From an uncultured Acidobacteriota bacterium (GTDB lineage Bacteria > Acidobacteriota > Terriglobia > Acidiferrales > UBA7541): a stretch of 64,000 nucleotides of DNA. The stretch covers positions 227,040 to 291,039 of the forward strand of contig CAVQFW010000006.1 of assembly GCA_963711875.1 (NCBI GenBank), read 5' to 3'. The translations under genes were made by a program, and so were the position numbers. The notes under the pieces were generated by a model. It was not told the DNA's origin. It was given only the letters and a program-made list of their open reading frames with translations, and ran no database searches. Below, in pieces: positions 1 to 64,000 of the stretch (positions are counted from its first letter, which is position 1; every line of letters starts with the position of its first letter).

Positions 1-1
1 G

Positions 2-1984
2 GTCGCTGCGAGTGGGACAGCGCCGCTTTCGTATCAATGGAAGAAGGGCACTACCGATGTGGGGACAAACTCGTCGACCTACGTCACGCCAGCGACGACC
101 TCGGCCGACAACAACGACAAATTTACAGTGACGGTCACAAACACAGCAGGCAGTACGACGAGCAATACGGCCACGCTCACCGTGAACGCAGTGGCCGTAA
201 AGCCGACGATCACCACTCAGCCGGCCAGTATCAGCGTAGCGCTCGGCCAGACTGCAACATTCACCGTCGTTGCGAGCGGCACCGCGCCGCTCAGCTATCA
301 ATGGACCAAGGCAGGCGCCAACGTGGGCACAAACTCGGCGACCTATACGACTCCCGCCACCACATCGGCCGACAACGGCGTACACATTCAGGTGACGGTA
401 AGCAATTCCGCGGGAAACGCGCTGAGCAATTCCGCAACGCTCACAGTTACGACTCCGCCACCACCACCGAGCAGCGTCAACGTCCTTACCTACCACAATG
501 ACGTGGGACGCACTGGCCAGAATCTGAACGAAACGATCCTGACCCATGCAAACGTGAATTCCACGAGCTTCGGCAAAAAGGCATTTCTATCAACCGATGG
601 GCTGGTGGATGCCGAGCCGCTCTATGTCTCGAGTCTCAAGATCGGCGGAGTGACGCACAACGTGCTGTATGTCGTTAGCGAGCATGATTCGGTGTATGCC
701 TTCGATGCGGACACGTTCGCTCAATTGTGGAAGGTTTCAATGATTCCTTCCGGCGAAACCCCAAGCGACCCGGTGGGCGGTTGCGGCCAGGTGTCGCCGG
801 AAATCGGAATCACGTCCACGCCCGTGATCGATTTGAATGCCGGAGCGAATGGGACGATTTACCTCGTCGCGATGACGAAGAAGGGCTCGACCTATTTCCA
901 ACGGCTGCACGCTCTTGATCTCACCACCGGTGCAGATCTGGCCGGCAGCCCCGTCGCAATTCAGGCTACTTTCCCGGGCACCGGCGCGAACAGCAACGGC
1001 ACCTCCGTGATCTTCGATCCGAAAAAATACAAGGAGCGTGCCTCGCTACTGCTACTCGGTGGCGTGATTTACACCAGCTGGGCCTCGCACTGCGATAGCG
1101 GCCCGTACACCGGATGGGTAATGGGCTACAGCCAGACGTCGCTGCAGCAGACGAGTGTGATCAACATCACGCCGAACGGGAACGACGGCGCTATCTGGAT
1201 GGCTGGAGCAGGCCTCGCCGCCGATTCCACGGGCAATATTTATTTCCTCGCAGGGAATGGGACGTTCGATGACACGCTGAACTCCAGTGGGTTTCCGGAG
1301 AACGGCGATTACGGCAATGGGTTTGTGAAACTCTCAACCGCGGGTGGCCATCTCACGGTTGCCGACTATTTCACGATGCACAATACCGATTCGGAATCGA
1401 ACGGGGACGTGGACCTGGGGTCTGGCGGCGCGATGGTTCTGCCCGATCTGCAGGACAACTCGCACAATACGTGGCAACTCGCCGTGGGTGCGGGAAAAGA
1501 CTCGAATCTTTACGTTGTAAACCGCAACATGATGGGCAAATTCAACATTTCGAACGACAATGCAATCTACCAGGAACTCTCGGGAGCGTTGCCCGGCGGC
1601 GTCTGGTCCATGCCCGCATACTTTAACGGCACGGTGTACTACGGTTCCGTCAATGCGGCGCTGCAAGCATTCCCCATCTCGAATGCGAAACTCACAACGT
1701 CGGCACCGCAATCCTCGGCAACTTTCGGTTACCCCGGAACGACTCCGAGCGTTTCCGCAAACGGCACGTCGAATGGGATCGTCTGGGCCGTGCAAAATGG
1801 AGGAACGGCGGTTCTGCACGCGTACGATGCCGGCAATCTCGGGACTGAACTCTACAACAGCAGTCAGGCCGCCAATAATCGCGACAATTTCTCCGGCAAC
1901 AAATACATCACGCCGATGATTGCGAACGGAAAGGTGTTCGTGGGCACTCCGACCGGCGTGATGGTCTTCGGCCTACTTCCGTAA
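2..1984 (+). CDS. Secreted Ig-like-repeat protein with C-terminal PQQ-like beta-propeller domain (5' end cut by window edge)
   Basis: The frame is open from nt 2 (VAASGTAPLSYQWKKG... precedes the first ATG at 59). It has 1.6 copies of an ~88-aa repeat, a Pro-rich linker (TTPPPPPSS), then ~490 aa resembling PQQ-like/propeller proteins (VLTYHNDVGRTGQN, YVVSEHDSVYAFDADT). Confidence 0.6.
   Translation, partial: VAASGTAPLSYQWKKGTTDVGTNSSTYVTPATTSADNNDKFTVTVTNTAGSTTSNTATLTVNAVAVKPTITTQPASISVALGQTATFTVVASGTAPLSYQWTKAGANVGTNSATYTTPATTSADNGVHIQVTVSNSAGNALSNSATLTVTTPPPPPSSVNVLTYHNDVGRTGQNLNETILTHANVNSTSFGKKAFLSTDGLVDAEPLYVSSLKIGGVTHNVLYVVSEHDSVYAFDADTFAQLWKVSMIPSGETPSDPVGGCGQVSPEIGITSTPVIDLNAGANGTIYLVAMTKKGSTYFQRLHALDLTTGADLAGSPVAIQATFPGTGANSNGTSVIFDPKKYKERASLLLLGGVIYTSWASHCDSGPYTGWVMGYSQTSLQQTSVINITPNGNDGAIWMAGAGLAADSTGNIYFLAGNGTFDDTLNSSGFPENGDYGNGFVKLSTAGGHLTVADYFTMHNTDSESNGDVDLGSGGAMVLPDLQDNSHNTWQLAVGAGKDSNLYVVNRNMMGKFNISNDNAIYQELSGALPGGVWSMPAYFNGTVYYGSVNAALQAFPISNAKLTTSAPQSSATFGYPGTTPSVSANGTSNGIVWAVQNGGTAVLHAYDAGNLGTELYNSSQAANNRDNFSGNKYITPMIANGKVFVGTPTGVMVFGLLP
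20..455 (+). repeat. In-frame tandem coding repeat, period 264 nt (88 aa), Ig-like module
   Basis: APLSYQWKKGTTDVGTNSSTYVTPATTSADN...ATLTV (from nt 20) recurs as APLSYQWTKAGANVGTNSATYTTPATTSADN...ATLTV (from nt 284). The similarity is visible at DNA level. Confidence 0.7.
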
Positions 1985-2017
1985 AATTTGGCGAATCGGC
2001 CGAGCGCCCCTCGAAAT

Positions 2018-3577
2018 TCATTCAGATTCCGGATGAATTCCGAGCCGGTCGTTCGATTCTCCTTCCGCCAGAGGCCGAATACACAGCTCGGTCCAATCTT
2101 CGCGGCACTGATAGATTTGATAGGCGGGCAAATCCTCCGCTTGCACCGTGTAATCTCCTTCTTCCATGGAGGCCGTGTCGCTCGAGTCCATCATCACGAT
2201 TCGATTTCCGTCGCTCGCCCGAATCCGAAAGGCAGCCGAGGGCGGCTCGTAGTTTCCATAGCTCCAGCAGTGGCCGACGCAGGCCCGGTCAACAATATGC
2301 TGCATCAAGACTCGCGATTCGTCGGGCTTGCGGATTGTCGCCATCACGCGTGTGCCGGGCGGCAGAGTGCGCACGAGACGTTCCACTTGCGCTTCCATCC
2401 GGTTCACGATCGCGGTGTCCTGATAGAGGAACGAAAAGAAAACGGCCGCAATCCCCGCGAGCGCGATCAAATGCCATTTCCTCGGCAGCATCGCACCCAG
2501 CAAACAACAAATGAGAATCGCCGAAACGGTGGTGAGCCTTTTCGTGAGGAGCGCGAGCGCGACCGCTTGGCCCTCGGCGCGCACTCCGTCCGGAAGCAGA
2601 AACACTCCCACTTCCGCGAGAACGAACAATTCGAGAGGAATCGAGTAGGCACGCCAGAATCCGCGCTGGTGTCTCCGCGTGAAGGTATCAAACGCCATCG
2701 CCGCGACGACAAAAACACCCAGTAACGCTTCGACAATCTCGTACCGGTTGCCGAAGAGCACCAGCTGATCTCCTCCGTTGAAGATGTAGAGCGGTTCATC
2801 GGCCGTGCTCACAATGAAGTGATGCCAGAGATACCAGCGCAAGAGAAATAGGCATCCCGCAGAGCCGAGCATCACGAGGACCTGCAATCGAAGCGGCACA
2901 CGTTCCGCGATCGAGATATAGGCACCTGCAGCAAAGAGCCAAAGGAGCCCTAGCGGGTGCGCGAGGTAAATGAACGGTACCAGAGCCATCGCCATCCAGC
3001 GCTCCGTGCCTCTGCCTCGCCAGAGAATCGCCAGCGCGAAAAATGAAAGCCCGAGGGAAAGACAATAGTTGAGAAAGCCCATCTCGAAGCTCCAGCCGTA
3101 AGCCACCATCGCGAGCAGCGGAGTGAGAAACCACGGGGCGCGGCACGCCGTCGCCGCAACGATTGCGAAAGTGCCCCAAAAGAAAATCAGGATTGCCAGC
3201 GCCACGGAAATTTTCTCACCGGCGGGCAATCCGAAGAGCGTTCCGAAGCCGCTCAGAATGTAATCGAACAGCACGTTGCTCCACGGATGTGCAATCCACA
3301 ATCCAGGCGCCTGTCCGTGGGGGATTAACTGCGCAAGCCATGCGTTGTAGACGTGGCTGCCAAGGTCGCCCGCTTCGATATGGCGGTGCCAAAAGCAGGG
3401 AATCAGCACCGCAACGGAGATCCCGAGCAGCTTCAGCCAATGTGCGCGCACGAAATTGCCCGCGCGCGGCAGCGCGCGATCTAGGTGTATCGATTCCACC
3501 CACGATTCACTTTCTAACTGGGACGGAGTGGAAGTCGTTACGTTGAAGCGAGATGCCAACCGTGGATTCCCCTGCAC
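2018..3577 (-). CDS. Polytopic integral membrane protein of unknown function with soluble C-terminal domain
   Basis: 519-aa ORF with many hydrophobic helices over ~370 aa, then a ~130-aa hydrophilic Cys-containing tail. I recognise no diagnostic motif. Confidence 0.5.
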   Translation of the reverse strand: MQGNPRLASRFNVTTSTPSQLESESWVESIHLDRALPRAGNFVRAHWLKLLGISVAVLIPCFWHRHIEAGDLGSHVYNAWLAQLIPHGQAPGLWIAHPWSNVLFDYILSGFGTLFGLPAGEKISVALAILIFFWGTFAIVAATACRAPWFLTPLLAMVAYGWSFEMGFLNYCLSLGLSFFALAILWRGRGTERWMAMALVPFIYLAHPLGLLWLFAAGAYISIAERVPLRLQVLVMLGSAGCLFLLRWYLWHHFIVSTADEPLYIFNGGDQLVLFGNRYEIVEALLGVFVVAAMAFDTFTRRHQRGFWRAYSIPLELFVLAEVGVFLLPDGVRAEGQAVALALLTKRLTTVSAILICCLLGAMLPRKWHLIALAGIAAVFFSFLYQDTAIVNRMEAQVERLVRTLPPGTRVMATIRKPDESRVLMQHIVDRACVGHCWSYGNYEPPSAAFRIRASDGNRIVMMDSSDTASMEEGDYTVQAEDLPAYQIYQCREDWTELCIRPLAEGESNDRLGIHPESE

Positions 3578-3640
3578 GACAGCTTTCGTTACACAAAGAT
3601 ATCACGTCGTTGCATCGAGTTACGCGCCGGCGAGCAGAAT

Positions 3641-3667
3641 TGTGACGCCCATCACGCGAAAGCGTGA
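3641..3667 (+). promoter_or_regulatory. CRP/FNR-type box-like site TGTGA-N6-TCACG overlapping the perfect palindrome TCACGC-gaaa-GCGTGA
   Basis: TGTGA 3641-3645, 6-nt spacer, TCACG 3652-3656 (one mismatch to TGTGA-N6-TCACA). TCACGCgaaaGCGTGA spans 3652-3667. The site lies 56-82 nt upstream of the USP start codon. Confidence 0.3.
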
Positions 3668-3722
3668 CGTTGATTACCGCAAGAGAAGTCTCGCAAGTCT
3701 ATCCTGCAACCAGAGGTGGCCC

Positions 3723-4613
3723 ATGAAGACACTCGATATCCTCACTCGAATCTCTCTTAAGAAAATTCTTTATACCACGGACTTTTCACCCTCTGCAGAA
3801 GCCGCTGCTCCGTTTGTCGTGGAACTCGCGCGGCGCTATGGCGGGAAGGTAATCGCCATGCACGTGCGTCCCCCGGAAGTGAACGGCATGGTCCCGCCAG
3901 AATCGTGGCAAGCCGTTCGCGAAGCGTCTGCTCTGCAGGCGAAGGAGCAGGCGGAGCATCTGAGGACGTTATTCCGTGGCGTCGAGCATGAGATCGAAGT
4001 CACGGAGGGTGGCATCTGGGACGTGATCTCGCGAGCCATCGAGGAAAAGCATGTGGACCTGGTTGTGACCGGTACGCACGGCCGTGAGGGATTTGGAAAA
4101 GTGCTGCTGGGATCGCACGCGGAAAACATTCTGCGCCACTCGCCCGTTCCGGTTTTGACCGTCGGCCCTCACGTGCAACTCGACCCGGAAGCCGCGACGG
4201 AGATGAAGCATATTCTTTACGCGACGGATTTCTCCAAAGCCTCCCAGGCGGCGCTTCCTTACGCGGTCTCGCTGGCGGAGGAAAATCAGGCGGAGCTCGA
4301 CATGTTGCGTGTCATCGCTCCTCAGAAACCCGGCGAGCTACTGCACCCCCATGAATTCGTCGAAGCCACCGCCCGCCAGATGCACGCGCTACTTCCGGTC
4401 GAAACTGAGCTGTGGTGCAACCCGAAGTTGGTCGTCGAAATCGGCCAGCCTGCGGAGAAAATCCTGGAAGTTTCCCAAAGGTGTAAAACCGATCTGATCG
4501 TTCTTGGCGTAAAGGGTGTCGACCGTGCGCTGGGCGCGACACATATTCCGTGGACGATCGCTCACAAGGTGATTTCCGAGGCACGCTGCCCCGTCCTGAC
4601 CGTTCGCAACTAA
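3723..4613 (+). CDS. Universal stress protein, tandem UspA domains
   Basis: Two USP modules ([15 protein letters not shown]... and [15 protein letters not shown]...). An ATP-binding-type motif [20 protein letters not shown] is present. The ATG at 3723 is chosen over the long Arg-rich upstream extension of the ORF track. Confidence 0.8.
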
Positions 4614-4657
4614 TCAAAGGGCGGCGCACCACTTGGGCCAAATGGGAGGTGAAGCTT

Positions 4658-6586
4658 GTGGTTTCCACTCACGCGAGCCGCGCGGCTCAATATAGCGATG
4701 TGGCTCGAGAGCTTCGCCTCCCGTTTCTGTTCATAGCCAGTCCGAGACCGAACAACGTATGGTCCAGCCGGGAAACCTGGATCGCCGTCACCGCTCTCGC
4801 CGCTATCGGCATCCACTCGCTGTGTCGCTTCGTCCTGGCCGCGCCCGCCAACGTATCGGCTGCGCCTCTTTGGTTCGCGCTTGTGGTCGGCGGCGTGCCT
4901 TTAGTGTTCACTCTGGTCCGCAAGCTCGCGCGCGGAGAATTTGGTTCTGATCTTCTCGCGGGAATTTCGATCGTTACGGCGGTGATCCTCGGCGAGTACC
5001 TTGTTGCCGCTATCGTCGTGCTCATGTTGTCGGGCGGCGAGGCACTCGAAAAATTCGCGAGCCGGCGCGCCTCATTCGTCCTCGACGCCTTAGCCAGGCG
5101 CATGCCGAATCGTGCACACCGCAAATCCGGAAATCGCCTTGACGATATCTCACTTTCCGAAGTCGGCATTGGAGATTTGCTCGCAGTTCTCCCGCATGAA
5201 ATTTGTCCCGTCGATGGGGTCGTCATCGAAGGCCATGGGAAGATGAACGAGGCCTATCTCACCGGCGAGCCATTCGAAATCCTCAAGACTCCTGGCTCCG
5301 CCGTTCTGTCCGGCGCCATCAATGGCGATAGGGCTCTCTCGATCCGCGCCGAAAAGCTGCCGGTGGATTCCCGTTACGCCCGCATCATGCAGGTGATGCG
5401 CGAAACCGAACAGCAGCGTCCGCGCCTTCGCCGCCTCGCCGATACGCTCGGTGCCTGGTATACGCCGCTCGCCGTCGGAATCGCAATCCTCGCCGCGTTC
5501 TTGAGCGGACAGTCCGAGCGCTTTCTCGCTGTACTGGTAATCGCCACTCCATGTCCGTTGCTACTGGCCATTCCGGTTGCCATCATTGGCGCCATATCTC
5601 TGGCGGCGCGCCGCGGCATCGTCATTAAGAATCCGGCTGTGCTCGAGCAGATTGATAGTTGCCGCGCGCTAATCTTCGACAAGACCGGTACGCTCACCTA
5701 CGGCAAGCCGACGTTATCCGAGATCAAGTGCTCGGTGGCATTCCGTCCTAACGATGTCCTCGGCCTTGCTGCCAGCTTGGAGCGTTATTCGAAACACCCG
5801 CTGGCGGGCGCGATTATTGACGCCGCGCAAAAGGCCGGCCTTCCGTTCGAGGAGGCCTCGGAAATCAGCGAGCGGCCCGGCGAAGGATTGCGCGGACTCG
5901 TCGGCGGACGAGACGTGGCGCTCACCGGACGCAACAAAGTGACGGCCGGAGGTTGGAACTTGCCGCCTGTCGTCGAAGGCTTGGAGTGCCTCGTATTTGT
6001 AGATGGCGCCTTTGCTGCGGCTCTGCGATTTCACGATGCTCCGCGAAAGGATAGCCGCCTGTTTCTCGAGCATCTTGGTCCGCGCCATGCAGTTTGCAAG
6101 CTGATGCTCGTTTCCGGCGACCGCGAATCCGAAGTGCGCTATCTTGCCAGGGAAGTTGGAATCTCGGACCTGCACTTCAGCAAAAGCCCGGAAGAGAAAG
6201 TCGAAATTGTGCGGGCTGAAACGAAACAGCAGAAGACTCTCTTTCTCGGCGACGGAATTAATGACGCTCCCGCCATGCAAGCCGCCACTGTCGGCGTGGC
6301 CTTCGGACAAGCCAGCGACGTTGCGGCCGAAGCCGCGGACGCCGTAATTCTCCAACCCTCACTCGGCAAAGTGGATGAGCTTATTCACATTGGGCGGCGC
6401 ATGCGCTCGATTGCGCTGCAGAGTGCTATCGGCGGCATGGCGTTGAGCATCGTCGGCATCATCGCCGCCGCTTTCGGCCACTTACCGCCCATTGCTGGCG
6501 CAATTACACAGGAGATGATCGATCTCGCGGCGGTGCTCAATGCTTTACGAGTCGCGCTCCCAACCAGGAATCTCACGGACTTCTAA
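4658..6586 (+). CDS. Heavy-metal-type (P1B) P-type ATPase lacking an N-terminal metal-binding domain, with a TPCP motif in the transmembrane region
   Basis: Motifs TGEP, DKTGTLT and [10 protein letters not shown] are present, plus the TM motif [15 protein letters not shown] 4658 is preceded by GGGAGG (4644-4649) at 8-nt spacing. The ORF-track start at 4550 would overlap the USP gene. Confidence 0.85.
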
Positions 6587-6646
6587 GTGGCGCTGCGCCA
6601 TGACTACTCGTAAAATCTCAGGCCTAAGCCGCCGAGGACATCGCCT

Positions 6647-6903
6647 CTCAAAGCTGATTCATCACTCCGGCCCTGTCACACGCGCTACGTCGTCCCATGG
6701 ACGACGAAGGACGGAACGCCGGTAACCATTCGTCCGATTCGCCGGAAGACGAGCCGCTCATGGTGAAATTCCACGCCACTCTCTCCGAATAGTCCGTGTA
6801 CCGGCGCTATTTCCACATGGAAAAGCAGGACTCGAGAAAGTTATCGAGAGGTAGTCGCATCTCCTCGCCTGCGGCAATTTCAATTTGTAATTTTGTCGAA
6901 TAA
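6647..6903 (+). pseudogene. Decayed fragment of the GNAT domain of a Pat-like (acetate-CoA ligase family/GNAT) protein acetyltransferase
   Basis: One frame reads LRPCHTRYVVPWTTKDGTPVTIRPIR. After a 1-nt shift in a C-run the reading continues PEDEPLMVKFHATLSE, then an in-frame TAG, then SVYRRYFHMEKQ. This matches the family signature as I recall it (...VTIRPIRPEDEPLMVKFHETLSERSVY-RYFH...). No N-terminal ligase domain is present. Confidence 0.5.
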
Positions 6904-6911
6904 AGAAAAAA

Positions 6912-7247
6912 CTAGGCGTCTTCTTCTACTGGCTTCGGTGCGTAGGGATACTTCGGTGGTTTCTGCATGTGCGTCGTGCGGTAGTCGTCTAACTCCGCAT
7001 TCGAGAGGCTGAAATGGGTTTTTTCGGGATGATTCTCAGACGCAGCGAGCTCCCGGTGCAGCTTGTGCGAGCAGATATCCGGAGCGTCCTGATATCGCAC
7101 GCGGTGGGAATCAAACGCTTCGTTCGCGATTGCAATCGTGTATTCGCGAGGCTCAGTGGCAGGCTCACGCACAGTGAACGTATATTCGCGAACATGATTC
7201 TTAGATTGGAAACCGACGAACTGAACGATGATATGGGGTTCTTTCAT
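6912..7247 (-). CDS. Hypothetical protein (111 aa)
   Basis: Clean ORF with non-shadow amino acid composition. No motif recognised. Confidence 0.45.
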   Translation of the reverse strand: MKEPHIIVQFVGFQSKNHVREYTFTVREPATEPREYTIAIANEAFDSHRVRYQDAPDICSHKLHRELAASENHPEKTHFSLSNAELDDYRTTHMQKPPKYPYAPKPVEEDA

Positions 7248-7323
7248 TCTGCGCTGGCTGTGGGATCCTCTTCGATGAAACTGTTACTGAACTGGCTAAT
7301 CCTATCTTGACGCCGTTTAGACA

Positions 7324-7358
7324 CAAAAAAAGGCGGGTCAGCGTGAGCCGACCCGCCC
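7324..7358 (-). terminator. Rho-independent terminator downstream of the cold-shock gene
   Basis: 8-bp GC stem GGCGGGTC (7332-7339) / GACCCGCC (7350-7357) with a 10-nt loop. The plus-strand A-run 7324-7331 gives a U-tract on the minus-strand transcript. Confidence 0.65.
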
Positions 7359-7365
7359 TTTTCGA

Positions 7366-7569
7366 CTAGAGGCTCGTGACGTTGGCTGCCTGCAGGCCCT
7401 TGGGCCCGCGGGTAACTTCGAATTCAACCGCTTGGCCTTCGTTCAGCGACTTGTAACCCTCCGCCTGAATCGCGGAGAAGTGGACGAAAACATCCTCGCC
7501 GGACTGGCGCTGGATGAATCCAAAACCCTTGCTGGCATTAAACCACTTCACTGTTCCTTGTTCTCTCAC
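7366..7569 (-). CDS. cspA: Cold-shock protein, CspA family
   Basis: 67 aa with [15 protein letters not shown] and VFVHFSAI (RNP1/RNP2 motifs). GTG start. Confidence 0.95.
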
Positions 7570-7924
7570 TGATGTACTTCCTTCTTTTTTAAGCTATTTG
7601 TGCTTCTCGACCGCCTCCAGCCGTAAAGCAAAAGAGGCCGCAAGTGAACTTGCAGCCCCTTCAATCGAATCTAAAGGTGTTACAAGAGCAACAAACGCAG
7701 CTAAAACATAGCACGCTTTGCGGCTTGAGCCTAGCGAAATCTTCCCCCGCGCGGGATCGCATCTCCGTCCGGCAGCGAATGGCACTCGCGCGCGACGAAT
7801 TCTCCTCACCAGAAAACATTTGTGCGCGAAAACCTTTCCGAGAGTATTTGCGGAGAAAATATGATACTTGTTCCCTTAGCAGCCACCCTCGTGCGGCTCA
7901 GGCAGTTCTCTCCGGAGGTTAACC

Positions 7925-9601
7925 ATGAGTAAGAAAGCCATGATGATCATCGGCGCCATTGTCGTTCTCCTGCTGATCGTGATTCTCGCGCTCCCCTCGC
8001 TGATTGACGCGAACAGTTACAAGCCCCAGATCCAGAGCGGACTTCGAACCGCTCTCGGGCGCGACGTGCAAATCGGCAACATCAAGCTCTCGATTTTTTC
8101 CGGCGGCGTCGTGGTGGACAATGTTTCCATCTCCGACGACCCCGCGTTCAGCAAAGGGCAATTCCTGACGGCCAAGGAATTGGCCGTTGGCGTGCATCTG
8201 ATGCCGCTCATCTTTTCGAAGCAGCTGGAGGTGGAATCGATCACCGTAGTGGAGCCGCAAGTGTCGCTGCTCCGGAATTCCGCGGGCGTGTGGAACTATT
8301 CGAGCATGGGCGGTTCCTCGAAGACCGCGGCGAAGCCTGCGGACACGTCCAAAGGCACGAATAATTTGTCGGTAGACAAGATCGAAATTACGAATGGGAA
8401 AATCACCGTCGGCACGGCGGGATCGCGCGCGAAGCCTTTGACCTATACGGACGTGAGTCTCAGCGCTAGCGATCTTTCCTACACTACTCAATTTCCGTTC
8501 AAGCTCTCAGCCAAGGATCCGGGTAATGGCGCACTGAAGGTCGAAGGCAAGGCCGGCCCCATTAATCAAGAGGACGCCTCGCTCACGCCGCTCAATGCCA
8601 CGATTGATGTGCAACATCTCGACCTCGGCGCGGCGGGCGGGTTTCTGAGTCCATCGGCCGGCATAGGCGGCCTCGTTGATTTCAAAGGCAGCCTTATCTC
8701 GGACGGAAAGCAGATGAGCTCGAAAGGAGATGTGAAGACCACGAAGCTCAAACTCTCCGCCACGGGCTCTCCGTCGACCGTTCCCGTGAACGTCGACTAT
8801 GACGCGGACTATCAGTTGAAGCAGCAATCGGGCGTACTCAAGCAGGGTGACATCCACGTTGGCAAAGCGCTCGCTCGACTCACCGGTTCGTTCAACGTCG
8901 CCGGTGAGACTGCGACTCTGGCGATGAAAATGAATGGACAGGCGATGCCCGTTCCGGATCTCGAAGGCGTTTTGCCGGCTGTCGGAGTCACGCTTCCTTC
9001 CGGCGCGGCTCTGAAAACGGGTTCGCTCGATGCGAATCTCGCAATCAACGGGCCTGTCGACAAGCTCGTCATTGCCGGGCCTATCAATCTTACAAACGCG
9101 ACGATCGCTGGCTTCAGCGTGAGCAACAAGCTCGGAGCGCTCGGGTCGTTTACAGGTCTGGGCGGTGGGAACAAGAGCTCGGACACGGTAATTCAATCTC
9201 TCACGACGAATGTGAGAGTCGAACCCGCCGGCACGCACGCGCAGGATCTAAAAGTCGTGGTGCAGGGAATCGGCACAATTACGGGCGATGCCAACGTCTC
9301 CTCCGGTGGCCAACTGAACTGCAAGATGGTCGCTCATTTGTCCGGCGCAATGGGAGGCGTCACGCAGATTGCGGCTTTGCCTCTTGGCGGCGGACAGAAG
9401 GGCGGAGACAGCGGCGGCATTCCGTTCTCCATCACCGGCACGACTTCAAATCCCGTCTTCGTTCCTGACGTTGCGGGGATGGCGGGAGGTTTGGCGAAGG
9501 GCGGAGCCGGAGCGGCTCTCGGCGGCGGCAAAGCGGTTGGCGGCGCCGCAGGTGGTGCCGCGGGAGCGGTCGGCGGCTTGTTGGGCAAGAAGAAACCGTA
9601 A
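7925..9601 (+). CDS. AsmA-family outer-membrane biogenesis protein with Gly/Ala-rich C-terminal tail
   Basis: N-terminal anchor MSKKAMMIIGAIVVLLLIVILALP followed by SLIDANSYKPQIQSGL, typical of AsmA N-termini. GGAGG lies upstream of the ATG. Confidence 0.7.
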   Translation: MSKKAMMIIGAIVVLLLIVILALPSLIDANSYKPQIQSGLRTALGRDVQIGNIKLSIFSGGVVVDNVSISDDPAFSKGQFLTAKELAVGVHLMPLIFSKQLEVESITVVEPQVSLLRNSAGVWNYSSMGGSSKTAAKPADTSKGTNNLSVDKIEITNGKITVGTAGSRAKPLTYTDVSLSASDLSYTTQFPFKLSAKDPGNGALKVEGKAGPINQEDASLTPLNATIDVQHLDLGAAGGFLSPSAGIGGLVDFKGSLISDGKQMSSKGDVKTTKLKLSATGSPSTVPVNVDYDADYQLKQQSGVLKQGDIHVGKALARLTGSFNVAGETATLAMKMNGQAMPVPDLEGVLPAVGVTLPSGAALKTGSLDANLAINGPVDKLVIAGPINLTNATIAGFSVSNKLGALGSFTGLGGGNKSSDTVIQSLTTNVRVEPAGTHAQDLKVVVQGIGTITGDANVSSGGQLNCKMVAHLSGAMGGVTQIAALPLGGGQKGGDSGGIPFSITGTTSNPVFVPDVAGMAGGLAKGGAGAALGGGKAVGGAAGGAAGAVGGLLGKKKP

Positions 9602-9620
9602 GCGCATTACGGCGAAAGCT

Positions 9621-10268
9621 CTAAGAATTGGGACGGGTATGGTCGCGCGGGGTAAGTGCGCGCTCGGTGTCTGCGAAGAGTTCTCGCAAGGAGCGCACGA
9701 CTACGCGAATCATCACCACAATCGCCACAAGCGCTATCAGCACGGCGACCGCTGCTGCATACGGGTGCTTCGTTGCGACGTAGATCAGGAGCACCACCGC
9801 TGCGTCCTCGCTCAGGCTCAGCGCGATATTTGAAATCGGCTCTGGCGAATGAATCACGGCCGCACGCGCCGCCGTCTTCCCGCCATGCGCCGCCAGCGCG
9901 ATCAGCGATCCAGCCAGAGTGGCCAGCAGTTGCTCCCAAGCCGGCAATTGCGACGTGGCTGCGAACGTAATCAGCGCCGCCACCGGCACGCGAACGAATG
10001 TTTGCAGCGCATTCCACAGGAGATCGAAAACGGGGATTTTGTCGCCGACAAATTCCACCAGAAACAGCGCCACGCAAACGCCAATCACATACCAGCTTTC
10101 GACTGCGCTGAGGGACGGCGGAAGCACCAGGACGCCGGCGTGTGCCAGCACGCCCAGCATCGCCACCGCTGCGTACACGTTTAGTCCCGCCGAAAAACAC
10201 ACCACGACCAGCAAGGCCGTGAGTGTGTTGCCAGTCGGAATAAAAGGTGTGAGTACGAAAGCGTTCAT
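9621..10268 (-). CDS. DUF4126-like membrane protein
   Basis: 215-aa polytopic protein with FVGDKIPVFDLLWNAL, resembling the DUF4126 family as I recall it. Confidence 0.6.
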   Translation of the reverse strand: MNAFVLTPFIPTGNTLTALLVVVCFSAGLNVYAAVAMLGVLAHAGVLVLPPSLSAVESWYVIGVCVALFLVEFVGDKIPVFDLLWNALQTFVRVPVAALITFAATSQLPAWEQLLATLAGSLIALAAHGGKTAARAAVIHSPEPISNIALSLSEDAAVVLLIYVATKHPYAAAVAVLIALVAIVVMIRVVVRSLRELFADTERALTPRDHTRPNS

Positions 10269-10352
10269 TCCACGTCCTGGTTCGCATGGCGAAGAAACGG
10301 GCGGGTTTTGGCCGTCACGCCTGACTTAGCCGCCGCCTGCAGTCGCTCTAGT

Positions 10353-10934
10353 TTACTGGACGTTTATCGATAGCGATACCGTGTGCGAGGCCTGACCCAA
10401 ACTAAACGTGACTCGCGCGTTCGGATCCGAACCCACGGGCGTGCCGGGATTTCCGCCGCCTCCTCCCCCGCTTCCGCCACCGCAGGCGGCGATCGTAAGC
10501 AAAGCGGCAAAGGTGAGCACGCCGAGCGCAAACTGAAGTCCGCGCCGCTCGCGCAAGAATCCAAGAATCCATACAAGCGCGAGCAGTCCGGACACGATCA
10601 CGATCCCAGTCCCGATTCCCGTTGGACCCCAGCGCCGGCTCGGCGCAATGCTCGACGGAGCGGTCGTTGCAACCGTCAACATCACGCTCGCCGAAGTCAT
10701 GGTCGAGCTGAACGTCACGCTAGAAGGCGACACGCTGCAACTGCTCTCGGACGGCAGCCCGGTGCATTGCGGCGCCAGAGTAAACGTCCCGGCCAAACCG
10801 TTCATCGCCGTAAGCGTCAGCGAGGTGCTGCCCGACTGGCCCGGCTTGTTAATTGTGATCGAGGCCGGATTCGCAATTACCGAAAAGTCTGGACCGGGAG
10901 TTACGATTATTGGCGTCACTCCTTGTGTTGGCAC
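10353..10934 (-). CDS. Ig-like plus two-TM C-terminal segment, most likely the frameshifted continuation of the upstream S53 peptidase gene
   Basis: This frame is open upstream to 10975 and reads PDISASFTGDPNYVPTQG. That completes the repeat motif ALP-G---IT/SA-F/Y-GD-NY seen three times in the upstream protein. Confidence 0.6.
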   Translation of the reverse strand: MPTQGVTPIIVTPGPDFSVIANPASITINKPGQSGSTSLTLTAMNGLAGTFTLAPQCTGLPSESSCSVSPSSVTFSSTMTSASVMLTVATTAPSSIAPSRRWGPTGIGTGIVIVSGLLALVWILGFLRERRGLQFALGVLTFAALLTIAACGGGSGGGGGGNPGTPVGSDPNARVTFSLGQASHTVSLSINVQ

Positions 10935-13900
10935 ATAGTTGGGGTCTCCCGTAAAACTTGCGGAAATGTCTGGTCACCGGGCGGCAAGGCACTGGTCACA
11001 CATTGCGCTTGTCCTTGAGTGACCGCGATGGTGCACAGCGGCGTATTCAAGAGATTTGAATTAAATTGAACGGAACCGGCGATGGCAGGCCCTCCGCCTT
11101 GTTGAGGAGTGATACGTGCCGTAAACGTCGCGCTCTGGAACTGCACAATCGTGGCCGCAGAGCCGGTCACCGCAATTTGGACGGGAATCGCGACATCTGT
11201 TGCCACGGCGGCAGAAACAGATGAAGCGTAGTTATTATCGCCGCTAAATTTTGCGGTAATCGAATTGTTGCCGAGAGGCAACGCGCTCGTGCTGGCGATT
11301 CCGCCACCGGTCAGCATGCATGAATTCGGATCGACAGTAGTCTGAACCGGCCCGCTCGCTACCTGCGTGGTCCCCGAGAAGAACGTGACGGTTCCGGTCG
11401 CTGGGTTTCCGCAGCTAATTGCACTGACGGTTGCAGAGAGCGCAACGGAATTACCAAAAACATAGACGTTTGATAGCGGCGGCACAGTGGTCTTTGTCGG
11501 CGCTGTCGTGATCGTGAAATTCGCCGAGGCTACCGGCCCTGCGACGAAGCTGGCATCTCCGCTGTATAGTGCGGTAATCGTATGCGGGCCGGCGGCGAAC
11601 GTAAATATTCCGTTGGGCGTGGCCGTGTTACCGCCTTCGTTCAGGGCAAATGGACTGCCCGCGATGGCGGTGCCGTTGTCTTTCATCGTCACCGTGCCAG
11701 TCGCAATTCCATTGCCCGATTGGCCGGTGACGTCCGCGCGGACGTATACAAAGTCGCCGTAAGGCCCCGATGTGAATGGAATTGGATTGCCATTTGCGTC
11801 GGCGGTGAGGATTTTCACAGCTGTTGTGCTCGGTTCGGGCGAAACCGTTACCTGGATTGGCGGCGTGGAATTGCTTGCTGCAAACGTAGCGTCGCCGGGA
11901 TAGTGCGCCGTCACCGTGTATGTCCCGCCAGGGAGAGCGCCCGTGGTTCCCGCAGCAGTTCCGGTGGTGAGAAGGAAGCTCGCAACGCCCAAGCCCGAAC
12001 TCGTCATCAGCGCCACTTCTCCGGTGGGCGTGCCCGCTCCGGCTGGTGACGGAGCGACGGTGACGTTCACAGTGGCGGTTGCGCCGTGGGTAATCGTGAC
12101 CGGCGACGGCGTCATCGTAAGGGTGGTCGCGCTCCCCTTCGAGCCGGCGACGGCGGTGGTCCATGCGTTCACGAGATTCGTTGCATTCACCGTGCCGAGT
12201 CCCGTCGCGAGATCGTAGCCGGCCGTGGTGGAGAATCCCTTCAGCACGCCGAATTGGTCTGATTGGATATTAGTCAGGCAATCGGGAGTGCTGCCCGTAA
12301 AACAAGGCATCGCGATCGTGCCCTTGGTCACATCGTAGAACACGCAAGTACTCGCCGGAGTCACGCTCGAATTGCATCCGGTCGCGGCCTGCTGTGCGGC
12401 GAGCTTATACAGCACGTAATTCGGATTGCCTTGACGAGCCTGTGTTTTTTGGAGAATCAAAGCCATGATCCCGGCGAAGCTCGGCGCAGAAGCCGAGGTG
12501 CCACCGACCCCAATCACAGTTCCGTTCGGATCATTCGGATCGCAATAGCTCCCATTCGTAATGTCCTTGTCGCACATCACGTAGAAGCTTCCATTGAAAC
12601 CGTCGCTCGCGAGCAACGACACGTCCGGAATATCGCGCTTCCCGTCGTTCGGAACGTTTGTACCCGTCTGCCACGAAGGCTTGGGATATCCGCCGGAGCA
12701 ACTGACGACGTCCTGCCCGTCGCCTGTGGTGCACACGCTTTTCCCGCCGCTCCCGCCGGTGGCGGCAACTGCGAACGAAAGGCTCGCAGCATTGCAATTC
12801 GTCTCGGCAACGACACTCCCTGTCACGACTGACCACTCCGCATTCGTGCAGGAATCGTTCCACGTCGTTTCCGGGATGTATGACTTGGCCGAGGCTTGAT
12901 GCGCGTCATTCGTCGGATTGAAGTACGTCGTCGGATTCGTAAGATCGTCGAAATCAGTGCCGCCCACGGCCACCGTGTAGGGAGTTGACGCGAAACCGCT
13001 GACTTGCAAGCCGAACTGGTCCGGAACGTTGCGGTCGCAGCCAGCAGAACCGCTGTCACCGCTGGAAAGAAAAACGGACATCCCCTGTGCGGCAGCCTGC
13101 TGCCACATCTGATTGAAAAATTGATTGCCGGCAGTACCGAGAGCGGCCTCGCAGATTCCGTAACTTTCACTCACGATCGGCGCGAGATTGTGATCGACGA
13201 TGTACTGCGCGGAGAGGTCCACGCCGAGAGTCGAGTCGGTTGTCGCGGCAACCACAAATTTGATCGTCGCGTTTGGCGCGATCGCACCGGACCACTCCAG
13301 ATCCAGATCCGCTTCGATCTCGTCTCCCTGAACTCCGGGATCAGGTCCGTCGATAATGAACACGGGATCCTTCGGCGCCAGGCCAAACAAGCTCCGAAAC
13401 GATCGCAGATCCTGAATATCAACGTCCGTTTCGCCTACGACGGCAATCGTCTGCCCGGTACCGTCGATCGCGGGCGACGCGGTCCACAGCGGCGTGACAT
13501 TGTAAATCGTCGCGAAATCGTACGGGCCCACACCGAAATAGGTGAGGCCTTGGAAATAATTCGGCAGCGTGAATAGCGGGGTCACCGGCGTGAGCGCGCT
13601 CGAATCTTTGGATCGCTTGAATGTCCCAACCACGTGGTTCATCGCGTGCCGCGGGAAGTTGTGCAACGTAAGCACGCCGGCAACGGCCGGTACGAGCGCG
13701 GTGGGGATCTGAGGATCGCTTGCGTTGGCCCAATGATCGGCATTGTTGACGCTGTATTTGTGAATCTCCGTGTGAAATGCAGACTGCACCTGAGCCGCGG
13801 TGCCGGAGAATTCGATGACCGTGCGGCCATTCGAGACTTTTGCAACCTGGAAGCCTTGGAGCTGCAGCCACGACGTGACGGCCTGGATGTCCTGGTCGGC

Positions 13901-14317
13901 CGGGCCGAATTGCTGGCCGAATTGCTCGGGCGTTAGCCACGCGTGAAAGTTCGACGAGGCTTTGTCCTGTTGCTGGTCGAGCAGCGCGGCGAGCGCCGTC
14001 TCGAGTTCAGGGCTGCGCTTCAGGACTAGGAGCATCCGCTGCATCGGCAGACTTGCCGGGGCGGCGCCTTGGTCATACTTCGGCAGAGCGAGCGGATACT
14101 TGTTGCCGCGAAGTACGGTCAGATTCTTTTCTTCGACGGGCTGCGTAATCATGGCGCGCTTCGCAATCGTCTGGCCCGAGAGGAGGGCGGGAGAAATTGC
14201 GAAAAGCAGCAGAATCATTGGAACGCGCCAGCGAATCGTCTGAGCGAAGCTGTGCAGCGAGCGACCCGAAATTGCGAAGCCACAGCTGCTACGAACGGCT
14301 GAGGTTGCGAGGCCCAT
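10916..14317 (-). CDS. S53 (sedolisin/kumamolisin) family serine peptidase with pro-kumamolisin activation domain and C-terminal Ig-like repeats
   Basis: Signal peptide, then a pro-domain (LLVLKRSPELETALAALLDQQQDKASSNFHAWLTPEQF). Catalytic motifs SGDSGSAGC and GGTSASAPSFAG are present. About 450 aa of Ig-like repeats follow (HTITALYSGDASF, NSITAKFSGDNNY). Confidence 0.85.
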   Translation of the reverse strand: MGLATSAVRSSCGFAISGRSLHSFAQTIRWRVPMILLLFAISPALLSGQTIAKRAMITQPVEEKNLTVLRGNKYPLALPKYDQGAAPASLPMQRMLLVLKRSPELETALAALLDQQQDKASSNFHAWLTPEQFGQQFGPADQDIQAVTSWLQLQGFQVAKVSNGRTVIEFSGTAAQVQSAFHTEIHKYSVNNADHWANASDPQIPTALVPAVAGVLTLHNFPRHAMNHVVGTFKRSKDSSALTPVTPLFTLPNYFQGLTYFGVGPYDFATIYNVTPLWTASPAIDGTGQTIAVVGETDVDIQDLRSFRSLFGLAPKDPVFIIDGPDPGVQGDEIEADLDLEWSGAIAPNATIKFVVAATTDSTLGVDLSAQYIVDHNLAPIVSESYGICEAALGTAGNQFFNQMWQQAAAQGMSVFLSSGDSGSAGCDRNVPDQFGLQVSGFASTPYTVAVGGTDFDDLTNPTTYFNPTNDAHQASAKSYIPETTWNDSCTNAEWSVVTGSVVAETNCNAASLSFAVAATGGSGGKSVCTTGDGQDVVSCSGGYPKPSWQTGTNVPNDGKRDIPDVSLLASDGFNGSFYVMCDKDITNGSYCDPNDPNGTVIGVGGTSASAPSFAGIMALILQKTQARQGNPNYVLYKLAAQQAATGCNSSVTPASTCVFYDVTKGTIAMPCFTGSTPDCLTNIQSDQFGVLKGFSTTAGYDLATGLGTVNATNLVNAWTTAVAGSKGSATTLTMTPSPVTITHGATATVNVTVAPSPAGAGTPTGEVALMTSSGLGVASFLLTTGTAAGTTGALPGGTYTVTAHYPGDATFAASNSTPPIQVTVSPEPSTTAVKILTADANGNPIPFTSGPYGDFVYVRADVTGQSGNGIATGTVTMKDNGTAIAGSPFALNEGGNTATPNGIFTFAAGPHTITALYSGDASFVAGPVASANFTITTAPTKTTVPPLSNVYVFGNSVALSATVSAISCGNPATGTVTFFSGTTQVASGPVQTTVDPNSCMLTGGGIASTSALPLGNNSITAKFSGDNNYASSVSAAVATDVAIPVQIAVTGSAATIVQFQSATFTARITPQQGGGPAIAGSVQFNSNLLNTPLCTIAVTQGQAQCVTSALPPGDQTFPQVLRETPTMCQHKE

Positions 14318-14461
14318 TGTTCACCTGTGTTTGGGAAGTGACCATGACGTTTGGACTATTTACAATAAGTGTATAGGTTAAATCAAGTGTTGAATTAAGT
14401 ATGAAGTGAAAGCGCCACTTTCGCCGCACTTTCGACGGTTCGATGCCCGTTTAGAGGCGTT

Positions 14462-17143
14462 CTAGAGCATCTGGCGGAGGACGTACTGCAGGATGCCTCC
14501 GTGCTGGTAGTAGGCGACTTCGAAAGGGGTGTCCACGCGGGCGATGGCGGTGAAGTGTTTCTCTTTACCGGCGGCGTCCCGTGCGCGAACTTTCATTTTC
14601 TTTCGAGGTTCGAAATTGTGCGCGAGCCCGTCAATCTCGAAAAGTTCGAGGCCCGTAAGGCCGAGGGTTTTGGGGGTTTCTCCGGGCAGAAATTCGAGCG
14701 GCAACACGCCCATGCCGACGAGGTTTGAGCGGTGGATGCGTTCGAAGCTTTCCGCGACGACGGCGCGCACGCCCAGCAGAATCGTTCCCTTGGCGGCCCA
14801 ATCGCGTGAGGAGCCTGAGCCATATTCTTTTCCCGCCAAGATGATGAGCGGCACTTTTTCGTCGCGGTATCGCATTGCCGCGTCGTAGATGCTCATCTTT
14901 TCGCCGCTGGGCTGGTGAATCGTCCAGCCGCCTTCGGTTCCGGGCGCGAGCAGATTCTTCAGGCGAATGTTCGCGAATGTCCCGCGCATCATCACTTCGT
15001 GATTGCCGCGGCGAGCGCCGTAAGAATTGAAATCCATGGGCTGGACGCCGTTCGCGATCAAATATTTTCCGGCCGGGGAGTCCGCGGGGATCGAGCCGGC
15101 CGGAGAGATATGATCGGTAGTGACGCTGTCGCCGAGAACAGCGAGCGCGCGAAGGCCGTGAAGGTCGCCGAGCGCGGAAGGCTTTTTCGGCATGGCTTCG
15201 AAGTACGGCGGATTCTTGATGTATGTGGACTTCGAATCCCAGGCGTAGAGATCGCCCTCGGGAATCGGAAGGGCGCGCCAATGTGCGTCGCCGGTAAAGA
15301 CGTCCGCGTATTCTTTGCGGAACATCTCGCTCGTCACCGACGAGCGCATCGTGTTTTCCACTTCCTGCGGCGTGGGCCAAATTTCGCGCAAGTAGACAGG
15401 TTTACCGGATTTGTCGTTGCCGAGCGGCTCGTTGACGATATCAATGTCCATGCTGCCCGCGAGAGCGTAGGCGACGACGAGCGGCGGTGAAGCGAGATAA
15501 TTCGCGCGGCAAAGAGCGTTGATGCGGCCTTCGAAGTTGCGATTGCCGCTGAGAACGGAGACGGCGACGAGATTATTGTCCTTGATCGCCGCGGCGATTG
15601 AGTCAGGAAGGGGTCCGCTATTGCCGATGCAGGTGGTGCAGCCGTAACCGACGAGATGGAAGCGCAACGTTTCGAGATAAGGCCAGAGGCCGGCTTTTTC
15701 GAGGTAGTCGGTGACGACTTTCGATCCTGGCGCGAAACTTGTCTTCACCCAGGGCTTGGACGTGAGCCCGCGCTCGACGGCCTTTTTTGCGAGAAGTCCA
15801 GCGCCGAGCATGAGCGAAGGGTTCGAAGTGTTCGTACAGCTTGTGATGGCGGCGATGACGACGGAGCCGTCGGCGAGCTCAAATCTGTCGCCGTTATTTC
15901 TCACGCTAACGTGCTTCGGCGCGGCGCCGGCGAGCGATTTTACGAACGATGTCTTTGCCTGCGTGAGCGGAACGCTGTCTTGCGGGCGCTTCGGTCCGGC
16001 CATCGTGGGGACGACCGAGGCGAGATCGAGCTCGAGGCGCTCGGAGAAGATCGGATCGGGCGTCTGATCGGTGCGGAAGAGGCCCTGTTCTTTCGTGTAA
16101 GCCTCGACGAGGCGGACCTGCTCTTCGCCGCGGCTCGTGAAGCGCAGATAAGCGAGAGTTTCGGAATCAACTGGGAAAAAGCCCATCGTCGCGCCGTATT
16201 CAGGCGCCATGTTGGCGATCGTGGCGCGATCGGGAAGCGTGAGGCTCGAAAGGCCGGTGCCGTAGAACTCAACGAATTTTCCGACGACGCCTTTTTTGCG
16301 CAGAATTGCGGTGACAGTAAGGACGAGGTCGGTGGCCGTGGCGCCTTCAGGCAAGCGGCCGTGCAGTTTGAAGCCGACGACGGCTGGAATCAGCATCGAG
16401 AGCGGCTGGCCGAGCATAGCGGCTTCGGCTTCGATGCCGCCCACTCCCCAGCCGAAAACGCCGAGGCCGTTGACCATCGTCGTGTGCGAATCGGTGCCGA
16501 CGAGCGTGTCGGGGAAAGCATACCAGTCGCCGTTTTCCTGTTTTTTGAAAACGACGCGCGCGAGATATTCGAGATTCACCTGGTGGCAGATGCCCGTGTC
16601 GGGCGGAACCACTTTGAAATTCTGAAAACCTTTCTGACCCCAGCGCAGAAATCCGTAGCGCTCGATATTGCGCTTCATTTCGAGATCAGCGTTGAATAGA
16701 AAAGCGTCTGCAGCGCCGAATTTGTCCACTTGCACGGAGTGGTCAATCACGAGTTCGGCGGGAAGCAGCGGATTAATTTTTTTCGGATCGCCGCCGAGGT
16801 GGCGCATCGCGTCACGCATCGCCGCAAGGTCGACAACCGCAGGTACGCCGGTGAAATCCTGGAGCAGCACACGCGCGGGCATGAAGGAAATCTCTTTTTC
16901 GGAGGCGCCGGCGGCACTGGTGGGATCCCAGGTAGCAAGGGCGCGAATATCATCCGCATGGACGAAGCGATCGTCTTCGTGGCGGAGTAGATTTTCGAGA
17001 AGCACTTTGAGCGAGAACGGCAGGCGAGACGATTTGCCCACGCCGGAGCGCTCGAGCGCGTCGAGGCGATAGATCTCGAAAGAGTCGCTGCCTACTTTGA
17101 GTGCGGCGCGGGTAGCGAAAGAATTTTTGTGCCCTGGGCTCAT
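14462..17143 (-). CDS. acnA: Aconitate hydratase A
   Basis: 893 aa. N-terminus [13 protein letters not shown]...[14 protein letters not shown], internal [13 protein letters not shown] and [14 protein letters not shown] (Fe-S ligand regions). Confidence 0.95.
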
Positions 17144-17417
17144 GCTTGGTTGAAGTCTCCTCTGTCGGTAACAGAATATTGTAACGCAGGCCCGGCGCGA
17201 AGCACTCGGGAATCGTGAATTGCCGTGAGTTTCGAATACGGAATGCCGACCAGGAGGTGAGCCGCTCGCAGCGGCTACCGTGCCGGGAGTTGGGGAAAGC
17301 GTGACATAATTTCATCATTGATTTGACGGGGGACATGGCGGGGAACGTGGCAAGGAACAAGGCGGTGAAGATGTTGTGGCGCGGGAGATAGCGAAGGCGC
17401 CTGAGACACGCGACACG

Positions 17418-18881
17418 ATGAACATATTGCTTATTTCCACTTACGAGTTAGGCCGGCAGCCCTTCGGGTTGGCGTCGCCGGCGGCTTGGCTCCGCTCAGG
17501 CGGGGCGGCGGTGACGTGTGTGGATTTGTCCCGCGAAATGCTGGACGAAGCATCTGTGCGCGCCGCGGAATTAATTGGGTTCTACGTGCCGATGCATACG
17601 GCGACGCGGCTGGCGGTGGCGCTCTTGCCCGCGATTCGAGCGCTGAACGCTCGGGCACATTTGTGCTTTTACGGTTTGTACGCGCCGGTGAATGAGACGT
17701 ATCTGCGAGCACTCGGCGTCGAGACAATTCTGGGCGGCGAGTTTGAGGAGGGACTGCGTTCGCTGGCGGAGCGGCTGCGCGCGAAAAATCCCGGCGCGAA
17801 AGGCGGAGCGGCGGCGAAGACGGAACAGCGGGAGCCGGTGATTTCACTCGAGCGGCAGAAATTTCTGACGCCCGATCGCAGCGGGATGGTCGGGCTCGAG
17901 AAATATGCGCGACTGGTTATGCCCGGGGGTGAGACGCGGACGGTTGGCTACACGGAAGCGAGCCGCGGGTGCAAGCATCTTTGCCGGCATTGTCCGATCG
18001 TTCCGGTTTATAAGGGCGTCTTTCGCATCGTGGATCGCGACGCCGTGCTCGCGGATATCCGGCAGCAGGTTCGAGCGGGAGCGCAACACATCACGTTCGG
18101 CGATCCGGATTTTTTCAACGGGGTGGGGCACGCGATTCCGCTCGTTGAATCGCTGCACCGCGAATTTCCGGAGCTGACGTACGACGCGACGATCAAGGTG
18201 GAGCATCTCTTGAAGCACAGGGATTGCGTCGCGAAGTTGCGCGCGACAGGCTGCTTGTTTGTGACGACCGCGGTTGAGAGCGTGGACGACGCCGTGCTTC
18301 AAAAGTTCGAAAAAAATCACACGCGGGCGGACTTTCTGCGAGTGGTGGAATTGTTTCGCGAAGCGGGCCTGACGCTTCAACCGACGTTTGTGCCGTTTAC
18401 TCCCTGGACCGCGCTCGAAGGATATTGCGAATTGCTCGAAGTGTTGCGGGAGCAGGAACTGGTCGAAAGTGTGGCGCCGATTCAGCTCGCGATTCGGTTG
18501 CTGATTCCGGCCGGGTCCCGGCTGCTCGAACTCGAAGAGCTCCGCCGCGGCGCCGAGCCGTTTGACGAAGCGGCGCTCGTGTATCCATGGAAGAACGCCG
18601 ATCCGCGAGTGGATCGTTTGTGCGACGAGGTGCAGGCGATCGTTCACTTGGGAGAAAAAGTGGGACGCGAGCGCGCGCGAATTTTTGAGCGGGTGGAGGA
18701 CGCGGCGTTTTCGGCGGCAGGCGGAGCAATCACGCGCAGCGCTTTGCCCGCACTTGTGGCGCGAGCCGCGATCCCGTATTTGAATGAGCCTTGGTATTGT
18801 TGAGCGGAACCTTCCGGGGACCAGTTGGTTCCCATCGTAGAGGCGAGAAAGAAGTTGCGGCAGGCGGACACCTTCGTTTAA
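17418..18881 (+). CDS. CUAEP-tail radical SAM protein, probable selenoprotein (TGA 18801-18803 read as Sec)
   Basis: Starts MNILLISTYELGRQPFG (ATG 17418) and carries the CX3CX2C motif SRGCKHLCRHCP. The C-terminus reads EPWY-C-TGA-A-E-P, and the frame stays open 25 codons past the TGA to TAA 18879-18881. Confidence 0.7.
18806..18832 (+). other. Candidate bacterial SECIS stem-loop
   Basis: GGAACC (18806-18811) pairs with GGTTCC (18827-18832). The 15-nt G-rich loop region starts 2 nt after the in-frame TGA. Confidence 0.4.
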
Positions 18882-18907
18882 TGCGATCGAAACCACAGTG
18901 AGCGCTG

Positions 18908-20257
18908 ATGAACGCAGATAAACCGGAAACGGGCGACCATCGAGGATCGAGGCGCGTGCTGATCCTGGCGAGCAAGCTGGGGTACCAGACGCGCGGATTC
19001 GCGGAGGCCGCGGAGAAATTGGGCGTGAGCGTGGTGTTTGGAACGGATCGGTGTCATCAACTGGAGAATCCGTGGGGCGACGATGCGCTGGCGCTACACT
19101 TCGAAAAACCGCGCGAGGCGGCGCGCGAAATCGTGGAATCGCTAGGCCGGAATTCAGCGGGAGACGATTCGTCGGCGAGAGAACCGGTGGCAGCCGTGAT
19201 TGCGCTCGGCGACCGGCCTACTCCGGCGGCGGCGTATGCGGCGCAGGATTTGGGCGTAGCCGGGAATTCGCCGGAAGCAGCGGAAATTTGCCGGAGCAAA
19301 TTGCGGCAGAGAGAAACGTTGCGCGCGGCCGGCATTCGCGTGCCGGATTTTTTCGCGTTTTCAGCCGGGGAAGATTTGAGCGGCGTGCTGCGGCGTGTGA
19401 AATTTCCGTGCGTGGTGAAGCCGCTCTCCCTTGCCGCCAGCCAAGGCGTGATTCGCGCGAACGATGCGGCAGAATTTGCGGGCGCGGTGAACCGAATTCG
19501 CATGCTGCTCGAATCGCCGGAAATTCAAGTGCTGCGCGAGCCGGGAACGGATCGTCTTTTGGTCGAGAGCTATGTTCCCGGGCGGGAAGTGGCCGTGGAG
19601 GGGCTGATCGATCTCGGACGGCTGCGCGTATTGGCAATTTTCGATAAGCCGGATGCGCTCGAAGGCCCGTATTTCGAGGAGACGATTTACGTCACGCCGT
19701 CGCGTTTGCCGGACGAGACGCAGGCAGCGATTCGGGAGTGCGCGGCGCGTGCGATCGCAGCGCTGGGATTGACCACCGGACCGGTGCACGCGGAATTTCG
19801 GGTGAATGAAGAAGGACCGTGGGTGCTGGAAGTGGCGCCGCGTCCAATCGGCGGCTTGTGTTCGCGGGCGCTGCGATTCGGCGTCGAGCGGATCTCGCTC
19901 GAAGAGTTGTTACTGCGTCATGCGCTGCGGCTCGAAGGGAGCGCGCTCGAGCGGGAAGATGCGGGTTCGGGCGTGATGATGATTCCAGTACCGCGCAGCG
20001 GAATTTTTGAGGGCGTAGAGGGGATGGAGGATGCCGAGAAAATCGCGAGCGTGACGGAAATTCGAATTACAGCGCGATTGCGGGATTACGTGGCGTCTTG
20101 GCCGGAGGGAGCAAGCTATTTGGGATTTATCTTTGCGCGGGCGGATTCTGCAGCGCGTGTGGAAGCTGCATTGCGCGAAGCGCACTCGAAATTGCGGTTT
20201 CGATTCTCGCCGCGATTGCCGGTGGAGCATCCCGTGACGCGGCAAATGGGAATCTAG
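18908..20257 (+). CDS. ATP-grasp domain protein
   Basis: 449 aa with an N-terminal pre-ATP-grasp Rossmann-like segment (VLILASKLGYQTRGF). Central region FPCVVKPLSLAASQGVIRAN...LLVESYVPGREVAVEG is typical of ATP-grasp ligases. Confidence 0.8.
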   Translation: MNADKPETGDHRGSRRVLILASKLGYQTRGFAEAAEKLGVSVVFGTDRCHQLENPWGDDALALHFEKPREAAREIVESLGRNSAGDDSSAREPVAAVIALGDRPTPAAAYAAQDLGVAGNSPEAAEICRSKLRQRETLRAAGIRVPDFFAFSAGEDLSGVLRRVKFPCVVKPLSLAASQGVIRANDAAEFAGAVNRIRMLLESPEIQVLREPGTDRLLVESYVPGREVAVEGLIDLGRLRVLAIFDKPDALEGPYFEETIYVTPSRLPDETQAAIRECAARAIAALGLTTGPVHAEFRVNEEGPWVLEVAPRPIGGLCSRALRFGVERISLEELLLRHALRLEGSALEREDAGSGVMMIPVPRSGIFEGVEGMEDAEKIASVTEIRITARLRDYVASWPEGASYLGFIFARADSAARVEAALREAHSKLRFRFSPRLPVEHPVTRQMGI

Positions 20258-20311
20258 GGGCTAGATAAAAGAGGCGGCTGGAGACCGGCGATAGGAAAAA
20301 CCGGGCCGCGC

Positions 20312-20653
20312 TCAGCCTTTGGCTTTTGGCGCGACGTAGCCTTCGGGGAGTTTGGCGCCTTCGCCGAAGAAAAACTGCTCGAGTTGTTCTTCCATGATTT
20401 TTTGGGAGTTGGGATCGAGAGGATTCAGGCGGTACTCGTTCATGATCATCTTGGAATGCTCGAGCCAGAGTTTCCATGCGTCTTTTGAGACATTTTCGTA
20501 AACGCGCTTGCCGATTTCACCCTTCCAGGGAACCCGATCGAGCCCGGGGAGCTCGCGTCCGAATTTCACGCATTTGACCATACGGGCGGTTTGACCTGCG
20601 GGCTGCGAAGGAACGGCCGGGGGCGTGTTGTCTGCACATTTTTCGTCGGCCAT
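20312..20653 (-). CDS. yggX: Fe(II)-trafficking / oxidative-damage protection protein, YggX family
   Basis: [53 protein letters not shown] matches YggX. The start is ambiguous: ATG 20653 (MADEK...) or ATG 20581 (MVKC...). Confidence 0.8.
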
Positions 20654-20675
20654 GAATCCCTCCCGAACCTTGATG

Positions 20676-20706
20676 TGAATGATGCATTCCCAAGATACTT
20701 CATTCA
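20676..20706. promoter_or_regulatory. Inverted repeats in the yggX/zwf divergent promoter region
   Basis: TGAATGA (20676-20682) pairs with TCATTCA (20700-20706). A nested palindrome GAATG-atg-CATTC spans 20677-20689. Confidence 0.3.
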
Positions 20707-20854
20707 CTCCGGGAATTCCAGTTCGCGGCCGATGGAAGCGAGATGCGAACATGGAGCATCCGATGCGAATGGGATTGCCCTTGCGGTATCGGCTCCATTT
20801 TGAGAGAAAGATAGACTCGCATCGCGACGCTGGAAGGACTACCGGAGACGACCG

Positions 20855-22387
20855 ATGAATACCCCCGCGACGAACACAGTAGAAGCGCCCCAGATGGATG
20901 CCTATTACTGCGAGGTTCCGAACGATCCTTGTACGATCGTGATGTTCGGTGCATCAGGCGACCTGGCGCGGCGGAAACTTCTGCCCGCACTGTACGATTT
21001 GGCGGTGCACGCGTGCCTCGCGCCTCGGTTTCGCTTGCTCGGATTTGCGCGCACGGAAATGAGCGACGACGATTTTCGAAGCCGGGCGAGCGAATTCTTG
21101 CCGAAAGCCGGAGTCGGCGATGCCAACCTCGAAGAATTTGTGAAGCACTTGAGTTATTTCAGCGGCGATTATGACGATCCGGCTGCCTACCAGCGACTCG
21201 CGCAGCGGCTGACAGAAATCGATCGCGACGCGAATTTGCACGGGAACCGGCTCTTCTATTTGGCGACTCCGCCCGATGTCTACTTGAAGATCATCGAGCA
21301 GATCGGAAAAGCGGGCCTCGCGAAGCCGATGAGCGACAAATCGTGGACCCGCGTGATTATCGAGAAGCCGTTTGGGCACGACAAGGCGTCGGCATGCGAT
21401 TTGAATGCGAAGGTGCTGAACGTTTTCAACGAGTCGCAGGTGTACCGGATCGATCATTACCTCGGCAAAGAAACGGTGCAGAACATGTTGGTGTTCCGGT
21501 TCGGCAACGGAATTTTTGAGCCGCTATGGAATCGGAACTATATCGATCACGTGCAGATTACGGCGGCGGAATCGCTGGGTGTGGAACGCCGCGGCGGATT
21601 TTACGAGAATACCGGTGCGCTGCGGGACATGATTCAGAGCCATGTCCTGCAATTGACGTCGCTCGTGGCGATGGAAGCGCCGGCAACGTTTGACGCAACG
21701 GCGGTGCGCAACGAAAAGATCAAAGTGCTGCAGTCGATTCGACCGTTTACGGCGGAATCGATTTGGAAATCAGTCGTGCGTGGACAATATGGGCCGGGCA
21801 CCGTAGGCGGAAAATCGGTAGCCGGGTACCGGCAGGAGCCGGGCGTCAAACCGGATTCTGCGACGGAGACTTTCGTCGCCCTGAAGTTGCACGTCGATAA
21901 CTGGCGATGGAGCGGCGTGCCGTTCTATTTGCGAACGGGGAAGCGGCTGGCGCGGCCGGGCACGGAAGTAGCGATCGGATTCAAGAAGGCGCCGCACATG
22001 GTGTTTCAGGGCGAGAGCGTAGATGCCAACTCGCTCGTGCTGAATATTCAACCGGACGAAGGGATTTCTCTTTCGTTCGGAGCAAAGGCGCCGGGCGGAC
22101 ACATGCAGATACGTCCGGTGACGATGGATTTCCGGTACAAGCAGGCGTTTGGAGGCGGATCGCGCGACGCGTACGCAACATTGATTAATGATTGCATACG
22201 GGGCGATGCGACGCTGTTTGACCGCGCCGACAGCGTGGAAGCCGCATGGGCGCTGGTGGATCCGATTCTCGAAACGTGGCGAACCGGCGCTCCGCCGCCG
22301 TTTCCGAATTATCCCGCCGGAAGCCAGGGGCCGAAGGCTTCGGACGATTTGACCGTGACGGATGGACGCCGCTGGCGTCAGCTCTAG
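20855..22387 (+). CDS. zwf: Glucose-6-phosphate 1-dehydrogenase
   Basis: [16 protein letters not shown] (NADP-binding) and RIDHYLGKE motifs; 510 aa. Confidence 0.95.
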
Positions 22388-22445
22388 AGCCGGCGTCCGC
22401 ACTCGTGAACAATCGATCGTAGAAATTTGATTCGGAGGATTCTCG

Positions 22446-23405
22446 ATGCTTCTCGGCGGCGACCTGGGTGGAACAAAAACCAATCTCGGGTTGTTCGACG
22501 CGACCGGAGGAAAACTCAAGCGGGTCGCGCACAAACGATATGCAACGGGGGCGTTCAGCGGGCTCGAAGCTGTGGTGACGGATTTTCTCGCCGAAACGGG
22601 CGGGAAGGTGACCGGGGCTTCATTTGGGATCGCCGGGCCTGTGGTTGAAAACCGGGTGCACGCGACGAATTTTCCTTGGATTGTGGATGGCGCGGAGATC
22701 GCGCGACATTTAGCACTGAGCCGGGTGCGCTTGTTGAACGATTTGGAAGCGGCAGCCTTCGGACTCAGCGTGATGGAGCCGGCCGACCTCGAGGTGATCC
22801 ATCCCGGCGTGCCCGCTCCGGAAGCGAATCGCGTGGTGATCGCAGCGGGGACGGGACTCGGCGAAGCGATTCTTTTCTGGGACGGCAAGCAACACTTGCC
22901 GATGGCGACGGAAGGCGGCCATGCGGATTTCGCGCCGCACACGGATCAGCAGGCTGACTTGTGGAAGTTCTTGAAGAAGCGCGGAGAATTCGTGAGCGCG
23001 GAGAATATCTTGTCGGGTGGCGGATTCAAGCGCGTGCACGAATTTCTAAATCCTTCCATGCGGCATGATTTCGATGAGCCGGGGGTGGATCCCGCACCTG
23101 GAATCACGCAGCGCGGCCTTTGCGGGGAGTGTCCGGTGTGCGAGGCGACGCTCGACCTGTGGGTCGAGATTTACGGGTCGGAAGCGGGGAATCTGGCGGT
23201 GCGCGCAGTGGCGCGAGGCGGGATTTTTGTGACCGGCGGAGTTGCGCTAAAACTATTGCCGAAGATGACGGATGGGCGATTTCTCGCAGCAGTGAGAGAC
23301 AAAGAAAAAATGGGGGAGTTTTTGGAGCAGATTCCCGTCGTGATTGTGTTGAATGAGGAATGCCCTCTGATGGGCGCGGCGTATGTGGCTTGGAAGGGTT
23401 TGTAG
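22446..23405 (+). CDS. glk: Glucokinase
   Basis: MLLGGDLGGTKTNLGLFD N-terminus, 319 aa, immediately downstream of zwf. Confidence 0.85.
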   Translation: MLLGGDLGGTKTNLGLFDATGGKLKRVAHKRYATGAFSGLEAVVTDFLAETGGKVTGASFGIAGPVVENRVHATNFPWIVDGAEIARHLALSRVRLLNDLEAAAFGLSVMEPADLEVIHPGVPAPEANRVVIAAGTGLGEAILFWDGKQHLPMATEGGHADFAPHTDQQADLWKFLKKRGEFVSAENILSGGGFKRVHEFLNPSMRHDFDEPGVDPAPGITQRGLCGECPVCEATLDLWVEIYGSEAGNLAVRAVARGGIFVTGGVALKLLPKMTDGRFLAAVRDKEKMGEFLEQIPVVIVLNEECPLMGAAYVAWKGL

Positions 23406-23409
23406 GGCG

Positions 23410-23430
23410 CCCGAAATACTTCGGGTTTTT
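23410..23430 (+). terminator. Rho-independent terminator after glk
   Basis: CCCGAA (23410-23415), loop atac, TTCGGG (23420-23425), then TTTTT (23426-23430). Confidence 0.65.
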
Positions 23431-23536
23431 GAGTTTGCCTGCCAGTGAGTTCTTCGGTCTATCCCCAGTGAAATTCGAAAAGCAATAATCGGCGGGCGAG
23501 GAGAGCGCCTCTCGCATGTGCCGAGCGCGCGTTGGA

Positions 23537-24163
23537 TCACGCCGTTTGGCGAGACTTACTTCGTTTGTAACGGTAGAGGATGTACAGCGAGATGGCTACG
23601 GAAACGACGATGAACGTGATGAGAATCGGTTTGGAGTGGCTGGTGACGAGAGTGATGATCTGCCGGCCGTAGTATGCGCCCAGGCAGGCGAGGATCGTGA
23701 ACCGAATGGCGCGACCGATCGTGAGCGCAATGAGAAACTTGTTGCGCGAATATTGCATGGCGCCGGCGGCGATTAGAAATGGAACCATGGGAGATGGCGG
23801 CGGAAGAAGCGCGGGAACCATGACGGCGCCGAAGCCCCACTTCTCAAATGCTTTTGTGACTTGGTTTATTCGGCGGCGGGAAATTCTGTGCTCCATGGAA
23901 GCCTTACCCTGCCGGCGCGCGATGTGGTAGGTGATGTAACCGCCCATGACGGAGCCGATCGTCGCCATCAAAGCGAAGTATGGCCAGAGTGTCCGTTGCT
24001 TGGCGGCAAGAATGATCGTGAGCGCATCCATGCTGCCGGGAACGGGAATCACGGAGCCATCGATCACGCCGAGGATGATCAAGCCCGGGCCGCCCAGGTG
24101 GCGAACCCAGTGGAAGAATCCTGTGGCGGGTTTGGCGAGCTCGATGGCGTGATGGATCAGCAT
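23537..24163 (-). CDS. YqaA/DedA-superfamily membrane protein
   Basis: 208 aa with GGPGLIILGVIDGSVIPVPGSMDALTIILA, typical of the YqaA-like family. Confidence 0.65.
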   Translation of the reverse strand: MLIHHAIELAKPATGFFHWVRHLGGPGLIILGVIDGSVIPVPGSMDALTIILAAKQRTLWPYFALMATIGSVMGGYITYHIARRQGKASMEHRISRRRINQVTKAFEKWGFGAVMVPALLPPPSPMVPFLIAAGAMQYSRNKFLIALTIGRAIRFTILACLGAYYGRQIITLVTSHSKPILITFIVVSVAISLYILYRYKRSKSRQTA

Positions 24164-24393
24164 GCAATTTTCCGGAGTGCGTCGATATGCTTGTTTGCCG
24201 CTCTGCTGTTAGATTCGCTTGGTTGCAGGCATGATGGATGTGAATAAATCATAGCTCGCAACGCTCTAGTTCGCTATCGGCAATTCCCGCGAATTTCGCT
24301 ACCGAATCGCTGTAAAGCTTCTCTCAAAACTCCACCACGTTAGAAGACGCCTTTGCGCGGCGTGCGGTTTCACGATGATTCCGCGCGTCCGTC

Positions 24394-25815
24394 GTGAGTG
24401 CGGGTGATACTATGCCGCCGAATTCCGCGGAGGTTTTTTTGGTTGCAACAACGACACGCGAATCGGGACCGGCCGCTCCCGCGCAGGGGTTAAAGCGCGA
24501 CCTGGGACTCGGCTCGGCGACCGCGGCAGTGGCTGGCGAAGTGATCGCGGTCGGAATTTTTCTTACGCCGGCAGGGATGGCGAAAGCGCTCGGATCGCCG
24601 ATGTGGATCTTGATCGTTTGGGTGGCTGTGGGCGCGATGACTCTGAGCGGAGCGTTGTGCTACGGAGAACTCGCGGGGCGATTCCCGAGGGCGGGCGGGA
24701 CATATATATTTTTGTGGGAGTGCTTCGGCGCGCGGATCGCGTTTCTCTACGGATGGATGAGCTTGCTGGTGATGGAGCCGGGGCTGACGGCGGCGTTCGG
24801 AACCGGGCTCGCGGGATATGCAGCCTACATTTTTCATTGGTCGCCGGCGCAAATAAAAACCGCGGCGATCGCGGCGATTTGGTCACTTTGTGTTTTGAAC
24901 ATGGTGAGCACGAGGATGAGCGCGGGCTTTTTGCGCTGGTTGACGTGGCTGAAATTTGCAGTGCTCGGGACGCTCGTGATTTGGGCGATCGCGTTCCGGC
25001 TCGGCGCGTGGTCGAATTTTGTGCCGTTTGTTGCGCAGCGGCAAGGGGCTCTGCCACTGGCGCCGGCGCTTGGCATTGCAATTGTGTCGGCATTTTTTTC
25101 GTTCGGCGGGTGGTGGGACGCTACCAAAATCGCCGGCGAGGTCCGCGATCCCACTAAGACGCTGCCGCGCGCATTGGCGCTCGGCGTTGTGTCGGTGACT
25201 GCCGTATATATTCTGGTGAGCGGAATATTCTGGTATCTGATTCCGTTCGAGAAGGTCACGTCAGACGGAGCATTCGTCGCAATGGCCGGCGCAGTGTTAT
25301 TCGGGCCGGCAGGCGGGATCGTGTTTTCGGCGATTGTTGTGATGTGTGTGCTGGGAAGCTTGGCGGCGGTGATCATGTCGTCACCTCGCGTCTACTATGC
25401 GATGGCGAAGGACGGCTTGTTCATCGCCGCCGTGGCGGAGACGCATCCGCGATTCGGCACCCCGGCGCGCGCGGTTGCGATCCAGGGAATTCTGGCAACG
25501 GTGCTGGTGGTGGCGGGGAGTTTTCAGCAAATCGTCTCGTATTTTATTTTTGTCGCGGTGGCATTTATCGGGCTCGCGGTAGCAGGTTTATTCGTTCTGA
25601 GGCGGCGGCAACAGCCGCTCGAGGGAGCGATGGCGACGCCAGGGTATCCGGTGACTCCGTTCGGGTTCTTGCTCTTGACTGTCGTCATGCTCGCATTGCT
25701 CGTCGTCCACAGCCCGCGCGAGGCGTTGCTGGGCAGTGCGGTAGTGCTCGCGGGATTGCCTGTTTTCGAGTGGATGAAAAGAACTTCTGTGCGCAACGGT
25801 GCACGAATCGGCTAA
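24394..25815 (+). CDS. APC-superfamily amino acid permease
   Basis: About 12 TM helices with GSATAAVAGEVIAVGIFLTPAG near the N-terminus. GTG 24394 or ATG 24412 start. Confidence 0.85.
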   Translation: MSAGDTMPPNSAEVFLVATTTRESGPAAPAQGLKRDLGLGSATAAVAGEVIAVGIFLTPAGMAKALGSPMWILIVWVAVGAMTLSGALCYGELAGRFPRAGGTYIFLWECFGARIAFLYGWMSLLVMEPGLTAAFGTGLAGYAAYIFHWSPAQIKTAAIAAIWSLCVLNMVSTRMSAGFLRWLTWLKFAVLGTLVIWAIAFRLGAWSNFVPFVAQRQGALPLAPALGIAIVSAFFSFGGWWDATKIAGEVRDPTKTLPRALALGVVSVTAVYILVSGIFWYLIPFEKVTSDGAFVAMAGAVLFGPAGGIVFSAIVVMCVLGSLAAVIMSSPRVYYAMAKDGLFIAAVAETHPRFGTPARAVAIQGILATVLVVAGSFQQIVSYFIFVAVAFIGLAVAGLFVLRRRQQPLEGAMATPGYPVTPFGFLLLTVVMLALLVVHSPREALLGSAVVLAGLPVFEWMKRTSVRNGARIG

Positions 25816-25990
25816 ACGTCGCGTACCTTCCTGTAGAAACGCGCGCGATTCCCTGTAGCAGCCAAATTATGATTGACTTGATTCAGCCAACGGTGCCAAA
25901 AATTGTTCGGCCACTTGTTTGCCAGGCTCGCACACGAGGCCCGCACACGTTGTGCACCTCGTACACTTCGTCCCACAGGATTGACAGCCC

Positions 25991-26683
25991 ATGACACTAA
26001 AAGAATATCGCGAGAAGCGGCGGTTCGCAGTGACGCCCGAGCCGGCGGGAAAAACCGCAGCAGAAAATCGCAAAGATGCGCCGCGCATCTTCGTAGTGCA
26101 AAAGCACCGCGCATCGCGGCTGCACTACGATTTCAGACTGGAGTGGAACGGAACTCTGCTCTCGTGGGCGGTGCCGAAGGGCCCGTCGCCCGATCCTTCC
26201 GTGAAGCGCCTTGCGATGCAGGTGGAGGATCATCCCATCGACTACGCGAATTTTGAAGGCGTGATACCGGAGGGCGAATACGGCGGCGGAACGGTAATGG
26301 TTTGGGACAAAGGAACGTGGGAGCCGGAGCAGCCCGATCCTGAAGCGGCGCTCAAGAAGGGCGACCTGAAGTTCACGCTCCACGGCAAGAAATTGCATGG
26401 CTCTTGGGTCCTGGTGCGCACGTACGGTTTCGGAGGGAGCAGCAAGCCTTCGTGGCTGCTGATTAAACACCGCGATAAGTACGCGTCTTCGAAAGACTTG
26501 ACGGTAGCGGAACCGAAGTCGGCGCTCAGCAATCGGCTTCTCGCGGATATTGCGCGCGATGGTGGAGGCGACGTGGAACTCGCCGCCACCGGCGATCCCG
26601 CCGGCAAATCCGCACCCAAGAAAACTTCCAAGCGAGCGAAGCCGGCGCCCGCGGCGAAAAGTCCGCGGAAGCGCAGAGCGTAG
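25991..26683 (+). CDS. Stand-alone LigD 3'-phosphoesterase (PE) domain protein with Lys/Ala/Pro-rich basic tail
   Basis: YREKRRFAVTPEPAG...FVVQKHRASRLHYDFRLEWNGTLLSWAVPKGPS is the LigD-PE signature. The tail is GKSAPKKTSKRAKPAPAAKSPRKRRA. Confidence 0.85.
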   Translation: MTLKEYREKRRFAVTPEPAGKTAAENRKDAPRIFVVQKHRASRLHYDFRLEWNGTLLSWAVPKGPSPDPSVKRLAMQVEDHPIDYANFEGVIPEGEYGGGTVMVWDKGTWEPEQPDPEAALKKGDLKFTLHGKKLHGSWVLVRTYGFGGSSKPSWLLIKHRDKYASSKDLTVAEPKSALSNRLLADIARDGGGDVELAATGDPAGKSAPKKTSKRAKPAPAAKSPRKRRA

Positions 26684-26724
26684 ATTCCCGAGTAAGCGAC
26701 GATCCCAAGGAGCCATTCCACCGC

Positions 26725-27648
26725 GTGAGCGACCGAATTCCATTTCGCGTTCAACCCATGCTCGCGACGCTCGTCCGCGCGCCGTTCCACAAGCCCGGCT
26801 GGGTCTACGAGGAAAAATACGATGGCATTCGAATCCTCGCTTACAAAGAAGGCAGCCGCGTGCGGTTGGTCTCAAGAAACGAAATCGATCGAACCAGCGG
26901 ATTTCCCGGAATTGCCGATGCAGTCCGCGCGCTCAAGCCCGCCACCCTTTTGCTAGATGGCGAAGTCGTAGTGTTCGATCGGAAAAAAGTGTCGCGATTC
27001 CAATTGCTGCAGAAGGGAAAGGGCCACGCTGCGTACGCCGTTTTCGATTGCCTCTACCGCGCGGGAAAAGATTTGCGCCGGGAGCCGCTTTCGATTCGGC
27101 GCGTCGAAATGGAGAAATCGCTGGGTACGAATAGCACGCTGATTCCTTCGCGTCGCCTCGCAAAGAATGGTCTCGAAGCTTTCGAGGAAGCGAAGCGGCG
27201 AGGTTTCGAGGGCCTCGTCGCAAAGGATCTCGCCTCGCCTTATGTCGAAAAGCGCTCGAATGCCTGGCTGAAGGTCAAGGTCCATCAGGAAGATGAATTC
27301 GTGATCGGAGGAATCACGAAACCCGAAGGCGCGCGAAAATATTTTGGTGCGCTGCTGCTGGGGGCGTATCAGGCCGGACAATTGCACTACGTCGGGAAAG
27401 TGGGCACCGGGTTCGACGAAAGCGCGCTTGCATCGCTCTATAAAACATTTCGATCGCTCGTGTCCCAACGGTCGCGGTTCGTGGAACTCCTGCGCGAGAA
27501 AGGCGTCACATATCTCGAGCCAAAACTGGTGGCGCAAATCTCGTTTCAGGAGTGGACGGCAGAAATGAAACTGCGCCAGCCCGTTTTTCTGGGATTGCGC
27601 GATGACAAGAAGCCCAAGGAAGTTCAGCTGCCGGAGCCGCAAAAATGA
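26725..27648 (+). CDS. ligD: ATP-dependent DNA ligase (LigD ligase domain as a separate gene)
   Basis: PMLATLV...GWVYEEKYDGIRILAY (KxDG adenylation motif I) and LLLDGEVVVFD. 307 aa. Confidence 0.9.
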   Translation: MSDRIPFRVQPMLATLVRAPFHKPGWVYEEKYDGIRILAYKEGSRVRLVSRNEIDRTSGFPGIADAVRALKPATLLLDGEVVVFDRKKVSRFQLLQKGKGHAAYAVFDCLYRAGKDLRREPLSIRRVEMEKSLGTNSTLIPSRRLAKNGLEAFEEAKRRGFEGLVAKDLASPYVEKRSNAWLKVKVHQEDEFVIGGITKPEGARKYFGALLLGAYQAGQLHYVGKVGTGFDESALASLYKTFRSLVSQRSRFVELLREKGVTYLEPKLVAQISFQEWTAEMKLRQPVFLGLRDDKKPKEVQLPEPQK

Positions 27649-28562
27649 AGAAGGCCCAAGCGAAATCAGCAAGCGCGAAGAAGTTTCCGGTGAACATTTC
27701 GAATCCGGACAAAGTTTTCTGGCCGGCCGAAGGGTACACGAAAAGCGATCTGGCGGAATTTTACCTCGCGATCTTCCCGAAGCTCGCGCCTTACGTAAAA
27801 GATCGTATCCTGACGCTCGAGCGCTGCCCGGACGGAATGGCCGGCGAATGTTTCTATCAAAAAGAGTTGCCCAAAGGCATGCCGGCCGGTACGCCGACGG
27901 AACGAATCAAGAACGAAGGAGGGAGCCGCCCCTTCACAAACTATGTAGTTGGCGGCGCGCTCGAGACTCAACTCGCGCTCGTCAATCTCGGCTGCATTGC
28001 GGTTCACGCGATGGGTGGCCGCGCGAGCTCACCGCGCCAGCCCGACTGGGTGTGCTTCGATCTCGATCCCGAATCGGGGAAATTTGCGGACGCAGCGAAG
28101 GCAGGGCTCTACGTCAGGGAAGCACTTGACGCGCTGAAACTCGACTCATTTCCGAAGACCTCGGGAAGTCGCGGCATGCACGTCTTCGTGCCGATTCGCG
28201 TGGGGCCGGATGTGAGCGACGTGCTGACGTTCGCGCAGGAGTTCGTTGCGCGAGTAGCCGCAGCTCATCCGAAGGAGTTAACCGTCGAGCATTCCATTGC
28301 GGCTCGAAAAGGACGCGTCTACCTGGATCCGTTTCGAAATGGCTTTGGCCAGACGGTCGTGACGCCTTATTCGGTGCGACGGAAGCCGAAAGCGCCGGTC
28401 TCGACGCCGCTCGCATGGTCCGAGGCAAAGCCGGGGCTTGTGCCCTCCGATTTCAACATCGGGAATTTTGCAGCACGTGCCAGACGCGCTGATCCGTGGA
28501 AGGATTTCTTTCGCAGCCGGCAGTCGCTCGAACCGGCTATCCAGCGGTTAAAAAAACTCTGA
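27645..28562 (+). CDS. LigD polymerase/primase domain protein (separate gene)
   Basis: ISNPDKVFWPAEGYTKSDLAEFY...LTLERCPDG...KTSGSRGMHVFVP. ATGA stop/start overlap with the ligase gene. Confidence 0.9.
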   Translation: MKKAQAKSASAKKFPVNISNPDKVFWPAEGYTKSDLAEFYLAIFPKLAPYVKDRILTLERCPDGMAGECFYQKELPKGMPAGTPTERIKNEGGSRPFTNYVVGGALETQLALVNLGCIAVHAMGGRASSPRQPDWVCFDLDPESGKFADAAKAGLYVREALDALKLDSFPKTSGSRGMHVFVPIRVGPDVSDVLTFAQEFVARVAAAHPKELTVEHSIAARKGRVYLDPFRNGFGQTVVTPYSVRRKPKAPVSTPLAWSEAKPGLVPSDFNIGNFAARARRADPWKDFFRSRQSLEPAIQRLKKL

Positions 28563-28633
28563 CTCAAGCGAGACGATTGTTTCCACGCGACCGTTGCGCG
28601 GGAGCGTTCCTGAACAGCCGCGCCTCGCGCACC

Positions 28634-29173
28634 TCAGTCCGCCCCAGCTTTCTTCGACTCCAGTAGGGAAGAAATCTCGTTGGAATCTGGATTCCCACTC
28701 GCGGCGGCCGAATTTTCGATTTTGAAAATGCTCCGCCTGGCTACAAGATCCGATGCCCACAAGAAGATATCGAAAAGCCGGGCGCGATCGAGATTGTCGA
28801 AGCCCCGGACAGGTCGCACCAATTCTCCGGCCTGCGCCACGCACTGCTGCAGAAAGCGATCGATGGCGACCGACGTGACAACGTCCGAATCCTGCAGCGG
28901 ATTCGCATTGCACCGTTCGAGCTTCTCGTAACAGTGCGTGATGAAATGGCTGATGCAAAAAAAACGCAAGGCGAGCAGTCCGGCCGCCGCATTTACGCAA
29001 TTCGGCGTGTCGCATCGAATCCACTTCTTCGACGATGGATAGTTTTCTTCCCCTGATTTCACAGGTTCCACGGAATCGTCTGTCATGGCCCTCATACCCC
29101 TGTATTTTTCGGCTACGAATAGCTCGCGCGTTGGTTTTTCTGTGCGTTGCCGTTCAGCGATTTGCATTGTCAT
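28634..29173 (-). CDS. Hypothetical Cys/His-rich protein (179 aa from ATG 29173)
   Basis: Cluster WIRCDTPNC...FFCISHFITHCYEKLERC. The ATG overlaps the upstream stop as TGATG (29171-29175). Confidence 0.4.
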   Translation of the reverse strand: MTMQIAERQRTEKPTRELFVAEKYRGMRAMTDDSVEPVKSGEENYPSSKKWIRCDTPNCVNAAAGLLALRFFCISHFITHCYEKLERCNANPLQDSDVVTSVAIDRFLQQCVAQAGELVRPVRGFDNLDRARLFDIFLWASDLVARRSIFKIENSAAASGNPDSNEISSLLESKKAGAD

Positions 29174-29622
29174 CAGCAAACCGGCGCCGTCAATGCCGGC
29201 AGCAGCGAATCCTGCAAGTTCGGAAGTGCAGCTTCGTATGTGTGAACCCTCGTGCACACGTCAATCAACGGGGCGATCATCTTCAGAACTGCCGCCGAGC
29301 TCTCCCAGCGGTTTCCGGATGCGTCCTTCTCCGATCTCCACAGACTCATCACCAGAATTAGCCGCGGTTCCTTATGGGAGCTCAGCACGATCGCCCCCGC
29401 GAAGCCTCGTTGCTTTTTCAAATGCTCCATCAGTTCGCCCTGGGCGCAACTTCGCAAATCGCCGATTTTGCCGGGCTGAGCGATGAATTCCACCGAGCGC
29501 GCATTCAACGTTCGAAATCCCAGATTTCCGTTTGGCGTCAAAGCGGTTCTCGCTTCCCAGAGGTTAGAATTGCAAACCACGTCTTCGATTCTTGCGGCTT
29601 CGGTATCTATCGCTCTGCTCAT
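29173..29622 (-). CDS. Hypothetical protein with ABM/Dabb-like (ferredoxin-like) C-terminal domain
   Basis: ATG 29622 is preceded by GGGAGA at 9-nt spacing. FAGAIVLSSHKEPRLILVMSLWRSEKDA resembles antibiotic-biosynthesis-monooxygenase-fold proteins. Confidence 0.45.
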   Translation of the reverse strand: MSRAIDTEAARIEDVVCNSNLWEARTALTPNGNLGFRTLNARSVEFIAQPGKIGDLRSCAQGELMEHLKKQRGFAGAIVLSSHKEPRLILVMSLWRSEKDASGNRWESSAAVLKMIAPLIDVCTRVHTYEAALPNLQDSLLPALTAPVC

Positions 29623-29665
29623 TTCGCTCGCTCTCCCTTTGGGTCCTCGTCGCGATGGCGGGGAA

Positions 29666-29708
29666 GCGCATCCCGGTTCGTTCGGGGTAGGGACGCCCCG
29701 GGATGCGC
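29666..29708. promoter_or_regulatory. 11-bp perfect inverted repeat (stem-loop or operator)
   Basis: GCGCATCCCGG (29666-29676) pairs with CCGGGATGCGC (29698-29708) across a 21-nt spacer. It lies 44-86 nt upstream of the ABM-like gene start. Confidence 0.4.
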
Positions 29709-29955
29709 CTGGTGCTGGGGAAGTTCGAGCGTTGCCATCTTTCAGACCGAGATCCTGAAATTGCTTCACCAAAAAATTGACCATTACTCGGAAGTAGTGC
29801 GCTCAAAGCGCGAATCGTTTCAATTCGGGAATACTTTTTTCGTAGCTACCCGCGGACGCGAAGCGAATCGGCTCGGCGCTCCAGTCCTAGGACGGCTCAG
29901 CCTCATTGCGCTTGATTTCATAGGGGGATATACTTCGTGCCCTCATGAGGGGCAT

Positions 29956-30549
29956 GTGGAATTCTTCTCGTTTGACGAGGCCTATCTTAAACGGCTCCGG
30001 GACAGGGACTTCCCGACGGAGCAGCACTTTGTCACCTATTTCAGCCGCCTCCTGCTGATCAAGCTGCGGTCACGCCTACGTTCCTCCCAAGCCGTAGAAG
30101 ACATACGCCAGGAGACGTTTGTGCGCGTGCTCAAGGCCGTTCAGGCCCCGGGGACGATTCGCTCCGCAGAGGGCCTCGGTTCGTTTGTTAACTCCATATG
30201 TAACAATGTTTTACAGGAGTATTACCGCTCGTCCGCGCGCTCCGTCTCAAGTGACGATACTCCGCTTGACCCTCCCGATGAGAGCATCGATCTCGACGGA
30301 ATGCTGGTGGCAAAGCAGACCCAGGAGCAGGTAAAGCTAACGCTTTCAAAGCTTTCCGAGAAAGAGCGGCGTTTGCTCCGCGCAATGTTCTTCGAGGATA
30401 AAGATAAGGACGAGATTTGCCAGGACTTCGGAGTTGACCGGGATTATTTGCGGGTTCTGCTGCACCGGGCCAAGCAGAGTTTTCGCACCCTGTACGAGCA
30501 AGCCGGGCCGCCCGGACCGGTCGGCCTGGGGCATTCTGGCCACGGATGA
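29956..30549 (+). CDS. ECF-type RNA polymerase sigma-70 family factor
   Basis: Region 2 (IRQETFVRVLKAV...FVNSICNNVLQEYYR) and region 4 (LSEKERRLLRAMFFEDKDKDEICQDFGVDRDYLRVLLHRAKQSF). GTG 29956 is the first plausible start that does not overlap the minus-strand genes. Confidence 0.8.
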   Translation: MEFFSFDEAYLKRLRDRDFPTEQHFVTYFSRLLLIKLRSRLRSSQAVEDIRQETFVRVLKAVQAPGTIRSAEGLGSFVNSICNNVLQEYYRSSARSVSSDDTPLDPPDESIDLDGMLVAKQTQEQVKLTLSKLSEKERRLLRAMFFEDKDKDEICQDFGVDRDYLRVLLHRAKQSFRTLYEQAGPPGPVGLGHSGHG

Positions 30550-30582
30550 AACGATTTACGCTCCCAACTCACTACTGGGAGG

Positions 30583-31305
30583 ATGAAAACTATGAACCAT
30601 TCTGAAGCCGTGCGGCTGAAAGCTGCCGAGAAATACCTCCTGGGAGAACTGAGCGCCGAGCTGCGCGACCAGTATGAGGACCATTATTTTGGATGTGCGG
30701 AGTGCGCGCAGGATATTTCCGCCGGAGCGGTGTTCGTCGCTAACGCGCGAGATGTTTGGCGTACCGAGCCGCTTGCCGGAACTTCCTCTGAACCGGCAGC
30801 GCGACCCGGGAGAATTCGCTCTGGCGGTTGGTGGAACGCTGTGCTGCGGCCGGCTTTCGTCGTCCCCGCGCTCGCTCTTCTGTTGATCGTTGCTGGATAT
30901 CAGAATGCAGTGACGATTCCGCATCTGCGAACGATCGCATCGCAATCGGAAACGGCTCAAACGCTGCCTTCATTCTCGCTGATCGCACAGAATTCGCGGG
31001 GCGCGTCTCCGCTCACAATTTCTGTGCCGGCCGGCAAACCTTTCAGCCTGTTTATTGATATCCCGCCGCAGAGCCAGTTTGCATCGTTCGTCTGCGAATT
31101 TCAGAACGAATCCGGGGCGCCGGAACTGTCATTAAATGTATCCGCGCAAGAAGCGAAGCAAACCGTCCAGCTTTTGGTTCCCGCCGGGCGCTTGGCATCG
31201 GGTAGGCACGTGCTTGTCGTGCGAGGAATAGGCTCGCCTGCAAAGGCCGATGCGGATAAGATAGGCCTCGTAAGTTATCCATTCTCTCTCGTATACACAA
31301 AATAG
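30583..31305 (+). CDS. Anti-sigma factor, zf-HC2 type, single-pass membrane protein
   Basis: H-x3-C-x2-C motif (HYFGCAECAQ), a TM helix (AFVVPALALLLIVAGY), and a ~135-aa extracytoplasmic domain. It lies directly downstream of the ECF sigma gene. Confidence 0.7.
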   Translation: MKTMNHSEAVRLKAAEKYLLGELSAELRDQYEDHYFGCAECAQDISAGAVFVANARDVWRTEPLAGTSSEPAARPGRIRSGGWWNAVLRPAFVVPALALLLIVAGYQNAVTIPHLRTIASQSETAQTLPSFSLIAQNSRGASPLTISVPAGKPFSLFIDIPPQSQFASFVCEFQNESGAPELSLNVSAQEAKQTVQLLVPAGRLASGRHVLVVRGIGSPAKADADKIGLVSYPFSLVYTK

Positions 31306-31335
31306 CGGCTTCCGCTTATTGAGGAGACGACTCCG

Positions 31336-32109
31336 ATGCTGAACGAAACCGTTCAAAGGACCTATATCTTCAACGGCCACGGTCACGCGCTGAGCGGACA
31401 CATCACCCAACCTTTCGATCACCAAATCGAAGTGCAAGCCGGAATGTCGCTTCCGACCGCCGGCGGAGTAGGACATGCGCGGGTCGAAAATTTTCGGTTC
31501 CAGGAGTACGTTTCGTTTTCGGCCGGGCACACGTATGTAGCGGGCAGCAAAAGCAGCCACGGTACATACACGACGCTCGTCACGGCGACGGTGGAGAAAC
31601 TGAACATTCTGGATGTCGTGACCGCCGATCGGGTGGTCGCGCGCCTCGCTTCCAGCCACAAACTGGACGAGCCAGAGCCCCGCATCACCTTGCTCGGCAG
31701 CCACATCGAAAATCTGAAAATCGCCGGATCCCGCGTTCACATCGAGTTCGACTGCGATGTGTTTCAGCGCAACACCACGTTCGACAGCCTGAAAAAAGAG
31801 TTTGACGCCAGCGCCGGATTCCGCAAAATGGCTTCGGATCCCTTTGTTACGATGGAGCCAAAGGTACCAGTCGATCCGCGGGGAGTGTTTTTGTGCTCGC
31901 TGGTGAAGGAATTGAAGATCGATTGTGCCGGAATAAAGCCAGTGGGACACGCCTTCGAAATTCCGGAATTCGGGAGGGTGTACATCGGCGAGGTCTTGGC
32001 GCAATACGGCAAGCGCACGGTGACGATGCTCCGCGTCGAACTCGGCTGCCCCGTCGTCGGGACGATGATGGTCTCGCAAGGCGCCGGCAATGGACATCCG
32101 TTGCCTTAG
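31336..32109 (+). CDS. Hypothetical protein (257 aa), no signal peptide, no recognised domain
   Basis: Clean ORF with balanced composition, beta-rich appearance and many His/Gly near the N-terminus (FNGHGHALSGH). Sits between the anti-sigma and CHAT genes. Confidence 0.55.
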   Translation: MLNETVQRTYIFNGHGHALSGHITQPFDHQIEVQAGMSLPTAGGVGHARVENFRFQEYVSFSAGHTYVAGSKSSHGTYTTLVTATVEKLNILDVVTADRVVARLASSHKLDEPEPRITLLGSHIENLKIAGSRVHIEFDCDVFQRNTTFDSLKKEFDASAGFRKMASDPFVTMEPKVPVDPRGVFLCSLVKELKIDCAGIKPVGHAFEIPEFGRVYIGEVLAQYGKRTVTMLRVELGCPVVGTMMVSQGAGNGHPLP

Positions 32110-34559
32110 TATGCGGCCTTACATTCGGACTGGCTTTGCTGGTAGCCGGCTGCAAGCGTAAGACAGCTCCGGATCCTCGAAGTACCTACAACGATGCATG
32201 GGCGAAGCTGAAACGCGGCGATCTCAGTGGATCGCGTTCAAACGTTGATGCGATTCGCTGGAAAGAGCTCCCACCGAATACCGAGTGGCCGTCCCGCTTT
32301 CGAGTGTTAGAAGCTGAAATTTTGTGGCGCCAGGGAATGAACAGCGAAGCCCTGGCGCTTCTGGAAGCACCCATTCCGAGCCAGTTCGCGACCTGCGACA
32401 TTTCAGTCTGGCGGAAAATGACGCAGGGAGCCGCCGATTCCTATCTTGAACGTTACGCCGACTCCATGAATCTTCTTACGGAAGCGGAGTCCCTCGCCAA
32501 GTCAGGCTGCCCTGAATTATTGGGGCAGGTCGCGCTTCGAAAGGGAACGCTCGCATTCGTTCGCGGCGACCCGGCAGCCGCCCAAGTGGAATATCTGACG
32601 GCGCTGCGAATCGCCAGGAGTATCAACGATCCATTCCTTGAGGCTTCAGCTCTCGGCAACTTGGGCATGAACGCTACGAAACGGGAACACTACGATGAAT
32701 CAATTGATTGGAATCGCGCGGCGCTCGATCTCTCGCAAACGATAGGCGCCGAGGGTTCGAAGGCCGTGATCCTCGGGAACACCGGTTGGAGCTATCTCGA
32801 AATGGGCGATTACGACCACGCACTCGCGCTGTTTCGACAGGCGGATGAAGCCTCCGGCAAGGCCGGATCGCTGAGCGCGCAAGCGGACTGGGAAATCAAT
32901 ATCGGAAACGTTTATTTGGCTCAGGGAAACTATGATGCGGCCCAGAAAGCATATCAGCAGGCACTTAACCTTGCGAATCGGCTCGGCGATGACGGCGCGA
33001 AGGCCAAATGTTATGACAATCTTGCGCTGGTAGCGCTGGAGCGGGGAGAGTTCGACTCAGCCCAGAGCTACAATGACAAGGTTCCTCCGCTTGTGCGCGT
33101 TCATTCAGACCTCGTCGTGTCGATTCTCGTGACGGGCCGCATTGACGCGATGAAACAAAGATACGCCGAAGCTGAGGAAGTATTCGAATCCGTGATTCGC
33201 GACGACGAAGCCCCCACTTCACTTCGCTGGGAAGCGCAGGCCCGTCTCGCAAAAGTGTATGCCTCGGAGGGGAAGCACGCGAACGCCGACCGGCAATTTC
33301 GGCAAGCCATCAATACATTCGCGAATGCGCGCCGTGCGGTGCAAAGCGAGGAACTGAGGCTCTCGTTCCTTTCGAACGCGATTTTGTTTTACAACGATTA
33401 CATCGAATTTCTAATTTCGCTGGGCCGCCCTGAGGACGCGCTGGAAGTGGCTGAAGTGAGCCGGGCGCAAACGCTGGCCGAGGGCCTGGGGCTCAGCTCG
33501 AAAATTTCGTTTCCGCTTCCGAATTTTCATCCGCGCTCGGTTGCGCAGCGTTTCGGGGCGACGCTCTTGTTCTACTGGCTCGGTGCCCAGCACTCCTATC
33601 TATGGGCAGTCACGGGAACTGGTACGTCGCTTCTTACCCTTCCCCCCGCCTCTGAAATTGAGCCGCTTATCAAAGCGTACCGGGCAGCTCTGCTCGGCCC
33701 GCGCGACGTGCTCGAAACGTCGAACGCGCAAGGAATCAAACTGTACGAGTTGCTGGTTGCGCCGGCGCAGAAGCTGGTTCCATCTGGTTCGCGCGTGGTA
33801 ATCCTGCCCGACGCAGGACTCTACGACTTGAACTTTGAGACGCTGCTGGTTCCAGGCGACCGGCTGCATTACTGGATCGAGGATGCGGTTGTCGCGAATG
33901 CGAATTCGCTGGTTCTGCTGGCTGCTTCAGCGGGGGAGCAACCTCAGAAACTGAAGAAGCTACTGCTGATTGGCGATCCGGTCTCGCCGGGCGCGGAGTT
34001 TCCCGACTTGCCGCAAGCGGCCGCCGAAATGGGAGATGTGGAACGATATTTTGCGGCGCCGGATCGCACCGTGCTCGCGCGACAGCAAGCCACCGCTGCG
34101 GCATATCTTGGCAGCCGGCCGGCACAGTATTCTTTCATCCATTTCGTCGCGCACGGCACGGCCAGCCGGACGAGCCCTCTCGATTCGGCCGTGATCCTCA
34201 CGCGCCAGGGAGATTCATACAAACTCTACGCGCGCGATATTGTGGCGCAGCCGCTGCGCGCCGATCTCGTCACGATTTCGGCGTGTCATGGCGCGGGCGA
34301 GCGTACGTACTCGGGCGAAGGACTCGTCGGACTCACGTGGGCATTCTTGCGCGCAGGCGCTCACGGTGTAATCGCTGCACTTTGGGAGGTTAATGACAAT
34401 TCCACGCCCGAGTTAATGGACGATCTCTACGCCGAAATCAAAAAAGGATCGCCGCCCGACGCTGCCTTGCACCACGCCAAGCTAAAGCTGCTTCACTCCG
34501 GCACCGTCTACCAAAAGCCCTTCTATTGGGCGCCGTTCGAGATCTACCGCGGCCACTAG
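31893..34559 (+). CDS. TPR-repeat CHAT-domain (caspase-like) protease, probable lipoprotein; start codon unresolved
   Basis: Lipoprotein-type signal RRRQWTSVALVCGLTFGLALLVAGC (Cys codon 32151-32153), ~450 aa of TPR repeats, then a CHAT domain with the His/Cys dyad context FIHFVAHGT and LVTISACHGAGE. The only in-frame ATG/GTG upstream of the signal peptide is 31893, which overlaps the previous gene by 217 nt. Confidence 0.8.
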   Translation: MLAGEGIEDRLCRNKASGTRLRNSGIREGVHRRGLGAIRQAHGDDAPRRTRLPRRRDDDGLARRRQWTSVALVCGLTFGLALLVAGCKRKTAPDPRSTYNDAWAKLKRGDLSGSRSNVDAIRWKELPPNTEWPSRFRVLEAEILWRQGMNSEALALLEAPIPSQFATCDISVWRKMTQGAADSYLERYADSMNLLTEAESLAKSGCPELLGQVALRKGTLAFVRGDPAAAQVEYLTALRIARSINDPFLEASALGNLGMNATKREHYDESIDWNRAALDLSQTIGAEGSKAVILGNTGWSYLEMGDYDHALALFRQADEASGKAGSLSAQADWEINIGNVYLAQGNYDAAQKAYQQALNLANRLGDDGAKAKCYDNLALVALERGEFDSAQSYNDKVPPLVRVHSDLVVSILVTGRIDAMKQRYAEAEEVFESVIRDDEAPTSLRWEAQARLAKVYASEGKHANADRQFRQAINTFANARRAVQSEELRLSFLSNAILFYNDYIEFLISLGRPEDALEVAEVSRAQTLAEGLGLSSKISFPLPNFHPRSVAQRFGATLLFYWLGAQHSYLWAVTGTGTSLLTLPPASEIEPLIKAYRAALLGPRDVLETSNAQGIKLYELLVAPAQKLVPSGSRVVILPDAGLYDLNFETLLVPGDRLHYWIEDAVVANANSLVLLAASAGEQPQKLKKLLLIGDPVSPGAEFPDLPQAAAEMGDVERYFAAPDRTVLARQQATAAAYLGSRPAQYSFIHFVAHGTASRTSPLDSAVILTRQGDSYKLYARDIVAQPLRADLVTISACHGAGERTYSGEGLVGLTWAFLRAGAHGVIAALWEVNDNSTPELMDDLYAEIKKGSPPDAALHHAKLKLLHSGTVYQKPFYWAPFEIYRGH

Positions 34560-34597
34560 ATTTTGTCGCGCTCTCGGCTCGTCGCGTCGAAATTGAC

Positions 34598-35845
34598 TCA
34601 GCGCGGATTCTCAAGCAGCATCGCGATGCCCTGTCCGCCGCCGATGCACGCAGACGCGACGCCGTAACGTTTCTCCGAACGCTCCAATTCGCGCGCCAGC
34701 GTCACCGCCAGCCTAATCCCGGTAGCAGCCAGCGGATGCCCGATCGCAATCGCGCCGCCGTTCACATTCAGCTTTCCCCGATCGAGCTTCAGCTCCCGCT
34801 CGACGCCGATCACCTGCGCCGCAAACGCCTCGTTGATTTCGAAGCGATCAATCGCGTCCAGCGACAATCCCACGCCATCCAAAAGCCTTCGAATCGCCGG
34901 CGCCGGACCGATGCTCATGATTTCAGGCGGCACACCGACGGTCGCCACAGCCACAATCCTCGCGAGCGGTTTTTTCTCCCGGGATTGGGCATAACTGCCC
35001 GAGCCCACAAGCGCCGCAGCCGCTCCGTCCACAATCGCCGAACTATTTCCCCCGGTCTGCACGCCGCCAAATGCCGGCCGTATTTTCGCCAAAGTCTCAT
35101 ACGAGGAAGCCCGAATGTGCGTGTCCACGGCAAGATTCTCGACGCCTTTCGGCAGCCGAATCCCGCGCGGTTTGTAACCGCTCAGCTCAAAAGTTTCGCT
35201 TACGACCGGCACGATCTCGCCGGACAAAAAGCATGTCGTCTGCGCCGCCAGCGCGCGCGAAAAACTCAATTCCGCGAAACGGTCCACGTCCTCGCGCGTA
35301 ATCTTGTACTCGCGCGCAATCGTCTCCGCCGTATCTCCCATCGTCACGTCAGCCGCCGGATCGAGCAGCGCCTCCCACAGAAAATCCTTGAACTCCACTT
35401 GCCCCATCCGAAATCCGCTGCGATGCGTGTACGCCGCGATCGGATTACGGCTCATCGATTCCGCACCGACGCACAGCCCCAGCTCGATTTTCTTCAAACG
35501 GATCGCGTCGGCTGCTTGTCCGATGGCTTCGATCCCGGTGCCGCAAACGCGCTGCACCAGCAGCGCAGGCCGATCCAGCGGCACGCCGGAATAAAGTCCA
35601 ATATGCCGCGGCAGCACGTACGCATCGAAACTAGCTTGCGCCACGCTTCCCGCGATCACCGCGCCCACGTCCGTCGGCGAAATCTTTGCACGCTCGAAAA
35701 CTCCGCGCGCCGCTTTGATGCCAAGATCGGTCGGCGACACGAGACCAAGCGCGCCGGTGTAGTCCACGAACGGCGTGCGCACGCCATCGAGAAGCCAGAT
35801 ATCGTCATACGCAATGAATATCCCGCTCTTTTCGTTTGCCATCAT
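34598..35845 (-). CDS. Acetyl-CoA C-acyltransferase (thiolase)
   Basis: VQRVCGTGIEA (active-site Cys), NVNGGAIAIGHPLAATG, ACIGGGQGIAMLLE. ATGA overlap with the upstream ligase gene. Confidence 0.9.
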   Translation of the reverse strand: MMANEKSGIFIAYDDIWLLDGVRTPFVDYTGALGLVSPTDLGIKAARGVFERAKISPTDVGAVIAGSVAQASFDAYVLPRHIGLYSGVPLDRPALLVQRVCGTGIEAIGQAADAIRLKKIELGLCVGAESMSRNPIAAYTHRSGFRMGQVEFKDFLWEALLDPAADVTMGDTAETIAREYKITREDVDRFAELSFSRALAAQTTCFLSGEIVPVVSETFELSGYKPRGIRLPKGVENLAVDTHIRASSYETLAKIRPAFGGVQTGGNSSAIVDGAAAALVGSGSYAQSREKKPLARIVAVATVGVPPEIMSIGPAPAIRRLLDGVGLSLDAIDRFEINEAFAAQVIGVERELKLDRGKLNVNGGAIAIGHPLAATGIRLAVTLARELERSEKRYGVASACIGGGQGIAMLLENPR

Positions 35846-37758
35846 GATTTTCCCGTGATCCGAAAAATAAACTGCGAAGGCCGCGCGCTATACATCTCTT
35901 CGACGAGCGCCGCGCGATGCTCGAGCACGGCCCGCTGGTTCAACGACCCTTTGTCTGTCATTTCGCGCGCGTCGAGCGACGGCGGCTCCTCGAGTACAAT
36001 CGCCCGCTGCACTCGATTCGAACTTCCGGTCGACTGCGTTGCCAATGCAGTCAACAAAGATTGAAAACGCTCCCTCACCGCATCATGCCGCAAGATGTCC
36101 GCGGTTGAAGCACCCGGCGCACCCGGCGCGATCTCCGGACACAGCGCGCAACACGCGGCAAGATCTGCAAAGATCATCATCCCGATTTCATCGCGATCGT
36201 GACCGGTAATAACCACGTCTCGCACAAACGGCGCAAAGTGGCTGATAATCCTCGCCCGCAAAGGGCCCACGCTCACCCACGTCCCCGTCGCAAGCTTGAA
36301 GTCTTCCGAGAATCGGCCATCGAAGAGAAAGCCCTTATTCACGTCCGCCGGATCGACGAATCGAACCGCATCCCCAAATTTGTAGAAGCCATCCTCGTCG
36401 AATGCTTTCTGCGTGAGTTCCGGCTGCCGCCAATACCCGGGCGTGATATTGGGTCCGCGCACTCGCACTTCCAATTTATTGCCTTGCGGGACGAGCTTCG
36501 CTTCGACGCCCGGAATCGGAATGCCGATCACGCCTGCGCGATCCGTCTCCCACGTCGTCTGAATCGCCATCGGCGCAGTTTCCGTCGCGCCGAGTCCCGT
36601 CACCATCACCACTCGCTCGCCGCAAGTTTCAACTGCAAGCTCGCGGTATGCATCCCACACCGGCTGCGACAAACCAGCCCCAGCGTAAAAAAGAAGTTTC
36701 AGCCGGCTGAAAAACTTTTCGCGCAGCCCGCGATCGCCGCGCAGCGCCGGCAGCAAATCTTCATAACCTTTCGGCACATTGAAAAATACGGTCGGAGCTA
36801 TTCCGCGTAGATTGCGGATCGTCTCCTCGATGAACCCCGCTCCGGGTTTGCCTTCGTCAATATAAAAACTGCCGCCGTTGTAGAGCGCGATGCCGATATT
36901 GTGATTGCCGCCGAACGTGTGATTCCACGGCAGCCAATCCACCAGCACCGGCGGCTCATCCTGCAAAAATCCAAAAACCTGCGCGATCATTTGCTGGTTG
37001 CAGCAGATCATTCGATGCGTGTTGACGACGGCCTTCGGCATCCCCGTCGATCCGGAGGTGAAAAGGAATTTCGCGGGACTATCGGGATCGATTCCTTCGT
37101 GAGCCGCCTCGATGGTGGAAGTTGGTTTCGTCGATAGGAGTTCCTCGAACAGCGTCGCCCTTCGAAATTCGGGCAGCGCCGCCGTCACGACGAGTTCCAT
37201 CTCGGCGCTCACCGCCGCTTCAATCGCGCGCCGGTATTTTTCGCCGTCCGAAACAAAGACCATTCCGGGCGTCAGCAGCGCGAGGCAATGCCGCAGTTGG
37301 GCAAGATCCTTTGACACAAGCGAATACACTGGCGAAAGATGCGCCGTCGGAATTCCGGCGTGCTGGCCTCCGAGCATGAGTAATAAATGTTCGAGGTCGT
37401 TCTCTGAAAGTATCGCCACGGGCCGCTCGGCGGAAAATCCCCGATCGACGAGCGCCTGCCCAATGCTTCGCGCAGCGGCGTAAACCTCCGCATAAGTGAG
37501 CGAGCGCCAGTTTCCATTCACATCGCGCTTCGCCGCGCAAATTCTTTCGGGCGCAATCGTCGCCCAGTGCGCAAGCCGGTCGGTAAGAACTCTCGGGTAC
37601 GCACCGAGAGGTTCGTCCGAAGAAACTATGATTGAGCCGTCCGCGAGGCGCTCCAGTGACGCGCCTGAACTGCGCAGCCTTACTTGGCGCACCCGAGTGC
37701 CGGATTTTTTCGCCGTGCCCGCGACGGGCTCCCGCTCACTCACAACAGCCTTTGGCAT
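35842..37758 (-). CDS. AMP-dependent CoA ligase, feruloyl-CoA-synthase-like
   Basis: FLFTSGSTGMPKAV AMP-binding motif. The N-terminal region (LGAYPRVLTDRLAHWATIAPERI...RSLTYAEVYAAARSIGQALVDRGFSAERPVAILSEN) closely resembles the Fcs family as I recall it. Confidence 0.8.
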   Translation of the reverse strand: MPKAVVSEREPVAGTAKKSGTRVRQVRLRSSGASLERLADGSIIVSSDEPLGAYPRVLTDRLAHWATIAPERICAAKRDVNGNWRSLTYAEVYAAARSIGQALVDRGFSAERPVAILSENDLEHLLLMLGGQHAGIPTAHLSPVYSLVSKDLAQLRHCLALLTPGMVFVSDGEKYRRAIEAAVSAEMELVVTAALPEFRRATLFEELLSTKPTSTIEAAHEGIDPDSPAKFLFTSGSTGMPKAVVNTHRMICCNQQMIAQVFGFLQDEPPVLVDWLPWNHTFGGNHNIGIALYNGGSFYIDEGKPGAGFIEETIRNLRGIAPTVFFNVPKGYEDLLPALRGDRGLREKFFSRLKLLFYAGAGLSQPVWDAYRELAVETCGERVVMVTGLGATETAPMAIQTTWETDRAGVIGIPIPGVEAKLVPQGNKLEVRVRGPNITPGYWRQPELTQKAFDEDGFYKFGDAVRFVDPADVNKGFLFDGRFSEDFKLATGTWVSVGPLRARIISHFAPFVRDVVITGHDRDEIGMMIFADLAACCALCPEIAPGAPGASTADILRHDAVRERFQSLLTALATQSTGSSNRVQRAIVLEEPPSLDAREMTDKGSLNQRAVLEHRAALVEEMYSARPSQFIFRITGKS

Positions 37759-37827
37759 CGTGAATTTTCATTCCCTTAATTCTAATACGCTGCGTCCGCG
37801 CCGCAAGCCATCGTTCATCTCGCCGAC

Positions 37828-38823
37828 TTACATCCCGCGCGACGCCGCTTCGAAATCCTTCAGCAAACGCTTCAAATCCGTTTCAGCCGGTACGTCGCCG
37901 TCGGTTGTCAGCACAACCGGCTTCGTGCCGGCAGGAGCCCGAAAAGCTGCGGCAGAATCGCCCGGTTGCGCAGCCTCCGCCGGAAGCGATACGCCGTACG
38001 GAAAATTCTGGGCGTGTCCTGCAGCCCTGGCCGCAAAATCAGCCGACGCCGAGCACAGTACCGCGTCCCACGATTGCTGCGAAATCACCTCGACGTTTGC
38101 AGCACTCATTCGCCCGCCCGCAAGTTGAAGCACAGGTAAAGCCTCGTAAAACCGAATGATGTTAAAAACCGGCGCAAGAAGTGACTGCCACGCCAGGCAC
38201 TGGTTCGCGGAAAGTTCCGGGAGAAATTCTTCGCGAATGAAAATCATGTTCGCGCCCGCTTCCACCAGCGCGGAAGCGATTCGCGTGATACCGGCTGCGG
38301 CGAAGTCGAGCGCCGGCACGAATCCCCATTCTTCCCGAAGGGGATCATCAGGCGCTCTCCCCATCAGTCGAGCAGCCAATGTGAACGGGCCTGAAACGCC
38401 GGCCATCAGCAGCGGCTCGTCGCGAAAAAGCGATTTGAGCCGCCGGATCACATCTGCAGCCACCTGCACCCGGGCGCTGCTTGCGGCAAGCTCGGGTGTT
38501 CTCAGGTAAGCGGGCAATTCACCTTTCGGCGCGGGTTCCGGCCAATGATTGCTGCGAACCTGATTCGCAGCGTCCCATTTCACTTCGCCGCCGAGCGCCT
38601 CGAACGCAAGCAGCGGATCGAAATAACACGCGACGCCATCCGTCCGGAGTTGCGTGCGAATTTGACGAAGCGCATTCGAAATTTTCGTGGGATTGTCGAG
38701 GTAAGCACGCAGCGAAAGATTTTCGATTTTCGCGCCCATAGAAAAAACAATTGGCACAAGCAGCGGTCGCTCGGGCTGAGAGCCCTGGAGCAGAGATGTA
38801 ACGATCTGGCGGGGAGTGGCCAT
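37828..38823 (-). CDS. Uroporphyrinogen-decarboxylase (URO-D) superfamily protein (decarboxylase or MtaA/CmuA-like methyltransferase fold)
   Basis: 331 aa with GVSGPFTLAARLMG and VEAGANMIFIREE resembling conserved URO-D-family segments. Assignment by resemblance only. Confidence 0.5.
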   Translation of the reverse strand: MATPRQIVTSLLQGSQPERPLLVPIVFSMGAKIENLSLRAYLDNPTKISNALRQIRTQLRTDGVACYFDPLLAFEALGGEVKWDAANQVRSNHWPEPAPKGELPAYLRTPELAASSARVQVAADVIRRLKSLFRDEPLLMAGVSGPFTLAARLMGRAPDDPLREEWGFVPALDFAAAGITRIASALVEAGANMIFIREEFLPELSANQCLAWQSLLAPVFNIIRFYEALPVLQLAGGRMSAANVEVISQQSWDAVLCSASADFAARAAGHAQNFPYGVSLPAEAAQPGDSAAAFRAPAGTKPVVLTTDGDVPAETDLKRLLKDFEAASRGM

Positions 38824-38899
38824 GCACCTTTATCGTGACACTGCTATTTGCTTACGCTTCGTCTGAGCGTGCGCACACGGCGAAGATTCCACAGCATAT

Positions 38900-40960
38900 T
38901 TACTGCCGGAAAATTGGTCCCAGAGACTTCGCATCCGGCCAGCGCCCGTAAAACTGCAAAATGTCCTCCGGCGGTTTGGTCTCATTCCACTCTTTGTGGA
39001 ACTCGTCGTACGATTTCCCGCGTGCCAGGCGATTCCGGCGCTCCGTGTCGCGCAACCGCTTCGTTTCGCCGGCATCGAGCTTGCCGCGCTCCGGATCATA
39101 AGCGATGTGATAGATCTTTCTCGCCGTCCATTCCGATACGATCTTCTTCTTCAGATCTTCGAGTACCTCGGCAGGTTCGCGTTCGAGCGGATCGCCATAG
39201 CCGGGACCGCCGCCGCTGAACCCAAAAAGCAGATCCCCTTCGTCGTAAAGCTTCGGAGTGCGCGCGATTAATTCAAACGTCCAGTCGCCGTGTACAGTCG
39301 TGTTTTCGAGAATGTCGCGGCTGTCCATCGAGAGCTTCGGATTGCCGTCGTGCATTTGCTTCAACAGATCGGCCTTGCGAACGCTAATGCCGGGAATGGG
39401 CGCGGAAGCGTAGCCGCCGAAAAGCGGCTGGCCCAGCGGCACTTTGCTGCCATTGCCCATGCAGAGCGAAACGAGGTGCGGCACTTTGTGAATCATCCAT
39501 TGCTGCACGCCGCCCGATCCGCCGCGATGCCGCCCCGGCCCGCAGGAATCCTTCCAGTGTTGCGAGAGCGTCACGGTAACCGGCAATTCGCTTTCCACCT
39601 GCTCGGAATCCGGCGCGCGTCCGAAAGCGCACCACGCAAAACCGTACGCATCCATTCCGTCCGTTGTCGCGCGGCCGCCTTGCCCTTGTGTGTTGAGCGA
39701 AAACGAAAGCACGTCCGACACCGCGAGATTCCACTGCGAATGCCCGGCGCAAATTTGCGCGGTATGCTGGTTGCCGGGAGACGCAGCGACCTGGCGCCAC
39801 AGTCCGGCGCTCGAAAAAGTCATCTTCGCGAAGCTGTTATGCGTCGCGCAGCGGCACTGCATGCCGATGTAAACGCAGCAACTCGTCGCCGCCATCCGCC
39901 CCGGATTCAGAATGATGCCCTCCGGAAAAACAAAATCGATGGGCGCAAAAGTAGAGCTGCAAATCGGCAAATCGTGGAACACGTACTCGTACATGAAATT
40001 CGCGATGTGACCCACTACGGCCTGCGAGTGCACGTTGTACGACGACGGGTTTTCCGGCGACGTCCCTTCGAAATCAAACGTCAGCGTCTCGCCTTTCTTG
40101 ATCAGCGTCAGGTAGCAGGCCCGCACAAGCGCCGGAGTCCAGCCGATTGCATCATTAAATACAACCGTCCGGAATTTGCCGTCGGGCAGATGCTTTATTT
40201 TCTGGCGTGCGCCCGCCTCTGCCGTATCCGACATTTTTCGCAGCAATCCCACCACAAATTCGCCGCCGCGCTTCTCCGCAAGCTCCAGCAGCCGGACGCG
40301 AACGCGATCCGCCGTCGTACAACGCGCCCGAAGATCGGAAATAAACATCGCGGGCGCACGCAGACCATACACGGTGTAGAACTCGAGAAAATCGTTGCGC
40401 AGTTCGTAGTTTTCGCCGATTTTGATCGGAGGCATGTTCAAGCCTTCGTCAAAGCGCGATTTCGCGCTCACGGGCATTCCACCCGGTTCAATCGCGCCCG
40501 TTTCCGTGGTGTGCAGCGCCGCGCTGGCCCACGCGAGCAATCTGCCTTTGTGAAAAATCGGCATCAGCGCCACTTGATCGGGATTGTGAATGCCGCCATA
40601 CAGCGCGTCGTTCGTGTACCAGATATCGCCTTCGCGAATGCCCGGATTCTCCGCGTAATTCTTCTGAATGAATTTGATTACGATCGGCTGGATGATTGCG
40701 TGCAGATAGGTTCCACAGGAAGCGTTCACCAGATCGCCGTTTGCCGTAAAAATTGCGACCATCGAATCACCGGAGACCCCGAAGTAGCTCCGCGAAGAGC
40801 GCACGAACACTTCCATGGCTTCATCGAGAATGTCGTTCGTGATCTGGACACCAATTTCGTAGTCGCCCGCAGGAACTTTCGCGGCGCATTCTTTTTCAAA
40901 CGCTGTTGCCGGTGCCGGCTTCAGCCACGCCAGTTTCTCGGCCGTTGTAGGGATGGACAT
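38900..40960 (-). CDS. Hydantoinase B/oxoprolinase-family subunit (acetone-carboxylase-alpha-like)
   Basis: GDSMVAIFTANGDLVNASCGTYLH...GDIWYTNDALYGGIHNPDQ is typical of the HyuB/AcxB family. ATG 40960 is preceded by GAAGGAGA. The ORF-track TTG start at 41020 has no SD and overlaps the upstream gene. Confidence 0.85.
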   Translation of the reverse strand: MSIPTTAEKLAWLKPAPATAFEKECAAKVPAGDYEIGVQITNDILDEAMEVFVRSSRSYFGVSGDSMVAIFTANGDLVNASCGTYLHAIIQPIVIKFIQKNYAENPGIREGDIWYTNDALYGGIHNPDQVALMPIFHKGRLLAWASAALHTTETGAIEPGGMPVSAKSRFDEGLNMPPIKIGENYELRNDFLEFYTVYGLRAPAMFISDLRARCTTADRVRVRLLELAEKRGGEFVVGLLRKMSDTAEAGARQKIKHLPDGKFRTVVFNDAIGWTPALVRACYLTLIKKGETLTFDFEGTSPENPSSYNVHSQAVVGHIANFMYEYVFHDLPICSSTFAPIDFVFPEGIILNPGRMAATSCCVYIGMQCRCATHNSFAKMTFSSAGLWRQVAASPGNQHTAQICAGHSQWNLAVSDVLSFSLNTQGQGGRATTDGMDAYGFAWCAFGRAPDSEQVESELPVTVTLSQHWKDSCGPGRHRGGSGGVQQWMIHKVPHLVSLCMGNGSKVPLGQPLFGGYASAPIPGISVRKADLLKQMHDGNPKLSMDSRDILENTTVHGDWTFELIARTPKLYDEGDLLFGFSGGGPGYGDPLEREPAEVLEDLKKKIVSEWTARKIYHIAYDPERGKLDAGETKRLRDTERRNRLARGKSYDEFHKEWNETKPPEDILQFYGRWPDAKSLGPIFRQ

Positions 40961-40985
40961 GCGTCTCCTTCCAGTCTCTGCAAGC

Positions 40986-43106
40986 TCAACTTTCGAGAAT
41001 GCCGAGGCCTCGTTCATCAATCGAAAATTTCATCGACGGCGGCACAACCACCGTCGTGTACTCGCCTTCCAGGATCGCCGGACCTTCGAGCGTGTTTCCG
41101 GGCCGCAGCAGTTCGTAGGAATAAAGCGGCGTCGGGCGATAGTCTTTCGCCTCGGCCCAGTAGGCGGGGCGCTCGCCTTTGCGTGCTGCGGACGGGTCGT
41201 GGCCTTCGAGCGGCATTTTCGGCAGATTGATCTGCTGTACCGGAACGATCGCTTTCAGGATGAAGCTGTCGACGAACACGCCGCCTTCCGGATTTACGAC
41301 GAACGGACTGAACGCCTCGCTGAATTCTTTTTTGAACGCCTCACACACGGCGCCAACGTCATCGGTCGAATGCAGCGCGAGCCGCGGCGAAAGCGCGCGC
41401 TTCACGTGGAACTGGCCGCCGTAGAGCATGTCGAGCTCGAGTACAAACGAAGCGGCCGCGGGATCGAGTCCATCCGCGATCAGATCCTTGTGCGCTTGCT
41501 CGAGAAGTTCTTCCACCGTGCGGTTGAATACGGCGAATTCCTGCGTGAGCTCTTGCGTGCCCGGAGACATCAGCGTGAGTTTCTTCGAGACTTCGTAGAC
41601 GTGCATGATGTCCATCGTGGACGAGCCAAACGCGCAGAAAACCGGCGAGAAGGGAAACGTGACGGCTTTCTTGATGTCCGCCTTGTACCCTTCCGCGTGC
41701 GTTGCGCCGGCGCCGCCGCCCACGAACAAAATAAAATCCTCGGGACTGTAACCGCGCAGGTGTACTTCTTTCATGATCGCCGACGCCATGTTGCCGTTGA
41801 CGATTTTGCGGATCAGCGTCGCCGCTTCTTCCACCGATATTCCGAAGGGCTTCGCAATTTTGTCCCGAATCGCGGCGATGGCGCGATTTTTGTCGAGTTT
41901 CATCCGCCCGCCGGAATAGTAGCCGGGGTTTATGTAGCCAAGGACGACATCCGCATCGGTGACGGTCGGCTCCGTGCCTCCCAGGCTGAAACAAGCAGGG
42001 CCAGGTAATGACCCGGCGCTCCGCGGCCCCACTTGAAGCTGATTTTGGAGCAGGGGATTGATCGAGGCGATCGAGCCGCCTCCCGCGCCGACGGATAGCG
42101 TCTTGATCATCGTGATTCCGACCATCCAACGGTCGATGATCGGGCGGAAGTCGTAACTCCGCACGCTGTCTTTCACCACGAGCCCCACATCAAAACTCGT
42201 CCCGCCCATATCCGTCATCACAACATTTTGGTATCCGAGCGATTTCGCCACGTGGTGAGCGCCCATCAACCCGGAAACAGGGCCGCTGTTGAATGTGCGG
42301 CAGGCGGTGGTACGAAAAACCTCCGCAATACCGCCGGAGCTTTGAATCATCAGCAGCGGTTTCTTGTAACCGCGCTCGCGCAGCTTGTCCCACATCGCGG
42401 AAAGTTCGATCTGCATCGAGCGCTGAAGATACGCGTCGAGAATTGCGGCAAGCGTCCGCTCGTATTCGCCCAGCTTGCCCACCACCTGGCCGGCGAGAAC
42501 CACGGGCAGGTAACCGATGTGAAATTCCTTGTACTCGTCGCGAATGATTTCCTTTATGCGTTTTTCGTGAGCCGAATTGAGAAAGCCCCACAAGAGCGAG
42601 ACAACGAAACCGCGAGCGCCGCGGCTCACCAGGTAGCGGACTTTCTCGCGCACGTCGTTCTCATCGAGCGGCCGGATGATCGTGCCGCGCGAGTCCACGC
42701 GCTCTTTCACGCCCACGATCATGTCGCGAGGGATCAGTGGATCGGGCTTTTTCTGGATGGCGAGATTGCGGCGTTCCTGTACGCGCGTCCCGTCAATCCA
42801 CTGCGCTCCCCGGCCGATGAGAACCACGTCCTCATGGCCTTCCGTCGTGATCAGCCCCAGGCGCGGTCCTTTTTTCTCGATCAGCCGGTTCATCGCGATC
42901 GTTGTCGAGTACCGGATCATGTCGATCGCAGGCAGGAGCTCTTCGATCTTCATCCCCAGCGCCCCCGCGCCTTCTTCGATCACCCGCGAAAAGCACACGG
43001 AAAGATCGTAAGGAGTCGTCGGAACCTTCTTGATCAACGCCTTCCCATTGAAGTTGAGGACGAGATCGGTGAACGTCCCGCCGACGTCGATATCAATCGA
43101 ATTCAT
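40986..43106 (-). CDS. Hydantoinase A/oxoprolinase-family subunit (acetone-carboxylase-beta-like)
   Basis: MNSIDIDVGGTFTDLV N-terminus and DMGGTSFDVGLV. 706 aa. ATGA overlap with the gamma-like gene. Confidence 0.9.
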   Translation of the reverse strand: MNSIDIDVGGTFTDLVLNFNGKALIKKVPTTPYDLSVCFSRVIEEGAGALGMKIEELLPAIDMIRYSTTIAMNRLIEKKGPRLGLITTEGHEDVVLIGRGAQWIDGTRVQERRNLAIQKKPDPLIPRDMIVGVKERVDSRGTIIRPLDENDVREKVRYLVSRGARGFVVSLLWGFLNSAHEKRIKEIIRDEYKEFHIGYLPVVLAGQVVGKLGEYERTLAAILDAYLQRSMQIELSAMWDKLRERGYKKPLLMIQSSGGIAEVFRTTACRTFNSGPVSGLMGAHHVAKSLGYQNVVMTDMGGTSFDVGLVVKDSVRSYDFRPIIDRWMVGITMIKTLSVGAGGGSIASINPLLQNQLQVGPRSAGSLPGPACFSLGGTEPTVTDADVVLGYINPGYYSGGRMKLDKNRAIAAIRDKIAKPFGISVEEAATLIRKIVNGNMASAIMKEVHLRGYSPEDFILFVGGGAGATHAEGYKADIKKAVTFPFSPVFCAFGSSTMDIMHVYEVSKKLTLMSPGTQELTQEFAVFNRTVEELLEQAHKDLIADGLDPAAASFVLELDMLYGGQFHVKRALSPRLALHSTDDVGAVCEAFKKEFSEAFSPFVVNPEGGVFVDSFILKAIVPVQQINLPKMPLEGHDPSAARKGERPAYWAEAKDYRPTPLYSYELLRPGNTLEGPAILEGEYTTVVVPPSMKFSIDERGLGILES

Positions 43107-43489
43107 TCAGCTACCTCGAGCCTCTGGTCGCGGATTACGAACTCGCCTTTCCGCAGGCGTTCTTTCAGGCTGTCCAGATCGATTTCAATATCGTGCGTCA
43201 CGGGATGGCCCGGAGGCAGATACTCGGTTTCCACCTGCGTCCCGCAGCCGGGGCAGTAAAACTCCACGATGCGAACCCAGAGAGGGTCGGGCGAAAAGCT
43301 GAAAGCCCCGGGAACAAGCGGCGGATGGATTTCGCGCGGGTCGCGATCGTACAGCAGGCACCCGCGCTTGTAGTTTTCGCGCGCAGGCCCAATCGCGTGC
43401 CCACAGCGGTTGCAGTGCCACCGCTCGCCGTCGAGATCGAGGTCGAGATATTCGGTAACGCGCAGCCGGTTTTTGGTCTCCGAAGCCAT
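43103..43489 (-). CDS. Acetone-carboxylase-gamma-like small zinc-binding subunit
   Basis: 128 aa with WHCNRCGH...FYCPGCGTQVETEY (four-Cys site) and REIHPP. GGAGG RBS upstream. Confidence 0.85.
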   Translation of the reverse strand: MASETKNRLRVTEYLDLDLDGERWHCNRCGHAIGPARENYKRGCLLYDRDPREIHPPLVPGAFSFSPDPLWVRIVEFYCPGCGTQVETEYLPPGHPVTHDIEIDLDSLKERLRKGEFVIRDQRLEVAE

Positions 43490-43525
43490 ATTCCACCTCC
43501 AGCCATGCAGCCTGATTCTGCGACT

Positions 43526-43603
43526 TTCTAATCTACTGTGCCGCGATTAGAAATGACCGTAAACCCTTTATAATCAACAAAAATATGCGTTCTAATCTAC
43601 TGT
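43526..43603 (-). promoter_or_regulatory. Putative promoter/operator: 14-nt exact direct repeat x2, an 8-bp inverted repeat, and -35/-10-like elements
   Basis: TTCTAATCTACTGT occurs at 43526-43539 and 43590-43603. TTCTAATC (43526-43533) pairs with GATTAGAA (43545-43552). On the minus strand, TTAGAA (43590-43595), a 16-nt spacer and TTATAA (43568-43573) resemble -35/-10. This is an AT-rich island in an otherwise GC-rich operon. Confidence 0.4.
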
Positions 43604-43645
43604 AAAATGCCCTGCAGCCGATTCAACGTTCGCGCCGATTTCTGG

Positions 43646-45664
43646 TCATTTTCTGGTGAGTTCGCCGTTGCCGAATCGGTCGATGGACATCGTCCAGCCA
43701 TCGGGAACCAGGTACGTTGTGTTCAGCCCTTCCAGCACCGCCGGCCCTTCCACTCGATTGCCCGGCTCGAGCGATTCCCAGCGGTAAAGTTTTGCTTCGC
43801 CGTCGCGGCTGCCCCAGAAAATTCTTCGCGAGCCTGTGAGACCGCGCGCGGGATCAGCGGCTTGCAATGCGCGGTCCGGTAGGTGCGGCTTTGACATCGC
43901 TTTTTTCACCCGGACGCGCATCAGCTCGAGCGAGATGTTTGCAGTCTGCGCGTCGGGCGACGCTTGGAGTGCGGCGGCAAGCACGGCGCGCAATTCCCTT
44001 GCGCTGGTGACGGCCGATTCGGAGCAGGGGACTGGAATCGAGTTCCGTCCGTTTCCGGAAGCTTCGAACTCGATTTCGTAGAGCAGATTATCGGGACGGA
44101 TCCCTTCGCCCAGCAAATCCTTCACGCCTTCGGCCTTAATTTCATCGAGGATTTTGCGCAGCCGGTCGCTGGAGGAATCGGTCGTCGCGATGCCCGAGAG
44201 GCCGCGTTCGTAGACGTGACAGATGTCCGAAACGGACGAACCGAACGCGCTGAACACGGGGCCGAGCGTGAACACTTTCACTTTTCGCAGGCCTGCTTTT
44301 TCTGCAACGCCGCAGGAAAAGAGGCTGCCGTTGCCGCCGTAGGCAAAGAGCGTGTGTTGCGAGACGTCCTCGTTCAACTCTTTGGCGGACGCGGCGATGA
44401 GGTCCGCGACCAGCTCGAAGGCGCGATCGATCACCCGCCTGCACGCCTCTTCGACGGAAACGTTCATCGGCTTGGCCACTTGATTCTCGATTACGGATTG
44501 CGCCAGATCGCGATCGAGGGGCTTCGCGCCGCCGAGGAAGAATTCCGGATTGATCAGCCCGGCTGTTACGAACGCATCGGTGAGCGTGGGCTGGTCGCCG
44601 CCGAGTCCATAGCACGCCGGGCCCGGGAACGAGCCCATGCTTTCGGGGCCGAGTTCGATTCGTGAGTTTCCGGCAGCGCCAGCAGGTTTCACCACGCTGC
44701 CGCCGCCGAGCGCGATCGAGCGCAAATCGGGAAGAGAAATCTCGACGGGGATGCCGAAGAAATCGGATGGCTTGCGGTTGATCGGGAGTCCGTTGCGCAA
44801 AGTGCTGACTTTCGCGGTGGTGCCGCCGATGTCCATCGCGACCACGTCCTTCAGGCCGTAGAGCTGCGCGAAAAACACACTGGCATGGATGCCGAGAATC
44901 GGGCCGGACTCAATCGTGTCGATCGCTTTCGTTTTGGCGATGCCTGCGACGCCGCCATTGATGTGGCTGACGAGAAATGTTCCGTGGTAGTGAGATGTCT
45001 GGCGCAGCTCGTCTTCGGCTTTGAAAAGGGTGGCAGCGAGCGCGCCGTGCGTGTACGCGTTGATCACCGCACAATAGGTGCGCGTGCGGTCGTCGGCGCT
45101 CTTGGAGATATCGCTTCCGGCGAGCACCGGCACCGAGCCGAGAAAATGGTCTGGATACTGCAAATCGATCGCCGATTTTACGGCCAGCTCCGAAGCCGCC
45201 TCGCGATGGCTACCTTTCAGGCTGACGCAAATTCTCCGCACGCCGCCTTCGAGCAGAGCGCGAGCGGCGTTCGTAACTTCGGCTTCCTTCGAGGAGCCAT
45301 TTACGCCGATGATGTCTTTTTCGGCGAGGAGGCGGTTCAGCACCGAGCTGCGCGGATCGCTGCCGTAGAGATCTTTTTCGTGGCCTTTCGAAACGAGAAG
45401 GCCGATTCGGGGGCCGCGAAGTTCGGCAAGAACGTTGGATGTGATCGTGGTGGACCATCGAATCAAATCGATGTGCTCGAGGAATTCGGCCGTATCGGCG
45501 AAGCCCAGCTTCGCGGCGCCCTGCGCGAGGCAGTCGAAAAGGCAGACGGTGAGGTCGTGCGGGGTCGTATCAACCTTCGCCGAGAAGACCTGCTCGCCGT
45601 TTGTGAAAATTCCGTCGGTGAGTGTACCGCCGACGTCGATGTCAACCGTCCACACAGCCTTCAT
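43646..45664 (-). CDS. Second hydantoinase A-family subunit (paralog; alpha-prime-like)
   Basis: MKAVWTVDIDVGGTLTDG and MDIGGTTAKV. ATG 45664 overlaps the upstream stop as TGATG. The Arg-rich 110-aa extension in the ORF track is rejected. Confidence 0.85.
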   Translation of the reverse strand: MKAVWTVDIDVGGTLTDGIFTNGEQVFSAKVDTTPHDLTVCLFDCLAQGAAKLGFADTAEFLEHIDLIRWSTTITSNVLAELRGPRIGLLVSKGHEKDLYGSDPRSSVLNRLLAEKDIIGVNGSSKEAEVTNAARALLEGGVRRICVSLKGSHREAASELAVKSAIDLQYPDHFLGSVPVLAGSDISKSADDRTRTYCAVINAYTHGALAATLFKAEDELRQTSHYHGTFLVSHINGGVAGIAKTKAIDTIESGPILGIHASVFFAQLYGLKDVVAMDIGGTTAKVSTLRNGLPINRKPSDFFGIPVEISLPDLRSIALGGGSVVKPAGAAGNSRIELGPESMGSFPGPACYGLGGDQPTLTDAFVTAGLINPEFFLGGAKPLDRDLAQSVIENQVAKPMNVSVEEACRRVIDRAFELVADLIAASAKELNEDVSQHTLFAYGGNGSLFSCGVAEKAGLRKVKVFTLGPVFSAFGSSVSDICHVYERGLSGIATTDSSSDRLRKILDEIKAEGVKDLLGEGIRPDNLLYEIEFEASGNGRNSIPVPCSESAVTSARELRAVLAAALQASPDAQTANISLELMRVRVKKAMSKPHLPDRALQAADPARGLTGSRRIFWGSRDGEAKLYRWESLEPGNRVEGPAVLEGLNTTYLVPDGWTMSIDRFGNGELTRK

Positions 45665-46332
45665 CACCTCAATTGATCGATCAATTCCTGCGCCGTGATC
45701 GTCCAGCCGAAGAATGATTCTACGTTGAAAAGCGTCGCTTCGTGTGCCGAGGCGGGGCCGGCGGGCATGGCTGCGTCGGAAAGCAGGATCGGCCAGTAAT
45801 CGTGAAAGTAGGCGTCGCGCAGTGTGGATTCGACGCAGACGTTGGTGGCAATTCCGGCGAAAAATAGATATTGAGCGCCGCGCATCCGAAGTTGCGAATC
45901 GAGCGGCGTGCCCGCGAATCCGCTGTATCGCGTTTTTGTGATGACGAGATCGCCCGGTTGAGCAGCGAGGTCGGCAACGATTTCCGCGTCCCACGTTCCT
46001 TCGGTCAAGACCTTGCCTTTAAGTTCGGGGCGCGAGCCCATCAGCGTCATCGCCAATTCCTTTCGGGGATTGGGAGAGTTCGGGCCGCCGCTGTCACTCA
46101 GGTCTGGTTTGTAAGCCATGCGCAGGTGGACGATCGGCACAGCCATGCGGCGCGCGGCATCGAGGACCGAGCGGATGACGCGTATCACGCGCGAAGCGCC
46201 GGTGATGTCAACTCCTGCGATATCGAGCATCCCGCCCTTGCTGGCAAACGCGTTCTGCATGTCGACCACCACAACGGCCGATTTCTTGAAATCGACCTCG
46301 AGCGGATTTGGCTTCGAGTCTAATTTTGTCAT
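45664..46332 (-). CDS. Isochorismatase-family cysteine hydrolase
   Basis: AVVVVDMQNAF and FAGIATNVCVESTLRDA (catalytic Cys context). 222 aa. Confidence 0.85.
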   Translation of the reverse strand: MTKLDSKPNPLEVDFKKSAVVVVDMQNAFASKGGMLDIAGVDITGASRVIRVIRSVLDAARRMAVPIVHLRMAYKPDLSDSGGPNSPNPRKELAMTLMGSRPELKGKVLTEGTWDAEIVADLAAQPGDLVITKTRYSGFAGTPLDSQLRMRGAQYLFFAGIATNVCVESTLRDAYFHDYWPILLSDAAMPAGPASAHEATLFNVESFFGWTITAQELIDQLR

Positions 46333-46338
46333 GCCGAT

Positions 46339-47064
46339 TCAGTCGCGCCCCGCTTCGATGATTTTCGCTGCCAGTCCTTTCGGGTTCGTGTAGATCACTT
46401 CGTGGCTTCCCGGCATCTGCACGAGGCGATAGAGGCCCAGGCGACTCGACATCCGCGGATGCCAGTTCCAATCGCCGTGCGGCATCGCCGTGTCCTCGGT
46501 GCAATTGATGTAGCTCTTCGGCGTGGGCAGTGAATAGAATTTTTTCAGGTCGAGCTTGTCCTTGATCGGCTGATAGGGCTCCGGCGAAAGCTGCGCGTAT
46601 GTCCACTTGGCCATTTCGAGATCGGCGTCGTTCACGAATGCTTCGCGCCAGATTGGAAACGGAATCATCACCGTATCGTCGGTGGACTCGCTCGCGAGTT
46701 TGTCAAACAACGCGCCGTAGTGCGGAGGCGCTTCGTCACTGAGGCTGTGGCCGTCGCGCAGGACGAAGCCATTCACGAAGACGAGGCGCTTGACGCGGTC
46801 GGGAATCGCTTCGACGACTTTGGAGATGACAGTCCCGCCGAAACTGTGGCCGACGAGGACGAAGCCGGTGATTCCTTTGGCCACAATGTAATCGACGATC
46901 GACTTCGTACAGTCCGCGTGATTGACGTGTTTGTTGACGCCTTTTCCGTGGCCGGCGATGGTGGGAGCAAACGCGGTGTGCCCGTTCTCCTCGAGTGCCC
47001 GGATGGTTGCGTCCCATGCTGCGCCGTCATGCCAGGAACCGTGGACCAATACGAAAGTATCCAA
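46339..47064 (-). CDS. Alpha/beta-fold hydrolase
   Basis: FVLVHGSWHDG and nucleophile elbow VLVGHSFGG. TTG 47064 is preceded by AGGAGA at 7-nt spacing. Confidence 0.8.
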   Translation of the reverse strand: MDTFVLVHGSWHDGAAWDATIRALEENGHTAFAPTIAGHGKGVNKHVNHADCTKSIVDYIVAKGITGFVLVGHSFGGTVISKVVEAIPDRVKRLVFVNGFVLRDGHSLSDEAPPHYGALFDKLASESTDDTVMIPFPIWREAFVNDADLEMAKWTYAQLSPEPYQPIKDKLDLKKFYSLPTPKSYINCTEDTAMPHGDWNWHPRMSSRLGLYRLVQMPGSHEVIYTNPKGLAAKIIEAGRD

Positions 47065-47234
47065 ACCAGATTCTCCTGAGGGAATTGCGAGGCCAGGGTA
47101 AGTCCAAGCCCTGCGAGCCGGATTCGCGCACTCCCGATAACGGCTGAAGGACAACGGCCACGCTTTCAAATTCGGAAGGAGAAGGCGGGCCCGAAATCTT
47201 TTCTAATCTTTTCTGACCTTTTACGATTGAGGCG

Positions 47235-47263
47235 CCGGCCGCGAAGTTGAATTTCGCGGCCGG
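47235..47263 (-). terminator. GC-rich stem-loop downstream of the TonB-dependent receptor gene (no U-tract)
   Basis: CCGGCCGCGAA (47235-47245) pairs with TTCGCGGCCGG (47253-47263) around a 7-nt loop. Confidence 0.4.
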
Positions 47264-47277
47264 TCCGGGTTTCGATC

Positions 47278-50200
47278 TTAGAACGAGAACTTCGCCGCGA
47301 ACTGGAACTGCCGCGGGTTGAGCACGGTCCTCGGCGTGCCGAAGAGACCGTTGGGGACCGGTGGGCTCGGCGACGGTGAGAGGTCCGGGCATGTTGGAGG
47401 GCCTCCTCCAGCAAACGCGGCAGCCTGAGCTTGCGTCGCGAGCGTAGCAGCATCCTTGTAATTTTTCGGTGTGGCGGTGCCGCCGCAGATCACGGACGCC
47501 CCGTAGACGGAAGTGACCTCGTCCACGTTGGCGCGGTTCAACAGGTTGAAAGCGTCCACAATCAGGTCGAGCCTCAAGTGCTCTCGAAGCTGGAAATAGC
47601 GCGAGACACGAAGGTCCCACGAGTACAGATGGTCGCCGTAGTAGGTGTTGCGACCGAGGTCGGCAACGCGGTCGGTCACGGGGTTGGTATCACCATTGGC
47701 GTCGAATCCGACGAACATGGTGAACGGACGGCCGGTTTGAGCGGTGATGATACTGCTGAGAGCGAAATGACGGAGGAAGCTGTCGTCCGGGGCGGTTATG
47801 GTGAAGTTTGTGACGAACCGCTGACGGACATCCTGGTTGGAGTTGGCACGCTCGAGCGACCGTTTGTACAGATCCTGGGGCGTGCTGACGAACGTGGTGA
47901 AAGTACCGTCATCAATCGTATGCGAGAGAGTGTAGTTGGCGTTGAGGTTGAAGACCTTACCCCAGCGTTCTGTTGCCTGCAGGGTAAGGCCGTTGTAATT
48001 GGAATTGCCGCTGTTGTCAGTGTAATAGAGCAAGCCGGCGTTGTTATAGGCCGGACCTCCTCCCACCGGATTTCCCGGCGCAGCGGGATAGCCGAAGAAA
48101 TCTTTCCCCGCGGGGTAGTTTGCCGGAGGAGCGGGCGTGGGAGCGCAATTGAAAAGATTTCCAGGAGTCGCCTCGGGCACGGTGGTGCCGGCGGGAGCGC
48201 CGAAGAACGGGCAAACGTTAAGGTTTTCGGCGCGGACGAGGTGGTGAGCAGAGACCCACATGTAGCCGGCGCTCACCGTAAGACCGTGTCCGATCTCCCG
48301 GTCGATCTCGAGGTTGGCTTGCTCGGAGTACGGAATTTTGCTGCGTGGGTCAACCAATCCGTCGCCGGCCGTGCACGACGGAGGGCAAGGACCTTCGATG
48401 AATTGGTTGGGCACCTGGCCGGTATTAATTAACGTGGCTGCCGCGGCAGCGGGAAATCCGCCAGGGCCAGGCGTGAGCTGGTTGAGAACCCAGGTTGCAT
48501 TTTCGGAGCGCTTGCGAATTCCGTTAATGAGTTCGCCCGGAGGATCGCCGGGAAGGATGACCGGGCGCTGCGGCTGGGTGATGAACAAGAAAGAGAGATT
48601 GTAGCGATCGTCAAAGATTCCGAAGCCGGTGCGAACGACGGTCTTGCTGTCTGGCGACCACGCCAGCCCAATGCGCGGTTGAAAGCCGTTGTAGTGAGGA
48701 TTGATCTGTTTCCAGAGGCCCTGCTCAAAGTCCCAGCGCAATCCGTAGTTGAGCGTCAGGTTGTGACGCAGCCGCCACTGGTCTTGTGCGAAGAGGCCGT
48801 AATACTTATGTGCGAGCGTCTCAGAGAAATTCTTGGTTTGAGACGGCAGGTATGCGTTCGACCAGTCGGTCGGTATCGGAGGCGGAGTGGGGAGCTGGCC
48901 GTTGATGTCTGGCTGCGCCGTGCCTACAGGAGCGCCCCAGAAAACGATCGGAGTCCCTTGCAGGCCGTCGTTGGGATTGACGCCAGGAACGGTCGGAAAG
49001 AATGGAAAGTTAGCCAGGGGACAGGGGCCGTCGGCTGGAGCAGAGGCCACGGGTGCAAGAGGCGAACCGTTGCCGGCGTTCACGAAGTTGGCAAAGTCGA
49101 CGAGGCAGTTGATGCCGGGAAGGACGATGCGCATGGGAGTGAAGCCGGGCCAGATGACGAAGTTGTCCACGTAGTTAAAGTCCGCGCCGAATTTCGCGAC
49201 GTGATTTCCTTTGACCCACGAAATTGAATCAGAGACTTGAAGGCGGCTCTCATAAATCGCGTCGAGGACACCGAAGTTGTGTCCGAAAAGAAGTGTGTTG
49301 GGAATATCGAGGTTTGGCTGGCCGGTGACGCCCGGGAAATTGTAATGGCGTCGAGCATATTGAACGAGCACGCTGTTCACGAGATTGGGGCTGATTGTGG
49401 TGGCCACGGTCCCGACGAGATCCTGATCTCGAACGAAGACATTGTGACCGCTGCTGGGGGCGCCGATACCGCCGCCGTCCAGAGTGGAGCCAACAAGCTG
49501 ATTCAGATCGCGGCCATCTTCGATGTTATAGCGCAGGGACAAGTGATTGTCCGCGTTGAGCTGATGATCGATTTTGACGATGCCGTAATCGTTGTCCTTG
49601 GTTTTTAGGACGGAATTGAGAAATGTCTGGCCGGAGACTCCGAGAGCCTGGCAGGCCGCGAGCTGAAGCGTGCAACCTTCCGGAGGCAGGTTCAGCAACG
49701 CCTTGGCGCTGTTAATCAAGTCCACGTTGGTCGTCTGCGTTCCGTCGAGCAGCGTGACGGGCTGAAGATACGTGGTCGGATAGGTGGGAGATTCTCCGCG
49801 GCGCTGCCCTTCGTAGTTGGCGAAGATGAAGGTTTTGTCCTTCTTGATGGGGCCGCCGATGGTGCCTCCGAATTGATTTTGCCGCAGCGTATCGGCATCG
49901 GGCGCCGGTTGAAGGAGCGAGCGGGCATCGGTGGCGTTGTTCTGAAGGTAGTCGTAAACGGAACCGTGAAAGTCGTTGGTGCCGGATTTGGTGACGATGT
50001 TGACGATCCCGCCGAGAGCGCGGCCGTATTCCGCGCCGAAGCTGCTATTTACCACGCGGAATTCAGCGACGGCCTCCTGCGGAGGCGTAGAGCGCTGCGA
50101 ACCGGTGGCGGTGTTTATGTTGTCCGCGCCGTCCACGGTAACGAGGTTGCTCAAGTCGCGCATACCGCCGAAAGAAACGCGGGAGACTTCAAATTCCGTG

Positions 50201-50736
50201 ATGGTGGACTGCAAGCTGGTGCGGCCCGTGGCCACGCCGGCGGTGAGCAGCGCGAAGTCAGTGAAGAGGCGGCCGCTGATCGGGAGGGAATTGATCTCCT
50301 GCGAGCCAATCACCTGGCTAATTTCAGTCTTCGACGGCTCGATGACGGGGGCTTCGGTGGTGACGACAACTTCCTCGGCGGTGGTCGCGACCTTCAGGGT
50401 AACGTCAATCGTCGCGGACTGGCCGACGGAAAGTTCGATACCTTTACGCACGGTGGTAGCGAAGCCCTTGAACGCGGTAGTAAGTTCATAGCGGCCCGCG
50501 GGCAGGTTGGCCATGGCGTAGAATCCGGAATCATTCGACGTGGAGGTGTAGGTGCGATTTGTGTCCGTCTGACGCAGCGTGATTGCGGCGCCTTTCACGG
50601 CGCCACCGCTCTCGTCGAGCACCGTGCCGTTCAATTGCGCCACCGCAGAGCTGCCTTGCGGATAAGCAGGGCTCGCATAAGCGACGAACAAAGCCACTGC
50701 TAGAACAATCAGAAGACCAGAACGTACCTTCATCAC
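47278..50736 (-). CDS. TonB-dependent outer-membrane receptor with N-terminal carboxypeptidase-regulatory-like domain
   Basis: Signal peptide, then a CarboxypepD_reg-like segment (GAVKGAAITLRQTDTNRTYTSTSNDSGFYAMANLPAGRYEL), a plug, and a ~900-aa barrel ending in FAAKFSF (terminal Phe). Confidence 0.9.
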   Translation of the reverse strand: MMKVRSGLLIVLAVALFVAYASPAYPQGSSAVAQLNGTVLDESGGAVKGAAITLRQTDTNRTYTSTSNDSGFYAMANLPAGRYELTTAFKGFATTVRKGIELSVGQSATIDVTLKVATTAEEVVVTTEAPVIEPSKTEISQVIGSQEINSLPISGRLFTDFALLTAGVATGRTSLQSTITEFEVSRVSFGGMRDLSNLVTVDGADNINTATGSQRSTPPQEAVAEFRVVNSSFGAEYGRALGGIVNIVTKSGTNDFHGSVYDYLQNNATDARSLLQPAPDADTLRQNQFGGTIGGPIKKDKTFIFANYEGQRRGESPTYPTTYLQPVTLLDGTQTTNVDLINSAKALLNLPPEGCTLQLAACQALGVSGQTFLNSVLKTKDNDYGIVKIDHQLNADNHLSLRYNIEDGRDLNQLVGSTLDGGGIGAPSSGHNVFVRDQDLVGTVATTISPNLVNSVLVQYARRHYNFPGVTGQPNLDIPNTLLFGHNFGVLDAIYESRLQVSDSISWVKGNHVAKFGADFNYVDNFVIWPGFTPMRIVLPGINCLVDFANFVNAGNGSPLAPVASAPADGPCPLANFPFFPTVPGVNPNDGLQGTPIVFWGAPVGTAQPDINGQLPTPPPIPTDWSNAYLPSQTKNFSETLAHKYYGLFAQDQWRLRHNLTLNYGLRWDFEQGLWKQINPHYNGFQPRIGLAWSPDSKTVVRTGFGIFDDRYNLSFLFITQPQRPVILPGDPPGELINGIRKRSENATWVLNQLTPGPGGFPAAAAATLINTGQVPNQFIEGPCPPSCTAGDGLVDPRSKIPYSEQANLEIDREIGHGLTVSAGYMWVSAHHLVRAENLNVCPFFGAPAGTTVPEATPGNLFNCAPTPAPPANYPAGKDFFGYPAAPGNPVGGGPAYNNAGLLYYTDNSGNSNYNGLTLQATERWGKVFNLNANYTLSHTIDDGTFTTFVSTPQDLYKRSLERANSNQDVRQRFVTNFTITAPDDSFLRHFALSSIITAQTGRPFTMFVGFDANGDTNPVTDRVADLGRNTYYGDHLYSWDLRVSRYFQLREHLRLDLIVDAFNLLNRANVDEVTSVYGASVICGGTATPKNYKDAATLATQAQAAAFAGGGPPTCPDLSPSPSPPVPNGLFGTPRTVLNPRQFQFAAKFSF

Positions 50737-50816
50737 CCACCCCTTTCAGGCTGAATTCGCTACCCTCAGTCTCGAATCCCACTGCGTGAGCCCGAAAATA
50801 ACCCGATTGTGCAGAA

Positions 50817-50845
50817 GGTCTAACGCCTGCTGTGTTCTTTGTCAA
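50817..50845 (-). promoter_or_regulatory. Sigma-70-like promoter candidate for the TonB receptor gene
   Basis: On the minus strand: TTGACA (50840-50845), a 17-nt spacer, TAGACC (50817-50822). This lies ~80 nt upstream of the ATG. Confidence 0.3.
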
Positions 50846-50914
50846 GCCTTTAATCGTTCGGTTGTTCGCTTATCGCCCAAAATCAAAAATTCGGGTTCCG
50901 CACATTCAGCGTTT

Positions 50915-52471
50915 CTATTTACGCTCCGCATTTGGTTTCTCGGAAGGGGAAGCTGGCTGAGCCGCTACCACTACTTCCACCTCGGGAATCGAAGCGGACT
51001 TGTCTGGCGCATTTTGATGGAGAGTGACGAGAACAGGCAGTGGGCCGGGTCGGGGGCGGCTGTCACGCTCGAGAAAATAATTAATCCAGGAACTCGTACC
51101 CTTCAACGTACGGTTCGGCGGAGGAATGTAATCCCGCAATTCGTCGATTCGCCCTTCCGATTTTGCGCGATCGTAGACGGATATCCAGATGCACGGCTTG
51201 TTTACCACTTCGCATCGGCCGCTCGACGTACCGCCGCAGGGCCCGTTGCGCAAATTCTTCGGGCACGTCTGAGGACACACGTATTCCATCTGGCCGAGGA
51301 CGCAATTGCCGCATTCCTGGCATCCAAACAGCGGAGATTTGATCGCAAATTCGGCGCGCTCGAGCGTACGAGCGGCTGCGGGATGCATCGCTACCGAGCG
51401 AAAGAATGCCGTAAGCGCGCGCCGGAGCGGACCTTCGCGATTCACCGGAAAGAGCCGGCCCATGGCGTCGAGGAGCCGCGGGACGAGCGTACGTTTTGGG
51501 GGAGGCGACGGCGGTGTGGCGTACATATAGAAGCCGCCCTTGGGGGCGAAGGCAAGTTCGTCGGCGAATTCTTCCCATCGCGGCGAGAGCGCTTCGGCGC
51601 GCTTCAGGATCCATCGGACGTGGTCGGCTTGATGGTCGCCGCCGATATAGGCGCCCGCGTAACCGAGGCCGCGGAGAATTGCGGACATGCGCGCGGCGCG
51701 CTCGAGTCGCAGTGCCTGGCCTTTGTCGGCTGCGGTGCTCTCGGATTGGATTTTTTCGAGCAGCTCGGGGGCGACCCAGCACCCGGGGGGTTCACCTTTG
51801 TTCATGCGTTGGGCGGCCTTCGCGCCGAGGACGTAGACGTTGCCGAGCAGCGGAGTGCGCGAGCCGCGTTCGTCGAGGTAGCGCTTTAATTCGCGGAATT
51901 TTTTGACGTCGTAGCCGAGTTGGGTGACAGCGTAGTCCGCGCCGGCCGAGATTTTCTTTTCGAGCTTCAAATACTGATAGGCGCAATCGGCTTCGGTGTA
52001 CTTGAAGGGAGAAACGGCAACTCCGATCCAGAAAGGCATGCCGCTTTGGCGCATTTCGCTGATGAGGCGGACGAGTTGCACTGAATCGAGGTCGAAGACA
52101 GGGGGTGAGCTGGCGGCGTCCGAGGATTTCGGGTAGTCGCCGGTGATCGCGAAAACATTTTCGATGCCGAGGGCGTGGAGATCTTCCAGCGATTTCTGAA
52201 TACCAGCGCGATCGCGGCTCGCGCAGGTGACGTGGATATTCGGCGTGAGTCCTCGTGCGCGGGCGGCGGTGCCCACGCGAATCGGGTCGTGGCCGAGCGC
52301 TCCGCCTGCGTAGCTGGTGATACTTCCGGCGACGACGCCGGGAACGCGAGCGAGCTGCGAGGCGACGTCGAGGAGGAGCGCCTCACGTTTCAGGCGGCTC
52401 GCGACGAGTTCGACCACGTAGCAAAATTTTCCGCTGGTCAGTGCTTCGCGCAGCGGATTCGGCAACGCCAT
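50915..52471 (-). CDS. metF: Methylenetetrahydrofolate reductase fused to the Cys-rich MTHFR C-terminal domain
   Basis: N-terminal MTHFR TIM-barrel region (NIHVTCASRDRAGIQKSLEDLHALGIENVFAITGDYP). C-terminal CQECGNCVLGQMEYVCPQTCPKNLRNGPCGG. Confidence 0.8.
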   Translation of the reverse strand: MALPNPLREALTSGKFCYVVELVASRLKREALLLDVASQLARVPGVVAGSITSYAGGALGHDPIRVGTAARARGLTPNIHVTCASRDRAGIQKSLEDLHALGIENVFAITGDYPKSSDAASSPPVFDLDSVQLVRLISEMRQSGMPFWIGVAVSPFKYTEADCAYQYLKLEKKISAGADYAVTQLGYDVKKFRELKRYLDERGSRTPLLGNVYVLGAKAAQRMNKGEPPGCWVAPELLEKIQSESTAADKGQALRLERAARMSAILRGLGYAGAYIGGDHQADHVRWILKRAEALSPRWEEFADELAFAPKGGFYMYATPPSPPPKRTLVPRLLDAMGRLFPVNREGPLRRALTAFFRSVAMHPAAARTLERAEFAIKSPLFGCQECGNCVLGQMEYVCPQTCPKNLRNGPCGGTSSGRCEVVNKPCIWISVYDRAKSEGRIDELRDYIPPPNRTLKGTSSWINYFLERDSRPRPGPLPVLVTLHQNAPDKSASIPEVEVVVAAQPASPSEKPNAERK

Positions 52472-52472
52472 T

Positions 52473-53483
52473 TCATTTCCCCAGTTCTTTGCGGACGATT
52501 TTCGTGCCTTCCACCATCGCGCAAAGTTTTGCGAATGCGACGTCTCGCGGCAAATGGAAGCAGCCGCAATCCGGAAGAATGAACATTCGTTCGGGCGGGA
52601 CGACTTCGAGCGCCTTACGGATACGCTCGGCGACGATGTCGGGCGTCTCGACGGCTTGCGTCTTCACGTCGATCACGCCGACGCCCAGCTGAAATGGAGC
52701 GGGCAATTCTTTGAAGACGGCGAGGTCTTCGCCTCCGCGACGCGCGAATTCGAGGGTCAGCTGCTGGATTTTCGCGTCGAGGATTTTAGGAAACAGATAG
52801 CGATAGCTTCCTTCCCAGGAAGGCTTGCCGTAGCGATTGCCGTAACAGATGTGGACGGCGATCGTGGCGGCGACGCCTTCGACCATCGCGTTGAGGGCAT
52901 TCACGCCCCAGGAAATGTCGTCGGGAAAGCCGGAGAAGTACGGCTCGTCGATTTGAATTATTTTCGCGCCGGCTTTGACCAATTCCTTGAGCTCGAGATT
53001 CATCACGCGCGCGATGTCCATCGCCAGGGCTTCTTCGCTGGGATAGAAACTGTTACGAATGCGTTTGGTGAGCGAGTGTGGGCCGGTGACGCAGAATTTC
53101 GCTTCGCGGTCCGTGTACTTGCGGAGGAAGCGGAAGTCGTCGGCGAGGCCGAGAGGAGCGAGCGGGAGTTTTCCTGAGACGGAGCTGTCGTAGAAGTCGT
53201 AATAAAACTTTTTCGAGGAGCGATCGATGTCCACGCCGGGCAGGCGTTCGACGAAGTAATCGATCAGATTATCGCGACGCAGCTCGCCATCGGTGATGAT
53301 GTCGAGGCCGGCGACTTCCTGGTCCTTGATGGCGGCTTTCACCGCGGTGTCGTGAACTTCGTCGAGATCATGACGGCTGATGCGCCGGGCGAAGTATTCC
53401 GTCTTAAGGCGCTCGAGCCAGCCTGGCATCGAGTAACTGCCGACTACGGTGGTTGGAAGAATTGGAAGAGTCATCGAGCTCAC
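52473..53483 (-). CDS. Cobalamin-independent methionine synthase family protein (short MetE catalytic-domain type)
   Basis: LPTTVVGSYSMPGWL, ITDGELRRDN, and Zn-ligand contexts VHICYGN and ILPDCG. GTGA overlap with the upstream gene. Confidence 0.85.
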   Translation of the reverse strand: MSSMTLPILPTTVVGSYSMPGWLERLKTEYFARRISRHDLDEVHDTAVKAAIKDQEVAGLDIITDGELRRDNLIDYFVERLPGVDIDRSSKKFYYDFYDSSVSGKLPLAPLGLADDFRFLRKYTDREAKFCVTGPHSLTKRIRNSFYPSEEALAMDIARVMNLELKELVKAGAKIIQIDEPYFSGFPDDISWGVNALNAMVEGVAATIAVHICYGNRYGKPSWEGSYRYLFPKILDAKIQQLTLEFARRGGEDLAVFKELPAPFQLGVGVIDVKTQAVETPDIVAERIRKALEVVPPERMFILPDCGCFHLPRDVAFAKLCAMVEGTKIVRKELGK

Positions 53484-54944
53484 TCCCGTTGCGTCGTATA
53501 GAGAATCGAAGTGCGCGAGCCTTCGCGGTAGCGGAACGGCGCGAAGTGCACGTCGTAGCCGGCGCGTTCTCCCACTTCACGAAGGAGCACGCCGTTCACC
53601 CAGTTGACGATCGAGCCGTCCAGCTTGCCGGGCCCGTGAAATCCGAGGCGGTAGTCGTTGAGATTCGTGACGAAAATATCCTGCACCTGGAGGAAGCCGC
53701 GCGGATGAAGAAGCGGGAGCGTGTTGCGAAAGCTTTCGAGCGCGCCGGAGCTCATGTGGAAACGGAAGTCGCTGGGGGCTTCCTCGAGAATTTCTTCGAG
53801 TTGCGCGGGATTCAGCCCGGCTGGGAGGTCAACGTCCGGCAAATCCTCGATGCAGACGAGGCGATCTTCGAGGCGAATGGCTTTCCAGATGTCCTGCCAG
53901 AAGGTAACGCCGCGGCCGCGGTCACTGGCGAATTCAGGGCCCGTCTCGAGCAAACGGCGAATCGTGGAGCTGAGTTGCGAGGCCGGGACGTCGCACGCTT
54001 TCGAGATTCGTGCGGCTTCTTCGCTGGGGACGTACGCGCGCACTTGAACAAGATAGAGGCGGCCATCGCGGCGCGCGAACTCTTCGTCGGGCAAGTTGTC
54101 GTAGACATTCGTGAGGTGGATATGAAGAATCTTGTGGCGAAGGAACGCGAGAGTCTTCCCGGGATCGAGCGCATCGAGGACGATGAAGCTGCAGAGATCG
54201 AGGTGTTCCTTAAGCGCGGGGCGCGAGCGATCGAGCGTTGCAAGCGAATAGTCGCCCAGAAGAAATTTTACACGAGAGTAGTATTTCGTGCCGCGCTCGG
54301 CGTCGAGAGCGCGGAAGCGGTCGAGCCAAATTTTCGACCGGGTGCCCATACCGACGCCGATTTCGAGAGCGAAAATTTCAGGAGGGAGCTGGTTCTTGTT
54401 TTCGAGGTCGCGCAAGAGCGTCCAAAAATCGGCCACGCAATCGGCGATGGCCTCGGGATGGTTGGCATCGGATTTTCCGCCCGGAAGAGCCTGTTCGTAG
54501 CCCTTTGCCGGTGGCCTGCTCCCAATCGGAAAGGCGATGCCAATAGAGCTTATTGAATTGCCATGCGATGCTGGAGCGGAAGGAGGTGAAATCCTCGAGG
54601 TAAATTCGATCGGAGGCGGCTGTGGGTTCCGGGTGCAAGGGCGGATTCGCTCCGGCCAGGGCAAGAAGCATCTGATCACGCAAGGCGCCGGGCACGATCT
54701 GGCGCGTATCCACGTGAATTTCCATTACTGGAATCGTGTCGCCCCTCTCGTTCAAGCATTGAGTCACCGTCACAGCCTCGCGAAAATTCTGGCGGTACTG
54801 AATCCAGTCCAGATGGATACGGAGATTTGCGAACTGGCTTTCGTCGAGATGTCCATCGGCCAGCAGCGAATACACCGCGCCGACGACTTCATTCGCGCTC
54901 GTCGCGGCCTGCTTGGCCTGAAGATGATTCATTTGCAGGATCAT
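53480..54944 (-). CDS. Class I SAM-dependent methyltransferase-like protein, interrupted by an apparent +1 frameshift near 54498-54510
   Basis: ORF 54944-54378 starts 33 nt after the E1-beta stop, and its sensible sequence ends at ...LSDWEQATGKG. ORF 54679-53480 becomes sensible from ...KGYEQALPGG and carries a motif-I-like ALEIGVGMG. The 300-nt overlap is Arg/Pro/Ser-rich in the non-sensible frame on each side. Confidence 0.55.
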
Positions 54945-54976
54945 GGGAATCGAGTTTGAATCATCCCTCTCGCCAG

Positions 54977-55957
54977 TCAGACTGCGGCGGCTTGCTTCGC
55001 GAGCACAGATTTTGCGGCGCGCACGATTTTCTCTTCGTCAGGCAGCACAAAACTTTCGAGCGGCTCGCTGTACGGGATCGGTGTATCGAGCGCCGTCACG
55101 AGTTTGATGGGTGCTTTCAAGTGGTGAAAGCCGTGCTCGGCAACTTCCGCGGCGATGATCGCGGCGGCAGATGCGTGGCGCGGTGCTTGATCCACCAGAA
55201 CGAGGCGGCCAGTTTTTTTCACGGACTCGACGATTGTTTTGACGTCGAGCGGTGCAAGAGTTCTGGGATCGATCACTTCCGCACTGATGCCTTCCTTCGC
55301 GAGAATTTCGGCAGCCGCGAGGGATTTTTTCACCATCCAGGCGGTGGCCACGATCGTGACGTCCGCTCCGGCCCGCTTGATATCGGCCACGCCGAAGGGA
55401 ATCAGGTAATCGCCGTCCGGGACTTCGCCTTTCTCGAGCATGAGCATGTAATGGTGCAGGTACACTACCGGATTGTTATCGCGAATGGCGGACTTCATTA
55501 GACCCAAGGCATCTGCCGGCGTCGAGGGAATCGCTACCTTCAAACCAGGGCAGCCCATCATCGTGTTGTAAATGCAATTGGAGTGCTGCCCGGCCCAGCC
55601 CGCGGCAAATCCGAAGCCCGCTTTGAAGACAACCGGCACTTGCACCTGCCCGCCGGACATATACCGAAGCTTCGGCGCTTCGTTGATTACTTGATCGAAT
55701 GCCACGAGCATGAATTCGCTCATATACAGTTCGACGATGGGGCGCAGGCCCGCGATCGCTGCACCGATTGCGACGCCTAACTCCGCCGTTTCCGAGATAG
55801 GAGTGATTCGCACGCGGTTCTTGCCGAATTTCTTCAGCATCGGGTCGCGTTCTGTCATTGCCATGTTCTGGCCGTAGAAAACAACGTCGGAGTCGCGCTG
55901 CATTTCTTCGGTGATGGCCGTGGCCATCGCTTCGCCGAACATCATTTCGCGCGCCAT
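54977..55957 (-). CDS. 2-oxoacid (acetoin/pyruvate-type) dehydrogenase E1 component, beta subunit
   Basis: 326 aa transketolase-like pyrimidine-binding and C-terminal domains (ITPISETAELGVAIGAAIAGLRPIVE). Confidence 0.9.
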   Translation of the reverse strand: MAREMMFGEAMATAITEEMQRDSDVVFYGQNMAMTERDPMLKKFGKNRVRITPISETAELGVAIGAAIAGLRPIVELYMSEFMLVAFDQVINEAPKLRYMSGGQVQVPVVFKAGFGFAAGWAGQHSNCIYNTMMGCPGLKVAIPSTPADALGLMKSAIRDNNPVVYLHHYMLMLEKGEVPDGDYLIPFGVADIKRAGADVTIVATAWMVKKSLAAAEILAKEGISAEVIDPRTLAPLDVKTIVESVKKTGRLVLVDQAPRHASAAAIIAAEVAEHGFHHLKAPIKLVTALDTPIPYSEPLESFVLPDEEKIVRAAKSVLAKQAAAV

Positions 55958-55967
55958 CGGTGGCCTC

Positions 55968-57014
55968 CTATGCGTACACGTGATTCAGCGCTTCTTCGGG
56001 AGCAGGGAGCGGGCTTGCGAGCGCGAATTGGACGGCGTCTTCGAGTTCGATGCGCGCCGCCTCGTCGATTTGTGAGGCGGCTGATTCCGTGAGCACATTT
56101 TCTTTGATTAGCTTCGAGCGGAATCGGGGGATCGGGTCATTTGCACGCGCGGCTTCGAATTCGGCTCGCCGACCGTACACTTCGATCGCTTCGTGCTCGG
56201 GAAACTGTGTCGGGACTGGCGGGACGGTGATCGCGTTGCCGTGGGCGCTCAGGCGATAGAATTTCGATTCGATCAACGACGGGCCCTGGCCTGCCCGGGC
56301 GCGTTCGGCCGCTTTTGCAAAGGCATCGAATACCTGAAGCGGATCGGTGCCGTCGACGGTGACCCCGGGGATACTGAACGCCTGCGCTTTTTTCGAAAGC
56401 GGATCACCGGCGGCGTAATTTGCATCTTCGAGGCTGATGTGGGTGTAAGCCTGGTATTCGTTGTTTTCGAGGACGTAAATGATCGGGAGCTTCCAGATCG
56501 CCGCGAGATTCAGCGATTCGTAGAACGCGCCTTGCTTCGACGAGCCATCTCCAAAGAAGCAGTAAACAATCTGCCCCGGGTTTTTCACCTGCGCGGCGAA
56601 GGCGGCGCCGGTTGCCTGAGCAATGCTGGCGCCGATGATCCCGGAAGTGCCGGGAAAATGATTCGCGGGATCGGCGAGATGCATCGAACCGCCGAAACCT
56701 TTGCAGAGACCGTCGCGCCGGCCGTAAATTTCGGCCATCATTTTTCGCAGGGACGTGCCGAGCACGATGGGATAGCCGTGGCAACGATAGCTGGGCATCG
56801 CGAGGTCTTCCGCTTGCCTTGTGGCGAGCGCGCCGACGATGGAAGCTTCGGCGCCGTCGGCGAGATGCGTATGGCCGCGGATCACGCCGGGATGTTCGAC
56901 AAAAGTGCGTTTCACACGCTCTTCGAACTCCCGAATGCGGACCATCTGTTTATACATCCAGGTGAGCCGCTCGGGTCCCAGGTCTTTTGACGATTGCATC
57001 GCTCGCTCCTTCAC
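55968..57014 (-). CDS. 2-oxoacid dehydrogenase E1 component, alpha subunit (TPP-dependent)
   Basis: TPP motif GDGSSKQGAFYESLNLAAIWKLPIIYVLENN. GTGA overlap with the lipoyl-domain gene. Confidence 0.9.
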   Translation of the reverse strand: MKERAMQSSKDLGPERLTWMYKQMVRIREFEERVKRTFVEHPGVIRGHTHLADGAEASIVGALATRQAEDLAMPSYRCHGYPIVLGTSLRKMMAEIYGRRDGLCKGFGGSMHLADPANHFPGTSGIIGASIAQATGAAFAAQVKNPGQIVYCFFGDGSSKQGAFYESLNLAAIWKLPIIYVLENNEYQAYTHISLEDANYAAGDPLSKKAQAFSIPGVTVDGTDPLQVFDAFAKAAERARAGQGPSLIESKFYRLSAHGNAITVPPVPTQFPEHEAIEVYGRRAEFEAARANDPIPRFRSKLIKENVLTESAASQIDEAARIELEDAVQFALASPLPAPEEALNHVYA

Positions 57015-57286
57015 GGTTTGGGGCTCTGCGCGGCTGTCGCGCCGTCCATCTCGCAGAGCGGATCGCCCACAGGTATATCTTCGGATTCGCGTGCGAGAAT
57101 CTTTACCACTACACCGTCGATTGGGGAATCCAATTCGTAATTCACCTTCTCGGTTTCGAGTTCGACAACGGGCTCGCCTCGCGTCACCCGGTCACCTTCG
57201 TGCTTGAGCCAGCGGACCAGCTTCACTTTTGTGGTGCCGATGCCACCGGCCTTGGGAACCCTGAGAATCGTGACGATGACTGCCAT
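57011..57286 (-). CDS. Stand-alone lipoyl-attachment domain protein (91 aa)
   Basis: GEPVVELETEKVNYELDSPIDGVVVKI matches E2 lipoyl domains (lipoyl-Lys in ETEKV). No acyltransferase catalytic domain follows. Confidence 0.8.
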   Translation of the reverse strand: MAVIVTILRVPKAGGIGTTKVKLVRWLKHEGDRVTRGEPVVELETEKVNYELDSPIDGVVVKILARESEDIPVGDPLCEMDGATAAQSPKP

Positions 57287-57342
57287 CCTTCGAGCGAGAT
57301 CCGGCGAGCTGAGCTACTTCCGATCTCATAATTTGCGATGCA

Positions 57343-58953
57343 TCATTTCGGTAACGAAAATAAAATTACCGTCGGCGTTCCGCCCTGATCCGCGCCGTTG
57401 AACTCAAAAAATTTGGACATGAATCCGGAAACCGCAGCGACATATTGCGTTCCTTGAATCTCGTAGGTAATCACGCCGCCGGCGACCGGTCCTCCTACAT
57501 TAAAGCGATACAGCACTTTTCCTGAACCCGCGTCAAACGCGAGCACGTCGCCGGAAGTTTCGCCGGTGAAAAGCAAGCCGCTCGAGGTCGCAGTCACGCC
57601 CGCGAGCATCGGTTTCCTGGCGTCGTAGCGCCAGCGCTCCTTTCCTGTCGACGCATCAAACGCGGTGAGGCGGCCGCGCGCTTTGTCCCACGAGTCGAGA
57701 GTGGGAACGCCTCCCATATAGAAGTCAGCGTCGTAGCGAGGCGGCTCTTTGTCTTTTTTGATTACGCTGCACATGTCATTCGCCGGTTCAAACAGCGTGT
57801 TCGTGGCGGGATTGTAAGCTGGCCCGCTCCATTCCGCGCCGCCCAGAGGGCCGGGACATACGCGAACCGCATCGCCGAGCGGCACGTCCACATTCTCGCG
57901 AGTTACAAACGGAACCGAATAGAGCAGTTCGTGGGTGTCGCGATCGAGAAGTTTGAGCAAGCCATCTTTCCCGGAGGCGGCAACGACATTGCGCATTTTT
58001 CCGTTTACGGTTGTGGCGAACACGGGACTGACCTGCGGCAGGTCCCAATCGTGGATGTCGTGCGGCACGGTCTGGAAGTACCACTTCATTTTCCCGCTGA
58101 GAACGTCGAGTGCAACGAGCGAACTGGTGTAGAGATTTGCCCCTGGCCGCACCTCGTCGTAGAAATCGGGTGCGGGATTTCCGACCGGCACATACACCTC
58201 GCCGCGTTCCAAATCGAAAGAGAACGGAGTCCACACGCTGCCGCCGCCGTGCGCCATTATTTCGGGGTCCTTGCCCCACGTTTCGGAACCGGGCTGACCG
58301 GGATCGGGAATCGTATTGAACTTCCACACCGGAGCGCCGTCAGCGAGGCGAAACGCGCCAACCCAGCCCTTGGCGGCCCACTCAGAGCCGGCCGTCCCGA
58401 TGACGACGAGATCCATGTAGACGAGCGGCGGCATGCTGAAAAAATATCCTTGCTTCGAGTCGGCTATCTGCCGGCTCCAGATCAATTCACCGGTCCGGGA
58501 GTTCAGGGCAAATAGATAACCGTCGGCTGTACCGCGGATGATTTTGCCGTCTTTTATTGCGGCGCCGCGATTTGGCGGGAAGACTTCTTTAGCGCGCGGT
58601 TTCCAGACGTGTTCCCATCGCAGGTGGCAGTCGGTCGCGTCGATGGCCACGGTGTAGTGAGTTGTTGTGAAATATAGGACGCCCTCGTAGACGAGAGGGC
58701 TTGTTTGCGACGGCACGCGCTCTTTGCTCTGGTACATGCATACGGGGCGGAGGGACGCCACGTTTGCAGGCGTGATCTGCTGCGCGTCCACGAATCGGGT
58801 TCCGGCGTAGTCGTGATTGGGATGGAGCCAGTTCGACTTGCTTTGCGCGGCCTCGTTGAGCTCTTTCTGCGCGGGGCCGGTCTGCGCGGATGCCGCGATC
58901 GAGAGCGATAGTTGGAAGATGGCCGCTGCGATGCCGAGATGTTTTGCTCTCAC
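57343..58953 (-). CDS. Periplasmic PQQ-dependent dehydrogenase (methanol/ethanol family beta-propeller)
   Basis: Signal peptide ending SIAASAQ. NWLHPNHDYAGTRFVDAQQITPANVASLRPV resembles quinoprotein ADH N-termini, and propeller repeats run throughout. Confidence 0.7.
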   Translation of the reverse strand: MRAKHLGIAAAIFQLSLSIAASAQTGPAQKELNEAAQSKSNWLHPNHDYAGTRFVDAQQITPANVASLRPVCMYQSKERVPSQTSPLVYEGVLYFTTTHYTVAIDATDCHLRWEHVWKPRAKEVFPPNRGAAIKDGKIIRGTADGYLFALNSRTGELIWSRQIADSKQGYFFSMPPLVYMDLVVIGTAGSEWAAKGWVGAFRLADGAPVWKFNTIPDPGQPGSETWGKDPEIMAHGGGSVWTPFSFDLERGEVYVPVGNPAPDFYDEVRPGANLYTSSLVALDVLSGKMKWYFQTVPHDIHDWDLPQVSPVFATTVNGKMRNVVAASGKDGLLKLLDRDTHELLYSVPFVTRENVDVPLGDAVRVCPGPLGGAEWSGPAYNPATNTLFEPANDMCSVIKKDKEPPRYDADFYMGGVPTLDSWDKARGRLTAFDASTGKERWRYDARKPMLAGVTATSSGLLFTGETSGDVLAFDAGSGKVLYRFNVGGPVAGGVITYEIQGTQYVAAVSGFMSKFFEFNGADQGGTPTVILFSLPK

Positions 58954-58997
58954 TCGAGTCCTCGAACGTCTTGCTGCAGTGCAACGCGAATATTCAA

Positions 58998-60254
58998 TCA
59001 GTTTGTTGCCTCAAGAATCGTCACCGCGCAAGCGGCCAGGTCATTCCCGATAATCCCGCCGCCATTTTCCGCCAGACCAATCCGCGCGTTGGGCACTTGT
59101 ATCTCGCCGCCTTCGCCGCGAAGTTGAATGGAAAGTTCGTTCAGCATCATAAGTCCGGTGGCCCCAATGGGGTGGCCTCGCGAGACGAGCCCTCCCGACG
59201 GATTGACGGGAATTTTTCCGTCGCGCGCTGTAGCGCCTGATGACGTGAACGGGCCGCCTTCGCCGCGCGCGCACAAGCCGAGATCCTCCACCAGATGAAT
59301 CTCCGCAAAAGAAGTTGCGTCGTGCAGCTCGACGAGATCGATATCGCCCGGTTCGAGCGCCGCCATCTTATAGGCATGGCGCGCGGCGCGTACCGGCGCG
59401 CGCTGGTCTTCCCATGTGGCTTGGAATTTGCCTCCGGAAATTGAATGCGCTCGAATCCGAATGGCGCGACGGCGCGTATGGGCAGGGAGGCCGCGAAGAT
59501 AGTCGCCGGAACAAAGAAACGCTGCGGCGGCTGCATCGCCGATGGGAGCGCACATCGCGCGAGTGAGCGGATCGCGCACCATGCGATCTTTGAGTACCGC
59601 ATCGGCGTCCATCGGGAAGCGATACTGAGCGCGAGGATTGCCGACAGAATTCGTGTGGTTCTTCGCGGCGGCGCAGGCAATCTGACGCGCCGTGGTTCCG
59701 TAACGCGCCATGTGCGTTTTCGCCCAGAGAGCGTAAATATCAATCGCGATCGACCGGTCGGGACTCGGGGCAAATTCCGCGCCGCACTCCGCTGCGGATT
59801 TGCGGTACAAATCCTGCCATTTTTGAGGGTCGAGCCAGTCCGTGCCTTTTTCGAGGCGGACGAAAAACTCCGCGCGGCGATCGGCCGTATACATTTTTTC
59901 GACGCCGATCGCGAGTGAGAGCTCCGTCTGGCCGGAGAGGATATCTTTCCAGGCGCCGTTGAAAGCCATGCTGGCGCTCGCACAAGCGGCTTCGACATTC
60001 GTCGTCGGCACACCCGCCGGCAGAAGCCCTTCTTCGATCAACGGCATCATGCAGACTTGTCCCTGCACATTGGGCTGACCCCAAAAATCGAGCATCATGT
60101 TGCTGAACCACACGTGGCCGACCGCGACGCCGTCGATTTGAGCGTCGTTGAGGGCGCCGAGATACGCTTCGCGGACGAGATTCTTCGGCGATTTTTCCGG
60201 GAAGCGTCCGGCGGGCGTGCTGAAGATTCCGATGATGTAGACGTCACTCGCCAT
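58998..60254 (-). CDS. Thiolase-superfamily protein, SCP-x/nonspecific lipid-transfer-type
   Basis: TNVEAACASASMAFNGAW (active-site Cys context) and NPSGGLVSRGHPIGATG. 418 aa. Confidence 0.8.
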   Translation of the reverse strand: MASDVYIIGIFSTPAGRFPEKSPKNLVREAYLGALNDAQIDGVAVGHVWFSNMMLDFWGQPNVQGQVCMMPLIEEGLLPAGVPTTNVEAACASASMAFNGAWKDILSGQTELSLAIGVEKMYTADRRAEFFVRLEKGTDWLDPQKWQDLYRKSAAECGAEFAPSPDRSIAIDIYALWAKTHMARYGTTARQIACAAAKNHTNSVGNPRAQYRFPMDADAVLKDRMVRDPLTRAMCAPIGDAAAAAFLCSGDYLRGLPAHTRRRAIRIRAHSISGGKFQATWEDQRAPVRAARHAYKMAALEPGDIDLVELHDATSFAEIHLVEDLGLCARGEGGPFTSSGATARDGKIPVNPSGGLVSRGHPIGATGLMMLNELSIQLRGEGGEIQVPNARIGLAENGGGIIGNDLAACAVTILEATN

Positions 60255-60299
60255 TTTGATTTTTAGCAGGCCGCATCGAGATCGAGTTGCTGGTTCGAG

Positions 60300-61868
60300 C
60301 TAATTCACGCTTCGCTCCGCGTTAGCCCAGTAGGGTTTTCGAAGCGATTTTTTGTCGGTCTTGCCCGCGGGCGTTTTGGGAATCTCCGCGCGGAGCTCCA
60401 CCGACTTCGGCGCTTTCACGCCGCCGAGCTTCGCCTTGCAGTGCGCGAGGATGAAGTCCTCCGGCACGACGTCGCCTTCGCGCAGCACGACGATGGCTTT
60501 CACCGCTTCGCCCCACTTTTCATCCGGCACGCCGATCACCGCGCATTCACGCACCTGCGGAAGCTCCATCACGGCCGCTTCTACTTCCGCGCAGTAGACG
60601 TTGAAGCCGCCGCTGATGATCATGTCCTTTTTTCTGTCGACGATGTAGAAGTAGCCGGCTTCGTCTCGGTAACCGATGTCTCCGGTGTGGTGCCAGCCAA
60701 ATTTGCGGATTTCGTTGGTCGCGTCGGGGAGTTTGTAGTAGCCGGGAGTGACGAGCGAGCCACGCGCAACGATTTCGCCGGGCTCGTTGGGAGGCAAAAT
60801 TTTTCCATCTTCATCCATGACGGCAAGCCGGACGGCTCCGCTGGCGCGGCCGCAACTTCGCAAGCGCTCGGGATGATCGCCGGCAGCAGCGGCGGCGAGA
60901 GTTTTTTGGTCGAGCCACGTCATCAGCATCGGTGCTTCCGTCTGTCCGTAACACTGGCACATGCACGGGCCGAATACTTCGACGCCTTTCTTCAATTTGT
61001 CGGGGGAGACGGGCGCGGCCGCGAGCAGGAAGACGCGCAGGCTCGAATAGTCGAATTTTCCGAGATCCGGATGCGCGAGCAAGGCGTAGAAAGCTGTGGG
61101 CGGTAGAAAAATATGAGTCACGCGGAAGCGGTCGATCGCTTTCAGAACTTCGAGGGCATCGAACTTCGGAAGCACGACGTTGGTTGCGCCCAGCGGGAAC
61201 ATTGCAAACGCGACGGTACCGGCGGCGTGCGAAAGCGGAGCGGTGCTTAGGCAGATGGGGTCAACGTCGTCGCAGCGCCAGTAGTGGCCGGCCAATTCGA
61301 CCATCGTTCCCCATGCGACGTTCGTAACCATCACGCCTTTTGCCGGGCCCGTGGTGCCGCCGGTGGGAACGAGGCCCATGAGCTCGTCCGGATTTCCGCG
61401 CGCGTCCGCCGAGTCCTGAGTGATGCTTGACGAGCCCAGGCGCATGAATTTCTCGAGCGACGCGTCCCCATCACAATCGGTATCGATGCAAACGAAATGG
61501 CGGAGGCTCGGGACCTGCCGCTTGATTTCATGGACGGTATCGCGGAACGAGCTATGGTAGAAGAGCCACGATGTTTCGACGTAATTCATGTACTCGATGT
61601 TGGCTTCCGGTGCGTTCCTGGCGTTGATCGGAACCCATACGGCGCCGGCTCGCAGCAGGCCCAGCATGCAAAAAAGAACGCGAGAATCATTCGGCGAGTA
61701 GATGGCGGCTCGATCTCCGGGCTGTAGGCCCTTGGCGCGCATCGCGGCCGCGATCCGCTCGCTGGCTTCTTTTAGCTGGCGATAGGAGTAGCGCGCGTCG
61801 CGGTCGATGACGGCGATTCGATCCGCGTACATCTCCGCGCCCTTGTCGAAATAATCTATCGCTCGCAT
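60300..61868 (-). CDS. AMP-binding acyl-CoA synthetase
   Basis: VPTGGTTGPAKGVM, YGQTEA, HTGDIGYRDEAGYFYIVDRKKDMIISGGFNV. Confidence 0.9.
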   Translation of the reverse strand: MRAIDYFDKGAEMYADRIAVIDRDARYSYRQLKEASERIAAAMRAKGLQPGDRAAIYSPNDSRVLFCMLGLLRAGAVWVPINARNAPEANIEYMNYVETSWLFYHSSFRDTVHEIKRQVPSLRHFVCIDTDCDGDASLEKFMRLGSSSITQDSADARGNPDELMGLVPTGGTTGPAKGVMVTNVAWGTMVELAGHYWRCDDVDPICLSTAPLSHAAGTVAFAMFPLGATNVVLPKFDALEVLKAIDRFRVTHIFLPPTAFYALLAHPDLGKFDYSSLRVFLLAAAPVSPDKLKKGVEVFGPCMCQCYGQTEAPMLMTWLDQKTLAAAAAGDHPERLRSCGRASGAVRLAVMDEDGKILPPNEPGEIVARGSLVTPGYYKLPDATNEIRKFGWHHTGDIGYRDEAGYFYIVDRKKDMIISGGFNVYCAEVEAAVMELPQVRECAVIGVPDEKWGEAVKAIVVLREGDVVPEDFILAHCKAKLGGVKAPKSVELRAEIPKTPAGKTDKKSLRKPYWANAERSVN

Positions 61869-61928
61869 TGGATCCGGTTCTCCCGCGCGATCGTGCCCGC
61901 TGTCTCGATCCTCTGCGGCAAATCGCGG

Positions 61929-63041
61929 CTAGGAATAAAACTTTGCCTTCACCAGTCCATAGGCTTCGAGGGCGTGGAGAAGTTCGCGATGTCCAAACGC
62001 GGCAGCGGGTGATGCGAATCCCACCTTTCGCGGCGCCGCGTGAGTCAGGTAATGAGCCGCGTAAGCCTGAATGAGTCCTGTCTGTCGGTAGCAGCACGCG
62101 CCAAAGATCGCGCACTGCGAGGAAGCCGTGTTGCCGCGTCCAGCGACGAAATCGATGGTGCGTTGTTCACGCGCGTTCTCGCGCGGCGGAGTGCCGGCTT
62201 GCACGGAGTTTGCCATTTCGGCGAGCTTCTTTTCTTGCTCCGCTTTGGGCAGGGGGCGAATGTGCTCTTCGTAATGTTTTTCCGTCGCGAGAACGTTGGC
62301 CATCAGCGCGCGATCGAGGATTCCGCCCAGGGTTCGGACGTTCGCAATTTGCGGATGATTTTTGAACCACACCGGGTGAGGAAATCCTCCCCAGGGCAGA
62401 GCAAGCTGCGTTTCTACCGAGCCCGGTACCGTGGCTTCGTGGCTGGTGGCGCGCTGCCAGGGTTTATAGCGATTCTGCTCGAGATAGAACGCTTCCGTTT
62501 GAATGACCGCGAAAATTGTCTGGGTCGAGCCGAACGTGGGAATGCCCTTGAACATGGAGACAATCTCGAGCGTGTCGATGCCACCTGCCTCGATACAGAA
62601 GTGCGCGGCAATGTCGCTCGTGGCGGACATGTAGGCGGTTGCGGGCGCGATCAGGAGCCCGCGCTCGGCGAATTTCGCGCCCCAATTGTCCGCGACATCG
62701 CGAATCCAGGCTTGCTCGCCGCTGATGTCGAGGTAGTGGCAGCCGGCTTTCAAACTGGCTTCCACCACCCGCGGGCCATGATAGAGAAAAGGGCCCACCG
62801 TGTTGCAGACGACTTTCGCGCCGGAAAACAATTTCACGAGATCGTCGGTCGTGTTCCCGATTTCAGCTACTTCGTAGTCCGCCGTCTCGATTCCCGGAAC
62901 GCGGTTCATTACTTCTTCGATCTTGGCGCGATTCCGGCCGGCAGCAATGAAGGGTACGTTGTACTCGCGAAGAAATTCGGCGACGAGACGGCCCGAGAAT
63001 CCGCTGGCTCCGTACAGAACTACAGGTTTCTTGCTGCTCAC
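61929..63041 (-). CDS. Saccharopine-dehydrogenase-like NAD(P)-binding oxidoreductase
   Basis: VVLYGASGFSGRLVAEFL Rossmann motif and CNTVGPFLYHG...HYLDISGE, typical of the family. Confidence 0.7.
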   Translation of the reverse strand: MSSKKPVVLYGASGFSGRLVAEFLREYNVPFIAAGRNRAKIEEVMNRVPGIETADYEVAEIGNTTDDLVKLFSGAKVVCNTVGPFLYHGPRVVEASLKAGCHYLDISGEQAWIRDVADNWGAKFAERGLLIAPATAYMSATSDIAAHFCIEAGGIDTLEIVSMFKGIPTFGSTQTIFAVIQTEAFYLEQNRYKPWQRATSHEATVPGSVETQLALPWGGFPHPVWFKNHPQIANVRTLGGILDRALMANVLATEKHYEEHIRPLPKAEQEKKLAEMANSVQAGTPPRENAREQRTIDFVAGRGNTASSQCAIFGACCYRQTGLIQAYAAHYLTHAAPRKVGFASPAAAFGHRELLHALEAYGLVKAKFYS

Positions 63042-63211
63042 GATCGTTCCTCCTCGTCACGCGGCGCCCCGTTTGAATTCCAGAAGGGGAGATTCGTTGT
63101 GTCGCGCTTCGCCGCGTCGGCTATGTGTGGCCTGTGCGAGGATATTAAGCTAAAGTCTCTTTTGCGCCAGTAGGCACCTTTTTGTAACCCAGTATCCGAG
63201 GAGAGACCGAG

Positions 63212-63538
63212 ATGGAAGATTCCACCTGCCCGGTTCGGGTGACCACTGAAATTATCGGCGGCAAATGGAAGCCGTTGATCTTGTATTACCTGCAAGACGG
63301 CACCTTGCGTTTTGGACAGCTGCAAAAACGGCTTCCCGGAACGACCAAGAAAATGCTCACCCAACGCCTTCGAGAACTCGAGCGCGACGAGATCATTCAT
63401 CGAAAGATTTACGCGCAAGTGCCGCCTCGGGTGGAATACTCGCTGACTCGCCACGGACAAAGTCTGAGGCCCATTCTCGTCCTGATGTCCGCCTGGGGAC
63501 GCAGACATCGGGCTCGCCATGGCGGAGCGCGAAATTAG
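63212..63538 (+). CDS. HxlR-family transcriptional regulator
   Basis: CPVRVTTEIIGGKWKPLILYYL...RFGQLQKRLPGTTKKMLTQRLRELERDEIIHRKIY...PPRVEYSLT. Confidence 0.9.
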   Translation: MEDSTCPVRVTTEIIGGKWKPLILYYLQDGTLRFGQLQKRLPGTTKKMLTQRLRELERDEIIHRKIYAQVPPRVEYSLTRHGQSLRPILVLMSAWGRRHRARHGGARN

Positions 63539-63544
63539 GGATTT

Positions 63545-64000
63545 TCATTTGAGGAGCAAGCACAGCTCTTGCGCCGCCGCGCGAAGATGCGGGAGGAATT
63601 TGGTTTGCATTTCTTGGACGGAGACGCGCTGCGCGTGGGCCCCGATGTTCAGAGCCGCCACGACTTTGCCGCTGGGGTTTTGAATCGGCACAGCCATCGA
63701 TCGCAGCCCGTGCTCGAGTTCCTGGTCGATAATCGAGTACCCCTCGCGTTGCACCTGCCGGAGAATCTGAGTGAGTTTCGTGGGACTGACGATTGTGCGC
63801 TCGGTATAGCGCTTGAATTGCACGCGCCCTAAGTACGATTCGAGCTCTTCCGGTGACACGTGAGCCAGAATCGCGCGGCCCATCGAGGTACAGAATGCGG
63901 GCAAGCGGCTGCCGACGCCGAGATCGATCGACATGATGCGCGTCACGTTGGCGCGCGCGATGTAGACGATGTCGTCGCCGTCGAGAGTCGCGATCGAGCA
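63545..64000 (-). CDS. IclR-family transcriptional regulator (C-terminal effector domain; 5' part beyond window edge)
   Basis: The frame is open to nt 64000 (SIATLDGDDIVYIARANVTRIMSIDLGVGSRLPAFCTSMGRAILA...). This is the IclR effector-domain signature. Confidence 0.85.
   Translation of the reverse strand, partial: CSIATLDGDDIVYIARANVTRIMSIDLGVGSRLPAFCTSMGRAILAHVSPEELESYLGRVQFKRYTERTIVSPTKLTQILRQVQREGYSIIDQELEHGLRSMAVPIQNPSGKVVAALNIGAHAQRVSVQEMQTKFLPHLRAAAQELCLLLK

Follow-up and report, generated by a model that had tools for sequence, protein, structure and literature searches.

Organisation of the locus

At this locus of the 64-kb window (the whole stretch of DNA analysed), a radical SAM gene is followed by an ATP-grasp ligase-like gene and a convergent yggX-like gene (Table 1). 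The preliminary description proposed that TGA 18801-18803, at which the radical SAM reading frame is called as ending, is recoded as selenocysteine (Sec). On re-reading, the sequence at 18795-18812 is tat tgt TGA gcg gaa cct, and the complete frame runs ...NEPWYC-TGA-AEPSGDQLVPIVEARKKLRQADTFV-TAA: translation past the TGA continues for 25 codons (AEPSGDQLVPIVEARKKLRQADTFV) to TAA 18879-18881, leaving a gap of 26 nt before ATG 18908 of the ligase gene. The codon positions, the length of the read-through and the gap to the next gene were thus all correct as first described, and the ORF list indeed ends at 18803, missing the tail. At the other end of the gene, GTG 17376, the start given in the ORF list, was rejected in favour of ATG 17418, which matches the starts of the homologues.

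Table 1. Features of the radical SAM locus and its flanks in the 64-kb window
Feature	Position	Strand	Basis or remarks
Full-length gene of a CUAEP-tail radical SAM protein, very probably a selenoprotein	17418..18881	+	487 aa, Sec462, TAA 18879-18881
Start codon, ATG (MNILLISTYELGRQPFG...)	17418	+	lines up with the starts of homologues
CX3CX2C motif, C185-K-H-L-C189-R-H-C192	17970..17993	+	read from the sequence; PF04055
TGT-TGA, very probable Cys461-Sec462 dyad	18798..18803	+	TGA or Cys codon in this column in all relatives
Spacer from UGA to the SECIS stem, 12 nt, encoding A-E-P-S	18804..18815	+	codon-position entropy
5' arm GGAACC of the hairpin proposed earlier, pairing with 18827-18832	18806..18811	+	complementary, pairing not conserved
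Predicted SECIS hairpin, 7-bp stem, also encoding G-D-Q-L-V-P	18816..18833	+	fold, covariation, specificity to Sec forms
Remainder of the tail (IVEARKKLRQADTFV) and probable true stop, TAA 18879-18881	18834..18881	+	codon entropies, homologue alignment
ATP-grasp L-amino-acid-ligase-like gene	18908..20257	+	PF13535, PF18603, 3VOT E 2e-42
yggX-like gene, Fe(2+)-trafficking / oxidative-damage-protection protein	20312..20590	-	NF003817 124 bits; PF04362

The CX3CX2C motif is invariant in homologue alignments A1, A3 and A4, and C185, C189 and C192 are the ligands of a [4Fe-4S] cluster. WYC-TGA-AEP at 18792-18812 represents the C-terminal motif C-[U/C]-A-E-P, with the Cys461-Sec462 pair 25 residues from the C-terminus. 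Outside the cluster motif, the only cysteine universally conserved in the CUAEP family is the one preceding the U/C position.

Family membership

The protein had been assigned in the preliminary description to the CUAEP/CCAEP-tail radical SAM proteins, and profile searches bear this out. Translated through the TGA, with U entered as C for scoring, it matches NCBIfam NF040546, "CUAEP/CCAEP-tail radical SAM (seleno)protein", with 636.6 bits (E 2.3e-191; curated cut-off 500 bits), and the alignment of residues 3-470 to profile positions 1-466 of 468 spans the C-U-A-E-P motif. Pfam yields only the generic Radical_SAM domain (PF04055), and the sole hit to a radical SAM protein in a sequence search of the PDB was a marginal one (9ccb, E 0.005). 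The family has been catalogued as an uncharacterised selenoprotein with a rare CU motif (Haft, bioRxiv 10.1101/2022.07.06.499078), and that 2022 preprint is its only mention in the searchable literature. Both the family and its selenoprotein nature are therefore already on record, and gene 17418-18881 is a further member: it shares with NF040546 a score above the cut-off, the CX3CX2C and C-[U/C]-A-E-P motifs and the occurrence of Sec and Cys forms among its relatives, and shows no defining difference. The SECIS structure, distribution and recurring neighbours of the family are undescribed in that literature, as are the scale of its mis-annotation, its kinship to ArsL together with a ligase/YggX/Nfu neighbourhood, and the insertions bearing integrases that occur at the hairpin (all treated below). 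Carriers are mostly soil Acidobacteriota of the Acidiferrales group.

TGA and Cys codons alternate at a single column

In 80 species-level relatives (GTDB species representatives, almost all labelled as Acidiferrales/Acidobacteriota metagenome-assembled genomes), the codon at the Sec column is TGA in 72, TGC in 6 and TGT in 2, a tally that leaves out the window itself and its near-identical twin (locus L001). A distant clade served as the seed of a metagenome scan, which gave 75 more loci with 38-44% identity to the scan query, and here TGA was found in 66, TGC in 6 and TGT in 3. Pooling of both sets gives 155 loci with 138 TGA and 17 TGC/TGT codons, and TAA or TAG occurs in this column in none of them (0/155). 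The column is thus occupied by TGA or a Cys codon (TGC/TGT) in 155 of 155 loci, followed by a conserved AEP tail. In all 80 GTDB species the codon follows W[YF]C and the frame after it stays open into the tail, which in homologues begins AEP(T/S)..Q.

The same alternation can be traced in protein databases, where it is largely obscured by truncation. Thirteen of the 120 closest database proteins run on as CCAEPTGDQ(L/F)...RQ(A/S)D(A/T)FV, colinear with the read-through tail of the window, and this tail has its ending ...RQxDxFV in common with the Cys-form homologues. Another 104 end at ...EPWYC. Of 150 representatives of clusters formed with a 50% identity threshold, 39 have the sequence CCAEP, and another 38 terminate with the first Cys. 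Public annotations likewise truncate gene 17418-18881, the true product of which would have 487 residues and a Cys-Sec dyad. Of its closest database relatives, ~87% (104/120) are cut short in this way, among them GenBank entries that bear the name of the family. Any study of structure or biochemistry that uses the shortened protein would miss what is likely to be an active-site tail.

We also considered the TGT codon preceding the UGA, invariant at first sight, as a context signal for recoding. This candidate was dropped, the codon being lineage-specific and mostly TGC in the distant clade.

The tail is read as protein under the standard genetic code

Across 67 distinct Sec-form sequences, the entropy in the first four codons of the tail (A-E-P-T/S) is 0.03 bits at first, 0.00 at second and 1.29 at third codon positions. 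As these codons differ almost only at third positions, the tail is evidently translated. Codons 11-25 of the tail (0.82/0.55/1.46 in the same 67 sequences) resemble the 20 codons upstream of the TGA (0.58/0.34/1.16). These substitution patterns are those of a protein under purifying selection, in frame with the upstream gene.

It could be argued that the TGA is a genuine stop, giving a 461-aa protein that ends at ...WYC, and that the conservation downstream of it is a relic, left for instance by a recent loss of the Sec machinery. Gene callers and GenBank annotations do end the protein at this codon, and Sec machinery was not seen in the 64-kb window. A relic, however, would be expected to decay and to produce TAA or TAG at the column, which is the case at 0 of the 155 loci. 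Further to that, the 67 distinct sequences carry the signature of protein-level purifying selection in the tail, compensatory changes maintain the hairpin described below, and a 99%-identical strain retains the TGA, the tail and the hairpin, all intact. A genuine stop is therefore very unlikely, and a Sec codon remains the preferred reading.

A reassignment of TGA throughout the genome is equally hard to reconcile with codon usage. In the window, TGA is used as an ordinary stop more often than any other codon (22/47), and the true terminal stops of the family genes are mixed (TGA 61, TAA 11 and TAG 9). Since TGA serves as an ordinary stop, the genetic code is standard and only TGA 18801-18803 is special. 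Other TGA-ended genes in the window with long in-frame extensions were inspected and set aside: the two long extensions enter the next gene in the same frame, and the accompanying hairpins are weak or absent.

A covarying hairpin follows the TGA codon

Downstream of the TGA, GGGGACC (18816-18822) and GGUUCCC (18827-18833) enclose the loop AGUU (18823-18826), which places G at +24 and U at +25 when numbering begins with the U of UGA (+1). This hairpin is the minimum-energy fold of the corresponding 24-mer, at -12.3 kcal/mol (z -2.56), while the fold energy of a wider region of 66 nt is not unusual (z -0.82). Among the 47 gene ends of the window, the hairpin downstream of TGA 18801-18803 is the strongest (-12.3 kcal/mol).

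Comparative evidence for the helix 18816-22/18827-33 is considerable. In 66 distinct Sec-form sequences its pairing amounts to 90.7%, 19 cells are doubly changed, and its covariation score was matched by 0 of 500 shuffles. The pair 27-40, for example, is GC in 49, AU in 10, CG in 6 and GU in 1, with no unpaired case. The covarying bases are the third base of a Gly codon and the first base of a Pro/Ser/Ala codon, which means that an amino-acid change on one side tracks a synonymous change on the other. Within the hairpin, third positions are frozen, with CAG and TTG invariant in 67 distinct sequences, a pattern that points to constraint at the RNA level. When both clades are combined (128 distinct sequences), levels of the stem show several pair types each, e.g. 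CG 108 / UA 17 and GC 36 / AU 51 / GU 7, and loops of four bases (86 sequences) occur alongside loops of five (42 sequences). In 110 of 122 Sec forms the loop begins at +23, with the consensus AGUU(N). It is a specific feature of the TGA forms and is lost in the Cys-form relatives: the hairpin regions have mean fold energies of -11.1 kcal/mol in 122 Sec forms versus -4.2 in 18 Cys forms (Mann-Whitney p 1.3e-10).

A different hairpin had initially been suggested, formed by GGAACC and GGTTCC and starting 2 nt after the TGA. The two arms are complementary, but the pairing 18806-11/18827-32 does not behave as a SECIS: it is 76.8% paired, shows no changes on both sides and does not score above shuffles, so this candidate was rejected. 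The GGAACC arm competes with the supported hairpin for their shared 3' arm. What stood of the earlier proposal is a downstream hairpin conserved through compensatory changes; its position is 18816-18833, 12 nt rather than 2 nt after the TGA.

The closest point of comparison is the SECIS of Escherichia coli fdhF, the sequence of which was confirmed in 5419 genomes. Both elements lie within the coding sequence right after the UGA, and both have G-U at loop positions 2-3, the fdhF loop being GGUC at +22..+25 and the loop here AGUU at +23..+26. G23 and U24 of fdhF are the SelB contacts. In our folds, the fdhF loop is closed by three pairs that begin at +19, and the 7-pair stem here begins at +16. 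The hairpin described here differs from fdhF in being without a bulged U and an extended lower helix and in having its loop shifted by one base, and part of the CUAEP family has a five-base loop (AGUUG/C/A). Rfam gave no match at gathering thresholds anywhere in the window, and for 18760-18920 no SECIS family matched even at E values up to 10.

A G+C-rich stem-loop near a called gene end could also be a terminator, an attenuator or another regulatory RNA, with the 25-codon frame being an accident or a separate small ORF. There is, however, no T-run after the hairpin and no terminator-like site was called there; codon periodicity is continuous with the upstream gene, and Cys-form homologues encode the same tail as part of one uninterrupted protein. 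This is the least probable of the explanations that we weighed.

Another possibility is that the TGA is read through without Sec, whether by a near-cognate Trp or Cys tRNA, by hairpin-stimulated leaky termination or through reassignment of the codon. In some systems, read-through can be stimulated by a stable hairpin located 3' of the stop codon. Yet the only codons that replace TGA in the column are Cys codons, a hallmark of Sec/Cys pairs, the hairpin has SelB-type spacing and a G-U loop, and reassignment is at odds with the ordinary use of TGA, which predominates among the stops of the window and also where the family genes truly end. Read-through of this type thus seems more improbable still than a genuine stop.

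Given family membership, the alternation of Sec and Cys, a translated tail and, specifically in the TGA forms, a covarying hairpin, we conclude that TGA 18801-18803 is, with a probability of roughly 0.93, a Sec codon whose recoding is directed by a SECIS, within radical SAM gene 17418-18881 of the CUAEP/CCAEP-tail family. All four lines also support the recoding as it was originally proposed.

In the relatives' loci L010 and L014, integrase-bearing insertions were observed at the hairpin.

Proposed recoding mechanism and its machinery

If the established E. coli mechanism, as known for fdhF, applies, the G-U of the apical loop would be recognised by SelB-GTP in complex with Sec-tRNA(Sec), and the loop-bound SelB would deliver selenocysteine to UGA 18801-18803. 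The ribosome would then melt the hairpin and decode it as G-D-Q-L-V-P. The 30 ORFs scanned in the 64-kb window include no selA, selB or selD, as is to be expected of 64 kb, and the window has no tRNA genes. No tRNA-Sec was found in the relatives' loci scanned (L001-L081). Acidobacteriota include selenocysteine users (PMC12013277, Table 2).

Recurring neighbours of the CUAEP family

The ligase gene 18908..20257 is probably co-transcribed with the radical SAM gene, from which it is 26 nt apart, and no terminator-like site lies in the 26-nt gap before it. Its product has ATP-grasp_4 and LAL_C2 domains in common with the L-amino-acid ligases BL00235 (PDB 3VOT, E 2e-42) and BacD (E 2.6e-13); for these enzymes, a pairing with a radical SAM selenoprotein is undescribed. 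The ligase adjoins the radical SAM gene in 75 of 80 Acidiferrales loci. Among distant loci it is found in 16, where both its side and its strand relative to the radical SAM gene vary, and is missing from many others.

The most consistent neighbour across clades is yggX. In Acidiferrales, including the window, it is convergent and lies after the ligase, and in 13 distant loci it is found directly upstream, abutting the start of the radical SAM gene. An Nfu/NifU scaffold gene is located near the radical SAM gene in 21 distant loci, downstream of it in the 16 loci that were included in ORF clustering. At least one of the three partners (ligase, YggX, Nfu) is present in 21 of 27 well-flanked distant loci. 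Within Acidiferrales, the neighbour associations may result partly from shared ancestry.

Two further neighbours noted at locus L123 were rejected as conserved partners: a UbiE-like methyltransferase, which occurs at that one locus only, and an ArsB-like permease, which is confined to five related loci.

Relationship to ArsL and possible function

After NF040546, the best-scoring family for the read-through protein is ArsL (NF040542; 276.2 bits, E 5e-82, residues 3-405). On sequence comparison, ArsL is the closest characterised relative of the CUAEP-family enzyme, which nevertheless lies outside NF040542 itself, its score being below the cut-off of 450 bits and the match ending at residue 405, before the tail. 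To our knowledge, no CX3CX2C radical SAM enzyme other than ArsL is known to generate a 3-amino-3-carboxypropyl radical. ArsL is a CX3CX2C enzyme that converts SAM to methylthioadenosine and this radical (10.1101/2024.02.01.577332), and its C-terminal RCCLKC cysteines bind the substrate arsenite and not a second cluster (10.1101/2024.02.01.577332, 10.64898/2026.04.29.721666).

The CUAEP-family enzyme and ArsL, which acts in arsinothricin biosynthesis, have a homologous body, the CX3CX2C motif and a vicinal chalcogen pair (CU and CC, respectively) in a short C-terminal tail. However, the tail here is WYC-U-AEP rather than RCCLKC, with Sec in place of one Cys, and the two tails do not align. The RCCLKC (CCxxC) motif is absent from WYCUAEPSGDQL..., which has no third tail cysteine. 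In further contrast to ArsL, neither arsM nor other ars genes are conserved nearby, the partners being an L-amino-acid ligase, YggX and Nfu. As no conserved ars genes were found near the CUAEP-family gene, arsenic is not indicated as a substrate.

By analogy with ArsL, we tentatively suggest that the enzyme could use the dyad to hold a substrate for group transfer of the ArsL type, or for related radical chemistry, with the product passing to the ligase and with YggX and Nfu supporting the cluster; this is one possibility, and we consider it a good deal less likely than the recoding itself. The Cys-Sec dyad may present a soft substrate (a metalloid, metal or chalcogen) or serve as a redox arm. 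An amino acid formed in this way may be handed to the adjacent L-amino-acid ligase, and YggX and Nfu would act on behalf of the iron-sulfur cluster, which is sensitive to oxygen. More speculative again is that the ligase would build the radical SAM product into a dipeptide, the two genes forming an organo-element amino acid pathway. If true, an undescribed pathway of two genes for such amino acids, supported by YggX and Nfu, would be present in widespread soil Acidobacteriota. The CUAEP family is abundant in soil Acidobacteriota and, as judged above, the nearest relative of ArsL, and concrete handles for testing it are offered by the defined SECIS, by the pairing of Sec with Cys forms and by the conserved partners (ligase, YggX and Nfu).

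An AlphaFold2 model of a Cys-form homologue, computed from a shallow alignment, had a mean pLDDT of 57.9, with the tail below 50, and was too poor to place the tail. A parallel for the dyad is offered by thioredoxin reductase, in which a C-terminal Gly-Cys-Sec-Gly sequence serves as a redox arm; a Cys-Sec pair can form a selenenylsulfide, shuttle electrons and bind soft metals. In both proteins adjacent Cys and Sec residues lie near a flexible C-terminus, but fold and cofactor are unrelated, and the dyad is 25 residues from the end here and next to last in thioredoxin reductase.

Integrase-bearing insertions at the SECIS hairpin of the radical SAM gene

At two loci from two different species (L010 and L014), homology to all other loci breaks off exactly where the 3' arm of this hairpin ends (...GGGGACCAGTTGGTTCCC), and the DNA past this breakpoint is lower in GC content (0.50–0.53 vs 0.58–0.60). 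The first gene of this DNA in both cases codes for a tyrosine recombinase (PF00589), the two integrases sharing 38% identity (E = 2e-58). The radical SAM gene acquires a new short tail, LKHPLESGI or THLDGNKSFI. The ATP-grasp ligase gene is absent over the next 6 kb in both loci. These insertions look like related integrative elements which use the 3' end of the selenoprotein gene as their attachment site.

Public records of four close relatives of the radical SAM protein (P0002, P0028, P0056, and P0074) lack both the selenocysteine and the tail. Two other TGA-terminated genes of the window stay open in frame for a very long stretch beyond the stop (251 codons in the plus-strand gene, 224 in the minus-strand gene), solely because the next gene shares the frame. 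The hairpin after the TGA is weak or missing in these genes (-8.7 and 0.0 kcal/mol, respectively), so they were ruled out as selenoprotein candidates.

Relatives and gene neighbourhood

A public ENA metagenome contig of 40.5 kb (ERZ27253551 k141_184590) is 99.0% identical, with zero gaps, to positions 15913-28803 of the window. Since the closest GTDB species representatives show only about 79.5% identity across the radical SAM gene, the species of the window is not among the representatives recovered by the GTDB scan.

The superoxide (SoxRS) response of E. coli includes acnA, yggX, and zwf. Because counterparts of all three flank the radical SAM and ligase pair, this neighbourhood may represent an oxidative-stress cluster. 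A fuller gene set surrounds the radical SAM gene in one distant locus (L123), where yggX overlaps its start. This layout is reminiscent of the arsinothricin set of permease, methyltransferase, and radical SAM genes. However, the UbiE-type methyltransferase gene is found near the radical SAM gene in L123 alone, the permease gene in only five related loci, and the formyltransferase-like gene again in 13 loci.

P-type ATPase and UspE-like genes precede the radical SAM gene by about 11–13 kb, a pairing that is not conserved with this family. Elsewhere in the window lie four genes whose products are similar to subunits of acetophenone carboxylase / caprolactamase (ApcE-, ApcD-, ApcC-, and ApcA-like), every match falling under the equivalog cut-off.

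Table. Coordinates of features in the window and in related loci
Feature	Location	Strand	Remark
Insertion at SECIS hairpin	L010:6189-7574		
Insertion at SECIS hairpin	L014:7408-8838		
ArsB/CitMHS-type permease, universal stress protein, formyltransferase-like, yggX, radical SAM, UbiE-type methyltransferase, L-amino-acid ligase	L123:2428-9525		
UspE-like protein	window 3456-4613	+	
Heavy-metal P-type ATPase	window 4550-6586	+	TIGR01525, 487 bits
Aconitase A	window 14462-17143	-	flanks pair
yggX	window 20312-20590	-	flanks pair
Glucose-6-phosphate dehydrogenase	window 20855-22387	+	flanks pair
Glucokinase	window 22446-23405	+	flanks pair
TGA-terminated gene	window 29374-31305	+	
Acyl-CoA synthetase	window 35842-37758		adjoins Apc-like genes
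Four Apc-like genes	window 37828-45994	-	
TGA-terminated gene	window 46339-47169	-

What the first reader, a model, noticed from the sequence alone, without database searches (positions are those of the whole stretch)
29956..34559. ECF sigma / zf-HC2 anti-sigma / orphan 257-aa protein / TPR-CHAT lipoprotein: candidate protease-linked signalling module
Four co-directional genes have 30-33 nt gaps or overlaps. The CHAT domain (caspase-like; His in FVAHGT, Cys in ISACHG) is exported as a probable lipoprotein with ~450 aa of TPR repeats. It would therefore sit in the same compartment as the anti-sigma factor's ~135-aa external domain. One hypothesis is that the CHAT protease performs the site-1-like cleavage, or acts as a ligand-gated sensor, that releases the ECF sigma. 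The intervening cytoplasmic 257-aa protein has no domain I recognise. I know of no experimentally characterised mechanism for CHAT-associated ECF systems.
Basis: inference. Interest (0 to 1): 0.65.

Follow-up and report, generated by a model that had tools for sequence, protein, structure and literature searches.

The report
ECF sigma cassette with CHAT lipoprotein
A soil Acidobacteriota genome carries a widely conserved, uncharacterised gene cassette pairing a stress-type sigma factor and its membrane anti-sigma factor with a cytoplasmic DUF8256 protein and an exported caspase-like (TPR-CHAT) lipoprotein, which may be the protease that switches the sigma factor on.

Summary
The four genes are present at the stated coordinates with the stated domains. 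The ECF sigma is at 29956-30549, the HxxxCxxC single-pass anti-sigma at 30583-31305, the 257-aa protein at 31336-32109, and the TPR-CHAT protein with a lipobox runs to 34559.

Two details need correcting:
- The 257-aa protein is not an orphan. It belongs to DUF8256 / choice-of-anchor P, with about 1,650 50%-identity clusters.
- The CHAT gene most likely starts at GTG 31893, 217 nt inside the DUF8256 gene. Selection keeps this overlap open in about 50 of 61 related loci.

- Anti-sigma, DUF8256 and CHAT keep the same order in 61 of 61 Acidobacteriota loci.
- The sigma gene is adjacent in 59 of 61.
- The CHAT His/Cys dyad is invariant in 56 of 56 orthologs.

Two divergent genes (ABM-like and Cys-rich) and a covarying leader hairpin also belong to the locus.

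That the CHAT cleaves the anti-sigma remains inference. Precedents exist: DdvA/DdvS has a fused periplasmic TPR-CHAT, and craspase Csx29 cleaves Csx30 to relieve an ECF-like sigma.

Verdict: a real, widespread, unstudied variant of a known kind.

The parts
29906..29934 (+). Promoter-like element TTGCGC-N17-TATACT, 21 nt upstream of the sigma start codon
   Evidence: TATACT is invariant in 51 related loci and lies 19-46 nt (mostly 20-26) before the start codon, with TTGC 18-20 nt upstream of it. The motif occurs once in the 64-kb window, against 0.04 expected. In the loci it occurs only upstream of sigma. Which sigma factor reads it is unknown.
29956..30549 (+). ECF (group IV) sigma factor, 197 aa, GTG start
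   Evidence: Pfam Sigma70_r2 and r4_2; TIGR02937 63.4 bits against a cut-off of 42.9. The start column is conserved. The gene is adjacent in 59 of 61 loci.
30583..31305 (+). Single-pass ZAS-type anti-sigma factor, 240 aa. The HxxxCxxC motif is at nt 30682-30705, the TM helix at about 30829-30903, and the periplasmic Ig-like domain at 30904-31302.
   Evidence: zf-HC2 E = 4e-4, below the Pfam cut-off. The motif is invariant in 61 of 61 orthologs. The AF2 model shows three N-terminal helices, a TM helix and a beta sandwich with pLDDT 70-88. Fold search gives generic Ig/cupredoxin-like matches. The closest PDB sequence is RslA (3hug_B, E = 0.14).
30994..31002 (+). Conserved S138-R139-G140 in a low-confidence loop of the periplasmic region. 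This is a candidate cleavage site, by inference only.
   Evidence: S138 and R139 are invariant in alignment A4, which spans only close relatives (at least 61% identity to the window). SL..(N/T)(S/T)RG is conserved across the diverged loci. Residues 136-140 have pLDDT below 50.
31336..32109 (+). DUF8256 / choice-of-anchor P family protein, 257 aa, no signal peptide
   Evidence: NF040603 33 bits against a cut-off of 27. PF26784 = DUF8256 is on all homologs. There are 1,656 50%-identity clusters. The AF2 model has pLDDT 87 and is made of long beta hairpins plus three helices, with no PDB fold or sequence match.
31893..34559 (+). TPR-CHAT lipoprotein precursor, 888 aa as read from GTG 31893
   Evidence: CHAT E = 1.3e-49 plus TPR families. 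The dyad is invariant in 56 of 56 orthologs. Public gene calls truncate orthologs to 717-777 aa without a signal peptide.
31893..32109 (+). 217-nt overlap in which the CHAT frame is the -1 frame of the DUF8256 gene. It encodes most of an Arg-rich N-terminal extension of about 65 aa.
   Evidence: Stops in the -1 frame over the last 70 codons, summed over 61 loci: 12 observed against 125 +/- 10 from synonymous resampling. The rest of the gene gives 364 against 595. Codon 186 ends in T or G in 40 of 40 loci, creating TTG or GTG. Gly183 is never GGC, giving a GGAG-like Shine-Dalgarno sequence 6 nt upstream. Synonymous diversity is not reduced.
32094..32153 (+). Hydrophobic h-region and lipobox (LVAG-C87)
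   Evidence: A hydrophobic stretch followed by a small residue and Cys lies 30-57 nt after the DUF8256 stop in about 45 loci. Distant orthologs (L053, L052, L060) have ordinary short lipoprotein signal peptides.
32295..33483 (+). TPR repeat region
   Evidence: Hits to TPR_12, TPR_2, TPR_1 and TPR_MalT; PDB consensus-TPR matches.
33735..34544 (+). CHAT caspase-like domain. His754 is at 34152-34154 and Cys798 at 34284-34286.
   Evidence: PF12770 169.7 bits; coordinates; conservation. The only PDB hits are marginal matches to Csx29 (E 0.5-1), and DdvA is not detected.
29173..29622 (-). Divergently transcribed gene A, about 149 aa, ABM-like
   Evidence: Pfam ABM 23.1 bits, exactly at the cut-off. 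Present in 47 of the 61 loci. The same layout is seen in diverged L070. Covered by a metatranscriptome contig spanning 29444-29709.
28634..29097 (-). Gene B, about 150 aa, Cys/His-rich (C-x4-C ... C-x2-H-x4-C) with a conserved NLDRARLFDILLWA motif. It matches no known family. The start codon is approximate.
   Evidence: Conserved in 48 of the 61 loci. No hits in Pfam, NCBIfam, PADLOC or PDB.
29665..29709 (-). Conserved RNA hairpin (12-bp stem) in the leader of gene A
   Evidence: 82.7% of cells are paired, against 28-50% when the partner is slid. Covariation score is 0.257 against at most 0.143. Six pairs have compensatory changes. G-U pairs form only on the minus strand. No Rfam match.

Best explanation
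This is a conserved envelope-signalling cassette of soil Acidobacteriota.

Shown:
- An ECF sigma factor is encoded next to a ZAS-type single-pass anti-sigma factor with a periplasmic Ig-like domain.
- The adjacent co-directional genes encode a cytoplasmic DUF8256 protein and a TPR-CHAT protein.
- The TPR-CHAT protein has a conserved lipobox and an invariant His/Cys dyad.
- Its reading frame starts about 72 codons inside the DUF8256 gene.

Inferred:
- The TPR-CHAT lipoprotein sits in the periplasm.
- Its TPR array senses a signal or holds the substrate.
- Its caspase-like domain then cuts the anti-sigma's periplasmic part. A candidate site follows the conserved Arg139 in the flexible S-R-G loop.
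- This site-1-like cut would allow an RseP-type site-2 protease and cytoplasmic proteases to free the sigma factor.

On this reading the system works like M. xanthus DdvA split into two polypeptides. DUF8256 works together with the CHAT protein, possibly through the Arg-rich cytoplasmic N-terminal extension of the CHAT precursor. Its biochemical role is unknown.
For: - Order and strand are conserved in 61 genome loci, down to 32% DUF8256 identity, and in more distant family members.
- The dyad is invariant in 56 of 56 orthologs, so catalysis is under selection.
- The lipobox is conserved, and distant orthologs have canonical lipoprotein signal peptides. This places the CHAT in the same compartment as the anti-sigma's 133-aa domain.
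- The anti-sigma HxxxCxxC motif is present in 61 of 61 orthologs.
- S-R-G is conserved in a low-confidence loop.
- DUF8256 and CHAT are linked by a selected overlap and by a DUF8256-CHAT-like fusion protein, P0128.
- There are precedents for CHAT proteases acting on sigma inhibitors: DdvA (PMC11506125) and Csx29-Csx30-CASP-sigma (PMC10028731).
- Pieces of the locus, including the DUF8256/CHAT junction at 32032-32212, appear in soil metatranscriptome contigs.
Against: - There is no direct evidence that the CHAT touches or cleaves the anti-sigma. Gene neighbourhood fits equally well with the CHAT and DUF8256 being sigma-controlled outputs.
- DUF8256 has no signal peptide, so it is separated from the mature CHAT by the membrane, and its role is unexplained.
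- The DUF8256-CHAT-like fusion occurs without any sigma or anti-sigma, so the pair can work independently of ECF signalling.
- Neither the CHAT nor the sigma shows detectable sequence similarity to DdvA or DdvS in the PDB.
- CHAT cleavage specificity is unknown, and the R139 site is a guess.
- The lipoprotein precursor has an atypical 86-aa presequence.
- Even for DdvA, CHAT-mediated cleavage has not been demonstrated.
Confidence: 0.4

Rival explanations
1. Output model. The sigma/anti-sigma pair is an ordinary ZAS or envelope-stress switch that senses something else, such as redox through the zinc site or a ligand of the Ig-like domain. DUF8256 and the TPR-CHAT lipoprotein are the genes it controls. 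They would form an effector pair for envelope proteolysis, conflict or defence.
For: - ECF operons often carry their own target genes.
- DUF8256 fused to a CHAT-like domain exists on a conjugative-element-like contig with no sigma or anti-sigma.
- L054 keeps anti-sigma, DUF8256 and CHAT with no sigma gene immediately upstream, and phmmer finds no sigma ORF in L054 or L055.
- A single invariant promoter precedes the whole operon.
Against: - The anti-sigma is never separated from DUF8256 and CHAT in the 61 loci.
- No PADLOC defence model matches.
- An output-only role does not explain why the exported protease always accompanies an anti-sigma with a matching periplasmic domain.
- Input and output roles are not mutually exclusive, because positive feedback is possible.
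Confidence: 0.3
2. Shield model. The TPR-CHAT lipoprotein binds the anti-sigma periplasmic domain through its TPR array and protects it from other proteases, as RseB protects RseA. It would be released on signal. Its own protease activity would be directed at other substrates or at itself.
For: - A large TPR array of about 450 aa suits protein binding.
- In DdvA, the bulky TPR-CHAT domain sterically blocks RseP (PMC11506125).
Against: The invariant dyad shows that catalysis matters. No binding data exist.
Confidence: 0.12
3. Frameshift model. DUF8256 and TPR-CHAT are made as one fusion protein by -1 programmed ribosomal frameshifting near the end of the DUF8256 gene. The product would be cytoplasmic DUF8256, then a TM segment, then periplasmic TPR-CHAT.
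For: - The CHAT frame is exactly the -1 frame of DUF8256.
- A natural DUF8256-CHAT-like fusion exists.
- There is no start codon near the signal peptide.
Against: - The -1 frame is kept open for about 70 codons, far more than a late shift would need.
- A TTG or GTG codon plus a GGAG-like motif is selected at codons 183-187, which points to independent initiation.
- No conserved slippery heptamer was seen in the aligned codons.
- Distant orthologs have separate genes with normal signal peptides.
Confidence: 0.05
4. The four genes are chance neighbours with no shared function.
For: None beyond the lack of experimental data.
Against: The order and strand are the same in 61 loci with saturated synonymous sites and in more distant members. 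The two downstream reading frames overlap under selection.
Confidence: 0.01

Closest known systems
Myxococcus xanthus DdvS/DdvA (ECF sigma with a transmembrane anti-sigma carrying a periplasmic TPR-CHAT domain; PMC6061681, PMC11506125)
   Same: - An ECF sigma paired with an anti-sigma that has an N-terminal zinc-binding domain and a single TM helix.
- A TPR-CHAT module with a His/Cys dyad on the periplasmic side.
- The CHAT proposed as the site-1 protease acting before RseP.
   Different: - Here the TPR-CHAT is a separate lipoprotein, and the anti-sigma has its own small Ig-like periplasmic domain.
- A DUF8256 gene is inserted between them and overlaps the CHAT gene.
- No CBASS or CRISPR genes are nearby.
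- No sequence similarity to DdvA or DdvS chains was detected.
- The host is Acidobacteriota. DdvA-like proteins were reported only in Myxococcota and one Comamonas.
Type III-E craspase: Cas7-11 with Csx29 (TPR-CHAT), Csx30 and CASP-sigma (PMC10028731)
   Same: A TPR-CHAT protease cleaves an inhibitor of an ECF-like sigma factor and so relieves inhibition. This is an experimentally supported link from a CHAT protease to an ECF-like sigma.
   Different: - That system is cytoplasmic, RNA-guided and CRISPR-associated.
- Csx30 is not a ZAS membrane anti-sigma.
- The NCBIfam Csx29 model scores only 16.8 bits against a cut-off of 300.
- No cas genes are present.
E. coli DegS / RseA / RseP / sigma-E regulated intramembrane proteolysis
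   Same: A periplasmic protease makes a site-1 cut in a single-pass anti-sigma, and site-2 cleavage then releases the ECF sigma. This is the proposed logic here.
   Different: - DegS is a PDZ serine protease anchored in the inner membrane, not a caspase-like lipoprotein.
- RseA is not a ZAS protein.
- There is no DUF8256 partner.
Bacterial gasdermin with an adjacent caspase-like or CHAT protease
   Same: A beta-rich protein of about 250 aa without a signal peptide is encoded immediately next to a CHAT-type protease.
   Different: - The DUF8256 model has no gasdermin match in the PDB fold search.
- The CHAT here is exported while DUF8256 is not.
- No PADLOC hit.

Membership tests
ECF (group IV) sigma-70 family | [quoted passage not shown] | tested here: met
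   Sigma70_r2 26.7 bits (cut-off 24). r4_2 25.3 bits (cut-off 25.7, marginal). TIGR02937 63.4 bits (cut-off 42.9). Length 197 aa.
A specific published ECF group (ECF Hub / Casas-Pastor 2021) | A score above the group-specific HMM threshold, plus the group's conserved genomic context. | not testable with these tools
   The group HMMs are not available here. No NCBIfam equivalog passes its cut-off. The main text of PMC7826278 mentions no CHAT-associated group, and no supplementary files are held.
ZAS-type (zf-HC2) anti-sigma factor | An H-x3-C-x2-C zinc motif in an N-terminal anti-sigma domain. | tested here: met
   H34-x3-C38-x2-C41 is present in 61 of 61 orthologs. The Pfam zf-HC2 score of 20.9 bits is just under the 22.2 cut-off.
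ZAS-type (zf-HC2) anti-sigma factor | Binds and inhibits its cognate sigma. | not testable with these tools
   No multimer prediction or experiment was possible. The only support is adjacency to sigma in 59 of 61 loci.
CHAT domain (PF12770, caspase-like clan CD) | Profile match and a catalytic His/Cys dyad. | tested here: met
   169.7 bits against a cut-off of 24. His754 and Cys798 are invariant in 56 of 56 orthologs. Proteolytic activity was not tested.
Bacterial lipoprotein (Lgt/LspA substrate) | A lipobox [LVI][ASTVI][GAS]C directly after a hydrophobic h-region. | tested here: met
   LVAG-C87 in the window. G or A precedes the Cys after a hydrophobic stretch in about 45 loci.
Bacterial lipoprotein (Lgt/LspA substrate) | A short N-terminal signal peptide of about 15-30 aa, beginning at the start codon. 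| tested here: not met
   The nearest usable starts lie 76-86 codons before the Cys in the window and 72-101 codons before it in the main clade. Distant orthologs such as L053 do have normal signal peptides.
DdvA-type anti-sigma | The N-terminal ZAS domain, TM helix and periplasmic TPR-CHAT are all in one polypeptide. | tested here: not met
   The anti-sigma (240 aa) and the TPR-CHAT (888 aa) are separate genes, with DUF8256 between them. No sequence match to DdvA in the PDB.
Craspase (type III-E) Csx29 system | A Csx29 equivalog associated with Cas7-11, Csx30 and Csx31. | tested here: not met
   NF041237 scores 16.8 bits against a cut-off of 300. No PADLOC hits apart from generic TPR models. 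The neighbouring genes are LigD and fatty-acid metabolism genes.
DUF8256 (PF26784) / choice-of-anchor P (NF040603) | A profile match above the curated cut-off. | tested here: met
   NF040603 33 bits against a cut-off of 27, covering residues 15-135. PF26784 is precomputed on all 120 listed homologs. That model is absent from the local Pfam copy, which explains the lack of a hit.
Bacterial gasdermin | The gasdermin fold. | tested here: not met
   A Foldseek search of the PDB with the pLDDT-87 model gave best TM-scores of at most 0.24. The top hits were outer-membrane barrels at low probability, and no gasdermin appeared among the 50 best matches listed.

The most novel reading that the evidence does not exclude
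The cassette is a new, widespread type of trans-envelope protease switch with three features:
- The TPR-CHAT lipoprotein is the dedicated site-1 protease of a ZAS anti-sigma.
- Its overprinted Arg-rich N-terminal extension, encoded inside the DUF8256 gene, is functional and couples the protease precursor to cytoplasmic DUF8256.
- Cytoplasmic and periplasmic states are therefore integrated before the sigma factor is released.

DUF8256 would then be a new CHAT-partner domain, which would also explain the DUF8256-CHAT fusions on mobile elements.
Probability: 0.15. Interest if true: 0.8.

Novelty: new variant of a known kind. Interest (0 to 1): 0.6.

Why it matters
ECF sigma factors are among the main bacterial signal-transduction systems, yet the activating protease is known for only a few groups.

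A caspase-like CHAT domain acting as site-1 protease has so far been proposed only for DdvA. That idea is still unproven because the DdvA signal is unknown.

The cassette described here separates the protease from the anti-sigma, so each part can be expressed, mutated and assayed on its own. It occurs in many Acidobacteriota lineages, which are abundant but poorly understood soil bacteria.

It also assigns a first genomic context to DUF8256, a family of about 1,650 50%-identity clusters.

Finally, it exposes a systematic annotation error. Public gene calls cut off the N-terminus of the CHAT protein, which removes its lipoprotein signal and makes an exported protease look cytoplasmic.

Tried and rejected
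- **Programmed -1 frameshift joining DUF8256 to CHAT.** Considered because the frames fit. Rejected as the main reading because the frame is open for about 70 codons and a start codon plus a Shine-Dalgarno-like motif is selected.
- **Tat export or hitch-hiking.** The RRRQW seen in the window is not a conserved twin-arginine motif in orthologs.
- **Dual-coding constraint on synonymous sites.** No reduction was found (0.53 against 0.53). Only openness and the start codon are selected. The excess positive charge of the extension is weak (+6.7 against +4.7 expected).
- **DUF8256 as a gasdermin or a known fold.** No match by PDB fold search, profile search or PADLOC.
- **Rfam match for the leader hairpin.** None. 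RNAalifold on the raw MAFFT alignment predicted nothing because of misaligned rows. A stem specified by hand was then counted instead.
- **A second copy of the sigma-promoter motif that would reveal a regulon.** None in the window or in the loci.
- **Anti-sigma periplasmic domain search, to ask whether it ever occurs without a CHAT.** The word-index search returned only close relatives, so it was uninformative.
- **Gene B profile against the PDB.** Nothing significant.
- **Metatranscriptome contigs.** They show that pieces of the locus are present in RNA libraries, but they are too sparse to define transcripts.

Full report
**Observation**

ORF listing and profile scans confirm four co-directional genes on the plus strand.
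- An ECF sigma factor lies at 29956-30549 (Sigma70_r2 and r4_2; TIGR02937 63 bits against a cut-off of 42.9).
- A 240-aa protein lies at 30583-31305. It has a near-threshold zf-HC2 hit and one hydrophobic helix.
- A 257-aa protein without a signal peptide lies at 31336-32109.
- A TPR-CHAT protein ends at 34559 (CHAT E = 1.3e-49). It has His754 in FVAHGT, Cys798 in ISACHG and a lipobox LVAG-C87.

The gaps are 33 and 30 nt, and the last two genes overlap. The sigma GTG start at 29956 sits in the same alignment column as the ORF start in most orthologs.

**Corrections to the observation**

The 257-aa protein is not an orphan.
- It passes the NCBIfam choice-of-anchor P model (33 bits, cut-off 27).
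- All 120 listed homologs carry Pfam PF26784, named DUF8256.
- A profile search of 1.84 billion representative proteins finds 1,656 clusters at E <= 1e-3 and 490 at E <= 1e-30.
- Nearly all of the 150 best, the only ones listed, are 240-300 aa, and the match begins within the first ten residues. The family therefore generally lacks a signal peptide.

Its AlphaFold model is confident (pLDDT 87, pTM 0.86). It consists of long beta hairpins plus three helices. It has no meaningful fold or sequence match in the PDB.

**Co-conservation**

A genome-collection scan with a DUF8256 alignment returned 61 species-level loci. Almost all are Acidobacteriota MAGs labelled Acidiferrales, Acidoferrum, Terriglobia, Bryobacteraceae or Solibacteraceae.

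All 61 have anti-sigma, DUF8256 and TPR-CHAT in the same order and strand. This holds down to 32% DUF8256 identity.
- The sigma gene is adjacent in 59 of the 61.
- L003 and L010 have it split.
- phmmer finds no sigma ORF in L054 or L055. L054, which was checked directly, has a ComM-like gene immediately upstream of the anti-sigma instead.
- L058 carries a deletion that fuses the DUF8256 N-terminus to the CHAT C-terminus.

More distant family members (P0237/L068, P0262/L070, P0209) keep the same layout.

The CHAT His and Cys are invariant in 56 of 56 orthologs. The anti-sigma H-x3-C-x2-C motif is invariant in 61 of 61.

**A hidden N-terminus and a selected gene overlap**

In the window, no ATG, GTG or TTG lies between TTG 31923 and the lipobox Cys at 32151. 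The one exception is a TTG five codons before the Cys.

The same holds in about 45-50 of the 61 loci.
- The lipobox Cys lies 30-57 nt after the DUF8256 stop.
- The CHAT frame is the -1 frame of DUF8256.
- That frame is open for 88-148 codons upstream of the Cys.

Summed over all 61 loci, the last 70 codons of DUF8256 contain 12 stops in the -1 frame. Synonymous-codon resampling predicts 125 +/- 10. The rest of the gene has 364 against 595. The 12 stops all fall in L058 or in diverged loci, most of which have a CHAT start of their own after the DUF8256 stop.

Codon usage points to a start codon and a ribosome-binding site.
- Codon 186, which precedes the invariant Cys187, ends in T or G in 40 of 40 main-clade loci. 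CTT occurs 23 times and CTC never, although the background frequencies are 0.17 and 0.26. This creates a TTG or GTG in the CHAT frame.
- Gly183 is GGA, GGG or GGT and never GGC (background 0.44). This gives a GGAG-like motif 6 nt upstream of that start.

Synonymous diversity in the overlap is not reduced. The positive charge of the extension is only slightly above expectation. Selection therefore acts on openness and initiation rather than on the peptide sequence.

I conclude that the CHAT protein most likely starts at 31893. Its presequence would be about 86 aa: an Arg-rich hydrophilic part of about 65 aa, then the h-region and lipobox.

Public gene calls place the start 126-315 nt downstream of the DUF8256 stop, or only nine residues before the Cys. 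Either choice removes the signal. Distant orthologs such as L053 have ordinary lipoprotein signal peptides, which supports export.

**The locus is larger than four genes**

Two divergently transcribed genes are conserved.
- Gene A (29173-29622, minus strand, ABM-like at the Pfam cut-off) is in 47 of the 61 loci.
- Gene B (about 28634-29097, minus strand, Cys/His-rich, no known family) is in 48 of the 61 loci.
- L070 also has two divergent genes of the same size and position.

The leader of gene A holds a 12-bp hairpin at 29665-29709 on the minus strand.
- It has compensatory changes.
- Its G-U pairs form only on that strand.
- 82.7% of cells are paired, against 28-50% when the partner is slid.

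It has no Rfam match.

Upstream of sigma lies an element TTGC-N18-20-TATACT. Its TATACT is invariant in 51 loci and lies mostly 20-26 nt before the start codon. The element occurs once in the 64-kb window and nowhere else in the loci. It resembles a housekeeping promoter. Whether the ECF sigma reads it is unknown.

Soil metatranscriptome contigs cover parts of B, A with its leader, DUF8256, the DUF8256/CHAT junction and the CHAT gene. The evidence is thin but consistent with expression.

**Link between DUF8256 and CHAT**

One representative, P0128 (889 aa), is a DUF8256 domain fused to a divergent CHAT-like C-terminus.
- The Pfam CHAT hit has E = 0.0095.
- Its His and Cys align with those of the window protein.
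- It is encoded beside type IV secretion and SSB genes, with no sigma factor.

Together with the selected overlap, this ties DUF8256 functionally to the CHAT rather than to the sigma/anti-sigma pair. P0209 carries a Tat-like leader, so some family members may be exported.

**Anti-sigma anatomy**

The AF2 model is modest overall (pLDDT 61). It shows three N-terminal helices, a TM helix and an eight-stranded beta sandwich at residues 140-240 (pLDDT 70-88). The fold matches are generic Ig/cupredoxin-like domains.

Between the membrane and the sandwich lies a low-confidence stretch. It contains the conserved SL..NSRG motif, in which S138 and R139 are invariant among the close relatives aligned in A4.

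From general knowledge of clan CD peptidases, bacterial caspase homologues often cut after basic residues. R139 is therefore a candidate cleavage site. This is inference only.

**Mechanism**

The best-supported reading, at about 0.4, is that the TPR-CHAT lipoprotein is the periplasmic sensor and protease that makes the first cut in the anti-sigma. This would be a split version of DdvA. Site-2 and cytoplasmic proteolysis would follow, as in the DegS-RseA-RseP paradigm.

The shown steps are domain identities, topology signals, dyad conservation, co-conservation and the overlap. The inferred steps are periplasmic location, the interaction, cleavage and sigma release.

The rivals are:
- Output model, about 0.3. 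DUF8256 and CHAT are sigma-controlled outputs. The sigma-free fusion supports this.
- Shield model, about 0.12. The CHAT protein has a non-cleaving, RseB-like protective role.
- Frameshift model, about 0.05. A -1 frameshift produces a fusion protein.

**Comparison with known systems**

- DdvS/DdvA (PMC6061681, PMC11506125) is the closest in concept. It fails the membership test, because that domain architecture is a single polypeptide. No sequence similarity was detected either.
- Craspase Csx29-Csx30-CASP-sigma (PMC10028731) shows experimentally that a TPR-CHAT can relieve inhibition of an ECF-like sigma. That system is cytoplasmic and CRISPR-linked. The Csx29 model scores 16.8 bits against a cut-off of 300 here.
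- The main text of the ECF re-classification describes no CHAT-associated group. The group HMMs could not be run.

**Verdict**

This is a real, widely conserved and uncharacterised cassette. It is a new variant of protease-linked ECF signalling. Two features had not been noticed before: DUF8256 as a CHAT partner, and a selected long gene overlap that hides the lipoprotein N-terminus. Interest is 0.6.

Noticed in passing
window 31893-32109 (+); also L001-L061, L067, L068, L070: The TPR-CHAT reading frame overlaps the 3' end of the DUF8256 gene by about 217 nt in the -1 frame. Stop codons there are about 10-fold depleted, and a TTG/GTG start with a GGAG-like motif is selected. Public gene calls truncate the protein and lose its lipoprotein signal.
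   Followed up: yes
window 28634-29622 (-): Two further conserved genes are transcribed divergently from sigma. One is an ABM-like protein of about 149 aa. The other is a Cys/His-rich protein of about 150 aa with a conserved NLDRARLFDILLWA motif and no known family. They are present in 47 and 48 of the 61 loci, and L070 has two divergent genes of the same size and position.
   Followed up: partly
window 29665-29709 (-): A conserved 12-bp hairpin lies in the leader of the ABM-like gene, flanked by C-rich runs. It shows compensatory changes, and its G-U pairs form only on the minus strand. It has no Rfam match. One metatranscriptome contig ends exactly at 29709, and a relative's hairpin region had the highest contig depth seen.
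   Followed up: partly
window 29906-29934 (+): A promoter-like element TTGCGC-N17-TATACT lies upstream of sigma. Its TATACT is invariant in 51 diverged loci at a nearly fixed distance from the sigma start. It is unique in the window. It looks like a housekeeping promoter rather than a typical ECF promoter.
   Followed up: partly
L064-L066, 8001-10670 (protein P0128): A natural fusion of DUF8256 to a divergent CHAT-like domain (889 aa) sits on contigs with VirB3, VirB4, TrbC and SSB genes. There is no sigma or anti-sigma nearby. This suggests a mobile-element version of the DUF8256-CHAT pair.
   Followed up: partly
L058, 7001-7699: One related locus has a deletion that joins the first 73 or so residues of DUF8256 directly to the CHAT C-terminal region. 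It is probably a decayed copy.
   Followed up: no
L054, 4459-6975; L055: The two most divergent loci, a Bryobacteraceae MAG and a Terriglobia MAG, keep anti-sigma, DUF8256 and CHAT. phmmer finds no sigma ORF in either. L054 has a ComM/Mg-chelatase-like gene immediately upstream of the anti-sigma instead.
   Followed up: partly
window 26725-28562 (+): A split LigD-type non-homologous end-joining set lies directly upstream: an ATP-dependent ligase of 307 aa and a Prim-Pol of 305 aa with a 4-nt overlap. It is syntenic in L062, where a LigD_N gene precedes them. Thiolase and acyl-CoA synthetase genes lie downstream on the minus strand (34598-37758).
   Followed up: no
protein P0209 (no DNA held): One DUF8256 family member carries an N-terminal Tat-like leader (LTRKQFLD followed by a hydrophobic stretch). 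Some family members may therefore be exported, unlike the window protein.
   Followed up: no

Follow-up and report, generated by a model that had tools for sequence, protein, structure and literature searches.

Described ketone carboxylases and layout of the locus

The closest described system is the acetophenone carboxylase of Aromatoleum aromaticum EbN1, ApcABCDE (EC 6.4.1.8; PDB 5L9W for the core, 9FOU for ε), which has five subunits encoded in the order α', γ, α, β, ε. An earlier note on the present DNA had described the Apc core as two HyuA-type subunits plus one HyuB-type and one γ subunit, and the Aromatoleum route as carboxylation followed by a CoA ligase and thiolysis; both agree with the literature (PMC5214803, PMC4729919). 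AcxABC (PDB 5SVB, 5M45), the acetone carboxylase, belongs to the same superfamily, carboxylates ketones in an ATP-dependent and biotin-independent manner, and shares the zinc-ribbon γ subunit and a conserved metal site in the HyuB-type subunit. However, it consists of three subunits without α' or ε, its γ (~168 aa) and HyuB-type subunit (~776 aa) differ in length from those described below (128 and 686 aa), and it has one nucleotide site and makes AMP. Hpe of Rhodococcus and AcvABCDEF of Sphingobium SYK-6 reportedly convert aryl methyl ketones (acetovanillone, 4-hydroxyacetophenone) to aroylacetates en route to aromatic acids. Their enzymology is said to be unrelated to that of Apc, the phenol being phosphorylated before a biotin-dependent carboxylase acts.

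The locus lies in a 64,000-nt stretch of DNA (the window), and its host is an uncultured acidobacterium from soil, in the 'Candidatus Acidiferrales' group. Nine co-oriented minus-strand genes, each with a strong family match, occupy positions 34598-47064. The features are, in the direction of transcription:

47278-50736, minus: TonB-dependent outer-membrane receptor (Pfam CarboxypepD_reg and OMP_b-brl_4)
47065-47277: intergenic region upstream of the operon, with one copy of the motif AGATTAGAA (47201-47209) and, following the receptor gene, a GC hairpin
46339-47064, minus: α/β-hydrolase, 241 aa (Abhydrolase_6; TTG start with AGGAGA Shine-Dalgarno)
45664-46332, minus: RutB-like protein of the isochorismatase family, 222 aa
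43646-45664, minus: ApcA-like α' (second HyuA paralog), 672 aa
43490-43645: intergenic gap of 156 nt between the HyuA paralog and γ
43103-43489, minus: ApcB-like γ, zinc ribbon, 128 aa (Pfam Acetone_carb_G)
40986-43106, minus: ApcC-like α (HyuA type), 706 aa
38900-40960, minus: ApcD-like β (HyuB type), 686 aa
37828-38823, minus: ApcE-like ε (URO-D fold), 331 aa
35842-37758, minus: Fcs-family AMP-forming CoA ligase (AMP-binding), 638 aa
34598-35845, minus: degradative thiolase (acetyl-CoA C-acyltransferase), 415 aa

All coordinates of the array described in the earlier note, with its gene sizes, overlaps and 156-nt gap, were found again. The overlaps claimed for several junctions are seen at three: TGATG between the isochorismatase-like stop and the apcA-like start, and ATGA at the γ/HyuA junction and between the ligase stop and the thiolase start. 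For HyuB, which had been given as 686-706 aa, the shorter length holds and the longer does not, the true start being M21 of the 706-aa reading frame according to the alignment with the ApcD N-terminus and the gene calls on identical contigs. Four independent ENA soil-metagenome contigs, the longest of 520 kb, carry the same operon with an identical ApcC, and Apc-like operons of this kind are common in soil metagenomes. Clusters of the type apcABCD(E) had been reported from organisms other than Aromatoleum in 2017.

The gap at 43490-43645 is AT-rich, as had been remarked, with 45% GC against ~59% for the window. It contains two copies of a perfect 14-nt direct repeat, ACAGTAGATTAGAA, and the inverted pair TTCTAATC-N11-GATTAGAA, and is a candidate operator or internal promoter. 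The gap gave no Rfam match and nothing unusual in RNA folding. It shrinks to ~28 nt in a relative with a 91%-identical ApcC.

Core subunits, the ε subunit and conserved residues

The four core proteins pair one-to-one with the four chains of PDB 5L9W, the Aromatoleum aromaticum Apc core, at 61% identity for α and γ, 52% for β and 43% for α'. The ApcC-like protein scores 994 bits with 5L9W_B and 358, 337 and 293 bits with Acx, 6YRA and 7HK5; the ApcD-like protein 841 bits with 5L9W_A and 159 (Acx), 107 and 100 bits with the other references; γ 178 bits with 5L9W_C and 40 bits with Acx γ; and α' 558 bits with 5L9W_b. Scores to 5L9W are thus 2.5- to 5-fold above those to Acx (40-358 bits), caprolactamase and N-methylhydantoinase. 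The top NCBIfam models are, in gene order, ApcA, ApcB, ApcC, ApcD and ApcE, and all five equivalog cut-offs are missed (in descending order of score, 1081/1500, 886/1500, 660/1250, 198/250 and 74/450). With Apc scores far higher and Apc models ranking first, the subunits do not group with oxoprolinase, caprolactamase or N-methylhydantoinase, which the earlier note had named as the competing families. An NJ tree, calculated without bootstrap support and without Acx or Hyd outgroups, groups the acidobacterial α subunits as a single clade within the Apc α branch, well apart from the α' paralogs. Criteria for annotation of the Apc branch are published (PMC5214803), and the locus shows the apcABCD(E) order, the subunit lengths, the γ Cys4 set, the ASKHA ATP motifs in both α and α', and the KERxDSxG signature confined to α (here KERVDSRG) and not present in α'. 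Scores, NCBIfam ranks, gene order and motifs agree in supporting the Apc-type carboxylase reading of the earlier note.

The URO-D-like protein, left unassigned in that note, is identified by sequence and structure model as the ε subunit, ApcE. Its top NCBIfam match is ApcE (74 bits) and its top PDB sequence match is 9FOU (E 1e-13). The AlphaFold2 model (pLDDT 87.6) also has 9FOU as top fold match (E 2e-16, TM 0.69-0.79), identity to Aromatoleum ApcE is ~22%, and an ApcE-like gene occurs in 15 of 15 acidobacterial loci. The four-subunit composition proposed earlier is therefore right for the Apc core and too small for the whole enzyme, which has five subunits.

The metal and ATP-site residues singled out for checking are conserved. 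In γ the four zinc ligands C26, C29, C79 and C82 are present in the motifs CNRC and CPGC. The α' subunit keeps E248, D274 and K281 together with the ATP motifs DIDVGGTLTD, DIGGTT and GSFPGP, and ATP motifs are present in α as well. The β subunit keeps D65, H123, D126 and H148, and a Gly-containing core, which is another of the published Apc criteria, is retained in six of its eight PPII segments. In acetone carboxylase the catalytic Mn is bound by His150, Asp153, His175 and Glu89 (PMC5543143); by position and the D/E-H-D-H pattern rather than by alignment, the four β residues are the likely counterpart. Five of the seven residues of the proposed ketone pocket of α, a tentative assignment derived from a ligand-free structure at 3 Å, are identical, including the hydrophobic, aromatic-type F281, P285 and I333. 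The two changes are L81M, which varies, and Q344K, which is invariant across the acidobacterial clade: position 344 is Lys in the window and in 21 of 21 sequences of that clade; all 60 others have Gln or Glu.

CoA ligase, thiolase and neighbouring genes

The ligase belongs to the feruloyl-CoA-synthase family, as had been proposed (NCBIfam PRK12582, 774 bits against a cut-off of 777), and carries the motif TSGSTGMPK. Fcs genes of Ralstonia and Burkholderia are 51-56% identical to it; the Ralstonia gene inspected (51%) sits in an ech-vdh-fcs hydroxycinnamate cluster, a context compatible with a C6-C3 aromatic acid, for instance an aroylacetate. Its top PDB matches are malonyl-CoA synthetases, at a weak 90 bits. 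A CoA ligase comes after the apc genes in Aromatoleum as well, but the enzyme following apcE in proteobacterial orthologues is of the PaaK type and non-homologous, and the Fcs-type ligase is a functional analogue of Bal and not a homologue. Fcs-type ligases accompany the apc genes in 10 of 15 acidobacterial, 12 of 19 actinobacterial and three of six Panacagrimonas loci, and five of the 15 acidobacterial loci have none within 10 kb. A ligase of one type or the other adjoins the apc genes in most of 80 loci from more than six phyla, often with a thiolase, and this recurrence through non-homologous ligases supports a sequence of carboxylation, CoA activation and thiolysis.

The thiolase (TIGR01930, 374 bits; nearest models BktB and PcaF) has the Cys100, His371 and Cys400 motifs, and the catalytic motifs of ligase and thiolase are intact. 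It lies inside the operon, unlike in Aromatoleum, where the thiolase is encoded elsewhere. The thiolase is missing from 14 of the 15 related acidobacterial loci, orthologues being found in L079 and L086 alone, and the α/β-hydrolase, with its GHSFGG nucleophile elbow, is found in two; both genes are strain-level accessories outside the conserved acidobacterial module.

Recurrent in acidobacterial loci are ApcE, the Fcs-type ligase, the RutB-like amidohydrolase and the TonB-dependent receptor, whose homologs of at least 45% identity occupy the corresponding place in 12 of 15 full-length loci. The RutB-like protein shares 47% identity with E. coli RutB (PDB 8BKD), keeps the residues aligned to D24, K133 and C166, and scores 255 bits with the NCBIfam RutB model, under the cut-off of 378. 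Its gene is present in nine of 15 acidobacterial loci, its place is taken by the ligase in four (L077, L078, L082, L085), and at 60% identity or above it was not found outside the phylum in the surveyed loci. The two upstream hydrolases, with the ligase, had been read as a hint of an aromatic or ester-derived ketone; the isochorismatase-like one is a RutB-like cysteine amidohydrolase and points to a C-N bond, not an ester. A simple route from ketone to acyl-CoA offers no step for this tightly coupled amidohydrolase.

Compared with Aromatoleum, the locus shares the γ Cys4, the β D/H/D/H site, the ASKHA motifs, KERxDSxG and similar subunit lengths. It differs in its host phylum, its pocket (Q344K, clade-invariant; L81M, variable), the added RutB-like amidohydrolase, α/β-hydrolase and TonB-dependent receptor, and the lack of a two-component regulator and of ethylbenzene genes near the operon. 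In Actinomycetota (e.g. Pseudonocardia benzenivorans, L058) and Panacagrimonas (L020), a thiolase and an Fcs-family ligase come after apcABCD, and they are 23-27% and 40-48% identical to those of the window. Their pocket has Gln rather than Lys, they are without the RutB-like gene and the TonB-dependent receptor, and ε is detectable in two of 19 actinobacterial clusters. Among those examined, a PaaK-like ligase is also present in L058 (Pfam), alongside a GntR regulator, and in further Pseudonocardia-type loci (tblastn).

Proposed reactions and alternative readings

The locus probably encodes a five-subunit (α', γ, α, β, ε), biotin-independent, ATP-dependent Apc-type ketone carboxylase with an Fcs-type ligase and a thiolase. 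As substrate, an aryl methyl ketone is the likeliest candidate, not necessarily acetophenone. It may enter through the adjacent TonB-dependent receptor, a possible importer. By analogy with the Aromatoleum enzyme, α, a proposed ketone kinase, would phosphorylate the enol form of the methyl ketone, and α', a proposed bicarbonate kinase, would convert bicarbonate to carboxyphosphate, at a total cost of two ATP giving two ADP. The activated partners would join to form a β-keto acid, with ε needed for activity and γ carrying structural zinc. Gene content and operon coupling suggest two further steps, in which the co-transcribed ligase, a putative β-keto-acid CoA ligase, would form the CoA thioester, and the translationally coupled thiolase would cleave it to an acyl-CoA and acetyl-CoA.

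A strict orthologue of the Aromatoleum enzyme, converting acetophenone via benzoylacetate to benzoyl-CoA and acetyl-CoA, is unlikely. The shared subunit set and gene order, the 43-61% identity of the core subunits, the five unchanged pocket residues and the parallel of ligase and thiolase all speak for it, but every subunit falls under its equivalog cut-off, the pocket Lys344 sets the whole acidobacterial clade apart, and the ligase is of the Fcs and not the PaaK type. The amidohydrolase and receptor are additional, no ethylbenzene or 1-phenylethanol genes are found in the window, and high substrate specificity is reported for the Aromatoleum enzyme (PMC4729919). Carboxylation of a small aliphatic ketone (acetone, butanone or a longer methyl ketone) to acetoacetate-type products for the ligase and thiolase, as an analogue of Acx, is very unlikely. 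The superfamily does include acetone carboxylases, the thiolase is nearest to BktB and acetoacetyl-CoA thiolase models, and the malonyl-CoA synthetases are weak matches of the ligase; however, Acx scores are far below those of Apc (358 vs 994, 159 vs 841 and 40 vs 178 bits), α' and a short γ are Apc-type traits, the aromatic-type pocket is kept, the ligase is of a hydroxycinnamate family, and a TonB-dependent receptor is unexpected for freely diffusing small ketones. Homologues of Hpe or Acv are not present in the window.

It is likewise highly improbable that the proteins form an ATP-dependent amide, lactam or hydantoin hydrolase, and no carboxylase, acting with the RutB-like partner on a nitrogen-containing compound. 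In creatinine catabolism, N-methylhydantoinase works with N-carbamoylsarcosine amidase, a member of the isochorismatase family, and this pairing is a precedent for such a partnership; the superfamily includes ATP-dependent hydrolases, and the RutB-like gene is coupled to apcA and recurs in the phylum. Yet the hydrolases of the superfamily have two subunits only, without γ and α', which are present and conserved here with intact zinc and ATP motifs, and caprolactamase, oxoprolinase and N-methylhydantoinase scores are at most one third of the Apc scores. The RutB-like gene is also replaced by the ligase in four loci, and the downstream ligase and thiolase suit a β-keto acid rather than an amino acid.

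Gene organization and subunit assignment

A run of nine co-oriented minus-strand genes between 34598 and 47064 had been interpreted in the earlier note as a ketone carboxylase operon wired to a CoA ligase and a thiolase. ORF listing and translation confirmed the nine genes, and their products were assigned by Pfam and NCBIfam.

Genes of the locus (coordinates, strand, product, length)
46339-47064, minus strand, α/β-hydrolase, 241 aa
45664-46332, minus strand, isochorismatase-family hydrolase, 222 aa
43646-45664, minus strand, HyuA-type protein (ApcA-like, α'), 672 aa
43103-43489, minus strand, Acetone_carb_G protein (ApcB-like, γ), 128 aa
40986-43106, minus strand, second HyuA-type protein (ApcC-like, α), 706 aa
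38900-41020 (ORF), minus strand, HyuB-type protein (ApcD-like, β), 686 aa from start M21 at 40960
37828-38823, minus strand, URO-D-like protein (ApcE-like, ε), 331 aa
35842-37758, minus strand, AMP-binding ligase, 638 aa
34598-35845, minus strand, thiolase, 415 aa

The start of the HyuB-type gene was placed at M21 because the ApcD alignment begins there and the gene callers used on identical contigs chose the same position. The junction overlaps were found as previously described (TGATG between the isochorismatase-family hydrolase and the ApcA-like gene, ATGA between the γ and ApcC-like genes and between the ligase and thiolase genes), as was the gap of 156 nt (45% GC) 5' of the γ gene. Four independent ENA contigs from soil metagenomes, the longest of 520 kb, carry the operon and encode an identical ApcC-like protein, so that an assembly artefact is excluded. 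Close relatives go under the labels Candidatus Acidiferrales, Terriglobia or Acidobacteriota; a few relative bins filed under other phylum labels look like cases of mis-binning.

In the PDB, the four core proteins match best to four different chains of 5L9W, the core of the acetophenone carboxylase (Apc) of Aromatoleum aromaticum. The α subunit matches at 994 bits and 61% identity, followed by acetone carboxylase (Acx, 358), 6YRA (337, a caprolactamase deposited as 5-oxoprolinase/hydantoinase) and 7HK5 (293, N-methylhydantoinase). The β subunit matches at 841 bits and 52% identity (next-best scores 159, 107 and 100), α' at 558 bits and 43%, and γ at 178 bits and 61%, with Acx γ at 40 bits. The best NCBIfam matches run ApcA, ApcB, ApcC, ApcD, ApcE in minus-strand gene order. 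No subunit reaches the curated cut-off of the NCBIfam Apc equivalogs (NF042960, NF042974-NF042977), the scores being 660/1250 for ApcA, 198/250 for ApcB, 1081/1500 for ApcC, 886/1500 for ApcD and 74/450 for ApcE.

Apc, Acx and Hyd enzymes are distinguished by gene order (apcABCD(E)), subunit lengths, γ cysteines, ASKHA motifs, the KER signature and PPII segments in β (Weidenweber et al. 2017, PMC5214803). The marks of Apc are two HyuA-type subunits, a β subunit of ~680 aa (not ~720-776) and a γ subunit of ~130 aa (not ~168), four γ cysteines, ASKHA ATP motifs in both α and α', R/KERxDSxG in α only, and glycine-rich PPII segments in β (PMC5214803). The first five of the six features are present in full at the locus, and six of the eight β PPII segments keep a Gly-containing core. 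Lengths compare with those of 5L9W as 686 and 684 aa for β, 128 and 129 for γ, 706 and 732 for α, and 672 and 658 for α'. Cysteines C26, C29, C79 and C82 of γ align with the zinc-site residues C22, C25, C75 and C78 of 5L9W, so the Zn ligands of γ are kept. The ASKHA motifs were scored as PHOSPHATE 1, PHOSPHATE 2 and ADENOSINE; they read DIDVGGTFTD, DMGGTS and GSLPGP in α, which also has KERVDSRG, and DIDVGGTLTD, DIGGTT and GSFPGP in α', which lacks the KER motif. Residues E248, D274 and K281 of α' are conserved, as are D65, H123, D126 and H148 of β. From their position and pattern we infer that the latter four are equivalents of the catalytic Mn ligands described for acetone carboxylase (PMC5543143).

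The URO-D-like gene, left unexplained in the earlier note, is identified as ApcE from its NCBIfam model, its PDB sequence match, its modelled fold and its position after apcD. A URO-D-fold ε subunit is needed for Apc activity (PMC5214803). The top NCBIfam model is ApcE (E 1e-20) and the top PDB sequence match is 9FOU, 'acetophenone carboxylase epsilon subunit' (E 1e-13). An AlphaFold2 model built from 40 homologs (pLDDT 87.6, pTM 0.90) ranks 9FOU first among fold matches (E 2e-16, TM 0.69-0.79), with MtaA methyltransferases and uroporphyrinogen decarboxylases behind. A homolog follows apcD in 15 of the 15 full-length acidobacterial loci. A haem or methyltransferase enzyme was accordingly rejected, ApcE being the best match by HMM, sequence and fold and the apcE position being constant in those loci. 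Identity between the ε subunits of the window and of Aromatoleum is ~22%, which agrees with the published remark that ε is far more divergent than the other Apc subunits (PMC5214803). For the listed acidobacterial homologs, identity to the window protein is 51-75% in ε, against 85-97% in α. Rates within the operon are very uneven: in the related acidobacterial loci L005 and L068-L086, identity to the window is ~77-91% for α and β, ~54-75% for α' and ~34-54% for ε.

Alternative identities and the RutB-like hydrolase

AcxABC is a three-subunit αβγ enzyme without a second HyuA paralog, with a γ of ~168 aa and a HyuB-type subunit of ~776 aa; it was ruled out by the two HyuA paralogs, the γ of 128 aa and the HyuB-type protein of 686 aa found here, together with low scores to 5SVB and 5M45. 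The HyuAB-type ATP-dependent hydantoinases, oxoprolinases and caprolactamases consist of two subunits only, without γ or α', and were rejected since both are present at the locus with intact motifs; NCBIfam CapA and CapB score 459 and 131 bits, against 1081 for ApcC and 886 for ApcD. Oxoprolinase, caprolactamase, N-methylhydantoinase and acetone carboxylase identities are all excluded by the PDB and NCBIfam score hierarchies and by subunit composition. The subunits side with Apc in these scores, and α falls inside the Apc α branch of a neighbour-joining (NJ) tree computed without Acx or Hyd outgroups and without bootstraps. Scores, motifs and gene order support the ketone carboxylase interpretation, with the refinements described here.

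An ATP-dependent hydrolase system in place of a carboxylase is given low weight. Its main support is the second gene of the operon, whose 'isochorismatase' product is a full-length RutB-like cysteine amidohydrolase, 47% identical to Escherichia coli RutB (8BKD). Residues aligned to D24, K133 and C166 of RutB, which we take to be its catalytic triad, are conserved. The protein scores 255 against the NCBIfam RutB cut-off of 378, no rut genes were found near it, and it differs from RutB by Y29F, Y35M, N72M, S92E and Q105K, at what are presumably substrate-binding positions. The TGATG coupling to apcA and the presence of the gene in 9 of 15 acidobacterial loci argue for a functional link, and the carboxylation route offers no obvious C-N bond for such an enzyme to cleave. 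The weight remains low because hydrolases of the superfamily are built without γ and α' (PMC5214803), both of which are intact here. Within the carboxylase reading, the RutB-like enzyme may act on an amide, enamide or carbamoyl precursor and so free the ketone.

CoA ligase, thiolase and conservation of the locus

The window ligase scores 774.2 bits on PRK12582 (cut-off 777), and its close relatives are named 'feruloyl-CoA synthase' (Fcs) by PGAP and JGI. It is 51-56% identical to genes of Ralstonia and Burkholderia, and the Ralstonia copy examined belongs to a hydroxycinnamate cluster of the order MarR-ech-vdh-fcs. In the window, neither ech nor vdh accompanies the ligase, so its substrate need not be ferulate. 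Proteobacterial apc orthologues have a PaaK-type ligase after apcE, whereas the window has an Fcs-type one: the gene 3' of apcE is PaaK-like in the Comamonas locus L012 and in nine other proteobacterial loci, among them L007, whose α is 90% identical to that of Aromatoleum. The L012 PaaK-like ligase, used as a tblastn query (E ≤ 1e-20), found no match in the four window-identical loci L001-L004. The window ligase, being of PRK12582/Fcs type, was therefore rejected as an orthologue of benzoylacetate-CoA ligase (Bal), the Bal type being judged from the PaaK-type ligases of those orthologous loci. Fcs-type ligases of 40-48% identity also follow apcABCD in 12/19 actinobacterial and 3/6 Panacagrimonas loci, often accompanied by a distant thiolase, and the Pseudonocardia benzenivorans locus contains both ligase types. 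In the close Apc orthologue cluster L012 (Comamonas sp. SCN 65-56; 16572-18802), apcE is followed by the PaaK-type ligase, a thiolase that may represent the 'unknown' type of benzoylacetyl-CoA thiolase, and a zinc-chaperone GTPase (CobW/ZigA-like) that may serve the zinc site of the enzyme.

The pairing of the carboxylase with two unrelated ligase families gives independent support to a proposed route in which a β-keto acid would be activated to a β-ketoacyl-CoA and then thiolysed. The window thiolase has intact Cys/His/Cys motifs and is translationally coupled to the ligase, whereas the Aromatoleum thiolase is unidentified and lies outside the operon (PMC4729919). The ligase-plus-thiolase logic put forward in the earlier note is supported, with the refinements that the window ligase is not of Bal type and that the thiolase is not conserved (1/15).

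Conservation was followed in a one-genome-per-species scan, in which 293 species genomes encoded a relative of the α subunit; 80 loci were fetched and searched by tblastn with the window proteins. The order apcA-B-C-D is kept in every one of the 80 that is long enough to show it. Counts for accompanying genes were taken from the 15 acidobacterial loci with full flanks.

Genes accompanying apcABCD in acidobacterial loci with full flanks
ε subunit, 15/15
TonB-dependent receptor, 12/15
Fcs-type ligase, 10/15
RutB-like hydrolase, 9/15
α/β-hydrolase, 2/15
Thiolase orthologue, 1/15, plus the truncated locus L086

The Fcs-type ligase lies 3' of apcE or, in four loci, directly 5' of apcA in place of the hydrolase. 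From these counts, the conserved module consists of the receptor, the RutB-like gene, apcABCDE and the ligase; the window thiolase and esterase-like gene are, by the same gene-content comparison, lineage-specific additions. In the NJ tree (rooted on the α' paralogs, Kimura distances, no bootstraps) the acidobacterial α subunits form one clade inside the Apc α branch, sister to Chloroflexota and Archaeoglobi and apart from the proteobacterial clade to which the characterised enzyme belongs. Clusters of apcABCD(E) type outside Aromatoleum were already described in 2017 (PMC5214803). The literature search found no paper on acidobacterial Apc-like genes or on carboxylation of Sphagnum-derived hydroxyacetophenones. 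An archaeal contig (L055, Archaeoglobi MAG JdFR-42) has apcA-B-C-like genes at 6-4383 that are 43-68% identical to the window proteins, and groups with Chloroflexota and Acidobacteriota sequences in the tree.

For the α subunit, 7849 of 8000 scored candidates matched at E 1e-50 or better, other HyuA-family proteins included. The best 120 homologs are 85-97% identical and come nearly all from soil and peat metagenomes; a cluster look-up for cultured isolates gave MAGs in all entries. For γ, 422 clusters among 1.84 billion 50%-identity representatives matched at E 1e-3 or better; the number falls to 147 at E 1e-10 and to 13 at E 1e-30. In terms of sequence, carboxylases with a γ subunit thus seem to form a narrow family, whose acidobacterial version is abundant in soil metagenomes. 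Close ApcC relatives were not found in the plasmid collection, where nothing exceeded 48% identity and the matches were in haloarchaea and Rhodococcus. Some γ homologs (P0384, P0386, P0449 and P0500) lie at the C-terminus of proteins of 786-827 aa, an arrangement that resembles a natural fusion of γ with a HyuA-type (α'-like) subunit.

Between 34300 and 47400 no sigma-70 consensus promoters were found, and terminator-like sites were no more frequent than in shuffles. A structured RNA or riboswitch in the 156-nt gap was rejected, as the gap has no Rfam match and a fold z-score of 0.14. The 64 kb of the window contain three copies of the 9-mer AGATTAGAA, where 0.25 would be expected. Its copies (43526-43603 and 47201-47209) are all on the operon strand and all in the two intergenic regions of the operon. 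Within the 156-nt gap it is part of a perfect 14-nt direct repeat, ACAGTAGATTAGAA, whose copies are 64 nt apart, and of an inverted pair, TTCTAATC-N11-GATTAGAA; the site looks like a candidate operator. Related loci of other strains lack it, and it is taken as strain-specific because the gap of the relatives is ~28 nt.

Candidate substrates and neighbouring genes

In Apc, acetophenone is carboxylated to benzoylacetate with bicarbonate-dependent conversion of 2 ATP to 2 ADP, and seven residues of Apcα (L81, F281, N282, P285, I333, Q344, T345) were tentatively proposed to line the acetophenone pocket (PMC5214803). Five of the seven residues of this tentatively assigned pocket are identical in the window α, the exceptions being L81 and Q344. 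L81 is replaced by Met, as in most non-proteobacterial sequences. Q344 is replaced by Lys in the window (K335 of its α) and in all 21 sequences of the acidobacterial clade; of the 60 other sequences, 58 have Gln and 2 have Glu at this position. The clade-specific Lys is a substrate lead and not proof, the pocket assignment itself being tentative. A strict orthologue of the A. aromaticum enzyme is considered unlikely on the sub-cut-off equivalog scores of all subunits and the partial identity of this pocket.

Known substrates of hydroxycinnamate-type ligases are C6-C3 aromatic acids, like aroylacetates. The Lys, the ligase type and the receptor together suggest an aromatic methyl ketone as substrate, which may have a polar or anionic substituent. 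Aromatoleum Apc is reported to be highly specific, and hydroxyacetophenones take a different pathway in that organism (PMC4729919). We consider it possible, though rather unlikely, that the acidobacterial clade is a distinct Apc-type carboxylase, marked by the Lys, the Fcs-type ligase, the RutB-like partner and the receptor, acting on a polar or substituted aryl methyl ketone. Examples would be 4-hydroxyacetophenone, acetovanillone, or an amino- or amido-acetophenone that the amidohydrolase would set free. The biotin-independent route proposed for this clade would be unlike the known Hpe/Acv pathways.

To our knowledge, the Aromatoleum enzyme is the only carboxylase of the Apc type characterised so far. 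Uncultured Acidobacteria of soil and peat commonly carry a complete version, with all five subunits and intact motifs; close homologs in metagenomes number in the thousands, and the wiring of the pathway is visible in the repeated assembly of carboxylase and CoA ligase, sometimes with a thiolase, from two unrelated ligase families. The locus as it stands is a well-supported improvement of annotation and not a surprise. A search for the substrate could start from the Lys that sets the clade apart in the proposed pocket, from the Fcs-type ligase or from the RutB-like amidohydrolase coupled to apcA. Were the substrate a plant-derived aryl ketone, a dominant soil phylum would gain a further route for turning over aromatic carbon and for incorporating CO2 heterotrophically. 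A distinct carboxylase, if real, would provide abundant uncultured soil and peat Acidobacteria with a biotin-independent route for aromatic ketones derived from lignin, Sphagnum or microbes.

At 50915-54679, 5' of the receptor, three co-oriented genes encode a 399-aa protein without Pfam or NCBIfam match, a short 'core' MetE-like methionine synthase (PRK04326, 307 bits) and a fused MTHFR and DUF5981 protein. MetE-like homologs lie 5' of the apc cluster in 5/15 of the full-flank acidobacterial loci, and in several loci (e.g. L005, L068, L072, L073, L075, L081) MTHFR-like and/or 399-aa homologs stand beside them. These genes probably belong to methionine or C1 metabolism and are kept by shared ancestry. 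A minus-strand cluster at 54977-63041 includes E1β and E1α of a 2-oxoacid/acetoin-type dehydrogenase, a quinoprotein dehydrogenase that also matches NCBIfam 'acido-empty-quinoprotein group A', an SCP-x-type thiolase, a fatty-acyl-CoA ligase and a DUF5938/saccharopine-dehydrogenase-like protein, and may be another alcohol or ketone catabolic module. The upstream core-MetE-like, MTHFR-like, E1α/β, quinoprotein, SCP-x-type thiolase and acyl-CoA ligase genes were rejected as pathway members, since their annotations do not fit the pathway; shared ancestry within one order is the simpler explanation for their recurrence in some relatives. Downstream and convergent with the operon, 29374-34559 encodes an extended sigma-70 r2/r4 protein, a zf-HC2 anti-sigma-like protein, a DUF8256 protein and an 888-aa TPR-CHAT protein, the gene for the last being split or shortened in some otherwise identical contigs. 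At 25991-28562 the LigD functions are encoded by three separate adjacent genes, for a 3'-phosphoesterase, an ATP-dependent ligase and a primase-polymerase.
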